A stretch of DNA of 64,000 bases from Thaumarchaeota archaeon UBA223 (GCA_002495905.1 DAHJ01000035.1:37478-101477); one strand, 5' to 3'. Counted from the first letter of the stretch, positions 1 to 64,000 are shown. The notes: generated by a model not told the origin, from the letters alone. Made by a program: numbers and translations.

Positions 1-741
1 TGCTCGCATTAAATCAATTTTTCGGAAATCAGGCCAATAAACATCAAGAAATACTAATTCACTATATGCACTTTGCCATAGAAGAAATCCACTAAGACGT
101 TCTTCTCCGGACGTTCTAATGACTAAATCGGGTTCGGGGGAAGATAAATGTGAAGTAGATAGATATTCCTCGAGCATATCGTTTGTAATATCTTGAATTA
201 CAACAGAACCATCATTTACATCAGATGCAATATTTTTTACGGCTTCCAATATTTCAGACCTTCCGCCATAAGCAAGAGCTAAATTAAAGAACAGTCCATC
301 ATAATCCTTAGTTTTTAATTCAACTTGTTGAATTTTTTCTTGAATTTCTTTAGGAAGTAAAGACAAATTTCCCATTCCTTTAACATGAACTTTATATCGA
401 TCAATTTTTGGTTCCTCTATTAATTCAGATAATTTTTTTGAGATAATTTCAAAAAGTCTATCCAGTTCAGGTGGTGGTCTAGATAGATTTTCCGCAGATA
501 GAGCATATAGAGTAATAATCTTCACATCTAGTTCAACACACCAATCTAACAAATCGTCGACAATATCTGCACCTGCAAAATGTCCCATCCATTCAGGAAT
601 AAATTTAGATTTAGCCCAACGTCTATTGCCATCGAGAATTAATGCAATGTGAACAGGAGATTTTGATTTACTAATTTGATTTTTTAGGTAGTTTTCGTAG
701 AATTTGTAAACCCCTATACGACGTAATAAATTAATAAACAA
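1..741 (-). CDS. uppS: Undecaprenyl/di-trans,poly-cis-prenyl diphosphate synthase (cis-prenyltransferase). The C-terminus is cut by the window edge.
   Basis: The minus-strand frame is open to position 1. My translation contains HIALILDGNRRWAK, ITLYALSAENLSRP and IRTSGEERLSGFLLWQSAYSEL, which are UppS signatures. The putative TTG start at 741 lies just after the in-frame stop. Confidence 0.85.
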   Translation of the reverse strand, partial: MFINLLRRIGVYKFYENYLKNQISKSKSPVHIALILDGNRRWAKSKFIPEWMGHFAGADIVDDLLDWCVELDVKIITLYALSAENLSRPPPELDRLFEIISKKLSELIEEPKIDRYKVHVKGMGNLSLLPKEIQEKIQQVELKTKDYDGLFFNLALAYGGRSEILEAVKNIASDVNDGSVVIQDITNDMLEEYLSTSHLSSPEPDLVIRTSGEERLSGFLLWQSAYSELVFLDVYWPDFRKIDLMRA

Positions 742-753
742 GATTAATCTTGC

Positions 754-1926
754 CTATTTACGTCTTGATCGAGGTAGTCGAATATATCTTTGGTACAAGA
801 ATATTACGCTGAAGAAAGAACCAGCAAGGCCAAAAATAAGAGATGCAATAAAAGTAAATGTATCGCCTGCGCCAATAAGAAGTTTTGAGAATTGTTGAAT
901 AGGTAGAAAGAGGAAAATCAAAGTAAGTAATAGAATCACTCCACGAATTACACGTCGTTTTCTCTCAATAATCCAGTTAGATAACAAATCTCCAGAAATG
1001 AATAAACCAAAACCTATCCATAAAAGAAATATCGATTCGTTTAGAAAAACACCAATTAATTCAGGTGCAGATGAAATAAGATTAGACGCACTGGCGGCCG
1101 CTTGATTTGAAGAGATTGCGATAGACAATCTAGAAGCGCCTAAAAATATACCAATAATTAAAACCAAGGAACCCGCTACCGTGGAGAATAATCGTACATA
1201 AGAAGTCAATTCCAATTTAGGAAGAGATCGTGTTAGCCTATCAAGATCAAAACCACGTATAACGAAAGCCATTCCTAAAATTGCCAGAGTTACAGTGATT
1301 GCTTGTTCAAGTAGATTAAAAAGTGCTAGAAATGCCCAGGAAAGAAATAATAAACCAGGAATTCCTAGAGCAAACTTTGAATATCGTTGATCAAATATCA
1401 ACATGTTAAGATATCGACCCAATACAGCATAAGTTTCTTCAAGAGCACCACTGTGTTTTATAACAATTCGTTGAATAGAATTAATTGAAACAAAATCTTG
1501 AACTAAAGGTATAATATTAGATTCATCAGAATCGTCTGAAACGATAATTGCATCAATCATTTTTGTTTTATTGACAATCGTCTGGATTTGTCGTCGTATC
1601 TTATCGTCGGATTTGAAACCGCCAGAATGAGTCCCAGTAACAATTGCAACTTCGCATTTACGACCAGAACGAGATAACTCATTATATGTTTTAATAGCGC
1701 CAAAAATAGCATTTGCGTCTGCTTCTTCTGGATCGCTAATAGCAAGTTTCATTCCTGCATTCTGACAATTTTTTGACCCAATAATCGGAGATTTAAGATT
1801 AGTTTTTTCTCCTAAATCATCATCACGATCGATACATAGAATAAGGATAGGAGTAGAACGGGATGATTGTTGTTTTCTTCTAGAAATAGAAGTTTTTTTC
1901 TTACGTGAGGTACTCATCGTCATCAT
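754..1926 (-). CDS. DUF373-like archaeal integral membrane protein
   Basis: 390 aa. It has a soluble N-terminal domain (ILILCIDRDDDLGEKT) followed by multiple hydrophobic helices. The architecture matches my recollection of DUF373. Confidence 0.55.
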   Translation of the reverse strand: MMTMSTSRKKKTSISRRKQQSSRSTPILILCIDRDDDLGEKTNLKSPIIGSKNCQNAGMKLAISDPEEADANAIFGAIKTYNELSRSGRKCEVAIVTGTHSGGFKSDDKIRRQIQTIVNKTKMIDAIIVSDDSDESNIIPLVQDFVSINSIQRIVIKHSGALEETYAVLGRYLNMLIFDQRYSKFALGIPGLLFLSWAFLALFNLLEQAITVTLAILGMAFVIRGFDLDRLTRSLPKLELTSYVRLFSTVAGSLVLIIGIFLGASRLSIAISSNQAAASASNLISSAPELIGVFLNESIFLLWIGFGLFISGDLLSNWIIERKRRVIRGVILLLTLIFLFLPIQQFSKLLIGAGDTFTFIASLIFGLAGSFFSVIFLYQRYIRLPRSRRK

Positions 1927-2809
1927 CGTAAGCTAATCTTAGTTCGTCAAATGAAAGAGATTGTCCAGATTCAAGTTTTTCTTTAGCTTTAGATTTCTCT
2001 TTCTCAAGAATAACTTTCTTTTTCTTAAGAATTTCAGATTTACTAACAGATTTGATCGACTTGAATATTTCATTACGCTGACTTTTCAGCACTTGTAATT
2101 CTTTTGAGTTTGACTTTAATGTTGTTTCTAGTTCTTGTATATCGTCATTAAAACCATTCATCTCGCTGAATAATTTTTCACGTTGTTTAAACTTTGTATC
2201 AAAAACTATTTTTTTCTCGTCAAGGGATGCTTTTGCAGTTTTTCTAGATTCTTCAATTGTGTCAATATTAGAACCAATCTTTTTAATTTTTTTAAATAGT
2301 CCGGATACTTCTTTTCTTGCGCTAGTAGATTTTTTCCATTCGTTATATTTAATCTGTAAGGATTTAATATTATCAATAAGTTGTTTCTCCTCTTGTCTAG
2401 TTAATTGTTCTGTTTGTAACTTCCATTCGATTTCTTTAATTCTTTTTGAGACATTTTTGAAGTTCTCTTTTTTATTAAAACGTCGATCAGTTTTTGAAAC
2501 TTGTTCTTTGTTATTTGAGTCAGTTGATTTTATACCTTCGTTGGCATCATTAATCTTTGTCCATATTTCTTTTTTTTCATTAATTAGCACCTGTCGTTCT
2601 TTACGTAAATCCCCAACTTGTTGATATAAGGGTTCCAAATCTGCTTGATGTTCGCCTAATTGTGATGTTATAGTATTAATTTCATCTCTCATATCTAGTC
2701 GTTTTTTGTTTAAGGATTTTAAATGCGTTACAAGATTTTTTCTAGAATCAAGTAAATCCTTAATCTTATTATTAATTTCGCTAGTGTTAGTAGGTTCTAA
2801 TTCTGACAA
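1901..2809 (-). CDS. K/E-rich coiled-coil protein, function unknown
   Basis: 302-aa ORF with heptad-like, charged low-complexity sequence throughout. Its end overlaps the start of the downstream DUF373 gene by 26 nt. Confidence 0.6.
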   Translation of the reverse strand: MSELEPTNTSEINNKIKDLLDSRKNLVTHLKSLNKKRLDMRDEINTITSQLGEHQADLEPLYQQVGDLRKERQVLINEKKEIWTKINDANEGIKSTDSNNKEQVSKTDRRFNKKENFKNVSKRIKEIEWKLQTEQLTRQEEKQLIDNIKSLQIKYNEWKKSTSARKEVSGLFKKIKKIGSNIDTIEESRKTAKASLDEKKIVFDTKFKQREKLFSEMNGFNDDIQELETTLKSNSKELQVLKSQRNEIFKSIKSVSKSEILKKKKVILEKEKSKAKEKLESGQSLSFDELRLAYDDDDEYLT

Positions 2810-2895
2810 GTATTCATTCTGTGATAATAGCCGAATAAATAATTTATGGATATTTCATATAAATTCCATAAGATACTGATATAACAAGGTGGAAT

Positions 2896-3441
2896 TTGAT
2901 GAATACAGTGATTTGGGGAGTAACAGGAAGACCAGGAACAGGTAAAACCAAGGTTATCAATACATTACATTATAGATTACTATCAAATAATATTTCAATG
3001 GGAGGAGTATTGACTAGAGATATAAAAGAACATGGAAAAAGAACAGGAATCGAAATACAGAATATTTCAACAGGAATAAGTTATGAAATAGCAAACGTTA
3101 ATAGAAAAACAGGTCCAAGATTACAGAAATTTCGTATTAATTTAGAGAATATAGATAATTATTTGATAAAAGAATTAGAAAATTCATCCTCGAAAGCAGA
3201 TTTAATCATTATAGATATGATTGGACCAATGGAATTATTTAGTACAAAATTTTGTGAATTAACTAGTAAATTATTAGAACAAGACAAGAAAATATTATGT
3301 GCGATACAAACAAAATATAATCATCCAATAATAAAGGAAATAAAAAAAATGAGAAATGTAAAACTATATGATCTAAATGAAAAACACAAAGTTGAAGTTA
3401 TTGACGACATATACAATAATATAATTGAAAAAATTGAATAA
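2896..3441 (+). CDS. THEP1-family nucleoside-triphosphatase
   Basis: It has a Walker A motif (GVTGRPGTGKTKV), a GGVLTRDIKEHGKRTGIEI segment and a Walker B-like IIIDMIGPMELFS. The length is about 180 aa. Confidence 0.75.
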   Translation: MMNTVIWGVTGRPGTGKTKVINTLHYRLLSNNISMGGVLTRDIKEHGKRTGIEIQNISTGISYEIANVNRKTGPRLQKFRINLENIDNYLIKELENSSSKADLIIIDMIGPMELFSTKFCELTSKLLEQDKKILCAIQTKYNHPIIKEIKKMRNVKLYDLNEKHKVEVIDDIYNNIIEKIE

Positions 3442-4129
3442 ATTATTTATATCTGGAATCGATGAAGCAGGAAGAGGTTCAATACTAGGGCCATTAGTAA
3501 TAGCATCTGTTACTGCTGATAAAAAAACAATTAGAAAGTTTTCAAGAATTGGGATAAAAGATTCAAAACAATTATCGCCTCGAAACAGAGAAGCATTTGC
3601 AAAAATAATTATGGACGAATCTGAAAATGTAATAGTATCAAAACTTTCTGAAAAAAAGATAGATAAGTCGGTAAGATTAAGAAAAGAATATCTAAGAAAT
3701 AAAAATTTTATTGTAAGTAATAAAATAATTGGATTGAATGAGTTAGAAGCTTATTCTATGTCAAAAATAATCAATAATTTAGATTCTCATTCAGTATATG
3801 TGGATTCGTGTGATGTAAAGCCAGAGAGGTTCAGAAAAAGGATTGAGAATTACTTAAACAAGAATATTAAAATCCATTCTAGGCATAAAGCAGATGAGAA
3901 ATTCATAATAGTAGCAGCGGCTTCTGTAATTGCAAAATACACGCGCGATAGAGAGATTGTCAAATTAGAAAGAAGATTTGGGAATATAGGAAGTGGTTAT
4001 CCATCAGATCCAATAACTAGAATATTCTTACAAAAATGGCTTAAAAATCACAGGGATAAACCAGAGTTTGCAAGAAAATCGTGGAAGACATGGGAAGATT
4101 TACAACCAAAAATTGATGATTATTTTTAG
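3425..4129 (+). CDS. rnhB: Ribonuclease HII
   Basis: It contains the GIDEAGRGSILGPLVIA N-terminal motif, VDSCD, and AASVIAK...GSGYPSD. Confidence 0.9.
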   Translation: MKKLNKLFISGIDEAGRGSILGPLVIASVTADKKTIRKFSRIGIKDSKQLSPRNREAFAKIIMDESENVIVSKLSEKKIDKSVRLRKEYLRNKNFIVSNKIIGLNELEAYSMSKIINNLDSHSVYVDSCDVKPERFRKRIENYLNKNIKIHSRHKADEKFIIVAAASVIAKYTRDREIVKLERRFGNIGSGYPSDPITRIFLQKWLKNHRDKPEFARKSWKTWEDLQPKIDDYF

Positions 4130-4813
4130 TTATTTTAGGGTAGACATAATCATAGCATGATCTTTATCAAAAGGATGAAGATTAACCATTTGATTTATTT
4201 CAAAGCCGTTAGATTCCAATCTAGTCATTTCCTGTTCATATATTGATTCAGGATCTTTTGTAGTATCAATACTACGAGATTTTATTACCAAGATTAATTT
4301 AGAACCGCTAGTTAAGAATTCGTTACAATTGTTAATTGCAATATCAGTTTGATCAGGTTGTGATATATCACAATATACACTATCAATATTTCGAAAAATG
4401 GAAGTATAGCTATCTATATTACGTGCATCTGCAATAATTGGAATAATATTATTTCGAAAAGATACAACGTTATCAATAAAATCACGTGCAACACGGGATG
4501 AGATTTCAACACAAAACAATAATCCAGTTTTACCAACGATATCAGATACATGAGAAGGAGTAGTGCCAGTAGAAGAGCCAAGGTATAGAATAGTAGAACC
4601 GTCAGTAAAAGGAATATCTTTCATGCCATTAATAATCGAGGCTGCAAGTTTACTTCGATAAGGATCCCAAATACGGAATTCAGAATTTGAAGATTTTTGA
4701 AGATGTTCGCCATATACACTATTACCTGGAACAAAATTTTTAGTTGCAAGTTTATCTTTCCCTGCAACTTCAATCCATTTTACATTATTTGGAAGTTCTT
4801 CTACGTTTTTCAT
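4130..4813 (-). CDS. flpA: Fibrillarin-like rRNA/tRNA 2'-O-methyltransferase
   Basis: 227 aa with FRIWDPYRSKLAA and LYLGSSTGTTPSHVSDIVG (SAM motif). It lies directly downstream of nop5. Confidence 0.9.
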   Translation of the reverse strand: MKNVEELPNNVKWIEVAGKDKLATKNFVPGNSVYGEHLQKSSNSEFRIWDPYRSKLAASIINGMKDIPFTDGSTILYLGSSTGTTPSHVSDIVGKTGLLFCVEISSRVARDFIDNVVSFRNNIIPIIADARNIDSYTSIFRNIDSVYCDISQPDQTDIAINNCNEFLTSGSKLILVIKSRSIDTTKDPESIYEQEMTRLESNGFEINQMVNLHPFDKDHAMIMSTLK

Positions 4814-5999
4814 TCATGCTTCTCCTTAATTTTTTGTGTTTTTTCTTGGAATAATTATTACGATCAGCTACAGGGGAAGCATATTTTTCTTGAATTTCAC
4901 GATATCTTTCGTCAAGGCTATTTTCAATATCGAGTTCTTTACTGCCTCGAAATGCATCAATTCGTGCGGCAATAGCAATTTTACTAGCCAAAGAACGTGC
5001 AATTTTTCCACGTTGCCATTTAGGACTAGAATGTACTTTATCATGTTGGAAGATAATTCCATGTTTGGGAGGTCTACTACCGCTCTTTAGTGAACGAAAT
5101 AGTGCTTTTTCTGCTCCAAGAACTTGTATTGTACTTGAAGGTAATTTTGCAAGTTTCAATAATCCACCAGATTTTGCAATTAAACGCGCACCAATAGTTG
5201 GACCTGCAATTGAACTAAGATTTGGAGCGATATTATTCATCAAGTCACTAATATAATTGAGCATTTTATCACGAACTTTAACTAAATTAATAACGTTTTC
5301 AGATAAAATGGAAATAATATTCAAATCTTTTGAATTAATTTCGCCGCCTTTAGAATCTTGTGCAGCACTAAACAAAGCATCAAGTTTCTTTTCAGAAAAA
5401 TTAAAAGAAACCAAGTCTTTTTCAGTTATTGAATTACGATCTAGACCAAGAGAAACAAATTTAAAATAAACATTACTATCTTTAACTAAATTTTCTAATT
5501 CAGGAAAATGAAGTCCATACCATTCGTTAATTCTTGCCATAAGAATATTAACAGCTTTATCAAGTTCATCTAAAGAATTTATTCCTTCAATAATTTGAAG
5601 ATCTTCTTTACCAGAAACATCGCGAATTTGTTGTTTTGAGTATTCAATAGAGAAATTTTGAAGAAATTTACTTATTTCCTCTTCAGAACTAAAGAAACCA
5701 GACTGAACAAATAATGGAAAAAGATTAGAAGAATCAATTGTTTGATGAATGAAGTTTTTGTCAGGAAATATTTTATTAAGTATGTCAATTAAAGACTGGT
5801 CATTTACTTCAAGAGAATCAGGTAGTTCATTCGATGAATTGTCAAAAAAGTTTTTAATATCTTCAGATACATTCGAGTTTTTAATTTGAGAATATAAGGA
5901 TATTTCAGAATTAGGTTCAAATCGATGACTTTGAAGAACTTCATATTTATCATTAATTATAATAATTCCTGCTTCTGTTAGAATTACCTTGTTGGTCAA
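4785..5999 (-). CDS. nop5: Nop5 (Nop56/58), C/D box sRNP core protein
   Basis: 404 aa with INEWYGLHFPEL, IAGPTIGARLIAKSGGL..LAKLPSSTIQVLGAEKALFR and a Lys-rich tail. Confidence 0.9.
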   Translation of the reverse strand: MTNKVILTEAGIIIINDKYEVLQSHRFEPNSEISLYSQIKNSNVSEDIKNFFDNSSNELPDSLEVNDQSLIDILNKIFPDKNFIHQTIDSSNLFPLFVQSGFFSSEEEISKFLQNFSIEYSKQQIRDVSGKEDLQIIEGINSLDELDKAVNILMARINEWYGLHFPELENLVKDSNVYFKFVSLGLDRNSITEKDLVSFNFSEKKLDALFSAAQDSKGGEINSKDLNIISILSENVINLVKVRDKMLNYISDLMNNIAPNLSSIAGPTIGARLIAKSGGLLKLAKLPSSTIQVLGAEKALFRSLKSGSRPPKHGIIFQHDKVHSSPKWQRGKIARSLASKIAIAARIDAFRGSKELDIENSLDERYREIQEKYASPVADRNNYSKKKHKKLRRSMNEKRRRTSK

Positions 6000-6090
6000 G
6001 ATATGGAAAATACTAAATAACCATTCTTAAAGTTTTCAAGATGATTGAAACAGCATTACATTTTTAAATATCGAGAAGCTTACTATTTCT

Positions 6091-6270
6091 ATGCCAACTC
6101 ACGGTTCATTAACAAAAGCAGGTAAAGTAAGAGGTCAAACCCCCAAAGTAGAAGGAAAAGTACGAGTTAGTAAAAATCCAAGAGTAAAGTCAAAAAGATC
6201 ATTTAAAACAAGAGTGATATTAAACAGAACAATAGGCCAGAAATGGGACAAAGTAGTTCGTACAAGATAA
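6091..6270 (+). CDS. rps30e: Ribosomal protein eS30 (S30e). 59 aa, not in the ORF track.
   Basis: My translation is [75 protein letters not shown] is the eS30 signature. Confidence 0.85.
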
Positions 6271-6347
6271 TCGCATCAAGTATCAATTAGCTTGAAATTA
6301 TAACGTATATTTTATTAATAGATTTTTATTACTGAAAGGATGTAATA

Positions 6348-6938
6348 ATGAATAAACAAATTGCAGCAATAGGACTAATATTATCATTAGGTGGAGCGTA
6401 TTTATTTTCACTATCATCAGTAATGGTATTATCAGAATTTGATATTGTTCCGACTAATTCCTTTATTACTTATTATGCCAATGTATCTACACTTCCATTA
6501 CCTGTAGCGAATTATAATTTAGAATTAACAAATAGTAACAAAGATGATGAATTCGTAGACGGAGAAAATATACCGGGACATCCAATTGATTTGTACGTAT
6601 TCGATGATGAGAATTATGATAAATTCAAAAGATGTGGAGGGTCGAGAGAAGGAGCAGACATATGTTCTGAATGGGAACCAATACTTTCAAGGATGGAACT
6701 TACAGGAGTTTTTAAAAGAGCACTTGATCCAGAAATAGATAGATTAACAGTAGTTGTATGGAATCATAGTCCTGAAAAAACAGTAGATAATTCAATTTCT
6801 ATAAGATTAGAATCTAATTATAGCGGAATAGCAAACATAATAGTCATAATCGGATTACTAGTTTTTTATATTGGAATGAGCAGGAAAGAAGAAAAAAAAT
6901 CTAATAAAGATTTGAAAAACAAAGCCAAAAAGGAATAA
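6348..6938 (+). CDS. Hypothetical membrane-anchored protein with N- and C-terminal TM helices
   Basis: 196-aa ORF with hydrophobic segments at both ends and an acidic central domain. I recognise no family motif. Confidence 0.5.
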   Translation: MNKQIAAIGLILSLGGAYLFSLSSVMVLSEFDIVPTNSFITYYANVSTLPLPVANYNLELTNSNKDDEFVDGENIPGHPIDLYVFDDENYDKFKRCGGSREGADICSEWEPILSRMELTGVFKRALDPEIDRLTVVVWNHSPEKTVDNSISIRLESNYSGIANIIVIIGLLVFYIGMSRKEEKKSNKDLKNKAKKE

Positions 6939-6948
6939 TGAGTAATAA

Positions 6949-8532
6949 TTGAGTAAAATTGGAAGAGGAACTTGGATCGATAAGTTAACTAATGAGATTA
7001 TCGAAAGGGAAATTCAGTTAAAACGTTCAACTAAAAAAATTAATGTTGAAAGTGGTTTAGGCGCATCAGGAATTCCTCACATAGGAAGTTTAGGAGATGC
7101 AGTAAGAGCATATGGAGTAAAAATGGCGTTAGAAGATAGAGGATATAATTCCGAATTAATAGCATATTCAGACGATATGGATGGATTAAGAAAGATTCCA
7201 GAAGGATTTCCTGAAACATTAAAAGATGAATTAGGAAAACCTGTATCTTCTATAGACGATCCATTTGGATGTCATTCGTCATACGGAGAACATATGAGTT
7301 CGTTATTGTTAGATGGTTTAGACAAACTAAATATAAAATATACATTTAAGAGTGCAACAAAAATTTATCAAGAGGGAATATTAAATGAACAAATAAGTAC
7401 AATATTGAAAAATTCAGAAATAATAGGTAAGAAAATTGCAGAAATAACTGGACAGACTAAGTTTGAGAAATTATTACCATATTATCCAGTTTGTGAAAAT
7501 TGTAAGAAGATATACGTAACTGTACCAACTGAATTCGACCAAGAAAACAATATTCTCGAATATGTATGTAAAGATGTCGAAATAGGAGGAAATTTAATTA
7601 AAGGATGTAATCATTCAGGTACTACAAATTTATCAGAGGGAAAGGGAAAACTTGGCTGGAAAGTTGAATTTGCAGCTAGATGGGCTGCATTAGATATAAG
7701 ATTCGAGGCATATGGAAAAGATATAGAAGATTCGGTTAAGATAAATGATTGGATATCAGGAAATGTTCTAGATCATGAACACCCATTTCATGTAAGATAT
7801 GAAATGTTTTTAGATAAATCAGGTAAAAAGATTTCTAAATCAATTGGAAATGTTTTGACGCCACAAAAATGGTTAGAATACGGAACTCCCGACTCATTGT
7901 TATTGCTGATGTTCAAGAGAATATCAGGAGCAAGAGCTTTATCAGTGGAAGACATTCCAACGTATATGGACGAAGTAGATGTAGTAGAGGACATATATTT
8001 TAACAAGGTCATGTCGGAAAATAAAGATAAAACGATTAGAATGAAAGGATTGTATGAATATGTCAATCATTTAAACCCTCCAGAAAAAGAAGAAATTCAC
8101 CTCCCATATAGATTGTTAGTAGAATTAGCTGAAATAGCTCCTGAAGATAATTCTGTAGAATATATATCAAAAAAACTAGTCGAATATCAATATGTAAAAG
8201 AAATAGATGATAACATATTGCAAAGGATCAGATTAGGGATAAATTGGGCTCGAGATTTTAAATCGGATGAAATAGGAGCAGTAGAAGTATCAGATAGTCA
8301 TAAGAAACCATTAACAGAAATCATTACTTTATTAGAAAATAATTCAGATCCTGAAGTTATTCAAAGTGAGATATTCGAGATAGCAAAAGCAAATAACCTT
8401 AAACCAAGAATATTATTTCAGTTATTATATCAGATACTTCTGGGTAGCAATAAAGGTCCAAAATTAGGAAAATACATAGTAGATGCAAATAAAACTAAAA
8501 TAACTAAGAAAATTAAAGCTGCAATAGAGTAA
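6949..8532 (+). CDS. lysK: Lysyl-tRNA synthetase, class I
   Basis: It has a HIGH-like motif (GIPHIGSLGD), a KMSKS-like motif (KISKSIGN) and the typical ~530 aa length. The start is TTG. Confidence 0.9.
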   Translation: MSKIGRGTWIDKLTNEIIEREIQLKRSTKKINVESGLGASGIPHIGSLGDAVRAYGVKMALEDRGYNSELIAYSDDMDGLRKIPEGFPETLKDELGKPVSSIDDPFGCHSSYGEHMSSLLLDGLDKLNIKYTFKSATKIYQEGILNEQISTILKNSEIIGKKIAEITGQTKFEKLLPYYPVCENCKKIYVTVPTEFDQENNILEYVCKDVEIGGNLIKGCNHSGTTNLSEGKGKLGWKVEFAARWAALDIRFEAYGKDIEDSVKINDWISGNVLDHEHPFHVRYEMFLDKSGKKISKSIGNVLTPQKWLEYGTPDSLLLLMFKRISGARALSVEDIPTYMDEVDVVEDIYFNKVMSENKDKTIRMKGLYEYVNHLNPPEKEEIHLPYRLLVELAEIAPEDNSVEYISKKLVEYQYVKEIDDNILQRIRLGINWARDFKSDEIGAVEVSDSHKKPLTEIITLLENNSDPEVIQSEIFEIAKANNLKPRILFQLLYQILLGSNKGPKLGKYIVDANKTKITKKIKAAIE

Positions 8533-8565
8533 TAGTTAATTTATGAGAAATTATAAGCAAAGTGA

Positions 8566-9324
8566 TTGAAATTGGTACGCGCGCAAAACTCAAGTAATGC
8601 TTTAAACAACAGGTTATCTGCACATGCAAATTATGCAAAATTTGAGATAAATGATTGGATAATTCCAAAATTAGAAATTAAAGAAAACGATAATGTATTA
8701 GATATAGCATGTGGAAATGGAAAACAACTAATTCCAATAAGTGAAATCATTAACAAGGATGGATCAATTACAGGATTAGATATATCAAAAGATCTTCTAG
8801 ATGAAATTGAATCAAATATTAAGAGAAAGAACGTGTTCTTAAAAAATGAAAGTATGGAGAACATAAACAAAGAATTCAAGAATGAACAATTCGATCTAAT
8901 ATTGTGTTGTTTTGGATTATATTATTCAAAAGATTACAAAAAAACAATTAAGGACATTTATGATAAATTAAAGAATGGAGGCAGATGTTTCGTTTGTGGT
9001 CCTGTCAAAAGAAATAACAAAGAATTAACAGACATACATGAAACATTTGAAAAGCTTCCTGAAGAATACAATATGCATAATACTTTCATGGAATCAAAAG
9101 CTTTACCATATTTTGAAACATTATTTGGAGAAGTGCAAACAGAAATTTTTGAAAATCCTATAACTTTTCCAAGTAAAGATGAATTGTTAAGATATTGGAA
9201 ATCATATACATTATTTGAGAAGGAAGAGCAGAGTAAATTTGAGAAAGTATTAGAAGACATATTCATAAGAGAAAATAAGTTTATAACAAAAAAAGTAGTA
9301 ATGGGAATATCAGCTAAGAAATGA
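8566..9324 (+). CDS. Class I SAM-dependent methyltransferase
   Basis: It has SAM motif I (VLDIACGNGKQ) and the acidic loop GLDIS. 252 aa. Confidence 0.75.
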   Translation: MKLVRAQNSSNALNNRLSAHANYAKFEINDWIIPKLEIKENDNVLDIACGNGKQLIPISEIINKDGSITGLDISKDLLDEIESNIKRKNVFLKNESMENINKEFKNEQFDLILCCFGLYYSKDYKKTIKDIYDKLKNGGRCFVCGPVKRNNKELTDIHETFEKLPEEYNMHNTFMESKALPYFETLFGEVQTEIFENPITFPSKDELLRYWKSYTLFEKEEQSKFEKVLEDIFIRENKFITKKVVMGISAKK

Positions 9325-10019
9325 CATTAAATTATAAGAATAAAAAATTATTAGTTATTGCACCCCATCCCGATGATGAAGTCCTTGGTTGTGGAGGTTT
9401 AATTTCAAAAGTTAAATCGTCAGGTGGAGAAGTTCATGTTTTATGTTTTACTGTTGGAAATATCAAACAATATGGAGGAACTAGTAACTTTGAAAAAAGA
9501 GTAGTAGAAATGAAGAAAGTAATGAGATATTTGAAAGTAGATTCATTCGATTTAGCATGGGCAGGTGATGAATATCACCTAAAACTTGACAAAGTTCCAC
9601 AAAAGGATTTGATTAACACAATTGAAAAAGGAGATGTTTCATTATCAACAGTAAAACCGGATATAATAGCAATACCTTTCATAGGGTCTACTAATCAAGA
9701 TCATGTTGCAGTTGCCAAAGCTAGTTTTACAGCATGCAGACCTGTAAGAAATAATGAAAAAGACATTACAAAAATAGTATTATCATATGAGCAACCAGAA
9801 ACAAATTGGACTAGAAAAAGATTTCATCCTAATTTTTATGTTGATATATCAAAGGAATTAAAAAAGAAAATAAAGGCATTATCTTTGTATTCATCTCAAG
9901 TAAGAAGCAAGAATCATCCCAGAACCCCAAGAGTAATTGAAAATATAGCAGAACTAAGAGGGACAGAAATAGGTGTTAAATATGCAGAAGCATATGAATG
10001 TCACAGATTGATAATTTAA
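9321..10019 (+). CDS. PIG-L/LmbE-family N-acetyl-sugar deacetylase
   Basis: It contains the LVIAPHPDDEVLGCGG signature and a downstream HxxH-type region. Confidence 0.8.
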   Translation: MTLNYKNKKLLVIAPHPDDEVLGCGGLISKVKSSGGEVHVLCFTVGNIKQYGGTSNFEKRVVEMKKVMRYLKVDSFDLAWAGDEYHLKLDKVPQKDLINTIEKGDVSLSTVKPDIIAIPFIGSTNQDHVAVAKASFTACRPVRNNEKDITKIVLSYEQPETNWTRKRFHPNFYVDISKELKKKIKALSLYSSQVRSKNHPRTPRVIENIAELRGTEIGVKYAEAYECHRLII

Positions 10020-10061
10020 TTAGAAAAGAATTTATTATGTATGAAGAAGTAGAGTAATAAA

Positions 10062-11036
10062 ATGAAAATATTAGTCACGGGTTCTTCAGGGTTTTATGGT
10101 TCACATTTAATTGATTTATTATTAAAAGAAACTGATGCAGAAATATATGGAGTAGATAATTTACACAGACTAGAAGATTTTCCAGTAGACCCATTTGAGA
10201 TAATTGAGAATAAAGAACAATTTAATGAGAGATTTGTTAATTGGGAGATGGATTATAGAGATTTAAAGGCAGAAAAGATTGACGAGGCAGGGATTGACAC
10301 ACTAATTCATCTGGCTGCACTAGTATCGATTCCAGAATCAATGGAAAAACCGATGGAATATTTTGAATCAAATGAAAAAGGAACATTCAATCTATGTCAG
10401 GAATTATTAAAGACTAAAAGTAAACCATTTTTGATTTATGCGTCTTCGCCAGAAGTTTATGGAAATCCAATATATACACCAATGGATACAGATCATCCTT
10501 GTCGTCCTAGAAGTTTTTATGCAGCTACAAAGTTGGCGGCAGAAAAACAATGTATGGTATTACATGAATGGTATAAATATCCAGTTTCAGTAATTAGAAA
10601 TTTCAACACATATGGTGAAAATCAAAGTAATTCGTATAGAGGATATGCTGCAGTAGTACCAGAATTTGTAACTAGAGCATTGAAAAATGAGAAAATCAAA
10701 ATTCATGGAAATGGTAAACAAACTAGAGATTTAATGTATGTAAAAGACGCAGTTGAAGCATACGTAAGAGTAATGAAAGAAAGAGAAAAGACTCAAGGAG
10801 AAGTATTCAACATTGGAACAGGTATTCAAACAAGCATATTAGATCTTGCAAAGAAGATTATGGAAATATCAGGTTCTTCATCTGAGCTAGTTTATGAATC
10901 AGAAAGAGCGGCAGATCTAGAAAGATTAGAGGCAGATTGTAGTAAAACAGAAAAATTGTTGAAGTGGAAACCAGAATATACTATTGATAAAGGTTTAGAC
11001 ATAACAATTTCATGGTTTAAAAAATTATTAGAATAA
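10062..11036 (+). CDS. NAD-dependent nucleotide-sugar epimerase/dehydratase (extended SDR)
   Basis: It has a Rossmann motif (VTGSSGFYGSHL), the catalytic YAATKLAAE (YxxxK) and a SSPEVYG segment. Confidence 0.85.
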   Translation: MKILVTGSSGFYGSHLIDLLLKETDAEIYGVDNLHRLEDFPVDPFEIIENKEQFNERFVNWEMDYRDLKAEKIDEAGIDTLIHLAALVSIPESMEKPMEYFESNEKGTFNLCQELLKTKSKPFLIYASSPEVYGNPIYTPMDTDHPCRPRSFYAATKLAAEKQCMVLHEWYKYPVSVIRNFNTYGENQSNSYRGYAAVVPEFVTRALKNEKIKIHGNGKQTRDLMYVKDAVEAYVRVMKEREKTQGEVFNIGTGIQTSILDLAKKIMEISGSSSELVYESERAADLERLEADCSKTEKLLKWKPEYTIDKGLDITISWFKKLLE

Positions 11037-11088
11037 TCATATAACAACATTGGTAGATGTTATAAATAATATCTGCAAATAATCTATA

Positions 11089-11991
11089 TTGAATAACAAT
11101 AAAATAACAATTCTAAATGATGCAGCTTGGGTAGGTTATGAATTAGCAAATGGACTTAGAGAGGCGAACATGGAAGTTATTTATTTGCCCAGAAATTATG
11201 CAGGTCCAAATGTAAATACCAATGCATTATATTCAATATATGGAAAGGTCATAAATCCATTTGTAAATGCAATTAAAGCTAAAGGGATAATACATGTAAA
11301 CTATGCATTGCAAGATGCATTTTTTGTACGATTAATTAAAAAAGAGATCAATGTATTGCATTGTCATGGAACCGATTTATTTGGATTATATGATGAAGAA
11401 TTTAAAAAGAATAGTAAAGACCTGACTAGATGGAGAAGAATTATTGAAGGAAATTTGAAATATGCAAATTCAGTAATTGTATCAACGCCAGAAATGTTGA
11501 AATTAGCAAAAACAATCAGGCAAGATGCAGAATATTTACCCAATCCAATAGATACAACTAGATTTTGTCCAAAGGCAAAACAAAATACGCAATTAAAAGC
11601 AATAGGATTTAATTCATGGTATGAAAGAGTGCCAAAATATTTAATTGAACTTATGGAAAAGAATGGTATAAAAGTAGACATACATGACAGAAGACCATTT
11701 TCATATCTAGAATTACATGAGAATTTGAAGGAATATGACATATATATTGACAGAATATTTACCAAAGGAGTATCTTCATACAGTAAAACATGTTTAGAAG
11801 CCATGGCATGTGGTCTTGTGACCATAGATTATAGGCATAAAGATAATGTAAATGAACGAGTAATTGAATTATTAGATGAAGTTGAAAGAAGAAAAGAATC
11901 AGAAAAGAATAGACAATTCATAATTAACAATCATGATAGAGAAAAAGTAATTAAGAAACTATTAAACATATATAGAAAACAAGTAGAATGA
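11089..11991 (+). CDS. GT-B-fold glycosyltransferase-like protein (short)
   Basis: The C-terminal part has SKTCLEAMACGLVTI, resembling the GT4 E..lEAMAcG motif. 300 aa with a TTG start. Confidence 0.5.
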   Translation: MNNNKITILNDAAWVGYELANGLREANMEVIYLPRNYAGPNVNTNALYSIYGKVINPFVNAIKAKGIIHVNYALQDAFFVRLIKKEINVLHCHGTDLFGLYDEEFKKNSKDLTRWRRIIEGNLKYANSVIVSTPEMLKLAKTIRQDAEYLPNPIDTTRFCPKAKQNTQLKAIGFNSWYERVPKYLIELMEKNGIKVDIHDRRPFSYLELHENLKEYDIYIDRIFTKGVSSYSKTCLEAMACGLVTIDYRHKDNVNERVIELLDEVERRKESEKNRQFIINNHDREKVIKKLLNIYRKQVE

Positions 11992-13106
11992 TTATGAAAA
12001 TAGCAATAGTACATTATGACATATCTATGCAAACTGGTGCACAAAGGTTAGTATTAGGAATGGGAAATTCATTAAAGAAACTTGGTCATGAAGTTGCTTA
12101 TTTTACTGCTATCTATGATCAAGAAAAGGCTTTTGAAGAGTTTAGAAACGAAAATGTAATAGTAAGTAATGGAAAGCTAGATTATTTTGGAAGATTTAGA
12201 GCAATAACGGCATACAGAGAAAGTAAAGAAATGATGAAAACAGGAATAAATAAATTTAAGCCAGATTTGTATGTGTTTAGTTCAAATTATTATCTAGCAG
12301 ACAATTATAAACCATCAATGATATATTGTCATCATCCAGAACAGTTATTGATTAGAAAGGGTGACTTTATCAGAAAACTACTACATTTTCCAATAGATAG
12401 AGCAGAGAATAAAGGATTCAAAGAAACAGACATAATATTATGTAATTCTGATTTTACAAAAAGTGCAATAAATGAGAAATTTAACAGAAATAGTACAATA
12501 ATTTTTCCAGGAGTTGATGTAGATAAATTTACACGAAACGAGGTGGATGAAGAATACATTCTGACAGTAAACAGAATTGTTCCGAATAAGAACCTAATAT
12601 TCGCAATAGAATTAATTGATAAGATGAAGAAAAGAGACAATAAAATAAAATTAATCATCGTAGGAGTAAAACAAGTTGGATTTGAATGGCATTTAGATGA
12701 ATTAAATAATAAAATTAAAGAATTAGAATTAAGTGACAATATAGAAATTCATACAAATGTAACTGATTCAGAATTAGTGAATTCATATAAGAATTGTAGT
12801 GTGTTTTTATATACGCCTAAAGAAGAACATTTTGGAATTGCTCCAATTGAAGCAATGGCATGTGGAAAACCTGTAATTGCATTCAATACAGGCGGGCCAA
12901 AAGAAACCATAATAAACGACATAACTGGATATTTGTTGGAAGAGGATTTAGATCAATGGGAAAATAAGATATTTTATCTGTTAAAGAATAATCAAAAAAG
13001 AATGGATATGAGTATAGCAGCGAGAAACAGAATAGTAGATGAATTTAGTTGGGATGCATTTATGAGAAAAATCAAAGACAGTTTAGATAAGATAAAAGTT
13101 AATTAA
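11988..13106 (+). CDS. Glycosyltransferase family 4
   Basis: It has the EEHFGIAPIEAMACGKPVIAFNTGGPKETI signature. 372 aa. Confidence 0.85.
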   Translation: MIMKIAIVHYDISMQTGAQRLVLGMGNSLKKLGHEVAYFTAIYDQEKAFEEFRNENVIVSNGKLDYFGRFRAITAYRESKEMMKTGINKFKPDLYVFSSNYYLADNYKPSMIYCHHPEQLLIRKGDFIRKLLHFPIDRAENKGFKETDIILCNSDFTKSAINEKFNRNSTIIFPGVDVDKFTRNEVDEEYILTVNRIVPNKNLIFAIELIDKMKKRDNKIKLIIVGVKQVGFEWHLDELNNKIKELELSDNIEIHTNVTDSELVNSYKNCSVFLYTPKEEHFGIAPIEAMACGKPVIAFNTGGPKETIINDITGYLLEEDLDQWENKIFYLLKNNQKRMDMSIAARNRIVDEFSWDAFMRKIKDSLDKIKVN

Positions 13107-15067
13107 ACCAAATTTGAATCAATTTGTAAAGAACTATTAGGAAATACTACTGCATTAGTATCTTTGTCATGTTGTTTTTGTAATTCATTAATGAGCGTAT
13201 CCCAATTATTAAAAATTTTAACGTCTTCAGAGTAATGATCGTAAATGTAGTTCTGATTAATTGTAGGACAATAGAATATAAGATTTCGATCTTGAAGTGG
13301 GCCACCGAATGTTCCATGTTTGTCTCTGCGAACATGATGAATCATTCCTTTACCAACCAATCCATGTTCTCCGATTCCTTCAGACGCAGAGGTAATAACA
13401 ACAATTGTACCACCTTTTCTTACAATTTCTTTATCAGAATCTCTAGAACCCCATACATTGAGTGAGTTTAATGCAAGTAGAAACCATGTATCTCGAGGAA
13501 AGGCATTAAAAATTCCAACATCCATGTTATATGGAACATTGGTAGAATAAACATCGACAGCTTTCTTTGACGCAGTATTGAATACATCAACAGGGTTTCC
13601 AGAATATATAGAAGCAGTATCGCCAAGAGAATTAGAAATAGTATTAACGATAAAATCCAATCCAGCCATACTTGCAGCTTCTTCTATATCTGCACGCCTA
13701 CTATTATTCTCAACTTGTCCAATTTTACCTTGAAGAGACTTATTGACAGGTTTATGATTTGCGTCAATAGATTCGATTCCTGCAAGCCCAGGTAATACGA
13801 TTTTTCCTCCGCCACTAAAACCCGCATATGGATGTGGCATTAGAGTTCCAATTCCAATTTTAAGATCTGCTTGAAGATATAATTTATCGATATATACAGG
13901 AGTGCCAGCAGATGTTTCTCCCAAATATTTATTGTTTTGATAAGCGCTATGACAATATATTTTATATTTAGAAACTATTTTTGTTCCTAATTTTTTACAT
14001 AATTCAGCATGTGTTAAAGAACGATGAGTTCCTGTGCTTATAATGAAATAAATGTTTTCGTTAGACAAGCCAGAATTGTGAAGTTCTTCCAATATAAAAG
14101 GAATAATTCGAAATGCTTGAGTAGGTTTAGTTAAATCGTCGACTGCAATACAAACGGATTTCTTTTGTTTAGCAAGAACAGATAATTTTTCCGAATTAAG
14201 TGGATTAGAGATTGAATGAGAAATTTCTTGATCAGAAATTGATGCAGCATTATTCATTTGAGAAATATTAACATTCCAGGATTCAGGGAAAGTCAGATTC
14301 AATGATTCATTACCATACCAAGATTTCCAAGGTACCGAAATAGAATTAATTTTTTTTATATGAGACCAATCAAAATCTTGCATAAGTAATTCAGTAAACC
14401 TAAGGTCAAGATTTTCATCAATGTTTAATGAACGTTCAGGAGGCATAATATATGCATGACTCTTAGAACCTTTGAGAGATTTTGAATTAATGAGAATGTC
14501 GCGTTTAGTAGCATAAATTGCTCCATTTCGAATATATACAGGAGGAAGAGCCTGTCGTGGCATATTTTCTACAGTTTCATCAGCATAATCCACTAATTCG
14601 TCATTAACAATTTTTTTCATTCGATAAGGATGTATAGCTCCAACATCGACAACACTAATAACTGAATCATAATCAGATTCAAACAATTTGTTTACAGAAT
14701 AATCTATGTCTTCAAACGTACGTAAAGGAGTTGTTGGTTGAAGCATCACTACAGCGTCATAAGTAGTATTTTCTTGTTTTTCAAGTTCCAATACTGCATG
14801 AGTAAGAACATCAATAGCAAGTGAATCGTCTTTTGCCAATGAGTCAGGACGAATAAATGGAACAGATGCACCATACGATTTAGAAATACGAATAATTTCA
14901 TCATCTTCTGAAGATACAATAAGATTAGACAAGGTTTTTGATTTTAACGCTTCAACAATTGTATAAGAAATAAGAGGTCGATCCAGAATAGATTTAATAT
15001 TCTTTCGAGGGATGGTTTTCGAACCTCCTCTAGCAGGAATAATGCCAAGAATATGTTTATCTGTCAT
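13103..15067 (-). CDS. Fusion protein: N-terminal acylneuraminate/CMP-sugar cytidylyltransferase domain plus C-terminal LarA-like (nickel-pincer-dependent racemase/epimerase, DUF2088) domain
   Basis: The N-terminus has IIPARGGSKTIPRKNIK...LQPTTPLR (CMP-NeuAc/KDO synthetase fold). The C-terminus has AVDDLTKPT, STGTHR, MPHPYAGFSGGGKIVLPG and a His 16 residues after the Lys, collinear with LarA catalytic and cofactor residues. Confidence 0.8.
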   Translation of the reverse strand: MTDKHILGIIPARGGSKTIPRKNIKSILDRPLISYTIVEALKSKTLSNLIVSSEDDEIIRISKSYGASVPFIRPDSLAKDDSLAIDVLTHAVLELEKQENTTYDAVVMLQPTTPLRTFEDIDYSVNKLFESDYDSVISVVDVGAIHPYRMKKIVNDELVDYADETVENMPRQALPPVYIRNGAIYATKRDILINSKSLKGSKSHAYIMPPERSLNIDENLDLRFTELLMQDFDWSHIKKINSISVPWKSWYGNESLNLTFPESWNVNISQMNNAASISDQEISHSISNPLNSEKLSVLAKQKKSVCIAVDDLTKPTQAFRIIPFILEELHNSGLSNENIYFIISTGTHRSLTHAELCKKLGTKIVSKYKIYCHSAYQNNKYLGETSAGTPVYIDKLYLQADLKIGIGTLMPHPYAGFSGGGKIVLPGLAGIESIDANHKPVNKSLQGKIGQVENNSRRADIEEAASMAGLDFIVNTISNSLGDTASIYSGNPVDVFNTASKKAVDVYSTNVPYNMDVGIFNAFPRDTWFLLALNSLNVWGSRDSDKEIVRKGGTIVVITSASEGIGEHGLVGKGMIHHVRRDKHGTFGGPLQDRNLIFYCPTINQNYIYDHYSEDVKIFNNWDTLINELQKQHDKDTNAVVFPNSSLQIDSNLV

Positions 15068-15070
15068 GAA

Positions 15071-16012
15071 TTAACTTCCTTCCCAATTGTATATAGTTTT
15101 TCCATTAATTTTAGAAGCAAATCTCCCACGATAATAATCACGATTAAGTAATTCTTCTTCACTTAATGAATGAGTTTTTGAACCTAACATATCATTATAA
15201 TTTGGAATATTTTCTACGAGTTTAAACAATTCGTCATGATTAAATTTTGAATAGTCAACAAGATGTTTCAATTGTTCTGGATTAATAGATACAGGACCAT
15301 CTTTTGTCTGTGAAGAATCAAGTATAGTAAAATGACGTTCAATTACATCTGCGCCTTTCCATAATGCTACTATATCAGGATCAATTCCGTGTTTAATAGG
15401 AGACGTATGATCACTAAACCCAACATAATCTGTAAACTTACGAAGATAATCTAGTCGATTAAGATTTAGTTTGTCTACAGGAGTTGGGTAAATTGTAACG
15501 CAATGTAAGAATGAGAAGTTTTGATTGCGAAGAATGTCAGCAGTATTTTCTATTTCTGAATCATGAGTAGCACCGGTTGAAACATAGATATGATTAAATT
15601 TATTTTTAAGGTCGGTAATTAAAGGAAAACTTGCACAATCATAACTTGCAATTTTGATTTCTTTAAAACCGAGTTCAATAATAGAATCAAGTCGACTACG
15701 ATTAAATACAGTAGTAAGAGGAATAACGCCTGCAGCTGAACATTCATCTATAAACATAGAATGTACGTCAAATCCAAGTTCTAATTTACTTAATCTTTCA
15801 AATTCAAATGAATAAGGTCTTTTAATTGATTTTACAATACCATTAGAAGTAATTCCGTTTTCAAATCGCTCTCGAAAAGTCAGATCTTCTGAAAAGATTG
15901 TTTGTATTTTAACATGTGATGCGCCAGAATTAGCTGCGCTCCAAATCATATCCTTTAGAATATTTACATCGCCGTTATGATTTTGACAAAGTTCAGCAAT
16001 TATTTTTGTCAA
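15071..16012 (-). CDS. NeuB-family sialic/nonulosonic acid synthase-like protein with a truncated C-terminal SAF region
   Basis: It contains IIAELCQNHNGD, HVKIQT, IKIASYD, LHCVTIYPTP..LNLNRL, VGFSDHT and VIERHFTILD. It is only 313 aa. Confidence 0.8.
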   Translation of the reverse strand: MTKIIAELCQNHNGDVNILKDMIWSAANSGASHVKIQTIFSEDLTFRERFENGITSNGIVKSIKRPYSFEFERLSKLELGFDVHSMFIDECSAAGVIPLTTVFNRSRLDSIIELGFKEIKIASYDCASFPLITDLKNKFNHIYVSTGATHDSEIENTADILRNQNFSFLHCVTIYPTPVDKLNLNRLDYLRKFTDYVGFSDHTSPIKHGIDPDIVALWKGADVIERHFTILDSSQTKDGPVSINPEQLKHLVDYSKFNHDELFKLVENIPNYNDMLGSKTHSLSEEELLNRDYYRGRFASKINGKTIYNWEGS

Positions 16013-16064
16013 TATAATTTAAAATTGAATTGCTAAAATATAAGCCTGTTATTAATAATAATGT

Positions 16065-16952
16065 ATGATAGGTGCATCTACGTCATATTATGGATATCAT
16101 GGAGAATCGATTGAGAACAAAGTAAAGAAATTAATCGATATATTTGTAAAATGTGAGATGAAGCCTTATATTCAAATCGGAGCAGGAAAAAATAATATCG
16201 AATATAATGAATTAGTAAATATATTAAACGATTATAGAGATAAAAATGAAGTAATTTATACTATACATCAGAGTATTTGGTTACCTTCGGATGATTTTTA
16301 CATAAATATTGCGAGTTCAGACGAACAAATTAGAGAAAAGAGTATTAATTGTATAGAAAAGAATATTGAATTTGCAAGAGATATTGGAGTGAAGAATATA
16401 TCATTTCATGGAGGTTATGCAACAAACACCTTATCACAAAAACAGGAATTTGCTCCATTAGATTCACAAGATAGCATCAGTTATGAAGAAGCATATAATA
16501 ATTCGATCGACTCACTGAATAGATTAATTGAAATAGCAAATGGAGATGTTAAATTAAGTATAGAAAATTTTAATTTTCGGCCTGAAAGAAGATATTTATT
16601 TTCAAGAGTTGAAGATTTTGACAGAATACCTGATAAAATAGGCGTAATTATGAATATTGGACATCTATACTATACTAAGATGAGATTAAAACAAGAAGAT
16701 TATATTACAAAAATGATTGATGCATTGACAGATAAAGTAAATGAGATACACATTAACGACAATGATGGTTCTGAAGATTTACATAAACTTGTAGGTAAAG
16801 GAGATATTCCAATAAGAGAGATATTAAAACTAATTAAAGAAAAGAGAGATTTACCACATTTAATTATTGAAGCACATAAACAAAGACATAGTTATTCAGA
16901 TGATGACCTTATAAATAACATATTAGAATTGAGAGAAATAGCTAGAAACTAA
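16065..16952 (+). CDS. Xylose-isomerase-like TIM-barrel sugar(-phosphate) isomerase/epimerase
   Basis: It shows the ISFHGG, LSIEN, GHLYY and IHINDNDGSEDLH metal-ligand pattern typical of the AP_endonuc_2 fold. Confidence 0.65.
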   Translation: MIGASTSYYGYHGESIENKVKKLIDIFVKCEMKPYIQIGAGKNNIEYNELVNILNDYRDKNEVIYTIHQSIWLPSDDFYINIASSDEQIREKSINCIEKNIEFARDIGVKNISFHGGYATNTLSQKQEFAPLDSQDSISYEEAYNNSIDSLNRLIEIANGDVKLSIENFNFRPERRYLFSRVEDFDRIPDKIGVIMNIGHLYYTKMRLKQEDYITKMIDALTDKVNEIHINDNDGSEDLHKLVGKGDIPIREILKLIKEKRDLPHLIIEAHKQRHSYSDDDLINNILELREIARN

Positions 16953-18631
16953 ATTGTTTGATATTCTATGTGATCGATTTTTTCAATCATTTCACGTCCA
17001 AATAGACTCCATCCATCAAAGAACATACAGGGTTGATTGGTTGTTGAGAGTAAAGAATAAACATCTAATTTAGAATAAGAATCATGATTATTCATAATTA
17101 ATACACAATCAGCATTTTTGAATCCATCTTCAATACTTACAGATTGAACATTAAAGGAATTAATTTGTGTTGTAGAAACTACAGGATCATAGCCAAATAT
17201 ATTATTTGAAACATTAGATAATTTATTAGTGACATCAAGCGTAGCAGATTGACGCGTATCCGAGGTTTCTGGATTTCCTTTGAATGCAAATCCCATAACA
17301 AAGATTTTCAATTTAGAAACATCCTTATTTTGTGATTTACTGAAACGTTCAATTTTTGTAACGATGTGGTCCGACATACTTTCGTTAACAAGTCGAGCAA
17401 GTTCTGTAAGTTTTGGAACATAGCCGGTATTTTTTGAACTAGAAATCAATATATGAGGATCTTTTTTAAGACATATTCCACCGACGCCAGGACTTGGTTT
17501 TGGTATGTTATTCCTAGGATATCCTTCATTAGCAGCTTGAATTAATTTGGATGTATCTATACCGTAATTATCAGCAAGAAGTGCAATTTGATTAGAATAA
17601 GCAAATATCATATCGCGAAATGTATTATCCATGAGTTTAATCAACTCTGCTTCTTCAAGAGAGTCGACGTTAATGATAGTGGGAGTTAATTTATTAAATA
17701 AACCATTAGTAAGTTGAGAACTAGTAAGGTTAAACCCTGCAATAATCTGAGGTAATTCACGAATTTCTTTTAATGCTTTACCAGCAAGAGTTCGTTCAGG
17801 TGCAGAAGCGACATAAAAATCACTATTAGAATCAAGTCCAGAAGATTTCTCAAGAATTGGGATAATATTATTTCGAGTAGTTCCAATCGGGACAGTAGAT
17901 CTTACAATAACTAGATTATTTTTAGATAAATTATTTGCTACATATTCAGTGGCAGAATTAAGATAGTCAAGAATTGGCTCATTATTATCATCAATTGGAG
18001 TTTGAACACATAAAATGTATACATCAGAAGGAGATTTAGAAGAAGTAGTTTGGATTTTTAGATTCTTTCCAACATGGAATTTTAGAAGAGAATCTAAACC
18101 AATTTCATGTATATGAGGAGTTCCTTGATTTAATTTTTTGACGATTTCTTCATTAGAATCTACGCCGGTTACATTGAAGCCAACTTCTGCAAGAGATACG
18201 GCAAGAGTTAAGCCAACATATCCAAGACCAATAACCGCAATTGAAGGTGTATTTTTTTGAACCAATTGTGATTTGTTTATAATATTAACAACTTGGTTAT
18301 TCTCGTTCACAATCAATATATTATGTTCTATTGTTTTCAGTTTGTCATGATGGAGCGATAATATATTTGTTTTATTGTTAGAATCTGATTCACTAATAGT
18401 AAAAGGAGATTTATTCATAATTACAGCAACTGTTTCGTTTAGATTATGATTTTCAAGTAATGCACGTCTGATATCGCCATCAGTAACTATACCAAGTAAA
18501 GAAGTAGAATCATCCACAATCAAAGCAATACCAGAAGGTAGATTATTATGAGGTGCTTGATTAATTATTTCAAGTACGTCCTTAATTTCAGTCTGAGGAG
18601 AAACGAGAATCTCCTTAAATGTCTTTGTCAT
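16949..18631 (-). CDS. CBS-pair domain fused to a nucleotide-sugar dehydrogenase (UDP-ManNAc/UDP-Glc dehydrogenase family)
   Basis: The N-terminal ~120 aa contain CBS motifs (GIALIVDD..LLGIVTDGDIRRAL). These are followed by IAVIGLGYVGLTLA (Rossmann) and SPGVGGICLKKDP (catalytic Cys region). Confidence 0.85.
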   Translation of the reverse strand: MTKTFKEILVSPQTEIKDVLEIINQAPHNNLPSGIALIVDDSTSLLGIVTDGDIRRALLENHNLNETVAVIMNKSPFTISESDSNNKTNILSLHHDKLKTIEHNILIVNENNQVVNIINKSQLVQKNTPSIAVIGLGYVGLTLAVSLAEVGFNVTGVDSNEEIVKKLNQGTPHIHEIGLDSLLKFHVGKNLKIQTTSSKSPSDVYILCVQTPIDDNNEPILDYLNSATEYVANNLSKNNLVIVRSTVPIGTTRNNIIPILEKSSGLDSNSDFYVASAPERTLAGKALKEIRELPQIIAGFNLTSSQLTNGLFNKLTPTIINVDSLEEAELIKLMDNTFRDMIFAYSNQIALLADNYGIDTSKLIQAANEGYPRNNIPKPSPGVGGICLKKDPHILISSSKNTGYVPKLTELARLVNESMSDHIVTKIERFSKSQNKDVSKLKIFVMGFAFKGNPETSDTRQSATLDVTNKLSNVSNNIFGYDPVVSTTQINSFNVQSVSIEDGFKNADCVLIMNNHDSYSKLDVYSLLSTTNQPCMFFDGWSLFGREMIEKIDHIEYQTI

Positions 18632-18648
18632 ATCATTTCACAACCAGT

Positions 18649-20040
18649 TTAAACTGAATATTCTTTAGTAAAATCTATTATATATCTTAACAGGCGATCG
18701 GAAGATTTTCCATCTCTAAAAGAGCATTGATTATCAACAATTAGGTTACGTCCGTCAGAGTCAAGAGTAGGGTCATTAAGGTAACGATTAATTAATTTAT
18801 TTAGTTCGGTTTCTGAATTAGCAATTTTTACGCCATTAGATTTTACAATATCTATGTAATGGGAATATTGAAAATGTCGTTTAACTGAACGATTAAAATC
18901 AGGCTTAAGATTAGCGTCAAATCCAATATTTACTACAGGCGTATCAAATAAACAAGATTCTATAGTAATAGTAGAGGCAACATTAATCATAACGTCGGCA
19001 TGATGAAGTGTGTTAGATAAAATAGAATAATCAGTAAAATCAGATTTCCAGACATATCCCGAATCTTTGAATTCTTTTGATTCTTTTCCAGGTGTCTGAA
19101 TAATAACGTCAGGTTTATCAAATAAATCCTTGAAATCAGATAAACTACGACGTGGATGAACACGCAAAAGTAATTGGCAAGGGTAATCAAATTCATTATT
19201 CTGAATCATATCGTATATCATTTTAACGATAAATGGTTCAGAATCAGAGAGTTGAGCAGTACCAGTAGCATATAGTAAAATCTTCTTATTTTCTTGGCCA
19301 TTCAAATTTTGAAGAAATTTTTTACGATCAACAAGTAAAGAACTATTAGAATGAATATCGAATTGTGGAACACCTGTAATTAAAACACAGTCATCTGAAT
19401 AATCAAGAAAATTAGTTGCTTCATTTTTCATAATATTATTCCAAACAAGTAATTTATTCAATTTAATTGGAACTTCCCATTTAGAAGTAAGATTATCCCA
19501 ACTTGGAACATAACCAAGAATTGGAAGTTTAGATTTATGAGCATATCTCAGAATAGGATATGTATAAAATGAAAATGGATAAGTAACGAAAACGAAATCA
19601 GGTCGATGTTCATTAAACAAATCTTCATATTCAGAATTATTAAAAAGTGTAGAATCAAACCATTCAAGAATATTTTTTACAGCATTACTTTTTGCAAAAA
19701 GTCGACCTGCTGATTTACGAATTAAAGAAAGAAACGGATGAGAATCATCTAGTTCAGAAATCTTGATCTTAAGGGTTTCAGAATGAGGCTTAGAAGTATC
19801 AGCAAAAACATAATTTCTTAATAAACCAATGGCAATTTCAGATTTTGATCGAGGAATTTTTTTAAGAGTTTTAATTTCTACGTTTGGGTTATTGGATTCA
19901 ATCATATTAGGTTCACAAAGAAGAATGATTTTTAATCCTGAATTAGTAAGAATTTCAAGATTCTTTTCATTAATAATTGATTTCCATCCAATTCCATATG
20001 GAAGAACAATTAACAAAGTTTTATCATTATTGGCTGTCAT
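18649..20040 (-). CDS. Putative GT-B-fold glycosyl- or polyol-phosphate transferase (family uncertain)
   Basis: 463 aa with a two-Rossmann-like layout. LLLRVHPRR and NVASTITIESCLFDTPVVNIG resemble the donor-binding half of GT-B or TagF-like enzymes. The assignment is weak. Confidence 0.4.
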   Translation of the reverse strand: MTANNDKTLLIVLPYGIGWKSIINEKNLEILTNSGLKIILLCEPNMIESNNPNVEIKTLKKIPRSKSEIAIGLLRNYVFADTSKPHSETLKIKISELDDSHPFLSLIRKSAGRLFAKSNAVKNILEWFDSTLFNNSEYEDLFNEHRPDFVFVTYPFSFYTYPILRYAHKSKLPILGYVPSWDNLTSKWEVPIKLNKLLVWNNIMKNEATNFLDYSDDCVLITGVPQFDIHSNSSLLVDRKKFLQNLNGQENKKILLYATGTAQLSDSEPFIVKMIYDMIQNNEFDYPCQLLLRVHPRRSLSDFKDLFDKPDVIIQTPGKESKEFKDSGYVWKSDFTDYSILSNTLHHADVMINVASTITIESCLFDTPVVNIGFDANLKPDFNRSVKRHFQYSHYIDIVKSNGVKIANSETELNKLINRYLNDPTLDSDGRNLIVDNQCSFRDGKSSDRLLRYIIDFTKEYSV

Positions 20041-20103
20041 TTCTCTTTTAAACTGGTGTATGATGGTAAGAAACTTAATTAAAATGTTTCCACAATATTA
20101 ATC

Positions 20104-21441
20104 GTGAATCAGAAGCAGATACACGAATTACCCAGTAATATCAAATTAGGAAATAAGAAATTATCAATATATGGAATTGGATTTGTAGGAACTGCTATTG
20201 CCTCAACATGGTTAAGAGCAGGAGCTTCTATAATCGCAGTTGATAAGAAAAGCAAATTGGTAAATGAAATAAACAATAAAAAGACAACTAACTCAGAACC
20301 AAAAGCAAAAGAAGCATTTTTAGAAGGCATAAACAATAAGAAATTAATAGCGACGTCAAATGGTAAATGGGCGTCAAAGAATTCAGATATTAAAATTATT
20401 TCAGTTCCTGTAGGATTAGATAAAAGAACAGCAGACTTAAGATTCCTATATGAAGTTGTAGATGACATAATTACTGGATTGAAAAAAGATGACATAATAA
20501 TTGTTACGCCAACAGTGCCGATAGGAACTTCAACAAAAATTATTAAATTAATTGAAAATAAAACAAGATTATCAGTTGAAAAAGATTTCTTTTTCATTTA
20601 TAATCCAGAGAGAATATCAGCAGGTCAGGCAATAAGTGATATAGAGAATAATTATCCACCAATATTATCAGGATCTGGAAAAACAAGTATAAAGATAGCA
20701 AATAAGATGTTTGGAATAATTTCGTCGAAAAAACCAATTATTATGTCGTGTACTGAAGCAGCTGAGGCTGAGAAATTAATTGAAGGATTATACAGAGACG
20801 TAAACATTGCATTAGCAAATGAATTATCTGTATTTTGCGAGAAATTAGGAATAGATTTTTGGGAAATTAGAGATGCTGCGAATTCACAACCGTACAGTCA
20901 ACTTCATAAACCTGGAATAGGAGTAGGAGGATATTGCATTCCAGTATATCCCTGGCTATTAACGCAAACTGCAATTGACAAAGGAATTAATGTGAATTTT
21001 CCATTATTGGGAAGATACACTAATGAAAAGATGCCAGAATATTCCGTAAACCGAATTATGTCAAAGATTGGAAAGAAAAAGAACATAACGGCATTGATTC
21101 TAGGGTTAAGTTTTAGAGGAAATGTAGCAGATAATCGAATTTCTCCAACATATGATGTTGTTAAAGAGTTAATGAAAAAGAAAGTAAAGATAAGAGTTCA
21201 TGATCCATTTTTTGATTATGATCCACTATTGCCAAAACAAGTAAAGCTAAGTTGTGAATTGGACAAAGTAATTTCTGGAGTAGACGTAATAATAATCTCA
21301 ACAGATCATAATGAATACAAGGAGATTGACGAAGAATATATAATAAAGAAATCTAAGAAAAAACCAATGATTTTTGATGGAAGAAATATATTAAACCAAG
21401 ATGATTTTAAGAAATTAAAAATACTAACAATTGGAAAATAA
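20104..21441 (+). CDS. Nucleotide-sugar dehydrogenase (UDP-ManNAc/UDP-Glc dehydrogenase family)
   Basis: It has LSIYGIGFVGTAIA (Rossmann), YNPERISAG and KPGIGVGGYCIPVYP (catalytic Cys). The start is GTG. Confidence 0.85.
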   Translation: MNQKQIHELPSNIKLGNKKLSIYGIGFVGTAIASTWLRAGASIIAVDKKSKLVNEINNKKTTNSEPKAKEAFLEGINNKKLIATSNGKWASKNSDIKIISVPVGLDKRTADLRFLYEVVDDIITGLKKDDIIIVTPTVPIGTSTKIIKLIENKTRLSVEKDFFFIYNPERISAGQAISDIENNYPPILSGSGKTSIKIANKMFGIISSKKPIIMSCTEAAEAEKLIEGLYRDVNIALANELSVFCEKLGIDFWEIRDAANSQPYSQLHKPGIGVGGYCIPVYPWLLTQTAIDKGINVNFPLLGRYTNEKMPEYSVNRIMSKIGKKKNITALILGLSFRGNVADNRISPTYDVVKELMKKKVKIRVHDPFFDYDPLLPKQVKLSCELDKVISGVDVIIISTDHNEYKEIDEEYIIKKSKKKPMIFDGRNILNQDDFKKLKILTIGK

Positions 21442-22137
21442 TCAACTATTGAATTCTTTTTGAGCTTCTTCAATATCTTTATGACTATCAATAGAACGCC
21501 ATTTTACATTATTTTGTTTTATTGCAGATAATTTATTTTCAGTGGCAAGAATAGGAAAAACATCAGACTCAAGACTGCCAACGTCAGATAAATAATTGAA
21601 GATATTATTTGAAAAACAATAAATTCCTGCATTAATCCAATGGTCGTCAAGGATTGGTTTCTCAGTAAAACTAGATATTAGACCATCATCTTGAATTTCA
21701 ATTTCACCAAATGGACTTCTTAATGCAACAACTGCGATAGTGCCAATCAAATCATCGTTAAGATTGTGAATCAAACTACTAGGATCAATATTTGTCATTA
21801 TATCCCCATTCATAACTAGAAAACTAGATTCTGATTCAAGTAATGAACGTGATTGCATTAATGCGCCACCAGTGCCAAGAGGTTCGTCTTCTTTAGAATA
21901 CTCAATATTAACTTCTAATTGTTCTCCATTTCCAAAATACTCAATAATATTATCTCCCAAATAGCCAGTACAAAGGACAAAATCACGAATGTTATGGGAT
22001 TTAAGCCAAGTAATCTGCCATTCAAGAATAGGCTTGTCAGAAATAGGAATCATAGGTTTTGGTTTATCGTCAGTAAGAGGCCTAAGGCGTTTTCCCATTC
22101 CGCCTGCGAGAATAAGTGCTTTCATAATATATTTCAA
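21442..22137 (-). CDS. Sugar-1-phosphate nucleotidyltransferase
   Basis: It has the ALILAGGMGKRLRPLTDDKPKPMIP signature. 231 aa. Confidence 0.85.
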   Translation of the reverse strand: MKYIMKALILAGGMGKRLRPLTDDKPKPMIPISDKPILEWQITWLKSHNIRDFVLCTGYLGDNIIEYFGNGEQLEVNIEYSKEDEPLGTGGALMQSRSLLESESSFLVMNGDIMTNIDPSSLIHNLNDDLIGTIAVVALRSPFGEIEIQDDGLISSFTEKPILDDHWINAGIYCFSNNIFNYLSDVGSLESDVFPILATENKLSAIKQNNVKWRSIDSHKDIEEAQKEFNS

Positions 22138-22203
22138 TAATTATTAACTATAGTTAATCTTTATCCAAAACACATATCTTTTCTTAGGTATTTGTTATAA
22201 TTA

Positions 22204-22761
22204 ATGTTTGAAATTGACGATATTGTAAGGTTAAGAAAGCAATTAGGACTAACACAGACAGAATTAGCTAAACTGTCAGGAGTAAGTCAATCATTGATTA
22301 CAAAAATGGAGGCTAAAAAAGTAGAACCGGCTTATTCAAAAGTAAAGATATTGATAGAAACTTTACAGAAGCAGGAACGAAGAGATGGAGATAAGAGAAC
22401 TGCCAAAAGTATATGTTCAAAAACTGTAAAAGGAATAGATAAAAAAGAAACATTAAAAGACGCCGCAAAAAAAATTCGTGAAAAGAATATATCACAATTA
22501 CCAGTTTTTGACAAGACTAACATAATAGGAAGTTTATCGGAAAAAACTATTTTACGAGAATTATCTGAATCTGGCTCGCCAGATGAGGCATTTGCAAAAA
22601 AAGTGATAGATGTAATGGATCCTTCGTTTCCGACTGTTGATGCAAATACGCCGGTTGAATTACTATATCAAATGTTAGAGTTCTATGAAGCAGTAGTAGT
22701 CGCTGAAAAGGCGAAAGTAATAGGAATTGTAACAAGAAGTGATTTATTCAAATTAAAATAG
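22204..22761 (+). CDS. XRE-type HTH plus CBS-pair domain regulator
   Basis: The N-terminus has LRKQLGLTQTELAKLSGVSQSLITKME (HTH_3). The C-terminus has CBS motifs (ISQLPVFD, VVVAEKAKVIGIVTRSD). Confidence 0.8.
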   Translation: MFEIDDIVRLRKQLGLTQTELAKLSGVSQSLITKMEAKKVEPAYSKVKILIETLQKQERRDGDKRTAKSICSKTVKGIDKKETLKDAAKKIREKNISQLPVFDKTNIIGSLSEKTILRELSESGSPDEAFAKKVIDVMDPSFPTVDANTPVELLYQMLEFYEAVVVAEKAKVIGIVTRSDLFKLK

Positions 22762-22810
22762 ATGAAGAAATACTTTTAATATAGACATTTACAGAACAAT
22801 AAGAATAGAA

Positions 22811-23749
22811 TTGATTAATTATTGGATTGCAGGAATTTATCCTCGAAATGCGAAACTTATTGAATCAACAAGATTATATGATAAAACATTAAAAGAACAA
22901 TTCAAAAAAGAGAAATCAAGATTATTAAAAATCCAATCAGATAATAAATTAGATTTTATTTCAGATCCATTAATAGATTGGGATGATAATTTAAGGCCAT
23001 TTACAAATAGTTTGAGAGGAATAGAAAGAGGTCCATTAACTAGATACTATGAGAATAATACTTTTTATCGTCAGCCAATAATTAAGAGTAAAATAGGAAC
23101 ATCAGGAAACATATTAAAAAATAGTATATGTTTTGATTTATTTAATAAAAAATCAAAAGTTAAAATCGACATATTAGATCCATTTACATTCTATGATTTA
23201 TCTGCAAATGAATTTTACAAATCAGAAGAAGAAGCAGTAAATGCATTTGCAGGAATAATTAAGAAAGAACTCATTTCAATCAAAAATAACGTGAAATTAA
23301 TCCAGTTCAATGCTCCGTCATTAGCACGAGTTGTAGAGAGAGATAGATTAAACATGGTCAAAAAAGCAATCGAGAATATAGTTAGAGGCATAGATACAAA
23401 AACATGTTTGAATCTTTGGGGTTCAGATATATCCAATACATTTGAAGAATTTCAGGAGTTTCCAACAGACATCATAGGTATAGATTTTACATCGACAAGA
23501 GTAGATAGATTTGATAAGATAAAAATGAAAAAAGGTTTAGCTTGTGGATTAATTGATGCAAAAAATACCAAAATGGAAAAGTCTGCAGATGTCATTAGAG
23601 AATTAAGGAATATAAAAAATGTATTTAATCCTGAATCAATATCAATTACATCAAGTTGGGATTTTGAATTCATACCAGAATCATTTGCTGATAGGAAATT
23701 ACAAATAATGAAACAAATAAAAGAAAAAAGTAAGATGATGAAACTATGA
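22811..23749 (+). CDS. MetE-like (UROD/MetE fold) protein lacking the zinc/catalytic residues
   Basis: 312 aa. It is collinear with the downstream MetE-type gene but has no HxC or DCG motif (TCLNLWGSD and ITSSWDFEF instead). It overlaps the next gene by 4 nt. Confidence 0.55.
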   Translation: MINYWIAGIYPRNAKLIESTRLYDKTLKEQFKKEKSRLLKIQSDNKLDFISDPLIDWDDNLRPFTNSLRGIERGPLTRYYENNTFYRQPIIKSKIGTSGNILKNSICFDLFNKKSKVKIDILDPFTFYDLSANEFYKSEEEAVNAFAGIIKKELISIKNNVKLIQFNAPSLARVVERDRLNMVKKAIENIVRGIDTKTCLNLWGSDISNTFEEFQEFPTDIIGIDFTSTRVDRFDKIKMKKGLACGLIDAKNTKMEKSADVIRELRNIKNVFNPESISITSSWDFEFIPESFADRKLQIMKQIKEKSKMMKL

Positions 23750-24762
23750 AGAAATTTCCACTTGCAACTCAAGAAATAGGCAGTATAAGAAAACCAAGAT
23801 GGTTAGTCAAGCTATTACAAGACAAAAATGTTTCAGATGAAGTTAAAGAAGAAGCAAGAAGCGATGTTGCATTATTGAATTTGAAATTATTCGAAGATAT
23901 TGGGTTGGATGTAATCTATGATGGAGAAGCAAGGAGAGTAGAAATGTATGAATATAGCATAAGAAGAATAGAAGGATTACAATTAGCTGGAAAGATTAGA
24001 TCATGGGATAATAAATATTATAATAAAGGGCGTTGTACAAAGAAGGTCAAATATACAGGACCGTATCATGTAGACGAGTTTTTGTTTGTGAAAGAAAATG
24101 CAAATAGAATGATAAAATTACCGATAACAGGTGCATATACTTTAGCAGATTGGTCATATAATGAAGCGTATAAATCAAAAGAAGATTTCACAATAGATTT
24201 AGCTAGAAAAGTAATTAGACCATTGATTAAAGATTTAGTTAAAACTGGTGCAGATTTTATTCAAATTGATGAACCTGCAGCAACAACCCATCCAGATGAA
24301 ATGCAATTAGTAGTAGATTCATTTAATGAATCAATTAAAGGAATTAATGCAAAATTTGGAATACACATATGCTATAGTGAAGATTATTCAAATATGTATC
24401 CAGAAGTACTTGAAATGAAGAATCATCAATATGAATTGGAATTTGCTAATAGAGATTCTTGGAATAAAGGAATAAATCATTCTAACAGAAATGGCTATGA
24501 ATCATTCCTAAAGACGTTTAGGGAGTATGGAGAGAAAAAGGAAATTGGGTTAGGAGTATTAGATGTACACGTAGATGAAATAGAATCACCAGAATTAGTT
24601 AGAGATAGAATATTATATGCAGTAAAAATGACAGATAACCCCAATTTAGTACATGTAAATCCTGATTGTGGACTTAGAACTAGATCTAGAGAAACATCAT
24701 TTGCAAAATTAAAGAACATGGTAATTGGTACAGAAATGGCCAAAAAGAAGTTACAACTATAA
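23746..24762 (+). CDS. metE: Cobalamin-independent methionine synthase catalytic-domain protein (core MetE)
   Basis: It has the zinc-site pattern GIHICYSE (HxC), ELEFANRD and NPDCGLRTR. 338 aa, a single domain. Confidence 0.8.
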   Translation: MKKFPLATQEIGSIRKPRWLVKLLQDKNVSDEVKEEARSDVALLNLKLFEDIGLDVIYDGEARRVEMYEYSIRRIEGLQLAGKIRSWDNKYYNKGRCTKKVKYTGPYHVDEFLFVKENANRMIKLPITGAYTLADWSYNEAYKSKEDFTIDLARKVIRPLIKDLVKTGADFIQIDEPAATTHPDEMQLVVDSFNESIKGINAKFGIHICYSEDYSNMYPEVLEMKNHQYELEFANRDSWNKGINHSNRNGYESFLKTFREYGEKKEIGLGVLDVHVDEIESPELVRDRILYAVKMTDNPNLVHVNPDCGLRTRSRETSFAKLKNMVIGTEMAKKKLQL

Positions 24763-24763
24763 T

Positions 24764-26203
24764 CTAATCAGACTTAGAATTAGTAATTGTTGGTACGGCA
24801 GCATCTGCTTCTTTAGCTGCTTTAGCCGCTTCTTCCTTAGCAGCTTTCTCAGCTTCAATTACTTTTGGATTATAAGAACGATAAACATGAGCAATTATGC
24901 CAAATATGCAGAATATAGCGCCAGTTTCAAAGAGTGCAAGTGCCCATAAACCTCCCTGATATGCCATCAATGCCATTCCGTTTAGGATAATTTCAAAGAT
25001 AACAAGTAAAATTAAGACGGCATAAGTCCAGAAAGTGTTCAGAATAATCGGGGTTTGTTTTGTAGGTACAGCTTTTTGTCCAGGAACTACTAGAGCAGCA
25101 CGTGCTTTTAAGAAACCATATACAACAACAAAGCTAAGAACAACACTAACTAACAAAACACCGTAAAATGGAACAGGTTCAACAAAGAGTCTATCGTCAA
25201 GATTTTTAGTAGGATCTGGATTTACATAAAATCCCCAAATAGTTGTGATGAAGACTTGAGAAATACTTGCGATTCCTAAAGCAGAGAAGAATGGACGATC
25301 TTTCCATGAAATTTTTCTGCTATGATCAATGAACGGAACAAATAAGAACATGGCAATTAAGAGAGCAGGTAACAAACCTCCGGTAATAAACTTATCAAAG
25401 CCCGTCCGAATAAACGCATATAATCCTGTCAGATACCATTCAGGAACAGTAATTCCTGGAGGGTGGTTAGGATCGAATTTTACTCCCATTTCAACAGGGA
25501 ATATACCTCCAGTGATAAGAATAACTCCAACCATAACAGACCACATAGGAAGGTCGAAAACAAGGAAACGAGGGAAATGTACAAACATGAGAATTCCCAT
25601 AACAATAGGAATTATAAATACGTGAAGTGCATAAAGTCGAATTAAGAAATCAGAGAATCCTTGACCCCAAATCATTTGAGCAAGTTGTGGACCTACGATT
25701 GGACTAAATACAGTCAATGAAACTCCAATACTTACAGCTAGTTCGGCTCTGTCATTAAATAGCAAATTATAACCTGTGAAAGCTTCAAGAATAGTAATTA
25801 CTCCAAGAACCATACCAGTAACCCAGATCATTTCATTCTTGATTTTATATCGACCGCTGAAATATTGATAGTAAAGGTGTAAAACAGCCATAAAGACCAT
25901 AGCATTTGATGCATGATAATGAATATTACGGATAGCAAATCCATATGGAATTTCCTCGTCTATAAATTCAACACTGTCAAACGCTCCTTCAATTCCTGGA
26001 ACATAAAATAACATTAAGAAAGCGCCAGTTATACCAAGAAGTAAGAACAAACAAAAAGTTAACATTCCACTGTAACCCATAGGGCTTAAGAATTTTTGTG
26101 GCATTGTAAATTTTAATCCCCAGAAAACAGTTCGATTTAATCTGTTTACAGTATAATCCCAAAACTTTGAGATGAGACCGGGTTTTTTAGACGTAGCGGC
26201 CAA
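24764..26203 (-). CDS. Cytochrome b (b6 plus subunit IV-like, complex III analogue)
   Basis: 479 aa and polytopic. It has RNIHYHASNAMVFMAVLHLYYQYF (haem-ligand His pairs), a PEWY motif (TVPEWYL) and a charged A/K/E-rich tail. Confidence 0.85.
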   Translation of the reverse strand: MAATSKKPGLISKFWDYTVNRLNRTVFWGLKFTMPQKFLSPMGYSGMLTFCLFLLLGITGAFLMLFYVPGIEGAFDSVEFIDEEIPYGFAIRNIHYHASNAMVFMAVLHLYYQYFSGRYKIKNEMIWVTGMVLGVITILEAFTGYNLLFNDRAELAVSIGVSLTVFSPIVGPQLAQMIWGQGFSDFLIRLYALHVFIIPIVMGILMFVHFPRFLVFDLPMWSVMVGVILITGGIFPVEMGVKFDPNHPPGITVPEWYLTGLYAFIRTGFDKFITGGLLPALLIAMFLFVPFIDHSRKISWKDRPFFSALGIASISQVFITTIWGFYVNPDPTKNLDDRLFVEPVPFYGVLLVSVVLSFVVVYGFLKARAALVVPGQKAVPTKQTPIILNTFWTYAVLILLVIFEIILNGMALMAYQGGLWALALFETGAIFCIFGIIAHVYRSYNPKVIEAEKAAKEEAAKAAKEADAAVPTITNSKSD

Positions 26204-26957
26204 GTCCTACAACTCCATCAGCTTCTAAAGCAGTATCAGGTGGAAGAACCCATATATCTCCATTTTCGTCAACCTCAAGAGGAAGAGTTGGAAGTGCGTC
26301 ATTAGGTTTAGATTGTTTAATAGCAGGTCCTTTATGAGATAATCCATCTCGAACATCATAATTACTTCCATGACATGGGCATTCAATATTACCAGTAAAT
26401 TTTTCACCGTTAACTTCTACTTCACGGCCTTCGATATAATCCCAAAGACACCACATGTGAACACAAACCATACTATAAATTCTAAATGAAGAAGCATCAT
26501 TGGATTCACCGCCTAAATCTGGTGCAAGTCTAATTAATTGATAACGACGGAATGGTTCGGAATCTTTTTCTACGTCACCAGTTCTTGGAAATGGAAAGAT
26601 AACAGAGCTATCAGGTTGCATATCAGAAACATTAACAAAGGATCCTGTTTCGGCATTCATAATCTTTTGTCGAACAGGTTCAGTACCTCCCAAAGTAGCA
26701 GTAAAGAATGAACCATAAGGAATGAAAGGAGTAAGTCCCAAAATTCCACCTGCCGTTGCAATTACTTTAAGAAAGTTTCTTCGTTCTTTTGAAGGCGGTC
26801 CGTCAACAGATTCTTCAGGTGACGAATCTTTGGCAATTGAAGTTTGTGGTTCTTCTTGACTAACAGGAGGCGTTGTATTACTATCTGAAGAAGTTACTTG
26901 AGTATCAGCACTAGCATTTTGATTGTCAGATTGTTGATTTTTTTCTTCTTCCGCCAT
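26187..26957 (-). CDS. Rieske 2Fe-2S protein with a twin-arginine motif
   Basis: It has CVHMWC (CxH box I), CPCHGSNY (CxCH box II) and RRNFLK followed by a hydrophobic segment. It overlaps cytochrome b by 17 nt. Confidence 0.9.
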   Translation of the reverse strand: MAEEEKNQQSDNQNASADTQVTSSDSNTTPPVSQEEPQTSIAKDSSPEESVDGPPSKERRNFLKVIATAGGILGLTPFIPYGSFFTATLGGTEPVRQKIMNAETGSFVNVSDMQPDSSVIFPFPRTGDVEKDSEPFRRYQLIRLAPDLGGESNDASSFRIYSMVCVHMWCLWDYIEGREVEVNGEKFTGNIECPCHGSNYDVRDGLSHKGPAIKQSKPNDALPTLPLEVDENGDIWVLPPDTALEADGVVGLGRYV

Positions 26958-27076
26958 TTACAAACCCACTAGTCTAGAATCAATAATCATCAAAGAGTAT
27001 ATATATTTATTTTCTTTGTTGCCAAAAATGACATAAAGATACGATATTTATAAGCAGCTTCTTTTTAAAAACAACT

Positions 27077-27532
27077 GTGTCACAGACGTCGAAAATAGCC
27101 GGGCCAATTTTTGTAATATGTATATTAGCGGCAGTAGCAGGTTTTGTATGGTTCCAATTTGTATATATGCCTGAAATAAATAAAGAAATAGAGATTCCAG
27201 AAGAGTTCTTGAATCCTTCAGAAACCACAATAATAGACATAGCATTAGGATCAATTGATCAAGATCAAGTTGATAATTTCGTACCAAATGCTATTTCAGT
27301 AACTTTGGGTGAAAATAACAGGGTAACATGGATAAATATTGACTCAGTAATTCACACGGTCACTGCAGAAGTTGGTAAAGAATTTGAAAAAGCAGCAGGA
27401 AATGCAAATTACATAGATCCAGACGGAGGAGAATTTACTTTTCTGTTTGTTGAAGCAGGAGAATATACGTATTTCTGCGCACCTCATCCTTGGATGAGAG
27501 GGGCAGTAACAGTAGTAGAACCTGCAGAATAG
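27077..27532 (+). CDS. Type 1 blue copper protein (amicyanin/plastocyanin-like cupredoxin) with an N-terminal membrane anchor
   Basis: The ligand pattern is VIHTV ... YFCAPHPWMRGAVTV (C-x2-H-x2-M as in amicyanin). The start is GTG. Confidence 0.85.
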   Translation: MSQTSKIAGPIFVICILAAVAGFVWFQFVYMPEINKEIEIPEEFLNPSETTIIDIALGSIDQDQVDNFVPNAISVTLGENNRVTWINIDSVIHTVTAEVGKEFEKAAGNANYIDPDGGEFTFLFVEAGEYTYFCAPHPWMRGAVTVVEPAE

Positions 27533-27536
27533 AAAA

Positions 27537-28103
27537 TTATTTTATTAATTTTGCACGTGCAAATAATTTAGCAAGTCTTAGTGGTTCAGGTAAAGAACCT
27601 TGTAAAGTAAATTTATCTAAGATTTTTTTTGCGTCAGATAAAGAAATACCAGAAGATTGTATGTAAATTGAATATTCAGTTTTCATGATAATTTTTTGAG
27701 AGATGTCATTTTTAGTATAAGTTTTTAATTTATTTTTCCATGAATTTGGAAATTTTGTCATAAAATTATTTTCAAGGTTTTTTGGTGATTTAAGAGATAC
27801 AGAGACAATTGGAAGATTAAGTGATTTATTTAAGAGATTTAGATCTACCACATTGTAACTACTCATGATAGAACCAAGAATTAATATACAATTAATATCG
27901 TCTCTATTAATTTTTTCATACATTAATAAAATATTTTCAGTAACATCATCGCCACCTACTGTAGATTCTCCATATATAGAACCGTCAACAACAAGATCGC
28001 TTCGCATAATTACAGAACATAAGGTTGACTTTTTTGAATTAGGAAAATAACATTCTGCAATGCCCATAGCACGAAGTGCTTGTTTTTCAAGATGAATTTT
28101 CAT
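27537..28103 (-). CDS. DUF99 (UPF0215) family protein
   Basis: The pattern LRAMGIAECYF...VVDGSIYGESTVGGDDVTE...ILILGSIMSSYNVVDL...LPIVSV matches my recollection of DUF99. Confidence 0.6.
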   Translation of the reverse strand: MKIHLEKQALRAMGIAECYFPNSKKSTLCSVIMRSDLVVDGSIYGESTVGGDDVTENILLMYEKINRDDINCILILGSIMSSYNVVDLNLLNKSLNLPIVSVSLKSPKNLENNFMTKFPNSWKNKLKTYTKNDISQKIIMKTEYSIYIQSSGISLSDAKKILDKFTLQGSLPEPLRLAKLFARAKLIK

Positions 28104-28117
28104 AAGGATTTAAGAAA

Positions 28118-29554
28118 TCAATATGTAGATTTTGAAAAAGATTTTGGTTTGTTTTTATATTTTTTCATGACGGAATTTATATTTTTTTGAAGAATCATTG
28201 ATCTTTCAGGAGCTGTGCCGACATATTTAGAATAGTTAAAGAGATTTTTCAGATCAAGATCCAATTCAGACAAATATTTATTCTTAGAAATCAAGGTAAA
28301 CAAAGGATTGGGTTTACCTAGTTCGATATCATCCCAAGCTTCTAAAGAGATTTTTCGGAATTCTTCATGAAGGGTCTGGCGATTTTTACCTTTTTTAGAC
28401 AAATCCATCATTATAGGTTCAAGTAATGCAAAAGGCCCGTAAATATCCAAGTTCTTTTTTATATTTATTTCGGATATCTCCATGCCTGACAATATCTCAG
28501 AATATATCATAAGACATTCATCTAGAGCAAGAAAACTTTCTGGAAGAAATAGTCTACGGTTTGCAGAATCGTCCAGAGTTCTTTCCAATATACTATTAGA
28601 TGCATTAGAACTGGCAACATTCAAAAATGAAGAAACGTAACGTGTTAAAGACGAAATTCTTTCAGTCATAATAGGATTGCGTTTAAAAGGCATAGCACTA
28701 GAACCGACTTGAAGTTTTTTTCTTGGTTCTTTGAATTCACCAAAAGGAGGAGATTGTAAGATTCTAAAGTCGAGAGAGAATTTATGCATACTTTGAGCTA
28801 AGGACGACAAGGCAGAAAGAATTAAGAAATCAACTTTGCGAGGATATGTTTGAGAAGAAACTACAAATGCTTTAACGTCGAGATTTTTCATAACGTCATT
28901 TTCAAAATTCCTAGTATTTTTACCTAATAAACGCTTATAGCTAGCTGATGTACCCACAGCTCCTTTAATTCCCTTACCGAGAACGACATTATCCAGAATA
29001 AACTCAATATTTTTAATATCGAGTAACAAATCTTGAGCGTAAAGTGAAAATCGATAACCCAAAGTAGTAGGTTCGGCAGCCTGGATGTGAGTCCAACCCA
29101 TACAAACGGTTTTATTATGAGTTTTTATTTTTTTAGAAAGTGAATCTAAACAAGCAACGATTTTTTCTAAAATAATGATTAGAGCTTCACGAATTACAAG
29201 AATATCAGCGTTATCGACAATATCCATAGAAGTAGCTCCAAGATGAATTTTGCCACCACCAACTTTAGCTTGATCAGCAAAAGTTTTGATTTCAGACATT
29301 AAATCATGTCTTATTTTTTTTTCAGTTTCAAGTGAACGTTTAATATCAACGTGCTTTTCAGAAGAATATTTCTTAATGTCGTTTAATTCAGCCTTAGTTA
29401 TTAAACCATGTTTGTATTGAGAAGAAGCAATTTCATACCAGATTTTTCTCCATTTTGTACGTCTAGTTTTTTCAGAGAATATAGAACGCATTTCGTCACT
29501 GCCATAACGCCATGAGAAAGGTGATTTATAATTATCAAATTCAGAACCAGTCAA
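28118..29554 (-). CDS. purB: Adenylosuccinate lyase
   Basis: It has the lyase-1 signature GSSAMPFKRNP and the typical N-terminal SPFSWRYGS. 478 aa. Confidence 0.9.
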   Translation of the reverse strand: MTGSEFDNYKSPFSWRYGSDEMRSIFSEKTRRTKWRKIWYEIASSQYKHGLITKAELNDIKKYSSEKHVDIKRSLETEKKIRHDLMSEIKTFADQAKVGGGKIHLGATSMDIVDNADILVIREALIIILEKIVACLDSLSKKIKTHNKTVCMGWTHIQAAEPTTLGYRFSLYAQDLLLDIKNIEFILDNVVLGKGIKGAVGTSASYKRLLGKNTRNFENDVMKNLDVKAFVVSSQTYPRKVDFLILSALSSLAQSMHKFSLDFRILQSPPFGEFKEPRKKLQVGSSAMPFKRNPIMTERISSLTRYVSSFLNVASSNASNSILERTLDDSANRRLFLPESFLALDECLMIYSEILSGMEISEINIKKNLDIYGPFALLEPIMMDLSKKGKNRQTLHEEFRKISLEAWDDIELGKPNPLFTLISKNKYLSELDLDLKNLFNYSKYVGTAPERSMILQKNINSVMKKYKNKPKSFSKSTY

Positions 29555-29566
29555 ACCATACTCACA

Positions 29567-30991
29567 TCATTTATTGTCCTTATTGATTATAAATCGTGGG
29601 TCGGTAGGTTGAGTTAAGGAATTAACATTAAGAATTTTTTTTAACTGATCTTCAGTAAGAATTTCTTCTTTTAATATTATATCCAATATATTCATATCAG
29701 AGATTGTAGATTTTTTAGCAATTTTTGAAGCATTAGAATATCCAATATATTTATTCAATATTGTAGCAAGACCAATACTTTCTTCAGCGTATTTACGACA
29801 AATGAGTTCATTAGCAGTAATTCCATCAATACATAATTTTCTCATTTGTTTGATTGAATTAGTAAGAATATTGATAGAAAACAATACGTTATAGGAAATC
29901 ATAGGCATCATAACATTGAGTTCAAGTTGCCCTGCCTGAGTTGCATAGGCAACGCCAGAATCAGAACCAATAACATGAAAACAAACCATATTCACCATCT
30001 CAAGAATGGAAGGATTAACTTTTCCAGGCATAATAGATGAGCCTGGAGCAATAGCTGGAAGATTAATTTCAGACAGTCCAGTTCGTGGACCTGATGATAG
30101 CAATCTCAAGTCATTAGAAATGCGAGTAAGTTCAAGTGATAAATTTCTAAAACTAGAAGACAAAGAAGAAATGTCTTTTTGACTTTGCATAGATTCTCGC
30201 AAATCGTTAGATTGTTTCAGTGAAAGTTTTGTTTCTAGAGAAAGTTCACGAACCATTAATTTAGAATAATTTGGATGAGTATTAATGCCAGTTCCTGCAG
30301 CGCTGCCACCAATTCCTAAGTAGAAGAGTTGTTTTTTACAATGTTGTATATCTTGAAGACATTTATTAATTGTAATTGAATAGGCTTTGAATTCTTGTCC
30401 AAGAGTTATTGGAACTGCATCTTGTAAATGTGTACGAGCAGACTTTAGTATTTTATTAAATTGTTTTGATTTGGATTGAAATGAAGAAGACAATAATTTT
30501 AACTCCTGTTCAAGTTGTGGAATAGAAGTTAGAATAGACAAACGTATTGCAGTAGGAAAAGTATCATTAGTAGATTGAGACATATTTACATGATCATTAG
30601 GATGAATTGGATTATAACTGCCAAGTTTACGACGAAGTAATTGATTTGAACGATTAGCTATAACTTCATTGCAATTCATATTAAAAGACGTACCAGCTCC
30701 CATTTGGAAAACATCAACTACAAATTGATCCCTGAATTTACCAGAAAGAATCTCATCTGAAGTTTTAATTATAGCAGAAGATAGTTTTTTATCGAGTAAT
30801 TTGAGTTTTGTATTAGTTTTTGCTGCGGATTTTTTAATTATAATAAAAGAATCTAAGAATTCAGGAGCGTGCATAACACCGCTAATTGGAAAGTTCTCAA
30901 TTGCACGTTGTGTTTGAATGCCATAATAAGCAGAACTTGGTACTTTCTTTTTGCCTAGAGAATCAGATTCAGTCCTATATGCCGTAACCAC
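29567..30991 (-). CDS. Class II fumarate hydratase / aspartate ammonia-lyase family enzyme
   Basis: It has the GSSIMPGKVNPSILE signature, SQSTNDTFPTA and YYGIQTQRAIENF. Confidence 0.85.
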   Translation of the reverse strand: MVTAYRTESDSLGKKKVPSSAYYGIQTQRAIENFPISGVMHAPEFLDSFIIIKKSAAKTNTKLKLLDKKLSSAIIKTSDEILSGKFRDQFVVDVFQMGAGTSFNMNCNEVIANRSNQLLRRKLGSYNPIHPNDHVNMSQSTNDTFPTAIRLSILTSIPQLEQELKLLSSSFQSKSKQFNKILKSARTHLQDAVPITLGQEFKAYSITINKCLQDIQHCKKQLFYLGIGGSAAGTGINTHPNYSKLMVRELSLETKLSLKQSNDLRESMQSQKDISSLSSSFRNLSLELTRISNDLRLLSSGPRTGLSEINLPAIAPGSSIMPGKVNPSILEMVNMVCFHVIGSDSGVAYATQAGQLELNVMMPMISYNVLFSINILTNSIKQMRKLCIDGITANELICRKYAEESIGLATILNKYIGYSNASKIAKKSTISDMNILDIILKEEILTEDQLKKILNVNSLTQPTDPRFIINKDNK

Positions 30992-31034
30992 ATGTAATTA
31001 TGAAAGATAAACATATTTTACTTTTAGGATGATT

Positions 31035-31424
31035 TCAATATCCTGTGGCTTCTCTTTGCCTATTAATTTGATTTTTCCTTTCATATTCAGCCAATATATC
31101 TTCAGGAGTTAATCCTAATTCAAGGGAAGCTTGAACTATGAAATGCCATATATCAATTAGTTCTTCTTTTGCAAGTTCTAGATCAAGAGGAGAAGGTTTT
31201 TTCCACCATTTCCATGATGTGAGTCGTTGTAATTCAATAGTTTCGTGAATTATAGCAGTACACAAGACAGAAATTCGTTCGTCTTGTTTATTAGGATAAC
31301 GATCCAATTTTAGAAGAGAAGTATAATCAGTTTGTAACTGAAATATCTTCTTCAATATATCGTCAGATTTTGGATTAGTATTAGCAGACATATTATTATT
31401 AAACAAAACATAATTTAATATCAA
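31035..31424 (-). CDS. MazG-like / dimeric dUTPase-family nucleotide pyrophosphohydrolase
   Basis: 129 aa, all-alpha. HETIELQR...KEELIDIWHFIVQASLELG resembles the EExxE/D metal motifs of the MazG/dUTPase_2 fold. Confidence 0.5.
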   Translation of the reverse strand: MILNYVLFNNNMSANTNPKSDDILKKIFQLQTDYTSLLKLDRYPNKQDERISVLCTAIIHETIELQRLTSWKWWKKPSPLDLELAKEELIDIWHFIVQASLELGLTPEDILAEYERKNQINRQREATGY

Positions 31425-31440
31425 TTACGCTATTAATTTA

Positions 31441-31632
31441 ATGAATATTGAGAATATTATCAATAATATATGGATAAAGGTAATATTATTTCTGTTTACA
31501 ATGATTTTCTTTTTGGTTTGTGGATTAATATTACTGAATTTCTATTTCAATACAACAAGTCCTGTATTTTTCTTATTAGAAATTCCACTGTTATTGTTAA
31601 TGCTAAATGTACTGAGAAAGATTGCCACATAA
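31441..31632 (+). CDS. Possible small two-TM membrane protein
   Basis: 63-aa ORF in an otherwise empty 197-nt gap, with two hydrophobic stretches. There is no other support. Confidence 0.3.
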   Translation: MNIENIINNIWIKVILFLFTMIFFLVCGLILLNFYFNTTSPVFFLLEIPLLLLMLNVLRKIAT

Positions 31633-32668
31633 TAAATTACAAACAATATTTAGAGGAATTAAATCAACTACATTAGCAGATGTTTTTATTGACAGAATAG
31701 TTAAAGTAGAAAATCTAGATGAATTAGTCAAACAAACAAAAAATAAAGCATCAGTAGGAGGAGGAAGTATTAGAGGAATTGAACAAAGAGAGATAATAGG
31801 TGGAAATGCAACGAATATTGCATATAGTCTTGTTAAATTTGGAAGTGAAACAGAATTATTTGTAATAGGAGATGAATTTGCAAAAAGAACTTTAGAATTA
31901 AGATTTAAAGAATTCAACAATATAAAAATTCATGTAATAGATGGTAAACCTGGATTTACAATAGCATTAGAAACGGATTTGGGAAATGAATCAAATATAA
32001 TGATAAGCGACGTAGGAGACATAGAGAGATTTGACGGAAAATCAATATTAAATGAATATAGAGGAACAATAGAACAGTCAGATATCATAGTAATATCAAA
32101 TTGGGCGTCAAATATTAACGGAAATCAATTAGTAGATAATATTTTTAGAAATTCTAAGAATAGTATCAAATTATTAGATTTTGCAGATTTAGCTTCTGCT
32201 ACAAACAGATTAAACGAATTAATCGAGAACATAAAAGAGAACAACGTCATAGATGTTTTAAGTTTAAATGAGAATGAATGTCAAATTTTAGAGAAGTTTT
32301 TGTGTTTAAAAAATATGAAATCACAATATACAAAGAAAGATATTCAATCAAGTGCATTACAAATATCATCTATTTTAGAGACAAGAATAGATATTCATAC
32401 ACCGCTAGGGTCATGTTCTTCATTAGATGGTGATGTAGAATTCGTTGAATCGTTTTCTGTAAAACCAAAAATATTAACAGGTGCAGGAGATGTTTGGAAT
32501 GCTGTAAATATATTGTCAATAAAAAAAGGACTATCAACATATAACAGATTAAATTTAGCTAATGCATCAGCAGGAAGTTACATATCAGAATTTCATAATG
32601 GAGATTTTTCTTTAGATAAAACTGAACAATTATTAGAATCAAGGAATATTTTTGTCAAAGATTTATAG
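31622..32668 (+). CDS. PfkB/ribokinase-family carbohydrate kinase
   Basis: It has the C-terminal TGAGDVWNA motif (PfkB signature 2), a GGNATN segment and a TTG start. Confidence 0.65.
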   Translation: MPHNKLQTIFRGIKSTTLADVFIDRIVKVENLDELVKQTKNKASVGGGSIRGIEQREIIGGNATNIAYSLVKFGSETELFVIGDEFAKRTLELRFKEFNNIKIHVIDGKPGFTIALETDLGNESNIMISDVGDIERFDGKSILNEYRGTIEQSDIIVISNWASNINGNQLVDNIFRNSKNSIKLLDFADLASATNRLNELIENIKENNVIDVLSLNENECQILEKFLCLKNMKSQYTKKDIQSSALQISSILETRIDIHTPLGSCSSLDGDVEFVESFSVKPKILTGAGDVWNAVNILSIKKGLSTYNRLNLANASAGSYISEFHNGDFSLDKTEQLLESRNIFVKDL

Positions 32669-33265
32669 AATAGATTGAAGTAATTCTAAATCAACACTTC
32701 CTGATCTAAGGACTATAATTTCTTCATTCTCTACTTTTACAATAGTAGATTCTTTGGAATCATCTTCGATATCATTGATTAAAATAGCGTCAATATCTGG
32801 AAGTTGTGATATTACAGATGAAGCAGAATGATTTGAACCAGAACCAGAAAGATTTGCACTAGTGCCAACGAGATAACCGCCACATTCAGAGATTAAGAAT
32901 AAAGAATCACGATGATTAGGAACACGTAATCCTATGAGTTCAGAACCAAGTGTAAGAGATTTTAGAGAATTATCTTTAACAGGTAAAAGGATTGTCAGTG
33001 GGCCGGGCCAGAATTCTTCAGCAAGTTTTAGAGATAATTTATCAAATAATGCAATTTTGAGAGCAGATTCAAGTGAATCGCAAAGTAAAGGCAAGGGTTT
33101 ATTCTCACGTATCTTTAATTTGAATATTTTCTCTACGGAATCAATCATATATGGATGACAACCCAATCCATAAACAGTATCAGTAGGATAAGCCACTATT
33201 CCACCTTTGTGTACGATTTTAGCAAGTCTATGAATATCAGGCGTAGAATTTGTAAATTGTTGCAT
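32663..33265 (-). CDS. tsaC: L-threonylcarbamoyladenylate synthase, YrdC/TsaC-type (single domain)
   Basis: It contains GGIVAYPTDTVYGLGC, GPLTILL and VGTSANLSGS. Confidence 0.85.
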   Translation of the reverse strand: MQQFTNSTPDIHRLAKIVHKGGIVAYPTDTVYGLGCHPYMIDSVEKIFKLKIRENKPLPLLCDSLESALKIALFDKLSLKLAEEFWPGPLTILLPVKDNSLKSLTLGSELIGLRVPNHRDSLFLISECGGYLVGTSANLSGSGSNHSASSVISQLPDIDAILINDIEDDSKESTIVKVENEEIIVLRSGSVDLELLQSIL

Positions 33266-33315
33266 ATTATTTATAAGTCACATTCATTCCTAATAATCCT
33301 GCGGACTGAACATAT

Positions 33316-34137
33316 GTGGTCAAAGCGTCGAAAAAAAATTCTAAGAATAAGTCATCTTCAGATATAAGAGAAAACACTAGACTTTTTCTCAACAAATCCC
33401 CAATAATAATGGGAATAAGAATATATGTATTCATAATAGGTATAATGCTAAGTGGAATGTTTTCAAGGACATTTTTCGCTCAAATAGTATTGTTTTTAGG
33501 AATTAATGAAGTAAAGGAAACATACAATCCACAAGCAGTAAAAATAAATACAAAACAGGCAATTCTAGCTGCTAGAATAATTGCACTGATTACATTATTA
33601 ACGATTATGTATACTGTGATTTCTTTTTCGGGTACAAGTAATTTTAACATACTGATTCCGGGTTTATTAATTGGTTTTGGAATATGTCAACAAATGGAGG
33701 GAGCTGCATTAGATGTAATAACAGAACATATGAGAAATTCTATGGGTGCATGGACTACAATATTACATGTATTTGCAAAGAAAAAGAGAGGAGAATACTG
33801 GAAAGAGTTCATTGAAGAAACTGAACTTCTTTGGGCACATCCTCAAATAAGACCAATGTCAGGATCTGAAGAAGCATTAGAAAAAATTGAAGGAAAGATT
33901 TCAGAGGATCGATTAGTGAAGTATATGAACAAAGGTAGAGAAGAAATGAATTATTATACGGGGATTGAAGATAGTTCTGAAAGTAAAACAAAATTCTTCG
34001 ACCATGCATTAGAATGGTTACATAATACACGAGACAAACATGATGATTTGAATGAAGTGCAACAAAGATTAGGAACATGGAGTTATGCTGTATATTTAGG
34101 AGTAGGAACGATAATTTGGCTCCTACAGCCATTTTAA
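33316..34137 (+). CDS. Hypothetical membrane protein
   Basis: 273 aa with about 4 N-terminal TM helices, a charged soluble region and one C-terminal TM helix. Confidence 0.5.
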   Translation: MVKASKKNSKNKSSSDIRENTRLFLNKSPIIMGIRIYVFIIGIMLSGMFSRTFFAQIVLFLGINEVKETYNPQAVKINTKQAILAARIIALITLLTIMYTVISFSGTSNFNILIPGLLIGFGICQQMEGAALDVITEHMRNSMGAWTTILHVFAKKKRGEYWKEFIEETELLWAHPQIRPMSGSEEALEKIEGKISEDRLVKYMNKGREEMNYYTGIEDSSESKTKFFDHALEWLHNTRDKHDDLNEVQQRLGTWSYAVYLGVGTIIWLLQPF

Positions 34138-34217
34138 TCTCATATCAATTCTTTATACACAATAATCAAATCATATAGACTACATACATTATCGAGTAAT
34201 TTTTTGAGTAATTTATA

Positions 34218-35114
34218 ATGTTAAACAGTCTATCAAAGGACAAACCTAGAGAAATATTGAATATAGAATATAAAGGGAATTCAGAAATAGGTAAGAGAGA
34301 AGGAACTTATCACGATTATAATAGATTAAATAATTTAACTAGTAAAGAATGGATAAAATTCCAGAAAAGTTGGTTTATAATCAATCCAAAATCCAGAAAG
34401 AAGGATGTAATGATGCATCCAGCAAAGTTTCCCGAGGAATTAATTGAAAATTTCATTAGGTTCTTTACAAAAGAAGGTCAAACAGTATTTGATCCAATGG
34501 TAGGTACTGGAAGTACATTACTTGCAGCAATGAACACAAATAGAAATGCAATAGGAATTGAATTATCCAAAAAATATGCAAATGTAGCCGCTCAAAGAGT
34601 AAATGATGAAAGTGAAATGATGAACAATTCAGGAGATAAAAACAATATCAAGTTATACAATGGAGATGCACGAATGTTGGACAGAATAATAAGTTCTAAT
34701 ATTGATTATTGTATAACTTCGCCTCCATATTGGGACATGTTAAGAGAGAAAGGATTTGAAACACAAAAAACCCGAGAGAAAATGAATTACGATACACATT
34801 ATTCAGAAGATGGACGTGATGTAGGAAATATAGAAGATTACATGAGATTTTTAGATGAATTAAAAGAAATATATTTGAAAGTTCACAGTGTAATGAAAAT
34901 AGGAGGATATCTAACAGTGATTGTTAAAAACATAAAGAAAGGAGGGAAGATATATCCACTAGCTTGGGATCTAACTAAAAAACTTGATTTCTTTACATTG
35001 AAAGATGAAAAGATATGGTGTCAAGACAATGTGAAATTAGCCCCATATGGATATGGATATTCCTGGGTAAGCAATACAGTTCATCATTATTGTTTAATTT
35101 TTAAGAAAGAGTAA
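34218..35114 (+). CDS. N4/N6 DNA methyltransferase (SPPY type) with motif I preceding motif IV
   Basis: HPAKFPEELIENFIRFFTKEGQTVFDPMVGTGSTLLAA (motif X/I) lies upstream of DYCITSPPYWD (motif IV). Confidence 0.75.
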   Translation: MLNSLSKDKPREILNIEYKGNSEIGKREGTYHDYNRLNNLTSKEWIKFQKSWFIINPKSRKKDVMMHPAKFPEELIENFIRFFTKEGQTVFDPMVGTGSTLLAAMNTNRNAIGIELSKKYANVAAQRVNDESEMMNNSGDKNNIKLYNGDARMLDRIISSNIDYCITSPPYWDMLREKGFETQKTREKMNYDTHYSEDGRDVGNIEDYMRFLDELKEIYLKVHSVMKIGGYLTVIVKNIKKGGKIYPLAWDLTKKLDFFTLKDEKIWCQDNVKLAPYGYGYSWVSNTVHHYCLIFKKE

Positions 35115-35137
35115 TATCATTAAATATAGAATATTTT

Positions 35138-35224
35138 GCCCCAGTAGCTCAGGTCGGCCAGAGCGACTAATAAATGTCGAACCTCGTAAGTAGTAGGTCC
35201 TGGGTTCAAATCCCAGCTGGGGCT
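35138..35224 (+). tRNA. tRNA-Thr (anticodon CGU) with a 12-nt intron in the 5' strand of the anticodon stem
   Basis: I folded it manually. It has a 7-bp acceptor stem (GCCCCAG/CTGGGGC), a D arm (GCTC/GAGC) and a T arm (CTGGG-TTCAAAT-CCCAG). The anticodon arm ACTAC-CTCGTAA-GTAGT forms only after removing 35170-35181. Confidence 0.85.
35170..35181 (+). other. Putative non-canonical tRNA intron (position 30/31)
   Basis: ATAAATGTCGAA interrupts the anticodon stem. Intron GTCG can pair with exon CGAC, which places both junctions after the second nucleotide of 3-nt bulges (TA|A and AA|C). Confidence 0.6.
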
Positions 35225-35257
35225 TGATTTATAAGATGATAAATTATAAATTTACAT

Positions 35258-35956
35258 GTGGAAATATTTAGTTTTGCGGTTTTGGCTTTTTTAATGGGAA
35301 TCAAACATGCTTTCGATACAGATCATGTTATAGTAGTTTCAAATTTTTTATCTAGATCAAAGAGATTAAATGAATCTCTAAATATTAGCCTGAGTTGGGG
35401 AGTTGGACACATGTTAACTGCAGGAATTATTACAGTTATTATATTTTACAATATGAATTCATTTCCAGTAATAATGTTACTAGAGAATTTTGAGATAATA
35501 ATAGCAACCATCATGATAATAATGGGAATAGTTAGTATGACAATAGGAATTCCTATACAACATAAACATGAACATAATCACAATGGAATTAAACATGAAC
35601 ATACTCACACACATCGAATAGGAGGATTTATGAATAAAGATTTGAAATCTCATCATGCGTCATTTGGAGTTGGAATATTACACGGACTGGCGAGTAACGA
35701 TGAGTTATTTATTGTATTGGTTTTAGGATTGGGAATTGGCTCAATCACCGTGTTATTAGGAGCTTTATTTTTATTTTCAACAGGAGTGGTTTTAGGAATG
35801 ATCGTATTCAGTGTACTAGTGTTAAGAGTTTCAGATAGTATATCAAATAATTTTAAATGGATGCTGAATTATACATTTGCAATATCGGCAATCATATATG
35901 GATTATATTTACTTTATGCAAATACAAATTTGGAAATAATCAAGTATTTACTCTAA
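35258..35956 (+). CDS. NiCoT-like nickel/cobalt transporter with a His-rich loop
   Basis: It has GIKHAFDTDHVIV (the HAxDxDH signature of HoxN/NixA-type permeases), the loop HKHEHNHNGIKHEHTHTH, about 6 TM helices and a GTG start. Confidence 0.6.
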   Translation: MEIFSFAVLAFLMGIKHAFDTDHVIVVSNFLSRSKRLNESLNISLSWGVGHMLTAGIITVIIFYNMNSFPVIMLLENFEIIIATIMIIMGIVSMTIGIPIQHKHEHNHNGIKHEHTHTHRIGGFMNKDLKSHHASFGVGILHGLASNDELFIVLVLGLGIGSITVLLGALFLFSTGVVLGMIVFSVLVLRVSDSISNNFKWMLNYTFAISAIIYGLYLLYANTNLEIIKYLL

Positions 35957-38833
35957 GAAAATAGCAGGTCTCATAGGTCTAGAGTAGATAGAACGATTTT
36001 TGGGATCATATAAATCAGAATCATCTTCGGAAAACAAATCAACTTGAATATTATTTTGGAGTTTATAGAATGATTGAAGTTCTTGAAGAATTTGATTTTC
36101 GTTTAACTGTCCGATTTTAAGAATACGTGATTTAGTATAAGAATCCATGTTAGATATTTCTTTAAATATACTTTGGCAGAATTTAGGAATGTGTTTTTTG
36201 AATTCAGAATAATCAGGATTATTTAAACTAGTTTCAATCAAATCTTTAAGATTAAACGAATCTTTTTGTAATGCAGATAAGAATATTTCCCATTTCCAAT
36301 TAGCAGGAATGTATATGCATATACGTTGGATTTGAATTTTTGTGACTTTAAGAATATTATTAATGTCTTCGATTGTATTTTTAATCAATTCTTCAGAAAG
36401 TTCAGTATTTTCATCGATTAAATTGTCATCAGATGTAGGCCAGGTTTCAAGAGTAATTGATTTATCATGACCAAGAATTTCCCAAATTTCTTCAGAAAAA
36501 TATGGTGCAAATGGAGCAAGTAGCTTGATTCGAGTTTCAAAGAAATATTTCAGGAATGAATTTTTTTCTTCAGTAGAAATAGTAGTTCTTCGATTATACC
36601 ATAACAAATCAATATCGAGAAGATAGATTATATGATGAAGGGATTCTCTTACACGAAGTTTATTCATAGAATCAGTAGTGACATTAATTGTTCGTTGTAA
36701 TCTACTCAGCATCCATTTTTCAATAGAATTAGCTTGATTTACATCATAATCAGGTGCATTTTTGATTTCTTGGACAACAGTGTAAATTCGATTAAGTCGT
36801 TCATTAAAGGATTTTACTAATTCTAAACTAAAATCAGCGTCTTGAAGAAGTTCGGCAGCAGACATAATTCCTAAGCGAATAGGATCAGCTCCATATGTTT
36901 TTACAGCTTGTCTGAGAGGAATTATATTTCCAAATGATTTAGACATTTTTTTACCATCCATCAAGACAGAGCCATTAACAACTATTTGTTGTGGCCAGTG
37001 GTTTTTAGGAAAGATAGCTGAATGATTGAAAACAAAGAATGTTAAGTGGTTAGGTACAAGATCACGGCCAGAATGTCTGCTATCAAGGGGATAGAAATAT
37101 AAAAATTCACTTCGAAGTTCGTCAACAGTAGTTTTATCAATTCCCGTAGTATTAGCAACAGAATTACATTCGCCAATACCTAAAAGTACGTAATCAAAGA
37201 ATTCTTCTGAAAGTTTAGATGAATCAAGATTTTTTTCTTTAATTAATCTTGAGATTGTATAATATGCCATATAGATAACAGAATCAGAGAGACTTTCTAT
37301 TATCCAATCATTATCCCAAGGAAGAATAGTACCAAGACCTGAATTTCGTGCACAGGCTTTTTCATGAAGCCAATCAATAGTATTATGAAATTCCACAGTT
37401 ATTTCGTTAGGTAAAAGTGACATAGAATCAATTGAAGAATGAGCTTTTTCTTTCCAATCAGACATTCCATAGTCGATAAACCATTGATCTTCAAACATTT
37501 TTATTACGCATTCAGTACCACATCGACATATGACAGGACTGTTCATTATTTCATATAATTTAGTAGCAATGCCCATTTGAATTAGATCATTCTTCACTTT
37601 GTCTTTGGCAGTTTTAGCAGGTAAATCTGCATAATCACCTGCAATAACTAACATTTTGCCAGATGTGAATTCAAGGTTATAGAGTTCTTTTGTGGCTTCT
37701 ACTAATTTTGGATCGTCTTGATTTTTTATCGATAGTTCTGAGACAAGTTGTCTAGCAGGCGTATTGTTGTACTTTTCAGTTTTAATCACGTCAATTGGAA
37801 CAAGATTATTTGTGTCTATTGTAGGGTATTTACTAAGTAAATCAAGATTAAGTGTAAAATCAACAATTGCCTGATAATCGTATGGAGCATGAGAAGGGAC
37901 AGACATAACAAGACCTGTACCATTTTTTGAGTCCACAAAAGAAGCAGGTAATAATTGGATTTTCATATCTGTAAACGGATTTTCAGTCCATTTACCAATC
38001 AGCGAATCTCCTGAAATAATTTCCAAAGAAGACTTATCTGAAACAAGATGTTCAAATTTATTCATTGAATCACGGCTTACAATCCATTTTTCGTCATTTA
38101 ATGAAATTTTTACATATTCGATTTCAGGATTAATCCAGAGATTGGTAACACCGAAAATAGTTTCTGGACGTAGTGTTGCAGTAACTAGTTTTGCATCTTC
38201 AAATGTAAATTTTATAATAGTATATTCTCCAATGTCAGGTTCTACATCTCCCAAAGTATCGTGCTGACCTACAGGATTGCCATCATTAGGACACCAGCCG
38301 ACAGGATGGCTGCCACGTGTAATAAAACCGCCAGAATTTAGTTTTTTGAATTGCCATTCAATAAAACGGCTGTAAGCTTTATCAATAGTAGTAAATTCAC
38401 GTCTCCAATCTATCGAATATCCCATTTCAATCATTCCTTGCTTGATTTCATTATGGAAGTATTGTGCAATTTTTATTGGTTCGTCAAGCTCTTTAATTGT
38501 AGACATGGGAATGTTGTAAACATCTTGAAATGCATTTATTAATTCAGGATCGTTTTCGGCAAGTCTTTTTGTCATTGCCAGTATAGGAGTTCCTGTATAG
38601 TGAAAAGCCATTGGAAATAATACATTAAATCCAAGCATTCTTTTATATCTCGCATAAACGTCGGTGAGAGTATAAGTTCGCCCGTGTCCAATATGTTGCG
38701 GTGAATTTGGATATGGATAAGCTACAGTGAGAAAGAACTTAGGTTTATCATTATCAATGTTTGTATTATGAAGAGATTCAACATCCCATTTGTTCCTCCA
38801 TTTATGTTCAATATCTGACCAATTTATTGTCAA
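35948..38833 (-). CDS. leuS: Leucyl-tRNA synthetase (archaeal type)
   Basis: 961 aa with PYPNSPQHIGHGRTY (HIGH) and KMSKSFGN (KMSKS). Confidence 0.95.
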   Translation of the reverse strand: MTINWSDIEHKWRNKWDVESLHNTNIDNDKPKFFLTVAYPYPNSPQHIGHGRTYTLTDVYARYKRMLGFNVLFPMAFHYTGTPILAMTKRLAENDPELINAFQDVYNIPMSTIKELDEPIKIAQYFHNEIKQGMIEMGYSIDWRREFTTIDKAYSRFIEWQFKKLNSGGFITRGSHPVGWCPNDGNPVGQHDTLGDVEPDIGEYTIIKFTFEDAKLVTATLRPETIFGVTNLWINPEIEYVKISLNDEKWIVSRDSMNKFEHLVSDKSSLEIISGDSLIGKWTENPFTDMKIQLLPASFVDSKNGTGLVMSVPSHAPYDYQAIVDFTLNLDLLSKYPTIDTNNLVPIDVIKTEKYNNTPARQLVSELSIKNQDDPKLVEATKELYNLEFTSGKMLVIAGDYADLPAKTAKDKVKNDLIQMGIATKLYEIMNSPVICRCGTECVIKMFEDQWFIDYGMSDWKEKAHSSIDSMSLLPNEITVEFHNTIDWLHEKACARNSGLGTILPWDNDWIIESLSDSVIYMAYYTISRLIKEKNLDSSKLSEEFFDYVLLGIGECNSVANTTGIDKTTVDELRSEFLYFYPLDSRHSGRDLVPNHLTFFVFNHSAIFPKNHWPQQIVVNGSVLMDGKKMSKSFGNIIPLRQAVKTYGADPIRLGIMSAAELLQDADFSLELVKSFNERLNRIYTVVQEIKNAPDYDVNQANSIEKWMLSRLQRTINVTTDSMNKLRVRESLHHIIYLLDIDLLWYNRRTTISTEEKNSFLKYFFETRIKLLAPFAPYFSEEIWEILGHDKSITLETWPTSDDNLIDENTELSEELIKNTIEDINNILKVTKIQIQRICIYIPANWKWEIFLSALQKDSFNLKDLIETSLNNPDYSEFKKHIPKFCQSIFKEISNMDSYTKSRILKIGQLNENQILQELQSFYKLQNNIQVDLFSEDDSDLYDPKNRSIYSRPMRPAIFLE

Positions 38834-38843
38834 AAGATCACCT

Positions 38844-41570
38844 TTATTTTACATTAACAATTGATTGAACAGTATTAATGATTGTCTTATTGTCGGAGAT
38901 TTTAGAACATCCGCCTTGTGCAAATCTTTCATTTCCTCCACCTGAACCTCCAAAAGATTTGGCAATTTGACGAGCTAAATCAACGGCTCGGTATTTTTTG
39001 TTGATTTGTTCGCCACAAAAGACAAATAATTTAGAATTATTAGATTCACTAATTATTCCAACATAAATTAGATTATCAAGTTTGTTAATACAATGCTCAC
39101 CAACAAGAATATGAAAATCAGTATCAACGCCATCCCAATCAATAATAGATAATTTAGTGTCAGAAATTGAAATTGAAGATTTATCAAGATTATCAAATAT
39201 GATATCGGCGAGATGATTTTTTATTAGAGATTTTGAATTTCTTTTTATTGTATCGTTATCTTGGATTAAATCATCAATTGTTTTAGTGAGTTTATCAATT
39301 GGAACAGAAAGATTACTACTAATTGATGATAATAATTCATTTTGTTTTTGGATGTAATTTATTGCAGTTTCTCCAGCGACGTATTCTAGGCGTTCAACTC
39401 CATCTTGAACTCTTTCATTCTTGATTATTTTAATCAAGCCTAATTCACCTGTACGTGAGACATGAGTGCCAGCGCAAGCTTCAACATCCCAAGTTTCAAT
39501 ATCCTGTACTCGAATATTTTTGCCAGGTGCAATACCTCCTTGGTAAATTGAGAAGCCGTATTTCTTTTCGGCTTCACCTCTATCTAATACCAGTTTATGA
39601 ACAGGTAAATTTTGTCTAATAGCATCATTCGCTAGTTTTTCTATTTTTTCAATTTGTTTCAAAGATAAATGTTCAAAATGAGTAATGTCAAGACGTGCTT
39701 TATCTACATCTTTAAATGCAGAAGATTGCCAAATCCAGGAACCTAAAGCACGTTTAGCAGCACCCAACATTACATGTGTTGCAGTATGATGACGTGTAAG
39801 TATCTGTCGACGAGTTTCGTTTATTTTTCCTTTAAGTATTGTACCAGTTTTAATATCTGCTTTTTTAATTTTATGTAAGATTACTTGCCCATATTTTTCA
39901 ACGTCAAGAACTTCGTGGTTACCTAAAGTACCAGAATCAGGTTCTTGTCCACCCGCTCGTGCATAAAATGCAGTTTGATCCAATATAATAAATGAATATT
40001 TAGAATTATGAAATACTTCAAGGACGCTACCGTCAAATTCAATGAGTTCTTGATTTTCATAAAACAAAGGCCGAGTTTCTGGTAATTTGTCAATGTCAAA
40101 TGTTCGTTTTGGTTTTTCTGTTTTGTTAAGGATATGTCGTTCTGTGACTTTGGCGTAGAAATTAGCGGGTATTTTTATATCTAGGCCTTGATCTTTGATG
40201 AATTCAGGAGTAATACCATCTGAATCATATAATTTGATCAGAGTTTCTTCGTCGACAGATTGATTTGAATTCTGCATATTGGAAACAATTTTTTTTATTC
40301 TTTCCTGTGTATTATCATATCTTTTCTCTTCTACTTCAAGAATCTTCAATATTTCATTTCGGTGTTCTTTGAGTTCGGGATAGATTTGTGACAAATAATC
40401 AATATGCCAATCTGCAATCTCGCCTAATTCAACATTCCATTTTTGAGAGTGGATTTTAGAAAGGGATCTTCTAAGCAAAACCCTAAGATTATAGCCGCCA
40501 CCCACATTACTTGGTAAAGCTCCATCACTAATTGCAAATACAAGGGTTTTTACATGGTCAAGAACTGCAAACATAGATTCGAATGGAGTGATTTTTTTTA
40601 GTAAGGTATCTTTATCGATGCCAAGTTTTTCTGCTACTTGTTTACGGGTAATTTCAATATCTGAGACTTCATCAAGATTTAACATACCAGAAAACTTAGA
40701 ATAGTTCTTGAAAAAATCTTCGTCGTAAATAATATTACATTTATCAATCATATGATTAATTGTGCTGCCAAAAACTGCTTCGTAAGCAGTAGGTGTGCCT
40801 TGAGTAAGCCAACTAAAACGTTCTAATCCTGCACCCATATCAATTATTTTATCGTCCATAGTTTTGTAATTAGTAGGATCTCCTTCAAATTGAGTAAATA
40901 CAGCATTACCTAATTCTAACCCACGAACATAATATTCTAGAGAGTATCCAAAAGCTCCGTAACCAACCCATACATCTTCTTTGAAAACAATTTCTTTCTT
41001 AGGAATGCCAAAAACATTATTCAATAATCCGTAATCAAGATCAATACATTCATTTTTCCAATATCCTGTTTCATTTGCCACACAATGTTGGCCAATCATT
41101 ACAAAGGATGTAAAATGTTTACCACTAACTCCAACATTTTCAATATCATTAAATCGTAAACACATTTGAGGAATAATTAATTGATTCTCGGGAAATTCAA
41201 ATGCAATTTTACCTCCTTCAATTCGTTGAAAATCAACAATAGATGCAATAGTAAAATATAGATCTGGACGCCATCGAGCAACAACAGGATAACGATTTAC
41301 ACTTGTGTGGTTATTTTTTACGAAATATTCTTCTATTGCTTTCCAACATTCGGCATAATCAAGTTTTTTTGAGGTTGGGGAATCATCAATGAAACCATAT
41401 TGCTCACAAGGTTGTTCTGGGCAAGTGGAACGGGATTCGTCAGCTGTCCAGAAGAAATTATCGCAATTTGGACATTGTTTTCGTATAAAACCTTCTTTTT
41501 CGAATAAATTAACAAAATAATAATTCTTATAATCTGAAGAGAATTTCTTCCGAAGAAGGTCTTTATTCAT
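38844..41570 (-). CDS. alaS: Alanyl-tRNA synthetase
   Basis: 908 aa with an archaeal AlaRS N-terminal Cys cluster, the editing-domain motif HHTATHVM...CAGTHV and a C-terminal GGGNERFAQGG. Confidence 0.95.
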   Translation of the reverse strand: MNKDLLRKKFSSDYKNYYFVNLFEKEGFIRKQCPNCDNFFWTADESRSTCPEQPCEQYGFIDDSPTSKKLDYAECWKAIEEYFVKNNHTSVNRYPVVARWRPDLYFTIASIVDFQRIEGGKIAFEFPENQLIIPQMCLRFNDIENVGVSGKHFTSFVMIGQHCVANETGYWKNECIDLDYGLLNNVFGIPKKEIVFKEDVWVGYGAFGYSLEYYVRGLELGNAVFTQFEGDPTNYKTMDDKIIDMGAGLERFSWLTQGTPTAYEAVFGSTINHMIDKCNIIYDEDFFKNYSKFSGMLNLDEVSDIEITRKQVAEKLGIDKDTLLKKITPFESMFAVLDHVKTLVFAISDGALPSNVGGGYNLRVLLRRSLSKIHSQKWNVELGEIADWHIDYLSQIYPELKEHRNEILKILEVEEKRYDNTQERIKKIVSNMQNSNQSVDEETLIKLYDSDGITPEFIKDQGLDIKIPANFYAKVTERHILNKTEKPKRTFDIDKLPETRPLFYENQELIEFDGSVLEVFHNSKYSFIILDQTAFYARAGGQEPDSGTLGNHEVLDVEKYGQVILHKIKKADIKTGTILKGKINETRRQILTRHHTATHVMLGAAKRALGSWIWQSSAFKDVDKARLDITHFEHLSLKQIEKIEKLANDAIRQNLPVHKLVLDRGEAEKKYGFSIYQGGIAPGKNIRVQDIETWDVEACAGTHVSRTGELGLIKIIKNERVQDGVERLEYVAGETAINYIQKQNELLSSISSNLSVPIDKLTKTIDDLIQDNDTIKRNSKSLIKNHLADIIFDNLDKSSISISDTKLSIIDWDGVDTDFHILVGEHCINKLDNLIYVGIISESNNSKLFVFCGEQINKKYRAVDLARQIAKSFGGSGGGNERFAQGGCSKISDNKTIINTVQSIVNVK

Positions 41571-41707
41571 ACTAAATAAACATAGTAAGTTTTGCTTATT
41601 AATAGCTCTATATAGGCTCAGGCCAAGTCAAGAATAAGAAAATCAAATAATTTTCAGAAATATTTTAAACCTTATATAGATGAAAAAAAAATTGTATCGT
41701 TATACAA

Positions 41708-42022
41708 ATGGAATACATTTATGCGGCTTTGCTTTTGCACAAGCTTGAACAAAAAATTGATGAAGACACTGTAAAAAAAGTGATTACATCAACAGGTGTA
41801 GAACCTGATGAAGTTAAAGTCAAAGCATTGGTCTCAGCATTAAGTGAAGTAGACATTGAAGATGCATTGAAAAACGCAGCTACAACAGCAGTAGCAGCAG
41901 CGCCTGCAGCAGCTCCAGCAGAATCATCTGGTGAAGCAAAAGCAGAAGAAAAGAAAGAAGAAGAGAAAGACGAAAAGAAAGAAGAAGAAGCCATGGAAGG
42001 CTTAGCTAGTTTATTCGGTTAA
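41708..42022 (+). CDS. rpl12: Ribosomal stalk protein P1 (L12e)
   Basis: It has [11 protein letters not shown], an Ala-rich hinge and the acidic tail [12 protein letters not shown]. Confidence 0.9.
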
Positions 42023-42083
42023 ACTAAATAATCTTTTTCAAAAATTTTATTTTAATTCTTTATGAAGTAGTTAATCTAAATTA

Positions 42084-42944
42084 TTAATTTACAAGCTTAC
42101 TTAATGCTTCAGCTTCTAGATGTTTCTTAGCAAGAATAGATGAAACAGTTTCTTTAGTAATATAATTAGATTCAATAGAAAGATTCTTAGAATTATTAAA
42201 AGCTTCAGCAAGTAAAAGTGGAACAGTCTCTTTGGTAAGATATTCTTGTTTTAGTGCAAAATTGAGAGCATTATTAAACGATCCAATTAAATTAGTACGA
42301 TATTCATCTAAATCTATAGCAACATCTTGAGCAGGATATATTAAACCATCATTATAGGCAACATCAATTGCAACTCCTGCTTTAATTGGTTTTATATTAA
42401 GTTTTGATAACAATGCCGCGAGAGAAGAATTGATTACATCGCCTTCTTGTGCAACAACAGTATCTTCACTTACAGCAATACTACCTGCATCAATACGAGT
42501 AGGAATATTAAATTCTTTAAAGGCACTAAGATCAGGACCAGGTTGCATTCCGGTATTTCCTGCTGGAACTACAATTTCTCCTGATGCAACATCACCATCA
42601 CGTGCGGGAAGATCAACTTTACCTTTTTCCAATAAGAGAAATAATTTGAATGGGTCCATATCAGTAAATATGAATGCTTTTTGTTCGGAAACTGCTTCGA
42701 TGAGTTTGTCAGAATTAGTAACTTTGGAATCATTTACGCCACGTTTAGCAAGAGTATTTTTTACAACTCTGATTTTAAGATCATCTTTGAAAGACTTTCT
42801 TAACTGCATTAATTGAGCAGCTCGAACTTTATAGAGATTGCAAAAGGCAGTGGTATTGTTAGATTTAATCAATTCAGAGATTTCATTAATAGTATCAGTC
42901 TTCCATTGTGGGAATTTAGTCTTAGTTTTAGTGGAAGACATCAA
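42084..42944 (-). CDS. rpl10: Ribosomal protein uL10 (P0)
   Basis: 286 aa. It contains PQWKTDTINEISELI and sits next to L1/L11 in the conserved order. Confidence 0.9.
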   Translation of the reverse strand: MMSSTKTKTKFPQWKTDTINEISELIKSNNTTAFCNLYKVRAAQLMQLRKSFKDDLKIRVVKNTLAKRGVNDSKVTNSDKLIEAVSEQKAFIFTDMDPFKLFLLLEKGKVDLPARDGDVASGEIVVPAGNTGMQPGPDLSAFKEFNIPTRIDAGSIAVSEDTVVAQEGDVINSSLAALLSKLNIKPIKAGVAIDVAYNDGLIYPAQDVAIDLDEYRTNLIGSFNNALNFALKQEYLTKETVPLLLAEAFNNSKNLSIESNYITKETVSSILAKKHLEAEALSKLVN

Positions 42945-43594
42945 ACTGCCTCCTGTGCGGAAAGATTAATAGGTGGAGACATAGAGAGTTTTATAACAAA
43001 TCCTTTTAGATTTTTTTCATTATTTGGGAGTTTTGCAGTTACAGTATTAATAATTAATAATGCATTTTCGACAATTTGTTCGTCATTCATATCTTCATCG
43101 CCCAATTTTGTAGACAATGATAGAGTTCGACCACGGATACGAGTAGCAGTTTTATATTTATTGATCATGTTTTCAATAGGAGTATCAATAGTTATAGGCA
43201 AAGGCATTCGTCCTTTAGGACCAAGGAATTTACCCAATACTTTACCAACTTTAGGCATTGCAGTAGTTTCAGCTAAGAAGAAATCATAAGAATAAGCAAT
43301 TTTACGAGCTGAACGTTTATCGTCAGACATTTCGTCAATTTTATTCGTTTCAAGAACTTGATCGGCGTCTGTTTTTGCTCTTAGATTAAGATCTCCAGAT
43401 GCAATTACGCATACTTTAGATTTATTTTGTGGAGGGTTTGGAAGAAAAATAGTTTCATTAAGATTAATTTGATTCTTTTTGACATCTATATCTTTAAGGT
43501 TTATTACTAGTTCAAAAGATTGTTTAAACTGACGTTTAGTAGAGGCAGAACGTGCCTTTTTGACAGTTTCGAGTATAGGTTGTGATTTGACCAT
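42941..43594 (-). CDS. rpl1: Ribosomal protein uL1
   Basis: 217 aa. It contains FKQSFELVINLKDIDVKK, FLGPKGRMP and similar segments. Confidence 0.9.
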   Translation of the reverse strand: MVKSQPILETVKKARSASTKRQFKQSFELVINLKDIDVKKNQINLNETIFLPNPPQNKSKVCVIASGDLNLRAKTDADQVLETNKIDEMSDDKRSARKIAYSYDFFLAETTAMPKVGKVLGKFLGPKGRMPLPITIDTPIENMINKYKTATRIRGRTLSLSTKLGDEDMNDEQIVENALLIINTVTAKLPNNEKNLKGFVIKLSMSPPINLSAQEAV

Positions 43595-43654
43595 TTATTT
43601 CACCTTATTATAATATTCACAGGAGAGTTCCATTTTATAAATTTTTTATTGGAA

Positions 43655-44137
43655 TCAATTAAACGATTCATCCCATTTTCCTTCATTAATTTCTATAAAA
43701 AGGTCTTTTGGTTCTTTGTTTTCCACAGTGATTCCCATACTAACGCAAGTACCAAGTAATTCTTTTACTGCGCTTTTAATAGTAGTAGCATAAGATTGAT
43801 CAATCTTGGTATTAGCGACTTTGACTAATTGGTCCATAGAGAGATTTCCAACTTTTTCGCTGTTTGGAGTGCCAGAGCCTTTTTCGACACCTAATGCTTT
43901 AGCCAATAACGCAGAGGAAGTAGGTATACCAACTTCAACGTCAAAGGTTTTGCTTTCTACTTGAACAATAATTTTAACAGGTACTCTCATTCCAGAATAT
44001 TCTTTAGTTTTTTCATTAATTTCATTAACAATAGCCATAACATTAAGACCCATTGGAGCAAGAGCAGGACCCAATGGAGGTCCAGCATTAGCTTGTCCTC
44101 CTGCAACTAACAAAGGAATTATCTTTTCATCGCCCAT
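43655..44137 (-). CDS. rpl11: Ribosomal protein uL11
   Basis: It contains VAGGQANAGPPLGPALAPMGLNV. I place the start at the internal ATG at 44137, 1 nt after the spt5 stop. The track ORF extends to 44167, which is likely spurious. Confidence 0.9.
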   Translation of the reverse strand: MGDEKIIPLLVAGGQANAGPPLGPALAPMGLNVMAIVNEINEKTKEYSGMRVPVKIIVQVESKTFDVEVGIPTSSALLAKALGVEKGSGTPNSEKVGNLSMDQLVKVANTKIDQSYATTIKSAVKELLGTCVSMGITVENKEPKDLFIEINEGKWDESFN

Positions 44138-44138
44138 A

Positions 44139-44624
44139 TTAATTCTCATCCTTAGATTTTTCAACAATGCGAATTCCGTTTACATCAACGGTAACAGGAA
44201 GTTGATATGGTGCATCAAGTAACATAATAGTAACTTCAGAACGTCCAGCTTCAACACGTGTAATTTTAGCGCGCATGTTTTTGAAAGGTCCACTAGTAAT
44301 CTCTACAACATCATTAACTGAAACTTCAGAAACTATTGAACGAGTAACAAGAAACTTTTCAATATCTTCATATGGTACAATACCAGGAATCATATTCTTT
44401 ACGTGTTTAAATCCGGATATTGCATCAGACACCACTTGTGCGTTTGGAGCTTCAAAAAATACATATCCCTTAAGAGATTCAATAACAACAATAGAACGAA
44501 TAGGTGATTGAATACTAGATTCATCATCGCGTTCTAAACGATTGCCGACGAATTTTGCAACATTTTGTTCTTGTCCGCCAGTTGTTTTTACTGCAAAAAA
44601 TCTACTTTGAATCGAAGTGCTCAA
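44139..44624 (-). CDS. spt5: Transcription elongation factor Spt5 (NusG)
   Basis: It has an NGN domain (FAVKTTGGQEQNVA) and a KOW motif (VEITSGPFKNMRAKITRV). Confidence 0.9.
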   Translation of the reverse strand: MSTSIQSRFFAVKTTGGQEQNVAKFVGNRLERDDESSIQSPIRSIVVIESLKGYVFFEAPNAQVVSDAISGFKHVKNMIPGIVPYEDIEKFLVTRSIVSEVSVNDVVEITSGPFKNMRAKITRVEAGRSEVTIMLLDAPYQLPVTVDVNGIRIVEKSKDEN

Positions 44625-44635
44625 TATATATCACG

Positions 44636-44812
44636 TTAACCAGTTAATCTGAATAATGAGCCAACAAGTTGAATAACATATCCAATAGTACCAACAATAC
44701 TCATCCCAATAACTGTAAGTTTAAGATATAATAAAAACTCAGTTCTATCAGAACGCTTTGCTAATTTGAGCGTATGTATGCATGAATTTATGAAAGCAAC
44801 TATACCAGCCAA
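44636..44812 (-). CDS. secE: Protein translocase subunit SecE/Sec61-gamma. 58 aa, not in the ORF track.
   Basis: My translation from the TTG start is (M)AGIVAFINSCIHTLKLAKRSDRTEFLLYLKLTVIGMSIVGTIGYVIQLVGSLFRLTG. It has a basic amphipathic segment followed by one TM helix. It sits in the conserved position upstream of spt5. Confidence 0.75.
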   Translation of the reverse strand: MAGIVAFINSCIHTLKLAKRSDRTEFLLYLKLTVIGMSIVGTIGYVIQLVGSLFRLTG

Positions 44813-44872
44813 TTTATTCTTTGTTGAATGATAGATTATATTTGATAAACTTTTTGTTATAAGTAGAAAAAG

Positions 44873-45694
44873 ATGAAGAACAGCATCAAGAAATCGACCA
44901 TAATTCTATCGAAAATGGACAAAGCAAGCATGACTATGTTAGAGAAAATAAGGGAAATAGAGAATTTTGACAATATTTGTGAAACAGAGGAATATAGCAA
45001 GTTGCAGAGTAACAATAGAACACTGATAGTATTAAACAAGGAAATGATTTATTTCAATGATATTGAGGAGATAGAAAGATCAGATAGATTTGTATATTTA
45101 TCCAGACATGTAAGTCAAACTAAGAAGCCAACTTTAACATCTCATTTTCTTGGCAATCCTTCAAATGAAGCTCCATATGGAGGAGAAGGTATGAAAATAG
45201 CTGCCACCTGTCCCGAATTAATGAAGAATTATATGAATAAATTGAATATGCAAAAAGATAATTTATCAGGATATGAAATTAGTTTAGAAGCAATTCATCA
45301 TGGTCCAACAAATATTTCAAAACCATGTATATTCATAGAAATTGGTTCAGATCTTGAACAATGGAAAGACGAAAGAATTGCAGAGATTGTTGTAAGAACA
45401 ATAATTAATTCTGTAGATAATCAAATTAGCGTAGAAAAAGTAGGAATAGGTTTGGGAGGTCCTCATTATTCAAAGAAGTTTACAGAATTATTATTTAATA
45501 CAGAATATGCAATTACAGGATATATTTCACGACATTATATGAATTATTTTAATGAAGATATATTAAAACAGATGATTGAAAAGTGTGAACAAGAAGTAAA
45601 ATATGCAATATTAGACAAAAAAGGAATTGGAAAAGATAAGAAAAGAGTTTTGGAATTATTAGAAGAAAATAATTTAGAAATAATATTTATTTAG
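44873..45694 (+). CDS. dtdA: Archaeal-type D-aminoacyl-tRNA deacylase (DtdA)
   Basis: It contains LSRHVSQTKKPTLTSHFLGN, SLEAIHHGPT, FIEIGS and GLGGPHYS. Confidence 0.8.
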   Translation: MKNSIKKSTIILSKMDKASMTMLEKIREIENFDNICETEEYSKLQSNNRTLIVLNKEMIYFNDIEEIERSDRFVYLSRHVSQTKKPTLTSHFLGNPSNEAPYGGEGMKIAATCPELMKNYMNKLNMQKDNLSGYEISLEAIHHGPTNISKPCIFIEIGSDLEQWKDERIAEIVVRTIINSVDNQISVEKVGIGLGGPHYSKKFTELLFNTEYAITGYISRHYMNYFNEDILKQMIEKCEQEVKYAILDKKGIGKDKKRVLELLEENNLEIIFI

Positions 45695-46280
45695 ATTCTT
45701 CAGAAGTGTCTTCTTTAGGAACAGGTGTGCCGATTGGTGGAGGTCTAGGTTTAGGATTTGTAGAGGATTCTGAATTAGTTGCTTCTTGGGAAGGAGTTGA
45801 AGTGATTGGTTTAGGTCTAGGTTTAGGAGCTGTAGGAGTTTCTTCTTTAGGAAAAATTGAATAATATAGTTTTTCTAAAGGAGAAATAAACGGATTAACA
45901 AAACGAGCAATTTTTAGATTTCGGACAACAGGTATCAGTGAAATTATTCCAGCTTGATCTTTTGTGCCAGTTGTAACTTCTTTCAATTGTTTAAATAAAG
46001 GAAATTTGGAAATAGTAGTTTTTTCAGTTTCATTTTCCCAAAGAAACAGACCAACAAGTAAACCATTTAGAAGAATGAACGGAAGTCCTAAAGGTAGTGC
46101 GACTTCCTTTGCAAGAAGCTCGCCATATTGAATGCCTTTGATTGGGTCAATCAAAGCAGTGAAGAATACATTAACTGCTTGGACGGAATCAACTTGTCCA
46201 AGTCTAATACTAGCTAAGTCAAAAAGAGGTGGTAAGACTATAAAGAATATCGGGAATACAACCAATGGAAGTAACATCAT
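45687..46280 (-). CDS. Hypothetical membrane protein with a Pro-rich C-terminal tail
   Basis: 197 aa with 3 hydrophobic segments and repeated PKPRP units in the tail. Confidence 0.5.
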   Translation of the reverse strand: MMLLPLVVFPIFFIVLPPLFDLASIRLGQVDSVQAVNVFFTALIDPIKGIQYGELLAKEVALPLGLPFILLNGLLVGLFLWENETEKTTISKFPLFKQLKEVTTGTKDQAGIISLIPVVRNLKIARFVNPFISPLEKLYYSIFPKEETPTAPKPRPKPITSTPSQEATNSESSTNPKPRPPPIGTPVPKEDTSEESK

Positions 46281-46413
46281 AGTCCAGAATACGAGCTCAA
46301 GTAAAGATCTAAGCCATTTCTCAAATTCAAAAGTATTTTGTTCTGATATTTTCCATCCCCTCTTAACTAGGAAATTTTAATCTTTAATTTTAACCTTTCG
46401 ATTAATTAAACAA

Positions 46414-47415
46414 TTACTCGTTAGTTTCATTAGGCCACATCATATCCCTGAGTGCTTTACCAGTAGATTCGATTTGGTGTGATGCAATTTTATCAAGATA
46501 TTTGTCAAATGACTGTTTTCCTTCTTTATTGTATATATTTCTCCATTCTTCGGCAAATTGGCCGGATTGAATTTCGTCAAGAATCTTTTCCATTTCGTCA
46601 CGAGATGATTTGTTTATAACTCGATCTCCTCTAGTTAATCCGCCGTATCGGGCAGTTTCGCTGACGCGTTGGTACATTCCTTTAAGACCATATTGTTGTA
46701 CCAAATCTACAATAAGTTTTAGTTCATGAAGACATTCGAAATAAGCAATTTCAGGTTGATATCCACGATTAACTAATGTTTCAAAAGCATTCTGAATTAA
46801 AGAAGCGGCGCCGCCACAAAGATCTGCTTGTTCTCCAAATAAATCAGTTTCAACTTCTTCTTTGAAAGTAGTTTGTAAAAGACCTGCACGTGCACATCCC
46901 AGACCTTTAGCAATAGCTAAAGCGCGATTCAATGCATTGTTAGTAAAGTCTTGCTCAACAGCAACTAAAGCAGGAGTTCCAAAATTATCAAGGTATAATT
47001 CTCGGACACGTCTTCCAGGGGCTTTTGGTGCAACCATTAGTACATCAACCCATTCAGGAGGTTTAACCCATTGATAATTTATAACTAAACCATGAGAAAA
47101 TCCTAATGCATTGCCTTCTTTAAGATGTGGAGCAATTTGTTCTTCGTAAACTTTAGGTTGTTGCATGTCAGGAACCAAAATATGAATTATATCAGATTCC
47201 TCAGCAGCCTTAGACACTTCCATTACTTTATGTCCATCGTCTACAGCTTGTTGCCAACTAGAACCTCCTTTTCGTAAACCAACAATAACATTAAGCCCAG
47301 AATCTTTTAGGTTAGATGCTTGTGCAGCACCTTGAATTCCATAACCAATAACGGAAATAGTCTCATTTTTTAATTGAGACATATCAACATCGTCATCATG
47401 CCAAACTTGAGCCAT
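46414..47415 (-). CDS. ilvC: Ketol-acid reductoisomerase (class I)
   Basis: It contains VIGYGIQGAAQASNLKDSG, MVAPKAPG and LFGEQADLCGG. Confidence 0.95.
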   Translation of the reverse strand: MAQVWHDDDVDMSQLKNETISVIGYGIQGAAQASNLKDSGLNVIVGLRKGGSSWQQAVDDGHKVMEVSKAAEESDIIHILVPDMQQPKVYEEQIAPHLKEGNALGFSHGLVINYQWVKPPEWVDVLMVAPKAPGRRVRELYLDNFGTPALVAVEQDFTNNALNRALAIAKGLGCARAGLLQTTFKEEVETDLFGEQADLCGGAASLIQNAFETLVNRGYQPEIAYFECLHELKLIVDLVQQYGLKGMYQRVSETARYGGLTRGDRVINKSSRDEMEKILDEIQSGQFAEEWRNIYNKEGKQSFDKYLDKIASHQIESTGKALRDMMWPNETNE

Positions 47416-47493
47416 GTTAAAGAAAATTCTTAATCTAATTATTAAGTCTATTTGTTATAATAATTTAAGACACCTATGTATTAGTTTCATATA

Positions 47494-48288
47494 GTGATTA
47501 ACGAACAAACTAAGCCAATTATTGAACATGTAGGAGAATTAAGAAATCGTTTCATAAGAATTATGATCTCAATATTAGTTTGTACTTTTGCATTGTTTGC
47601 ACTTTCTACAACAGATATTACACTAGATGGAAGGAATTTTACAGTACCATATCCAAACATTTACAATAACATAGCGTCTCAAATAATTACAGTTCTTCAG
47701 GAGATTGTTCTTCCTGAGTATGTAAGAGTGATTTTGACCACTCCAGGACAAGCATTATCAGCGCAGATATATATCTCAATCATGTGTGGAATAGTTATTT
47801 CCATTCCATTGATACTTTGGGAAATAATAGGATTTGTAAAACCAGGATTATATAAGAATGAAATAAAATTACTTAGGAATCTATTAGCACCATCTTCATT
47901 TCTATTCTTCATAGGTGCAGTATTTGCATTATTCGTAATGATTCCAATGACAATGGATTTTTTGTATAAATATGGAGTAGCGTTAGAGGCGGAAACATAT
48001 ATCACAATAAATGAATTTGTGTCATTCATAATGTTTTTTATGATGGCTTTCGGATTAGCATTTCAATTACCAATAGTGATGTGGTTAACAACAAGATTGG
48101 GATTCATCAGTAGTACATTTTGGAGAGATAATTGGAGATATACACTTGTATTTCTTGTAGCAATTGGAGCAGTAATTACACCAGATGCAAGTGGAATTAC
48201 AATGTGGTTAATCACAATTCCAATGATGCTATTATATTTTATTGGATATTTAGCTTCGAGAAATACTAAATCGACTAGAACAAAATAA
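47494..48288 (+). CDS. tatC: Sec-independent protein translocase TatC
   Basis: It has an IIEHVGELRNRFIR N-terminus, 6 TM helices and a VITPDASG segment. Confidence 0.9.
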   Translation: MINEQTKPIIEHVGELRNRFIRIMISILVCTFALFALSTTDITLDGRNFTVPYPNIYNNIASQIITVLQEIVLPEYVRVILTTPGQALSAQIYISIMCGIVISIPLILWEIIGFVKPGLYKNEIKLLRNLLAPSSFLFFIGAVFALFVMIPMTMDFLYKYGVALEAETYITINEFVSFIMFFMMAFGLAFQLPIVMWLTTRLGFISSTFWRDNWRYTLVFLVAIGAVITPDASGITMWLITIPMMLLYFIGYLASRNTKSTRTK

Positions 48289-48291
48289 TAA

Positions 48292-48358
48292 GGGACGAAC
48301 TCACTTACTCAAGATCCTCTTCATCAAATCAGAGGGCTTTGTCGTCATTGTTCATCCC
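48292..48358 (-). ncRNA. Candidate structured small RNA with C/D-box-like k-turn motifs
   Basis: The minus-strand RNA is GGGAUGAAC-AAUGACGA-CAAAGCCCU-CUGA-UU-UGAUGA-AGAGGAUCUUGAGUAA-GUGA-GUUCGUCCC. It has a 9-bp closing stem that is intact only on the minus strand (one G-U pair), and it is locally GC-enriched. The box spacing is not canonical. Confidence 0.3.
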
Positions 48359-48400
48359 AATGTATAATTACAAACATGTATATTTATTGATGAATTATTA

Positions 48401-48700
48401 TCAGGAATTCAATTTTCGTTTAATAGCTTCTCTTAGTTGTTCTTCGTCCTTTGTAGTGGCATCTATACCTAATGCAGATGCAGATTTCTGTAATTCATAT
48501 TTTGATACACTCTTGGACGGAGCAGTAGTTTCAAATTCAGAATAAGATTTAACCTCACGTTCGAAATCAGACTTACTTTTTTGAAATTCTCCCATAGCTT
48601 TTCCTAAGTTTCGTGCTAATTCGGGAAGTTTATCAGTTCCAACTAGAAATATTCCTATAGCAAGAACAATCCAAATCCATTCCATACCGCCAACAGCCAT
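48401..48700 (-). CDS. tatA: Twin-arginine translocase TatA/E
   Basis: It has an N-terminal TM helix followed by GTDKLPELARNLGKAMGEFQKS. Confidence 0.85.
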   Translation of the reverse strand: MAVGGMEWIWIVLAIGIFLVGTDKLPELARNLGKAMGEFQKSKSDFEREVKSYSEFETTAPSKSVSKYELQKSASALGIDATTKDEEQLREAIKRKLNS

Positions 48701-48751
48701 GAATTTGATTGTATTTGATAAAAGAAAAGGTTTTTTAATTTAGAACAATCA

Positions 48752-49273
48752 GTGAAATTAATGGCATTCATAAATACGATTCCAGAAATAACAATTTTTA
48801 TTATTGCACTCTCTATAGCAATTTCTATGGGTTCCGTATTAACGAGAAAGCAGTTTACTGATGTAGAACAAACAAAAAAACAGCAAAAAGAGGTGTCAGA
48901 ATATAATAAACAATTAAGAAGTGCAATGATGAAAAGGGACAAACCACTTGAAGCAAAATTGAGAAAGAAAGAGCCTCAAATGAAACAGATGCAAGCAAAA
49001 TTGGCAAGGGATAGTTTAAAACCTACATTCATATTCATAGTGCCACTTCTATTAGTGTGGACTTTCGTTTTGCCAGAGATAATTGGTCCTGATTGGTTTA
49101 ATGTACCTGCGGCGTCATCTCCAATTTCAATGAATTTGATAATGTTTGAAACGCAAAAAGTAACCTTAGAATCTGGAGAGGTTTATGAACACGGAGTTCC
49201 TACGTTTTTCTGGTATTTGATTAGTTCAATATCAGCACAAGGTATGATAATGAAATTAATGAAAATGACTTGA
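48752..49273 (+). CDS. DUF106 (EMC3/TMCO1/archaeal YidC-like) membrane protein
   Basis: 173 aa with the layout TM, basic coiled coil (KKQQKEVSEYNKQLRSAMMKRD...MKQMQAKLARDSLKP), then two TM helices. Confidence 0.7.
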   Translation: MKLMAFINTIPEITIFIIALSIAISMGSVLTRKQFTDVEQTKKQQKEVSEYNKQLRSAMMKRDKPLEAKLRKKEPQMKQMQAKLARDSLKPTFIFIVPLLLVWTFVLPEIIGPDWFNVPAASSPISMNLIMFETQKVTLESGEVYEHGVPTFFWYLISSISAQGMIMKLMKMT

Positions 49274-49279
49274 GATAAT

Positions 49280-50047
49280 TTAAAGAAGTACATTACCGCC
49301 GTCAACAACAATTGTTTGGCCATTTACAAAGCTAAAGTCATCAGTAACAACACTAGAACATATGTTAGCAACATCAATAGGTTCGCCCCAGCGTTTAACT
49401 GATGCTTCATTAGCGAGTTTTTGTTGGGTTTTATTATCAAAATGATCAAAAGTGGCAGAACTTTTGATATTGCCAAGGGCTAAACAATTTGTGCGAATAT
49501 TGTATTTGCCATATTCAAGAGCAAGATGTTTAGTAAGTCCCATAAGTCCTGATTTAGCAATAGTATAAGGAGAACCTTGACTATGACCTGCAATAGCAGG
49601 AGTAGATGAGATATTAACAATATTACCTGAATTAGATTCTTTCATAACAGGTATTACAGCTTTACAACATCGAATACTGCCAATTAAATCAGATTCTATA
49701 ATTTTTTTAAAACCTTCAATATCTATATCATTAAAAGAAGAATCCCAATATTCAGAAACTAGAGGAAAGCCAGCATTATTAATTAGAATGTCAATTTTTC
49801 CATAATGATTTTTTGTAGTTTGGATAAGATTAGAAACGTCGTCGTTTTTTGTAATGTCAGTTTTTATGGCAATAGGATCAGTTCCATAGGAACCAAGATC
49901 CTCGACAATGGCCTTTGCAGAAGATAGATTTCTTGAAGTAACAACTACATGAGCTCCTTTTTGAGAGAAAACTTCAGCTATAGATTTTCCTATTCCTTTA
50001 GAAGAACCAGTAACAATAGCAACTTTATTGGATAATTTATCCATCAA
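49280..50047 (-). CDS. Short-chain dehydrogenase/reductase (FabG-like)
   Basis: It has VTGSSKGIGKS (TGxxxGxG), NNAG and YTIAKSG (YxxxK). Confidence 0.85.
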   Translation of the reverse strand: MMDKLSNKVAIVTGSSKGIGKSIAEVFSQKGAHVVVTSRNLSSAKAIVEDLGSYGTDPIAIKTDITKNDDVSNLIQTTKNHYGKIDILINNAGFPLVSEYWDSSFNDIDIEGFKKIIESDLIGSIRCCKAVIPVMKESNSGNIVNISSTPAIAGHSQGSPYTIAKSGLMGLTKHLALEYGKYNIRTNCLALGNIKSSATFDHFDNKTQQKLANEASVKRWGEPIDVANICSSVVTDDFSFVNGQTIVVDGGNVLL

Positions 50048-50129
50048 AATTATAGGTAAAAAATTAGAATTTGAACTTTTCTATAACTTGTACAACGGAG
50101 ATTTATATCATTACTAATTATGAGGAATA

Positions 50130-50582
50130 ATGACACAAATCTATCCAGAGCCCACAGTAGGCGCCTTAATTATCAATAACAAGAAAGAAATTTTGTTAGT
50201 AAAATCACATAAATGGCTGAATAACAAATATTCAGTTCCTGGCGGACATGTTGAGATAGGAGAATCATTTGAAGAAGCAATAATCAGGGAAGTTAAAGAA
50301 GAAACAGGATTAAAAATAGTGCCAAAGAGATTATTCATGATTCAAGAATGTGTCCAGCCAAAAGAATTTTTCAAGAAAAAACATTTTATTTTCTTCGATT
50401 ATATTTGTCATACAGAAGATACAAGAGTGAAATTAGATAAAAAAGAGTTACAAGAATATAATTGGTTCAAGATTGATGAAATAAATGAGGATCTTTTAGA
50501 GTCATATACAAGAAATATGATATCAAAGTTTAAAGAAGACCAAGATATTAATAACAAAATAATTTATACAATTAAGAAATAA
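50130..50582 (+). CDS. NUDIX hydrolase
   Basis: It has the Nudix box GGHVEIGESFEEAIIREVKEETGL. Confidence 0.85.
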   Translation: MTQIYPEPTVGALIINNKKEILLVKSHKWLNNKYSVPGGHVEIGESFEEAIIREVKEETGLKIVPKRLFMIQECVQPKEFFKKKHFIFFDYICHTEDTRVKLDKKELQEYNWFKIDEINEDLLESYTRNMISKFKEDQDINNKIIYTIKK

Positions 50583-51536
50583 TTAAGATAGTTCTATGTT
50601 ATTACCAATTCCTTTGTTAATAGCTTCATTATATATTAAATTAGCAGTAGAGATATCTTCCAAAGACAGGCCCATGGATTTGAAGAGAGTAATATCATCA
50701 TTGTTAGTTCTAGTTGGAGTTTTTCCAAGTATAACGTCAGAAAGTTCAGCAAAAATATTGTCTTTAGTTATACCACCAGCTTCACGAAGAGCAGTATTAA
50801 TTTCGTCGACAACAACTTTACTTCTTTGAATTGTAGTAGAATCGACTTCAGAGCTGTCCTTAGTGTGTGCGCCAATACAATTAATATGAGTACCAGAATT
50901 AATCATGTTTCCATCAAATAATGGTAAAGGAGAACTAGTTGCAGTGACTAATATATCATTATCAAGTACTTTGTTGATATCTTGTTCAACATTTATTGGA
51001 ACGTCTAATTCGCGTTCGAGAGATTGAATGAATTCAGTTTTTTTATTTGCAGAAGGGCTATTAAGAATAATACGAGAAATATTACGAACAGAACAAATGG
51101 CCATTAATTGAAAACGAGATTGATAGCCTGAACCAAATATACCAACAGATTCGGAGTCTTTTCTAGACAAGTATTTGGTTGCAACTCCAGTAACTGCACC
51201 CGTACGCATACCAGTAATAAGTGAACCATCCATTATGCAAATAAGTTCGCCAGTATCAGCATCAGTAAGAGAAATTATGCCTTGAGTTGTAGGTTTATTC
51301 AACTTAGTATTTTCGGGAAAGACTGTTACAATTTTAGTACCTAAAGCTTTCATACCACTCATATGAGCAGTCATAACTCCATACCAGCCGTTTTTATCTT
51401 CGACGATAACAACGCCACGATCTGGCATCTTTACATTATTTTTAGATAATTCAATAAAGCTATTTTCCATGGTTTCTATATTAGACTCCATTGTCAACAA
51501 GGAAGAAACATCTTTATGCGTGAGTAAAAGAACCAT
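50583..51536 (-). CDS. Ornithine cyclodeaminase / mu-crystallin family enzyme (possibly archaeal alanine dehydrogenase-like)
   Basis: 317 aa with GIFGSGYQSRFQL (Rossmann) and the typical family length and layout. Confidence 0.75.
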   Translation of the reverse strand: MVLLLTHKDVSSLLTMESNIETMENSFIELSKNNVKMPDRGVVIVEDKNGWYGVMTAHMSGMKALGTKIVTVFPENTKLNKPTTQGIISLTDADTGELICIMDGSLITGMRTGAVTGVATKYLSRKDSESVGIFGSGYQSRFQLMAICSVRNISRIILNSPSANKKTEFIQSLERELDVPINVEQDINKVLDNDILVTATSSPLPLFDGNMINSGTHINCIGAHTKDSSEVDSTTIQRSKVVVDEINTALREAGGITKDNIFAELSDVILGKTPTRTNNDDITLFKSMGLSLEDISTANLIYNEAINKGIGNNIELS

Positions 51537-51544
51537 GTAATCAC

Positions 51545-52630
51545 CTAATTAGATACTTCATGAATAGCTTGAATCAATTTATTATTTTCTTCGGGTAAAC
51601 CGATATTAATTCTTATGAAATATTCAAGTCCTTTAGTTCCACTTACATCACGAACAACAATGCCTTTATGAAGCAATTTTTCATAAATATTTGAACCATT
51701 GTCATTAAGGAACTTCAATAGCATAAAATTAGATGAGCTTGGAATGATTTCAACGTTATTAATTTTTGATACACGTTCAATAAAAGATTTTTTTTCTGAT
51801 TGAATTTCTTTGACATTATCTTCAATCCAGTTAATATTCTGTAAAGCAATTCGTGATAAATTAACAGAAAGTTCTCCAACACTATTTGGAGGTCTTACTT
51901 TATTCAATAAAGAGGTAGTATCATTAGACGCAATAAGATAGCCAACTCTTAAACCTGCTAGTGCAAAAGCTTTAGAAAAAGTTCTAACCACAATAAGATT
52001 ATCATAACGAGTAACTAGATCTGATACAGTACTTCCTGTAAATTCAAAATAAGCTTCGTCGACAGCAATTGGAATATTGGAATTTTTTAATAGTTGTTCA
52101 AGAGAATTTTTATTTACAAGATTACCGGTAGGGTTGTTCGGACTACATAACACAATTAAACTTGTATCATCGTTGATATTTTCAGAGATTTGAGAGAAAT
52201 CATCGGAGAAATCAGGATTTCGAGGTATTTCTTTAACATTACCTCCAAGAATTTGTATCATTTTTTCGTAATAAGAATACGTAGGAGTAGAGAGAATGAC
52301 ATCACTAGAAGGTTCTATAAACAGAGAACCAATCATGAATAGACCTTCGTCTGCACCATTTGTTAAAATTAATTCATCAACATCACAAGAACAATATTCA
52401 GCAAGTAACTTACGGACTGAAATATAAGAAGAATCAGGATATCGATTAATTTCCATGTTATCAAATTCATTACCGAGTTGTTTGAGCCAATCTAGAGGAG
52501 TTTTATGGGAAACATTAGTATCAAATCGAACTATATCTTCTGGACGTTTTCCTATAGATTTAGCAATATCGTCAGTAGAGGGTTCCCAACTATATGGAAC
52601 AAAATCTTTCAGAAATTTCCTAATTTTCAT
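51545..52630 (-). CDS. hisC: Histidinol-phosphate aminotransferase (class II aminotransferase)
   Basis: It contains LCSPNNPTGN, VDEAYFEF and RTFSKAFALAGLRVGY (PLP lysine). Confidence 0.85.
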   Translation of the reverse strand: MKIRKFLKDFVPYSWEPSTDDIAKSIGKRPEDIVRFDTNVSHKTPLDWLKQLGNEFDNMEINRYPDSSYISVRKLLAEYCSCDVDELILTNGADEGLFMIGSLFIEPSSDVILSTPTYSYYEKMIQILGGNVKEIPRNPDFSDDFSQISENINDDTSLIVLCSPNNPTGNLVNKNSLEQLLKNSNIPIAVDEAYFEFTGSTVSDLVTRYDNLIVVRTFSKAFALAGLRVGYLIASNDTTSLLNKVRPPNSVGELSVNLSRIALQNINWIEDNVKEIQSEKKSFIERVSKINNVEIIPSSSNFMLLKFLNDNGSNIYEKLLHKGIVVRDVSGTKGLEYFIRINIGLPEENNKLIQAIHEVSN

Positions 52631-52671
52631 ATCGTATTATAACAATTACTAATTCATCATATTGTATTAAT

Positions 52672-53169
52672 TCATTTTGAAGAATTTTTATTTAGATTAA
52701 TTTTAAGAAGATCGAGATTAAGTAATGATGAATATGCAGAATGAGAAACTAACTGATCTTCGTCGGATGTAGCACGAATAAGAGCATCTCTAGCTGATTC
52801 ATTTCCAATAGAACCTAATGCAACGGCAGCTTCATGTCTTACTACATGATCAATATCTGTAAGCATAGCTTCAATCAAATAAGTAACGCATTGTGGAAAT
52901 CCCAATTGGCCAAGTGTAAAGGCAGCTTCGTGTCGAACTAAAGGAGTTGCATCATTTCTTAGAAGTTCAGACAATATAGAAACGACGGAATTATCACCAA
53001 TATCAGCCAAAACACAAACACAACGGGTTCGAACAGAAATGCTTTCGTCTTGTTGAAGCAGATTAATAAAGAAATCAAGGTCCCTTTGTTCAAAAGCTTT
53101 GTCACATTCAATTAATTTATCAATATCTCCGTCTTTATGGGTTACCAATTGATTCTTTTTTTGTATCAT
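52672..53169 (-). CDS. HEAT-repeat protein resembling one half of deoxyhypusine hydroxylase (two His-Glu motifs)
   Basis: It has PLVRHEAAFTLGQLG and, 32 residues later, VVRHEAAVALGSIGN. These are preceded by SVRTRCVCVLADIGD and followed by SDEDQLVSHSA. Confidence 0.55.
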   Translation of the reverse strand: MIQKKNQLVTHKDGDIDKLIECDKAFEQRDLDFFINLLQQDESISVRTRCVCVLADIGDNSVVSILSELLRNDATPLVRHEAAFTLGQLGFPQCVTYLIEAMLTDIDHVVRHEAAVALGSIGNESARDALIRATSDEDQLVSHSAYSSLLNLDLLKINLNKNSSK

Positions 53170-53229
53170 AATTATATGAGAATCAACAACAAAAGAATTT
53201 AAATAATTTATCAGATTGTTTGATATTAA

Positions 53230-54516
53230 TTAATTTTTAGAATAAATCATTATGTATTCATGTGAATATGATTTATTATGAGTGGTATTAGAAGAAACGA
53301 ACCTTCCAGTTTTGGGATCACGGGTTGTTGGAAGGCATTTAAATGGAATTTTTCTTTTGATGATTTTATCCTCAGTAAAACCAATAGTAGTAAGAATTTC
53401 ATCAAAGACTTGAGTGTTCGATATATCAACACCTCGTAGTGCAGTATTCCCTATAACCACGGCCATCTTTCCATTAGTTTTTAATAAATCATAGGATTTA
53501 TGAAAGAAATTTTGCATGTCTATAAAATAAGAATGTACAGTTTTGGACAAAGACTTGCTTGAGGAAAGCAAAGAATCTGCAATTAAACCACCAGTATGAC
53601 TATAAAGATTCTTATCGTCAGATTTACGATGAGAGGAGCCAATAAAATGTTTTTTTGAAGGAATATCTTTAAAAAAATCTTCCAAGAAAGACAAACTGAG
53701 AGAATGAATATCACGGTATTCGTAACTTATGACATATGGAGGAGAAGTAACAATTAAAGAACTCTTGTCAATAGTAGGGAGATTTTGCAGGTCTCCAACA
53801 AAGGCTCGTCGATAAAAATCAAGATTTTTGATTATCTTAGGAGACAGAGTATCGATTAATTGTTTATTTCTGATTTCCATTTTATTGACTTGAGAAAAAT
53901 ATCTAGATAACGGATCATTAACTCGATTAAGAAATTTAGTTTTATCTTTATGAGGTTTAACAGATCCATTATTCCAATAACTAGAAGTTTTTAGAATGTG
54001 AGAAAATGCACATAAGAAGAATATTTGTAATTTTCGTGGTTTGATTAATTTAATTTGAGATAAAAGATTATTTAAAATATTATAGGTTTCTTGATCAAAC
54101 CATTTTGATAATTCTTTAGGTATGTCATGATTTTCTTCGCTTGATGAGTTTTTAATATTATGATGTAGGGAAAGTTTAGTTTTAGAAATCTTAGAAGGGT
54201 CAAGAGGAGTTGTTTTTGCCATAGTAATCATGTGTGCAATAGGATTAACATCCGTACCTAAAGCTATTCTATTTTGAAGAATAGATTCAAGTATAGTTGA
54301 ACCTGAGCCATAAAAAGGATCACAAACTATGTCTCCGTCAAGAGAATTTTCAATTATTAAACGTCGTGCCAACTGAGGTATAAATTTAGCAGGATATCTG
54401 TGGTAACAATGTGTAAGATAGTTAGTATCTTTTTGTGTAAGATTATCAAAAGACCATGAATTTTCTACTTTAAACTTTGTAACAGGTTCAGAAAGACGTG
54501 ACCGGCTAATCGACAT
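53230..54516 (-). CDS. N4/N6 DNA methyltransferase (SPPY type) with a long insert between motif I and motif IV
   Basis: HRYPAKFIPQLARRLI...VCDPFYGSGSTILES (motif I) lies about 190 aa upstream of LIVTSPPYVISYEY (motif IV). Confidence 0.75.
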   Translation of the reverse strand: MSISRSRLSEPVTKFKVENSWSFDNLTQKDTNYLTHCYHRYPAKFIPQLARRLIIENSLDGDIVCDPFYGSGSTILESILQNRIALGTDVNPIAHMITMAKTTPLDPSKISKTKLSLHHNIKNSSSEENHDIPKELSKWFDQETYNILNNLLSQIKLIKPRKLQIFFLCAFSHILKTSSYWNNGSVKPHKDKTKFLNRVNDPLSRYFSQVNKMEIRNKQLIDTLSPKIIKNLDFYRRAFVGDLQNLPTIDKSSLIVTSPPYVISYEYRDIHSLSLSFLEDFFKDIPSKKHFIGSSHRKSDDKNLYSHTGGLIADSLLSSSKSLSKTVHSYFIDMQNFFHKSYDLLKTNGKMAVVIGNTALRGVDISNTQVFDEILTTIGFTEDKIIKRKIPFKCLPTTRDPKTGRFVSSNTTHNKSYSHEYIMIYSKN

Positions 54517-54612
54517 ACAGTTATCTTGATTTAGTTGTTTTATTCATATCAAGTCAAAATATTTTTCCATTAAAGTAAGTTTCAATTGAGTACACTTCAG
54601 CTAACCTGAAAT

Positions 54613-55383
54613 ATGTTAAAAACAATCAAAAATTACTTGAATAAAGAAGAAATCTCAAAAGTATTAAAAAATTCTTTCAGATTAAGTTTGTATGAAGCAA
54701 AAACATATCAAAGCCTCTTAGAAGGAAATGATAATGTTAAAACAATTTCTAGAGATTCAGGAGTTCCGTTACCAAGAATTTACGATACATTAAGAAGTTT
54801 AGAAGATAAAGGATTTGTAAAGAAGAAAAATAAGAAATATACACCTGTTGAACCAGAAATTGCTTTAGAAGGTCGTATAATCAATACAAGTTATGAATTT
54901 GAGAATATTGTAAAAAATCAAAAAGAATCTAAGAAGAATATTTTATCTGTGTTAAAAAAGAAACCAGTATCAGTAAATACTGATGTTGAATTTGAAACGT
55001 TAATTGGTGTTAATAATATTGGAAATAAATTCTTAGAAATTATGAAGAATTCAAAAAAAGTAATAATAAGTGTGAAAAAAGCCTTTGAAGTAAAAGAATT
55101 ATTTTTAAGTTTCTTGATTAATTCAAAAGTGAATAAGAAACAAATTACAATTCTAACTCCAAATTCATATAAAATATCAAAGACTGATGAAAAAATATTA
55201 GAAAATTCAAATGTAGAATTAAAGAAACGAGCTTATATTTTATTGGATTTGATGGCAACCGATCAGGGAGATGTAATAATAGGTGTTCCTGATGCATCTG
55301 GAGCTCCAGAACGTACAATTGCAATCTGGATTAAGAATAAAGAATTTTCAGAGTCATTAATGACTTCGCTAGTAGAAGAATAG
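54613..55383 (+). CDS. TrmB-family transcriptional regulator
   Basis: It has an N-terminal winged HTH (LSLYEAKTYQSLLEGNDNVKTISRDSGVPLPRIYDTLRSLEDKGFV) plus a C-terminal effector-like domain. Confidence 0.7.
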   Translation: MLKTIKNYLNKEEISKVLKNSFRLSLYEAKTYQSLLEGNDNVKTISRDSGVPLPRIYDTLRSLEDKGFVKKKNKKYTPVEPEIALEGRIINTSYEFENIVKNQKESKKNILSVLKKKPVSVNTDVEFETLIGVNNIGNKFLEIMKNSKKVIISVKKAFEVKELFLSFLINSKVNKKQITILTPNSYKISKTDEKILENSNVELKKRAYILLDLMATDQGDVIIGVPDASGAPERTIAIWIKNKEFSESLMTSLVEE

Positions 55384-55385
55384 AA

Positions 55386-56687
55386 TTAAGCAGAGGTATT
55401 TTCTTTAACTTCAGATTCTTCAGATCTTCCATAAATATAACTGCCTATTGCAGCGGCGGCAACAGAGAAGATTATAATAGAAATTACTAATTCTTGCATA
55501 TAGGGCAATTTAGGAATTTTATCGACGTATTTTGGCGTAGCAGGTAATTGTGAGACTGCAGCGGCGGCAAGTCCACGAGGAAGCATTGAAGAAAGTAGGC
55601 GTAAATCTTTCATCATGGATTTGTCTTTTTTAAGAGTGAGACGGAATGAGAGATTACGAGCCCCTATAAGCAGAACAGTAACTACAATCCCTAATAATAA
55701 AATCGATACAGAAGGTACGAAAATCATTCCAAGATAAACAAAGAAGAATGTAGCTAAGAGAAAAGAAATTTGTCCTTGGAATTTCCTCATAAGAGAACCT
55801 GCATCAACAGGGTTAGTACGAAATGAGGGGATAAAACCGAATTCCTTTCCATTACCTAATACTAAACCAAAGCAAAGAGCGGCTAGTGCGCCATTTCCAC
55901 CACTCATTTCAGAAAATCCAAAAAGCATCAGACAAGTAGTCAGAGTAAGAATATCATCATGTACAACGTCTTGTTGAGAAGTAATTCGTCCAATTCGAGT
56001 TGGAAAGCTTTGTAATATTTTTAGCCAAATAAGACCACCAAGTATACCAAAAACAATTCCAATTGAAAATCTTCCTGCCATTTCTTGGAGAAGAATAGAA
56101 GAAGCAGCGTCAGAACCACTTGAACCAGAAGTTCCTGACCAAATACTTAAGATTGTAACACTAAGGACTACAACAAATACATCCGTAAATGCAGATTCAA
56201 TTGTGAGAAATGTTTCTGCTTTTTTACTTATATTTAGTTTACTGACTAAGGGTATAATTACTGCAGAGCTGGTTCCACATAAAGCAGATGCAAAGAAGAG
56301 TGATGCAAACATAGCATTGCGTCCTGTGCCCCATGCATTATCAAATACTTGAGCATTAATCAGATAACCAACTACAGTAAGTGCAAAAATTGTAATTATC
56401 ACACTAGTAGCCGTTACTAGAAAACCACGCGGTGTTTCTTCAATTACCTGACGTATTTTTAGATACATTCCGCCATTAAATAATATTACAGCAATAGCAA
56501 GTCCAGCAAGATAAGGTGCAATTAGATCTAAACCTGATCGTTCAATAGAAAGTGCAGTTGCGCCAAGGAAACCTAAAAGTATTAAGAAAGGTGTATCAGG
56601 AATTCCAGTTCTATCAAAAATATTAGAAGCAATATAGCCAATAATTGTAATTATTCCAATTGAAAAGAAAACTACTTCAATTTCCAA
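55386..56687 (-). CDS. Cation:proton antiporter (CPA1, Na+/H+ exchanger family)
   Basis: 433 aa with about 11-12 TM helices and an AFTDVFVVVLSV (TD-type) segment. Confidence 0.75.
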   Translation of the reverse strand: MEIEVVFFSIGIITIIGYIASNIFDRTGIPDTPFLILLGFLGATALSIERSGLDLIAPYLAGLAIAVILFNGGMYLKIRQVIEETPRGFLVTATSVIITIFALTVVGYLINAQVFDNAWGTGRNAMFASLFFASALCGTSSAVIIPLVSKLNISKKAETFLTIESAFTDVFVVVLSVTILSIWSGTSGSSGSDAASSILLQEMAGRFSIGIVFGILGGLIWLKILQSFPTRIGRITSQQDVVHDDILTLTTCLMLFGFSEMSGGNGALAALCFGLVLGNGKEFGFIPSFRTNPVDAGSLMRKFQGQISFLLATFFFVYLGMIFVPSVSILLLGIVVTVLLIGARNLSFRLTLKKDKSMMKDLRLLSSMLPRGLAAAAVSQLPATPKYVDKIPKLPYMQELVISIIIFSVAAAAIGSYIYGRSEESEVKENTSA

Positions 56688-56782
56688 GAAATATATTCAC
56701 CAGTGATGAAGCCAGCATCCATCATTAATGTGTTGATAAGTAGCATTACATTTAAACTCTTGAATGCATTATAATACTAATA

Positions 56783-57274
56783 ATGAGAATATTTTTAGTG
56801 TTTTTACTTTTGATATTAACGATGCCACAAATTGAAGGTCATATATTAGGAGGTTCAGAAATTGAAGTAAATGGTGTAATTTTTCAGTTTATTACCGATC
56901 CTGCATTTGTAGTAGAAGACGAAGACTTCTATCTAAGTTTTAGTGTGCAAGATGCAGTTACAGATATAGGTTTAGAAAATATTGAAGCGACGATTATATT
57001 TTATGAAGACAGTGGAAGAATATTTGAGCAGATACAAGTACCAGCAAATGAGATTATAGAAGGAGATTTTGCAATCAAATATAATTTAAAGAATCAAGGA
57101 ATATATGATGTAAAGATAGAAATAATACAAGAGACAGGTCCTCCACTGGATACTCAATTTAGAATATTAGTAGCAAATAAATCAATATTAGAAGATTCTT
57201 CATTCTTAATTGGAATAGCAGTGTCGTTAATTGTCATAGGACTAATTATAAAAAATCGAATTATAGACAGATAA
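56783..57274 (+). CDS. Hypothetical secreted, C-terminally anchored beta-rich protein
   Basis: It has a signal-like N-terminus (MRIFLVFLLLILTMPQIEG|H), an acidic domain of about 110 aa, and a TM helix at the end. Confidence 0.5.
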   Translation: MRIFLVFLLLILTMPQIEGHILGGSEIEVNGVIFQFITDPAFVVEDEDFYLSFSVQDAVTDIGLENIEATIIFYEDSGRIFEQIQVPANEIIEGDFAIKYNLKNQGIYDVKIEIIQETGPPLDTQFRILVANKSILEDSSFLIGIAVSLIVIGLIIKNRIIDR

Positions 57275-58345
57275 TCAGTTTTTAGAATCTTTTAGAGATT
57301 GGAAATCATTTTTTAGAGAGTCAGGGATTTCAGAATAAACATCTGTAATTAGTGTATCTAAGCTAGGCATAGGAGAAGATTCAGCCTGAGTAATTGCTTC
57401 GGTAATCTGTCGTTCAGTTTTTTGTTGAATTTCTTGTTCAAGATCACGATTCCATATACCAGAATTCTCTAAATATTTACGAAATCTAGCAATGGGGTCT
57501 TGAGATAGCCATTCTTTATATTCAATTTGATCTTGATATCTGGAACCATCGTCGGAAGTAGAATGAGAAGAAAGTCTATATGTTTTTGCTTCAATTAGAG
57601 TAGGTCCTTTTCCTTCACGTGCTTTTTCCATGGCAGATTTAGTTGCCATATAGACAGCAAGAATATCATTACCGTCGACAACTACACCGTCAAAACCATA
57701 TGCTTTAGCTTTGATTGCAATTCCGTTAGAAGCAGTTTGATTTGATATATTTGTAGAAATAGCCCATTGATTATTTTTACAAAAGAAAACTGTAGGGGTT
57801 TTGTAAACACCGGCAAAATTAAGTCCAGAATGAAAATCATTAGAAGATGTAGCGCCATCGCCGAAATAAACAATAGTAGCAACTTTATCGTCGAGAAGTT
57901 TTGAGGCAAATGCAGTTCCAACTGCATGAGCAATTTGTGTTCCTACAGGAGCAGAAGGAGGAACAAATCGTTTTGAACTGCATCCAAATAAACCTGGAAG
58001 AGATCTTCCTTTATGTTCATCATCCGCACTTCCACGTAAATGTGAGATTATGAAATTTAACGTAACGCCTTTGAGAAGCATTGCACCTTGTTCTCTATAT
58101 GCTGGAAAGAACCAATCATTATTTGAAACGCCAAGCCCACTTCCAACTGAACAAGCTTCTTCTCCATATGAAGGTAAATAGAAACCAATACGACCTTGTC
58201 GTTGAAGAGCAACCATTTTTGTATCAAGAGTTCGTGTTAGAACCATAGTTTGATAAGCTTTAATTAATTCAGCTTCAGAAAGATCAATGTTTACATCTTT
58301 GAGTATTTCTCCCTCTTTTGTAAGACATTGTATCATATGAGTCAT
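57275..58345 (-). CDS. Thiamine-diphosphate-dependent 2-oxoacid dehydrogenase E1 alpha subunit
   Basis: It has the TPP motif YFGDGATSSNDFHSGLNFAGVYKTPTVFFCKNNQWAIST. 356 aa. Confidence 0.85.
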   Translation of the reverse strand: MTHMIQCLTKEGEILKDVNIDLSEAELIKAYQTMVLTRTLDTKMVALQRQGRIGFYLPSYGEEACSVGSGLGVSNNDWFFPAYREQGAMLLKGVTLNFIISHLRGSADDEHKGRSLPGLFGCSSKRFVPPSAPVGTQIAHAVGTAFASKLLDDKVATIVYFGDGATSSNDFHSGLNFAGVYKTPTVFFCKNNQWAISTNISNQTASNGIAIKAKAYGFDGVVVDGNDILAVYMATKSAMEKAREGKGPTLIEAKTYRLSSHSTSDDGSRYQDQIEYKEWLSQDPIARFRKYLENSGIWNRDLEQEIQQKTERQITEAITQAESSPMPSLDTLITDVYSEIPDSLKNDFQSLKDSKN

Positions 58346-58484
58346 ATTAATCAGTGAAGCCGGTTTTCCAAGAAATGCTTTTTAACGTTTTTGATTTTTT
58401 CGACAATAAACGAATTATGATTAGAAAGTAAATATAAGATTCAGGTAATAAATACAAATAACACGAATAATTACACTAATGTAA

Positions 58485-58769
58485 ATGTATGAAGGAGAAT
58501 TAGTTAATCTTTTAGAAGCATCACTAATAGGTTATGAATTAATTTATGTTGATAAAAAAAAGAAATTAACCAAAATATATTCAGAGGAAGAATCTAATAG
58601 TTACAATGTATCGATATCACTAGACTCTACAAATAAAATAAATGAATTGCAAATAGTGCAAATAGTTTGGGGAAAAGAAAATGAAGCAGAGATAAGAGAA
58701 TTAGAAATAATTCCTGAAAAATTACAAAAGAGTCTTGATTTGGATATAAAAAAGATTACAAAAATATAA
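58485..58769 (+). CDS. Hypothetical protein
   Basis: 94-aa ORF filling the gap upstream of the tRNA. I recognise no motif. Confidence 0.35.
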   Translation: MYEGELVNLLEASLIGYELIYVDKKKKLTKIYSEEESNSYNVSISLDSTNKINELQIVQIVWGKENEAEIRELEIIPEKLQKSLDLDIKKITKI

Positions 58770-58819
58770 AACGCCGAGAGTGGGATTTGAACCCACGAGA
58801 CCCTTGCGAGTCACAAGCT

Positions 58820-58829
58820 GACTGAGATA
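58820..58829 (-). other. Putative canonical-position (37/38) tRNA intron, 10 nt
   Basis: UAUCUCAGUC. Intron UCAG pairs with CUGG (nt 32-35). The junctions fall at AA|U and UC|A. Confidence 0.55.
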
Positions 58830-58852
58830 TTCCAGGCTTGCGCCTTACCAGA

Positions 58853-58864
58853 TTGTCCTTAGAT
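58853..58864 (-). other. Putative non-canonical tRNA intron in the D-loop
   Basis: AUCUAAGGACAA. Removing it gives the D-loop UAGUCUGGUAA. Intron GGAC can pair with exon GUCU, which places both junctions after the second nucleotide of 3-nt bulges (AG|A and AA|U). Confidence 0.55.
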
Positions 58865-58926
58865 CTAGACTACCTCGGCTATGATTCGAACAAACATGTT
58901 AAAAGATAAAATCTTTTATGTGTAAG

Positions 58927-59928
58927 TTAATCTTGAGACTCAGTTTTTGTCCAAAGTTTAGGATAAGTACCAGGTTTCATGATTACTCGTTTAGTTTTAC
59001 AAGCAATGCCTTTTTTAGTTTTTGTAATATCGTCAGTAGTCATTAGAGATTCTGCCAAAGCGATTAATTCGCCTTTTTGAGATAAAATAGCAATATTCTC
59101 ACTGATGGAAATTTCCTTTGATAGCTTCAAGATTCCAGGAATGGCAAGTTGAGCGCCATGACATAAAGAATCAATTGCAGAACAACGTACAGTAATAGAT
59201 TTTAATGGTTCAGTAATAAATTCAACAGGACGTACTAGTTCTCGAAATCGAGTTTCGTCGTTTTCTTCTTTCATTCTATATATTGCATCACTTAATTCGT
59301 GTAAACGTACAAAATTGCTACGTTCGTTGATGTGCATAACTTGAGTACGACGTAATTCGACCATAGTAGCGCCGCATTGCATAATTTCGCCAATGTCGTA
59401 TACCAATTTACGAATATATGTACCTGCTTCACAGAGTATTCTAAGACATAAAAGACGACTATTATCATCTAAAACAGATATATCATAAATATTTCGAATT
59501 CGAGTTTGTCTCTTTACTGCAGAACGTTGTGGAGGTCTTTGATATATAGGTCCTTTGAATTGATTTATACAGTCATAAAGTTTAGTTTGATTTACACTAT
59601 TATGTAAACGAATTACAGCGACATATTCTTTAGGTCCATATAATAAAATAGGTAAAGCCTTTGTTGCATTACCAAGACTAATTGGTAACAATCCAGTGAC
59701 CATAGGATCTAGTGTGCCGCTATGTCCAGCTTTATTATAATTTAACATTGATTTTACCCAAGATACTACTTGATGACTAGTTGGTCCAGATTGTTTATCA
59801 ATAAAAATTATACAATTATCAATCAAATCTTTGATAGAGCGTTTATCAGGATATGAACCAGAATCAAGAATATCGGGTTCTTCGTCCAGAATGATCTGTT
59901 CTTTATTGTTTGTTTTAGAGTGATTCAT
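58927..59928 (-). CDS. cbf5: tRNA/rRNA pseudouridine synthase Cbf5 (H/ACA RNP catalytic subunit)
   Basis: It has a TruB catalytic motif (KAGHSGTLDPMVTGLLPI) and a PUA domain at the C-terminus. I place the start at the internal ATG at 59928. The track ORF start at 59997 would overlap cmk by 83 nt. Confidence 0.9.
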   Translation of the reverse strand: MNHSKTNNKEQIILDEEPDILDSGSYPDKRSIKDLIDNCIIFIDKQSGPTSHQVVSWVKSMLNYNKAGHSGTLDPMVTGLLPISLGNATKALPILLYGPKEYVAVIRLHNSVNQTKLYDCINQFKGPIYQRPPQRSAVKRQTRIRNIYDISVLDDNSRLLCLRILCEAGTYIRKLVYDIGEIMQCGATMVELRRTQVMHINERSNFVRLHELSDAIYRMKEENDETRFRELVRPVEFITEPLKSITVRCSAIDSLCHGAQLAIPGILKLSKEISISENIAILSQKGELIALAESLMTTDDITKTKKGIACKTKRVIMKPGTYPKLWTKTESQD

Positions 59929-60472
59929 TGATCGAATCAATAACTGATTTACAAACTTGATTAATATCCATATCGTTTGTATCAATAATAATATCAAAAA
60001 CTGATAAATCAGTTCCTAATTTCATACTATACAGTTTTTCATAGATTTGTTGGTTTTTTGTATCACGTTCATTAACTACTTTAGTAGATTCTTCAAGTGA
60101 AACTGTATCACGAGACCCAAGACGAAGTGAACGGTTTTCTTTAGATGCCTCAAGCCATACAGATATTCCATTAGAAGTGAGCCAAGGAAGCGTGTAACTA
60201 GTTATTACGACATCTCCATTATTTAATAAATCAATTAAACGTTGATCAACAAGTTTATCAAATGAAGAATCTTGCATACGATTAGAAAGAAATTTCATCC
60301 CATCTTTGTTATCCCACCAATCAAGACCAGAAATTGTAAAGCCTTTTTCTTTAGCAATTTCTTTAAGCATGTCTCCGCCAGAATAATATTTTATGCTATA
60401 TTCTTTACAAAGTGAATGAGCTACAGTAGTTTTACCAACTGCAGGCATTCCAGATAAAATAATTCCTTTCAT
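59915..60472 (-). CDS. cmk: Cytidylate kinase (archaeal type)
   Basis: It has a P-loop (ILSGMPAVGKTTVA), is 185 aa, and sits in the conserved position between adk and cbf5. Confidence 0.8.
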   Translation of the reverse strand: MKGIILSGMPAVGKTTVAHSLCKEYSIKYYSGGDMLKEIAKEKGFTISGLDWWDNKDGMKFLSNRMQDSSFDKLVDQRLIDLLNNGDVVITSYTLPWLTSNGISVWLEASKENRSLRLGSRDTVSLEESTKVVNERDTKNQQIYEKLYSMKLGTDLSVFDIIIDTNDMDINQVCKSVIDSINESL

Positions 60473-60482
60473 AAAGAAAACT

Positions 60483-61064
60483 CTAATCTAAATCTAAGGA
60501 ATTTACAATTGATTCTGCGGCTTCTTTAGATTTTCCGTCGGAATTGAGAACTACTAATAGTGAAGCTCCTGTGAGAATACCAGCAGATGATAGCATACTT
60601 CGTGCAATTTGATTGTCAAGTTCAATAGATTCAATGGTAGTAGCATCTCTATTTCTAGTAGGGTCGTTAGAACGACGATCAAGTACATCCTGCGGTAAAG
60701 CTTCTACCAAAATGAGATTAGTTGGAAGAAGTGATTCCAAGATAGAAATTGGTAAACCAGGCATATAACCAGAATTAGTTTTTATAAATAAATGAGTGTC
60801 AATGACTACAACGTCTGATTTAATATTAGCTATAGATTTTGCTGCGTCGATTTGTAATTTTTGTTGTTTATCAGTAGAAAGAGTTCGCATTTCATCTCGA
60901 TCAGAAATTCCAAGTTTCTTTGCTTCTTCAAACATTATTGTTCCAAAAGTAAGATTGTCGACTTTAACGTCTTTTGTTTCAAGAATAGATAATACTTCAT
61001 TGACTACAGTAGTTTTTCCAACTCCTGCAATGCCGACAATTACAACGCGTTTAGTATTTGACAT
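60483..61064 (-). CDS. adkA: Adenylate kinase (archaeal AdkA type)
   Basis: It has a P-loop (VIVGIAGVGKTTV), is 193 aa, and lies downstream of secY. Confidence 0.85.
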   Translation of the reverse strand: MSNTKRVVIVGIAGVGKTTVVNEVLSILETKDVKVDNLTFGTIMFEEAKKLGISDRDEMRTLSTDKQQKLQIDAAKSIANIKSDVVVIDTHLFIKTNSGYMPGLPISILESLLPTNLILVEALPQDVLDRRSNDPTRNRDATTIESIELDNQIARSMLSSAGILTGASLLVVLNSDGKSKEAAESIVNSLDLD

Positions 61065-61068
61065 ATAA

Positions 61069-62481
61069 TCAATCCTTACCCAAGAAGCTAGCTAATCCAG
61101 GCATCATTGTTTCTAATCTTTCTTTCATCAAAAGTTGATAGTAATTAATGAAAATACTTACCATCAGTAAAATACCAGTGCCTCCTCCAAATACACCTAA
61201 GATATCAGATACAGAAGCTAATAGGCCCATTAATATTCCTCCAATAATAGTAATAACAGGAATATATCGATCAAGGAGTACTTCTAGAGAACCTTCGGAA
61301 CGTCGAAATCCAGGTACTTGTACATTTGCACCTAATAATTTACCTGCAACGGCTTTTGAACCAAGTCCTCCAATTTCTACCCAAACACGAGCAAAGATAG
61401 TACACATTACTACGTAGAATAAAACATAAGTTAGTGCTCTCAATGGCTCGACAGATAATACTTCAAGACCACGAGGAGGCGAAACAAAATATGCAAATCC
61501 CCCTATTGGACCAGCTGCAGGATCTGCAGTGTTAAACTGTGCAAATAAATTGAGAATTGTATTACTATTTGAAGGATTAAATCGAGACCATACAATTTGT
61601 GCGAAGAAAGTAACATTTGCTAGGAGTGCGCCTGTAAGAATAACAGGTAAAACAGACACGTATAACAACTTAATTGGATAGGTTCCTTGAAATCCTCTAT
61701 ATCGAGTAGAAGTAATAGGAATTTCAATTCTTATTCCTTCAGCATATACAATTAATCCAATTACTGCAAGAGTTAAAATAAGAATAACCATACTAGGCAA
61801 TCCACCAGGGCGTAAAAGAATACTTTCTGGAGATCCAGAAATAAGTGTAGATACAGCATGAGGAATAATACCAAAATAACTAGTTCCTGCAGGAATTAAT
61901 GCAAATACGCTCCAAAATATTTGTTGGGAAACACCAGCTGCAATGAACAAACTAATACCACTTCCAAGTCCCCAGCCTTTTTGAATTAATTCGTCTAGAA
62001 GAATTACAATAAGTCCGCCAAACATAATTTGAGCAATAATTGTAGCTGCAGTAGGAAAAGGTAGATTTTGACCAAATGAACCACCTACCATAAAAGCAAC
62101 TGCTTCTGCAAATGTTACAATAAGAGCAAGAATCTTAGTACCTGCAGAGAATAATGCTCGGTCATCAGGTTTCTTAAAATCTAATTTAATAATTTCTGCT
62201 CCTTTTAATAATTGTAAGATTAAACCAGCAGTTACAATAGGACCAATACCTAAAGTCATTAGAGTTCCTTGAGAAGATGCAAATATAATTGCAGTGTATG
62301 ACATCTGATCTTGTGCACCTGATGCAACTCCATATAATGGTATTTGTGCCATTATAAGATAGGTAGCAACGGCTACTGCAGTCCATAGTAAACGATTTGT
62401 AAGAGATGGTTTAATTTTAGGTTTTTCTACTTCAGGTAGGACTGAAGCAACTTGTCTAACAAAATCTGTAGTAACTCCCAA
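61069..62481 (-). CDS. secY: Preprotein translocase SecY
   Basis: 470 aa with 10 TM helices. It contains GIGPIVTAGLILQLL and LDELIQKGWGLGSGISLFI. Confidence 0.95.
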   Translation of the reverse strand: MGVTTDFVRQVASVLPEVEKPKIKPSLTNRLLWTAVAVATYLIMAQIPLYGVASGAQDQMSYTAIIFASSQGTLMTLGIGPIVTAGLILQLLKGAEIIKLDFKKPDDRALFSAGTKILALIVTFAEAVAFMVGGSFGQNLPFPTAATIIAQIMFGGLIVILLDELIQKGWGLGSGISLFIAAGVSQQIFWSVFALIPAGTSYFGIIPHAVSTLISGSPESILLRPGGLPSMVILILTLAVIGLIVYAEGIRIEIPITSTRYRGFQGTYPIKLLYVSVLPVILTGALLANVTFFAQIVWSRFNPSNSNTILNLFAQFNTADPAAGPIGGFAYFVSPPRGLEVLSVEPLRALTYVLFYVVMCTIFARVWVEIGGLGSKAVAGKLLGANVQVPGFRRSEGSLEVLLDRYIPVITIIGGILMGLLASVSDILGVFGGGTGILLMVSIFINYYQLLMKERLETMMPGLASFLGKD

Positions 62482-62483
62482 TA

Positions 62484-62888
62484 TTATGACCTCGATGAGA
62501 TTTTTCCGCCGGCTTTCTCAACTTTGGTTTGAGCTTGTTTAGTGAATGAATTAACAAGTAATTCATAAGAACCTTTGACAGAACCAGAGCCAAGTAATTT
62601 TTCATAACCAAGTTTTTCTAGATCAATAGGATCACTACTTTGAGAATGTAAGAATAGGCCATCTAAATCTCCTACATTAATCCATTTTTTTACAATGATA
62701 CGATTAGGAGGATTCAAAGATGGTTTTGTAAAATGATCAGGATCATATTTGACAGTCCAACTCCATTTATACTTCATTAAACCGGCCTTTCCTCTTCCTC
62801 CAGGATGAGATCTGTGACCTTTAACTTGTCCCCATCCATGTGACCGTGAACCGCGTAATTTTCTAATTTTTCTATGTCTTGTTCCCAT
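62484..62888 (-). CDS. rpl15: Ribosomal protein uL15
   Basis: It contains RKLRGSRSHGWGQVKGHRSHPGGRGKAG. Confidence 0.9.
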   Translation of the reverse strand: MGTRHRKIRKLRGSRSHGWGQVKGHRSHPGGRGKAGLMKYKWSWTVKYDPDHFTKPSLNPPNRIIVKKWINVGDLDGLFLHSQSSDPIDLEKLGYEKLLGSGSVKGSYELLVNSFTKQAQTKVEKAGGKISSRS

Positions 62889-62897
62889 ATTATCACC

Positions 62898-63365
62898 CTA
62901 TATCATATTTGAGATTAATTTAGAAAGATCAGGATTATAACCCAATGTACCTCCTTGAGAATACATTCTGCGAGTTGATTTTCTAAAACCACCTTTAGGT
63001 GGCGATAAACGAAATGAAGGTTTTAGATTAGATAAGGAAGAAAGATTAATTTTATTTTCACTTAATGCTTTAGCCAAATCCGAAATTGTAGTATATCCGT
63101 CTTTTTGTGCAAGATCAGAATCATACTTGACAGAATTAGATTTTTCTCCGCGATTCGTTATAAGGGATTCAATTGTTGACGAATCCGCATCAATCCAAGC
63201 GACATGGTTTTTGACAGTTTGTAACATGCCTTTAGAAATTTCATTATTAGGAATTATTGTAGCACGAAAACGAGATTCAAGATGAAGATGTTCCATAGTA
63301 GTTTTAACAGTACTCCTTTGGTTTATTGTGCCACGAAGATTAACAACTATAAATGCCGACATCAT
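62898..63365 (-). CDS. rpl30: Ribosomal protein uL30
   Basis: 155 aa. It contains IVVNLRGTINQRSTVKTTMEHLHL and sits between S5 and L15. Confidence 0.9.
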   Translation of the reverse strand: MMSAFIVVNLRGTINQRSTVKTTMEHLHLESRFRATIIPNNEISKGMLQTVKNHVAWIDADSSTIESLITNRGEKSNSVKYDSDLAQKDGYTTISDLAKALSENKINLSSLSNLKPSFRLSPPKGGFRKSTRRMYSQGGTLGYNPDLSKLISNMI

Positions 63366-63368
63366 AAA

Positions 63369-64000
63369 TCACTGTAAACTCATACCATGAAGTTGCCTAA
63401 TTGAATCATAAACTGCATTAGCGACAGAAGGCATAGTACTTGTTGAACCAAAGCTTTTTGACCATACATCTTTTACTCCAGCTAATGCAAGTAAATTACG
63501 TATAGTTTCTCCTGCAACTAATCCAAGACCTTTTGGACCAGGAATTAATTCAATTTTAACACTTCCACCTCGACCGACAGTACGATGAGGTATAGAATGA
63601 TTTGTACCACATCTACATTCCCAACTTCCACAGCCTAATTTAACAGGAATTATATTAAGTAATGCATTTTGAGTTGCACTATCTATAGCATTTTTCATTT
63701 GAGGTTTCTTACCAGTACCAATTCCAAACCAACCAGTTTCGTCCCCGACAGCAACAACAGATTTAAATCGAGTTGATTCACCAGCGTCAGTTTGTTTTTG
63801 AACAACACCTACATGAACAACAAAGGATTTGATGTCAGGAAGTAATTTGTTAACTATTTCATATTCTTTAATTTTCCATCCATTTTGAAAGATTGTATCA
63901 AGAGATTGAACAGAACCAGATTGTACAAGTGTGCCTAGACGGGTACGAGGAGTCCAAACTACTTCAGGTTCAGGTCTACGTTCATTTCTACGGTCGCGAT
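63369..64000 (-). CDS. rps5: Ribosomal protein uS5. The N-terminus lies beyond the window edge.
   Basis: The frame stays open from 63369 to 64000 (RDRRNERRPEPEVVWTPRTRLG...VVAVGDETGWFGIGTGKKPQMKNAI...). The track only lists the part from an internal Met at 63698. Confidence 0.9.
   Translation of the reverse strand, partial: RDRRNERRPEPEVVWTPRTRLGTLVQSGSVQSLDTIFQNGWKIKEYEIVNKLLPDIKSFVVHVGVVQKQTDAGESTRFKSVVAVGDETGWFGIGTGKKPQMKNAIDSATQNALLNIIPVKLGCGSWECRCGTNHSIPHRTVGRGGSVKIELIPGPKGLGLVAGETIRNLLALAGVKDVWSKSFGSTSTMPSVANAVYDSIRQLHGMSLQ

Follow-up and report, generated by a model that had tools for sequence, protein, structure and literature searches.

What a LarA-type racemase, an enzyme of nickel-pincer nucleotide (NPN) chemistry, would do when joined to a CMP-sugar synthetase is the question raised by one gene in the window, that is, the whole 64,000-nucleotide stretch of DNA from Thaumarchaeota archaeon UBA223 analyzed here. 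A sequence-only reading had described this gene as a single uninterrupted ORF with a cytidylyltransferase domain in front of a LarA-like domain. The features of the gene are listed below, with the evidence in parentheses.

13103..15067, minus strand: fusion ORF of 654 aa, cytidylyltransferase plus LarA-like domain (ORF listing, Pfam, NCBIfam, AlphaFold2)
14363..15067, minus strand: NeuA/PseF-type CMP-ulosonic-acid synthetase domain (PF02348), residues 1-235 (PDB, Foldseek, motifs)
13103..14350, minus strand: LarA-superfamily domain, N- and C-subdomains, residues 240-654 (Lar_N, PDB, Foldseek)
14024..14137, minus strand: segment D311 to H348, with D311, K314, and H348 (alignment, column counts)
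13754..13837, minus strand: cofactor/catalytic segment P411-H438, with H412, K422, and H438 (alignment to 5huq and 9eid)
13460..13498, minus strand: equivalent of helix alpha-11, PRDTWFLLALNSL, with a remodeled substrate site (ungapped alignment to 9eid and 5huq)

The ORF listing agrees with the earlier description, giving one unbroken 654-aa frame with an ATG start. The AlphaFold2 model of the fusion has a pLDDT of 94.9 and a pTM of 0.88, and the linker between both domains is modeled with a block pLDDT of 90-95. The identical 654-aa protein is present on 9 contigs, three of which are listed under ENA, JGI, and Logan, and the orthologues in thaumarchaeotal MAGs have 654-655 aa and share 91-93% identity. 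Fused orthologues were seen in many MAGs and metagenomes, and the homologue search contained 28 fused clusters with identities down to 44%. The occurrence in bacteria of split versions, in which the domains are encoded by separate adjacent genes, speaks for a frameshift or assembly join that merged two genes in our sequence; in view of the exact protein on 9 contigs (ENA, JGI, and Logan assemblies among the sources), the conserved fused orthologues, and the confident linker model, such an artifact is effectively refuted. The fusion gene is real and conserved in a marine ammonia-oxidizing archaeon.

Residues 1-235 are a cytidylyltransferase of the NeuA/PseF/LegF (CMP-ulosonic-acid) type. The Pfam family CTP_transf_3 matches residues 8-157 (E 1.6e-19; 71 bits versus a cutoff of 22.6), and the NCBIfam PseF model aligns with residues 8-229, the score for the PseF equivalog TIGR03584 (146.8 bits) remaining under its cutoff of 205.7. 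The best PDB match is 6ifd (E 5.6e-29), with 1eyr, 9ftb, and 1qwj also retrieved, and Foldseek superimposes the domain on 6ifd with a TM-score of 0.91 (normalized to target). The assignment as an acylneuraminate/KDO-type cytidylyltransferase was thus correct, and the motifs quoted for it, IIPARGGSKTIPRKNIK and LQPTTPLR, are both found where they had been placed. The domain retains ARGGSK, RKN, LQPTTP, PRQ, and NGAIY; the CTP/sugar-binding motifs ARGGSK...RKN, LQPTTP, PRQ, and RNGAIY align with those of 1eyr and 6ifd, and the reference CTP/sugar-binding residues are present (P-loop Arg12 and Lys21, Gln104 and Thr106, Arg165 and Gln166, and Asn175). All four reference structures read DID at the Mg-binding motif D209-x-D211, whereas the first Asp is replaced by Asn (NID) in almost all members of the clade, the window protein included; the second Asp is retained.

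Residues from about 240 to 654 form a complete LarA fold. Pfam Lar_N matches residues 251-441 (E 1.2e-54; 185 bits versus a cutoff of 23.3), the NCBIfam LarA-family models cover residues 251-571, and the PDB matches include 9eid (E about 1e-41), 6d6z, and 5huq. Foldseek comparisons with 9eia, 8ezf, and 5huq gave TM-scores of 0.83-0.85 (normalized to target) over about 430 columns, corresponding to the full length of LarA, so that the proposed collinearity holds over the whole fold; identity with characterized LarA proteins over the structural alignments is 22-25%. Within MPHPYAGFSGGGK, K422 occupies the position of Lys184, the NPN tether, and H412 that of His174; H438, exactly 16 residues after K422, corresponds to the Ni ligand His200. 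H348 in STGTHR is at the His108 position, and D311 in AVDDLTKPT is at the position of Asp72, the ribose-binding Asp (alignment to 5huq and 9eid). None of these five residues (D311, H348, H412, K422, and H438) varies among the 117 homologues, drawn from archaea and several bacterial phyla. The Arg-to-Lys change noted earlier in AVDDLTKPT is K314 at the position of Arg75, which in LarA contacts both the phosphate of NPN and the carboxylate of the substrate; the clade has K or R at this position, and Lys has a precedent in Lys76 of the NPN-loaded LarA homologue LarA_Sp (PMC12611868). Residues that are invariant specifically in the clade include R349, R458, R581, H584, and R594.

The sequence-only reading had also stated that the domain keeps the residues defining LarA chemistry. 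This holds for the tether Lys, the Ni His, and both catalytic His, but not for the substrate site, where the ungapped alignment to 9eid and 5huq places L530, L531, and N534 at the positions of Tyr294, Gln295, and Lys298. The Asn at position 534 is invariant among the fusions (column counts). In LarA_Ip, the carboxylate of the substrate is held by Gln295 and Lys298 and its 2-OH by Tyr294, and the Y294A variant lost NPN (PMC11851776); Lys298 was counted as catalytic by Desguin 2020 (PMC7583248). Since this clamp is replaced, canonical 2-hydroxy-acid chemistry is not assured, and with Leu, Leu, and Asn at these positions the module is not a canonical 2-hydroxyacid racemase. The NCBIfam equivalogs compared, namely, lactate racemase, the malate racemases LarAH5 and LarAH6, and LarAH10, scored 181.9-241.7 bits, far under every cutoff (460-540), and the match did not extend beyond about position 325 of the 420 in the model. 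Membership in a lactate- or malate-racemase equivalog was rejected on these scores, and the domain belongs to no characterized LarA subgroup.

As stated earlier for the window, larB, larC, and larE were not found in its 64 kb, according to Pfam lists and to the inspection by eye of the translations of housekeeping ORFs, which include tRNA synthetases and ribosomal proteins. The three genes were also missing from about 17 kb of flank added from longer contigs (about 7 kb on the left and 10 kb on the right), giving a search span of about 81 kb in total. Related marine Nitrosopumilales do carry larE, larC, and larB (Kerou 2021 supplement). The lack of maturation genes in the window and flank and the loss of substrate-site residues would fit a module that is cofactor free or inert and serves the cytidylyltransferase as a scaffold, sugar-binding, or regulatory domain, and cultured Nitrosopumilus strains have LarA homologues, termed "group 12," without catalytic and NPN residues (Desguin 2020). 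However, the group-12 protein is another one, with about 361 aa (Desguin 2020), and the window protein is not a member of this group; moreover, the complete retention of the tether Lys, the Ni His, both catalytic His, and Asp72 in homologues from archaea and several bacterial phyla is not what a pseudoenzyme would be expected to show. We consider an inert module very unlikely.

The genes around the fusion make up a glycan island, with the following content.

8566..13106, plus strand: methyltransferase, PIG-L deacetylase, NAD-dependent epimerase/dehydratase, GT4-like protein (300 aa), and GT4 (Pfam)
15071..16012, minus strand: NeuB-like PEP-condensing synthase of 313 aa, without SAF domain (Pfam NeuB, E 2.7e-47)
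16065..16952, plus strand: xylose-isomerase-like TIM-barrel protein, AP_endonuc_2 (Pfam, E 4.1e-25)
16949..22137, mixed strands: rest of the glycan island (Pfam), with a UDP-sugar dehydrogenase with CBS domain (minus), a TagF-like Glyphos_transf protein (minus), a second UDP-sugar dehydrogenase (plus), and a sugar-1-P nucleotidyltransferase (minus)

The NeuB-like gene, whose product matches 1vli, 6ncs, and 8h2c in the PDB, stops 3 nt short of the fusion's ATG, and the sequence GGAAGG is found about 10 nt upstream of this ATG. On this arrangement, the gene directly upstream is probably co-transcribed with the fusion. The head-to-tail order with a NeuB-like synthase inside a glycan island, noted before, is therefore confirmed, with glycan genes on both sides, and the NeuB-like gene adjoins the fusion in the thaumarchaeotal loci listed. 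The AP_endonuc_2 gene, which is divergent from the NeuB-like gene and whose product has MJ1311 (3wqo) as best PDB match, keeps its position in those thaumarchaeotal loci whose flank reaches far enough (cluster c9). The genes at 8566..13106 are convergent to the fusion and syntenic in the thaumarchaeotal loci, and those at 16949..22137 are syntenic in loci L005 and L010-L020. The Pfam families of the called genes in the cluster comprised no aminotransferase and no NeuC-type gene, and a classical Neu, Leg, or Pse pathway was ruled out for this reason.

Genetic linkage was examined for the 29 LarA-like genes in genome contigs to which the clade model gave a score of 580 bits or more. Sixteen of them are fused to CTP_transf_3, and in 6 others, from SAR324, Omnitrophota, Planctomycetales, and Acidobacteriota, the LarA-like gene lies 21-165 bp downstream of the cytidylyltransferase gene on the same strand. 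A further 4 have a cytidylyltransferase within 6 kb, and 3 show no link, although for 2 of these the available sequence reaches less than 0.5 kb upstream. In 21 of the 29 cases, a NeuB-like or KdsA-like synthase was encoded no more than about 3 kb away. Among lower-scoring homologues the association was seen in 2 of 54, both borderline clade members, and beyond these no cytidylyltransferase link was seen for the remote LarA homologues in that set. Pfam-annotated neighborhoods agree with this census. The HMMER search of the representative library had a single fused representative (P0007) in its best 150, which is no gauge of abundance because fusions from bacteria disappear when sequences are clustered at 50% identity; a neighbor-joining tree (without support values) merely hints that fusion or fission occurred more than once. 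The LarA-like clade is thus tied genetically to the cytidylyltransferase across phyla, either fused or adjacent, and this comparison of genomes speaks for a functional connection to the cytidylyltransferase and the ulosonic-acid synthase. No such fusion was described in the literature searched, in accordance with the earlier claim, and neither a full-text search nor targeted LarA papers linked any LarA homologue to a cytidylyltransferase, to NeuB, or to nonulosonic acids.

Elsewhere, the cytidylyltransferase domain (50-53% identity) is fused to other partners, namely, a D-2-hydroxyacid dehydrogenase, in a cluster with ABC, fusion, GT2, and NeuB genes, and a SAM methyltransferase, in a cluster that in other respects closely resembles that of the window. 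The NeuB-like proteins of these two clusters are 54% identical. Since the same cytidylyltransferase is fused to either domain, the C-terminal module looks like an exchangeable sugar-tailoring unit.

One option for the LarA-like module is that it leaves the ulosonic sugar untouched and instead racemizes a free 2-hydroxy acid of small size (lactate, glycerate, or malate, for example), thereby providing an isomer for a sugar substituent, the dehydrogenase fusion yielding the same isomer elsewhere by reduction of a keto acid. The dehydrogenase at the same position in an equivalent cluster, the retention of both catalytic His, and the free 2-hydroxy acid substrates of all characterized LarA homologues (Desguin 2020, PMC7583248, among other sources) agree with this option, which we nevertheless judge unlikely: the carboxylate/2-OH clamp formed by Tyr294, Gln295, and Lys298 is lost, the methyltransferase at the same position fits better with tailoring of the sugar itself, and fusion or tight coupling to a cytidylyltransferase is hard to explain for a mere metabolite supplier. 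The dehydrogenase swap also points to redox chemistry, and a module that binds NPN might catalyze another hydride-mediated reaction on the sugar, either an aldose-ketose isomerization or a net redox reaction with a partner, rather than stereoinversion. LarA homologues without Lys298 may perform another hydride-mediated reaction (Desguin 2020, PMC7583248), and NCBIfam names a subfamily of NPN-dependent "hydroxyacid isomerase." In contrast to the divergent subfamily with a single His, however, the window protein keeps both acid/base His, and this pair, a hallmark of two-faced proton handling, argues for a racemase or epimerase. A reaction other than stereoinversion is likewise improbable in our estimation.

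We favor, with a probability of about 55%, a two-module enzyme of a cell-surface glycan pathway in which the LarA-type module uses NPN to invert a stereocenter of a sugar acid. The co-transcribed NeuB-like synthase would make a 3-deoxy-2-ulosonic acid, which module 1 would convert into its CMP-activated form. Module 2 would carry NPN supplied by LarB, LarC, and LarE, whose genes would lie in another part of the genome, and would act as a hydride shuttle, transiently oxidizing a CH-OH group to C=O and returning the hydride to the opposite face. One hydroxyl-bearing stereocenter of the same sugar acid would thereby be inverted, before activation or on the CMP-sugar, and the neighboring glycosyltransferases would then transfer the product. 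The Ni/NPN dependence, the substrate, and the reaction of module 2 are putative. Tailoring at the level of the CMP-sugar has precedents in deacetylated, formylated, and O-methylated CMP-nonulosonic acids (bioRxiv 10.64898/2026.04.20.719630).

Several observations count against the proposed function, namely, the replaced substrate clamp, the NID form of the Mg motif, the LarA scores below cutoff, the lack of larBCE within about 81 kb, and the missing aminotransferase and NeuC-type genes of the cluster. Another is of a chemical nature: 2-keto-3-deoxy acids have no hydrogen at C2, the carbon of free 2-hydroxy acids at which all characterized LarA homologues act.

It is possible, and we propose this tentatively, that the clade represents the first NPN enzyme in nucleotide-sugar/ulosonic-acid biosynthesis, a Ni-dependent epimerase acting on a CMP-activated acidic sugar or its precursor with a substrate site unlike that of characterized LarA. 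If so, envelope glycosylation in abundant marine ammonia-oxidizing archaea and in several bacterial phyla would depend on nickel and LarBCE, and CMP-sugar synthetases would come with swappable fused tailoring modules, LarA-like, methyltransferase, or 2-hydroxyacid dehydrogenase, which offer natural controls for pathway analysis. The characterized LarA enzymes all racemize or epimerize free 2-hydroxy acids and belong to central or fermentative metabolism. A module of this type linked to a CMP-sugar synthetase would carry nickel-pincer chemistry over to the building blocks of glycans. It would provide the LarA field with a new substrate class, for which the NeuB-like product is a genomic handle, and would offer one role for the "orphan" larBCE genes that are widespread in archaea. 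It would also tie the Ni requirement of marine ammonia-oxidizing archaea to the make-up of their cell surface, with a bearing on phage recognition and surface charge.

Among known systems, LarA_Lp (5HUQ), LarA_Ip (9EIA), the malate racemase Mar2 (6D6Z), and the gluconate 2-epimerase GntE share with the fusion the two-subdomain fold and Asp72, His108, His174, Lys184, and His200, and GntE shows that the LarA family can act on sugar acids. The fusion differs from these enzymes by the replacement of Arg75 with Lys and of Tyr294/Gln295/Lys298 with Leu/Leu/Asn at 22-25% identity, and none of them is fused to a cytidylyltransferase or coupled to one in glycan clusters. The single-histidine LarA-like subfamily, comprising LarA_Sp (9Q3K), LarA_Bw (9Q3J), and NCBIfam LarAH14/15/16, resembles the window protein in being divergent, with Lys for Arg75, a remodeled substrate site, and a suspected role in carbohydrate metabolism, and LarA_Sp binds NPN. 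Its members, however, have Asn at the His174 position, about 500 aa, and form octamers, whereas the window protein has both His and matches LarAH14/15/16 weakly (54-61 bits).

On the N-terminal side, NeuA/CSS (6IFD and 1EYR), PseF (9FTB), and CMP-Kdn synthetase (9T4Z) share the fold (34% identity to 6IFD), the P-loop Arg/Lys and the QPT, RQ, and NGxxY motifs, and a NeuB-family neighbor, but the fusion clade has NID for DID and its NeuB-like partner has no SAF domain. The proposed mechanism is analogous to that of GalE-type SDRs, in which CH-OH is oxidized by a tightly bound hydride acceptor and re-reduced from the opposite face; the fold is unrelated and the acceptor is NAD instead of the nickel-pincer nucleotide, and we claim no homology. 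The NeuA proteins of Escherichia coli K1 and group B Streptococcus have a C-terminal O-acetylesterase of the SGNH type. This bifunctional NeuA follows the same logic as the fusion, a CMP-ulosonic-acid synthetase with a C-terminal tailoring domain, which is an esterase there and of the LarA type here.

The CMP-sugar synthetase fused to a LarA-type domain that the sequence-only reading had placed head-to-tail with a NeuB-like synthase inside a glycan island is encoded among the following features:

13103..15067, minus strand: fusion gene, a single uninterrupted ORF of 654 aa with an ATG start
14363..15067, minus strand: cytidylyltransferase domain, the N-terminal part of the fusion
15071..16012, minus strand: NeuB-like synthase of 313 aa, without the C-terminal SAF/antifreeze-like domain
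16949..18631, minus strand: UDP-glucose/GDP-mannose dehydrogenase family protein with a CBS domain, 560 aa
18649..20040, minus strand: TagF-like CDP-glycerol glycerophosphotransferase homologue, adjoining the CBS-bearing dehydrogenase gene

Pfam places CTP_transf_3 in the N-terminal part of the fusion protein (residues 8-157, E 1.6e-19) and Lar_N in its C-terminal part (residues 251-441, E 1.2e-54), and in NCBIfam the PseF model spans residues 8-229 and several LarA-family models residues 251-571. The nearest solved structures are CMP-NeuAc and CMP-Pse synthetases (6IFD, 1EYR, 9FTB) for the N-terminal part, and the broad-spectrum LarA of Isosphaera (9EID/9EIA), the malate racemase Mar2 (6D6Z) and L. 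plantarum LarA (5HUQ) for the C-terminal part. All sequence motifs claimed for the two modules were found where they had been placed. The AlphaFold2 model, for which an alignment of 89 sequences was used, is confident throughout (mean pLDDT 94.9, pTM 0.88). In Foldseek, its C-terminal module aligns along the entire LarA length at 22-25% identity, with target-normalised TM-scores of 0.83-0.85 against 9EIA, 8EZF and 5HUQ, which bears out the proposed collinearity; this alignment takes in the last ~85 residues of the fusion, which sequence methods failed to align. For the N-terminal module, the TM-score against a CMP-NeuAc synthetase is 0.91.

An identical fusion protein is present on 9 contigs (three examples being from ENA, JGI and Logan), and clustering at 90% identity gave 28 clusters of fused homologues, with a lowest identity of 44%. 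In the scan of one genome per species, several Thaumarchaeota/Nitrosopumilales MAGs proved to encode fused orthologues, 654-655 aa long and 91-93% identical, and Anaerolineae carry more distant fusions. The reading frame is thus real, and a frameshift or assembly join, the caveat originally attached to the fusion, is ruled out for practical purposes. The stop codons of the fusion gene and of a convergent GT4 gene (11988..13106, plus strand) overlap by 4 nt (window 13103..13106).

Profiles of both fusion modules, and of the NeuB-like and KdsA-like synthases beside them, were run against all 79 loci from the genome scan and a further set of loci. A score of 580 bits or more against the clade profile was reached by 29 LarA-like genes, the closest clade members. 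Sixteen of them are fused to a cytidylyltransferase (Thaumarchaeota, Anaerolineae). In six more (SAR324, Omnitrophota, Planctomycetales, two Acidobacteriota and one unassigned contig), a stand-alone cytidylyltransferase gene precedes the LarA-like gene on the same strand, at a distance of 21-165 bp. Four genes have a cytidylyltransferase within 6 kb, and three have none, with less than 0.5 kb of upstream sequence in two of these. Of the 29 genes, 21 have a NeuB-like or KdsA-like synthase within ~3 kb, whereas among 54 lower-scoring homologues from Thermodesulfobacteriota, Caldilineaceae, Asgard archaea and others such a neighbour was found only for two borderline clade members. Pfam-annotated neighbourhoods agree with this linkage and contain further recurring partners, namely, an ABC exporter, GT2-CTP_transf_3 fusions, a formyltransferase, a polysaccharide deacetylase and methyltransferases. 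In a crude neighbour-joining tree, the split forms fall between fused forms, which suggests that fusion or fission happened repeatedly. Some bacterial members (comparison loci L008, 6526-8513; L029; L077) harbor a KdsA-like DAHP_synth_1 gene in place of the NeuB-like synthase, accompanied by genes for a shikimate-dehydrogenase-like protein and a GFO/IDH/MocA oxidoreductase, which hints at a different ulosonic-acid backbone served by the same cytidylyltransferase and LarA-like pair. The GT2 glycosyltransferase-CTP_transf_3 fusions (~460 aa), with a divergent P-loop (PAKNTY or PVRG versus ARGGSK), are recurrent beside bacterial clade members:

L004 12022-13416
L008 3315-4688
also in L022, L028, L029 and L077

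The cytidylyltransferase module retains the CTP- and sugar-binding motifs. Its Mg-binding motif (residues ~214-218 of the fusion), DID in four CMP-nonulosonic acid synthetases with known structure, reads NID (first Asp to Asn) in nearly all clade members. NID is found in LarA-fused, stand-alone LarA-adjacent and other-domain-fused cytidylyltransferases (clade members in L004-L029), and its bearers look like a distinct subfamily.

Residue conservation in the LarA-like module was read after aligning the fusion protein to 117 homologues and L. plantarum LarA. Invariant are D311 (Asp72 position of LarA), the catalytic His positions H348 (His108) and H412 (His174), K422 (Lys184, the tether position of the nickel-pincer nucleotide, NPN) and H438 (His200, the Ni ligand position). 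The Arg-to-Lys change pointed out in AVDDLTKPT is present; the clade has Lys or Arg at the Arg75 position, and the same Lys occurs in the divergent homologue LarA_Sp, the NPN-loaded structure of which has been solved (PMC12611868). Set beside this invariance, an inert LarA-like domain appears highly improbable. The claim that the residues defining LarA chemistry are kept holds for these five positions and fails at the substrate site. A gapless alignment of alpha-11 (PRDTWFLLALNSL in the fusion versus PLDxxxYQAVKGx) places L530, L531 and N534 at the Tyr294, Gln295 and Lys298 positions, and this Asn is invariant among fusions. In Isosphaera LarA, Gln295 and Lys298 hold the substrate carboxylate, Tyr294 is hydrogen-bonded to the 2-OH, and the Y294A variant loses the cofactor (PMC11851776). 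Judged from the alignment, the cofactor-binding and acid/base machinery is intact, and the canonical 2-hydroxyacid clamp is not; the low scores against NCBIfam LarA equivalogs (182-242 bits versus cut-offs of 460-540) are in line with loss of the clamp. Given this substrate site, we consider it unlikely that the module supplies a small 2-hydroxy acid. Desguin 2020 counted Lys298 among the catalytic residues and noted that groups without it might catalyse another hydride-mediated reaction (PMC7583248); for the LarA-like module, a non-epimerase hydride reaction is about as doubtful as the supply of a small acid.

Genes for NPN biosynthesis (larB, larC, larE) are absent from the 64-kb window, as noted initially, and from ~17 kb of extra flank on longer contigs. 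A larE/larC/mdh/larB gene group is reported in pelagic 'Alpha AOA' Nitrosopumilales, and larB and larC are listed for sediment clades (Kerou et al. 2021 supplement, PMC8397731); the NPN pathway therefore exists in this order. One gene of the window could encode a Ni/Co transporter:

35258..35956, plus strand: small membrane protein of 232 aa, in which KHAFDTDHV is similar to HX4DH, the signature motif of NiCoT nickel/cobalt permeases

This protein scores 31 bits for DsbD_2 in Pfam and 20.8 bits for NicO, under the cut-off of 27.7. Its gene is ~20 kb from the LarA-like gene. The window also contains two N6/N4 DNA methyltransferase genes (34218..35114, plus strand; 53230..54516, minus strand) with no obvious restriction partner close by.

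The NeuB-like gene ends 3 nt ahead of the fusion ATG, in agreement with the head-to-tail arrangement described. The synthase retains both metal-binding His (GFSDH, ERHFT). The SAF domain of NeuB supplies a substrate-binding Arg, and the window's synthase, lacking this domain, may act on an unusual aldose. Divergent from the NeuB-like gene is one for a xylose-isomerase-like TIM-barrel protein. The island, bordered by a lysyl-tRNA synthetase gene and metE-like genes, further contains two GT4-type genes, an epimerase/dehydratase, a PIG-L deacetylase, a methyltransferase, two UDP-sugar dehydrogenases (one with the CBS domain), the TagF-like transferase and a sugar-1-P nucleotidyltransferase. Other Thaumarchaeotal contigs show synteny with this island, the CBS-bearing dehydrogenase and TagF-like genes both being kept. 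The window's cluster has no aminotransferase or NeuC-type gene, and textbook Neu, Leg or Pse routes to the sugar were therefore rejected.

In the most economical reading, to which we assign a probability of roughly 0.55, the N-terminal module would CMP-activate the ulosonic acid from the NeuB-like synthase, and the LarA-like module, loaded with NPN, would invert a stereocentre of the same sugar. We infer NPN use and a hydride-shuttle reaction, with the sugar acid or its CMP derivative as substrate depending on the order of steps, at a substrate site unlike that of any characterised LarA enzyme; what the analysis demonstrates is the identity of the domains, the conservation of their residues, the genetic coupling and the exchange of the module. 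A chemically attractive candidate for the stereocentre is a position alpha to another carboxylate, distal and derived from a uronic acid, proposed because the island has two UDP-sugar dehydrogenases; the 2-hydroxyacid logic of the LarA family would then be kept.

The C-terminal module is exchanged in related proteins. In an ABC / fusion / GT2 / NeuB cluster, the fusion partner of the same cytidylyltransferase domain (50-53% identity) is a D-2-hydroxyacid dehydrogenase. In another cluster the partner is a SAM methyltransferase; apart from this, the gene content matches that around the window's fusion (UDP-sugar dehydrogenase with CBS, NTP-transferase, 314-aa NeuB-like gene, fusion, TagF-like gene), and the NeuB-like protein shares 54% identity with that of the window:

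L009 2687-4414 and L093 10001-11449: fusions with D-2-hydroxyacid dehydrogenase (P0114, P0118) or SAM methyltransferase (P0094), all in counterparts of the window's cluster

Mass spectrometry has revealed CMP-nonulosonic acids that were deacetylated, formylated or O-methylated at the CMP-sugar level (bioRxiv 10.64898/2026.04.20.719630). In the literature searched, no paper ties a LarA homologue to a cytidylyltransferase or to nonulosonic/ulosonic-acid synthesis, in keeping with the initial statement that the fusion lacks a characterised precedent. Some members carry the automatic JGI annotation 'nickel-dependent lactate racemase / CMP-N-acetylneuraminic acid synthetase', and the architecture is therefore already visible in databases, though uncharacterised. 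With a LarA-like domain, a D-2-hydroxyacid dehydrogenase and a methyltransferase alternating on the same cytidylyltransferase, the C-terminal position appears to behave as a slot for sugar-tailoring enzymes, which suggests a family of fusions between CMP-synthetases and tailoring modules. Similarly, NeuA of E. coli K1 and group B Streptococcus has a C-terminal esterase that works on the same sugar.
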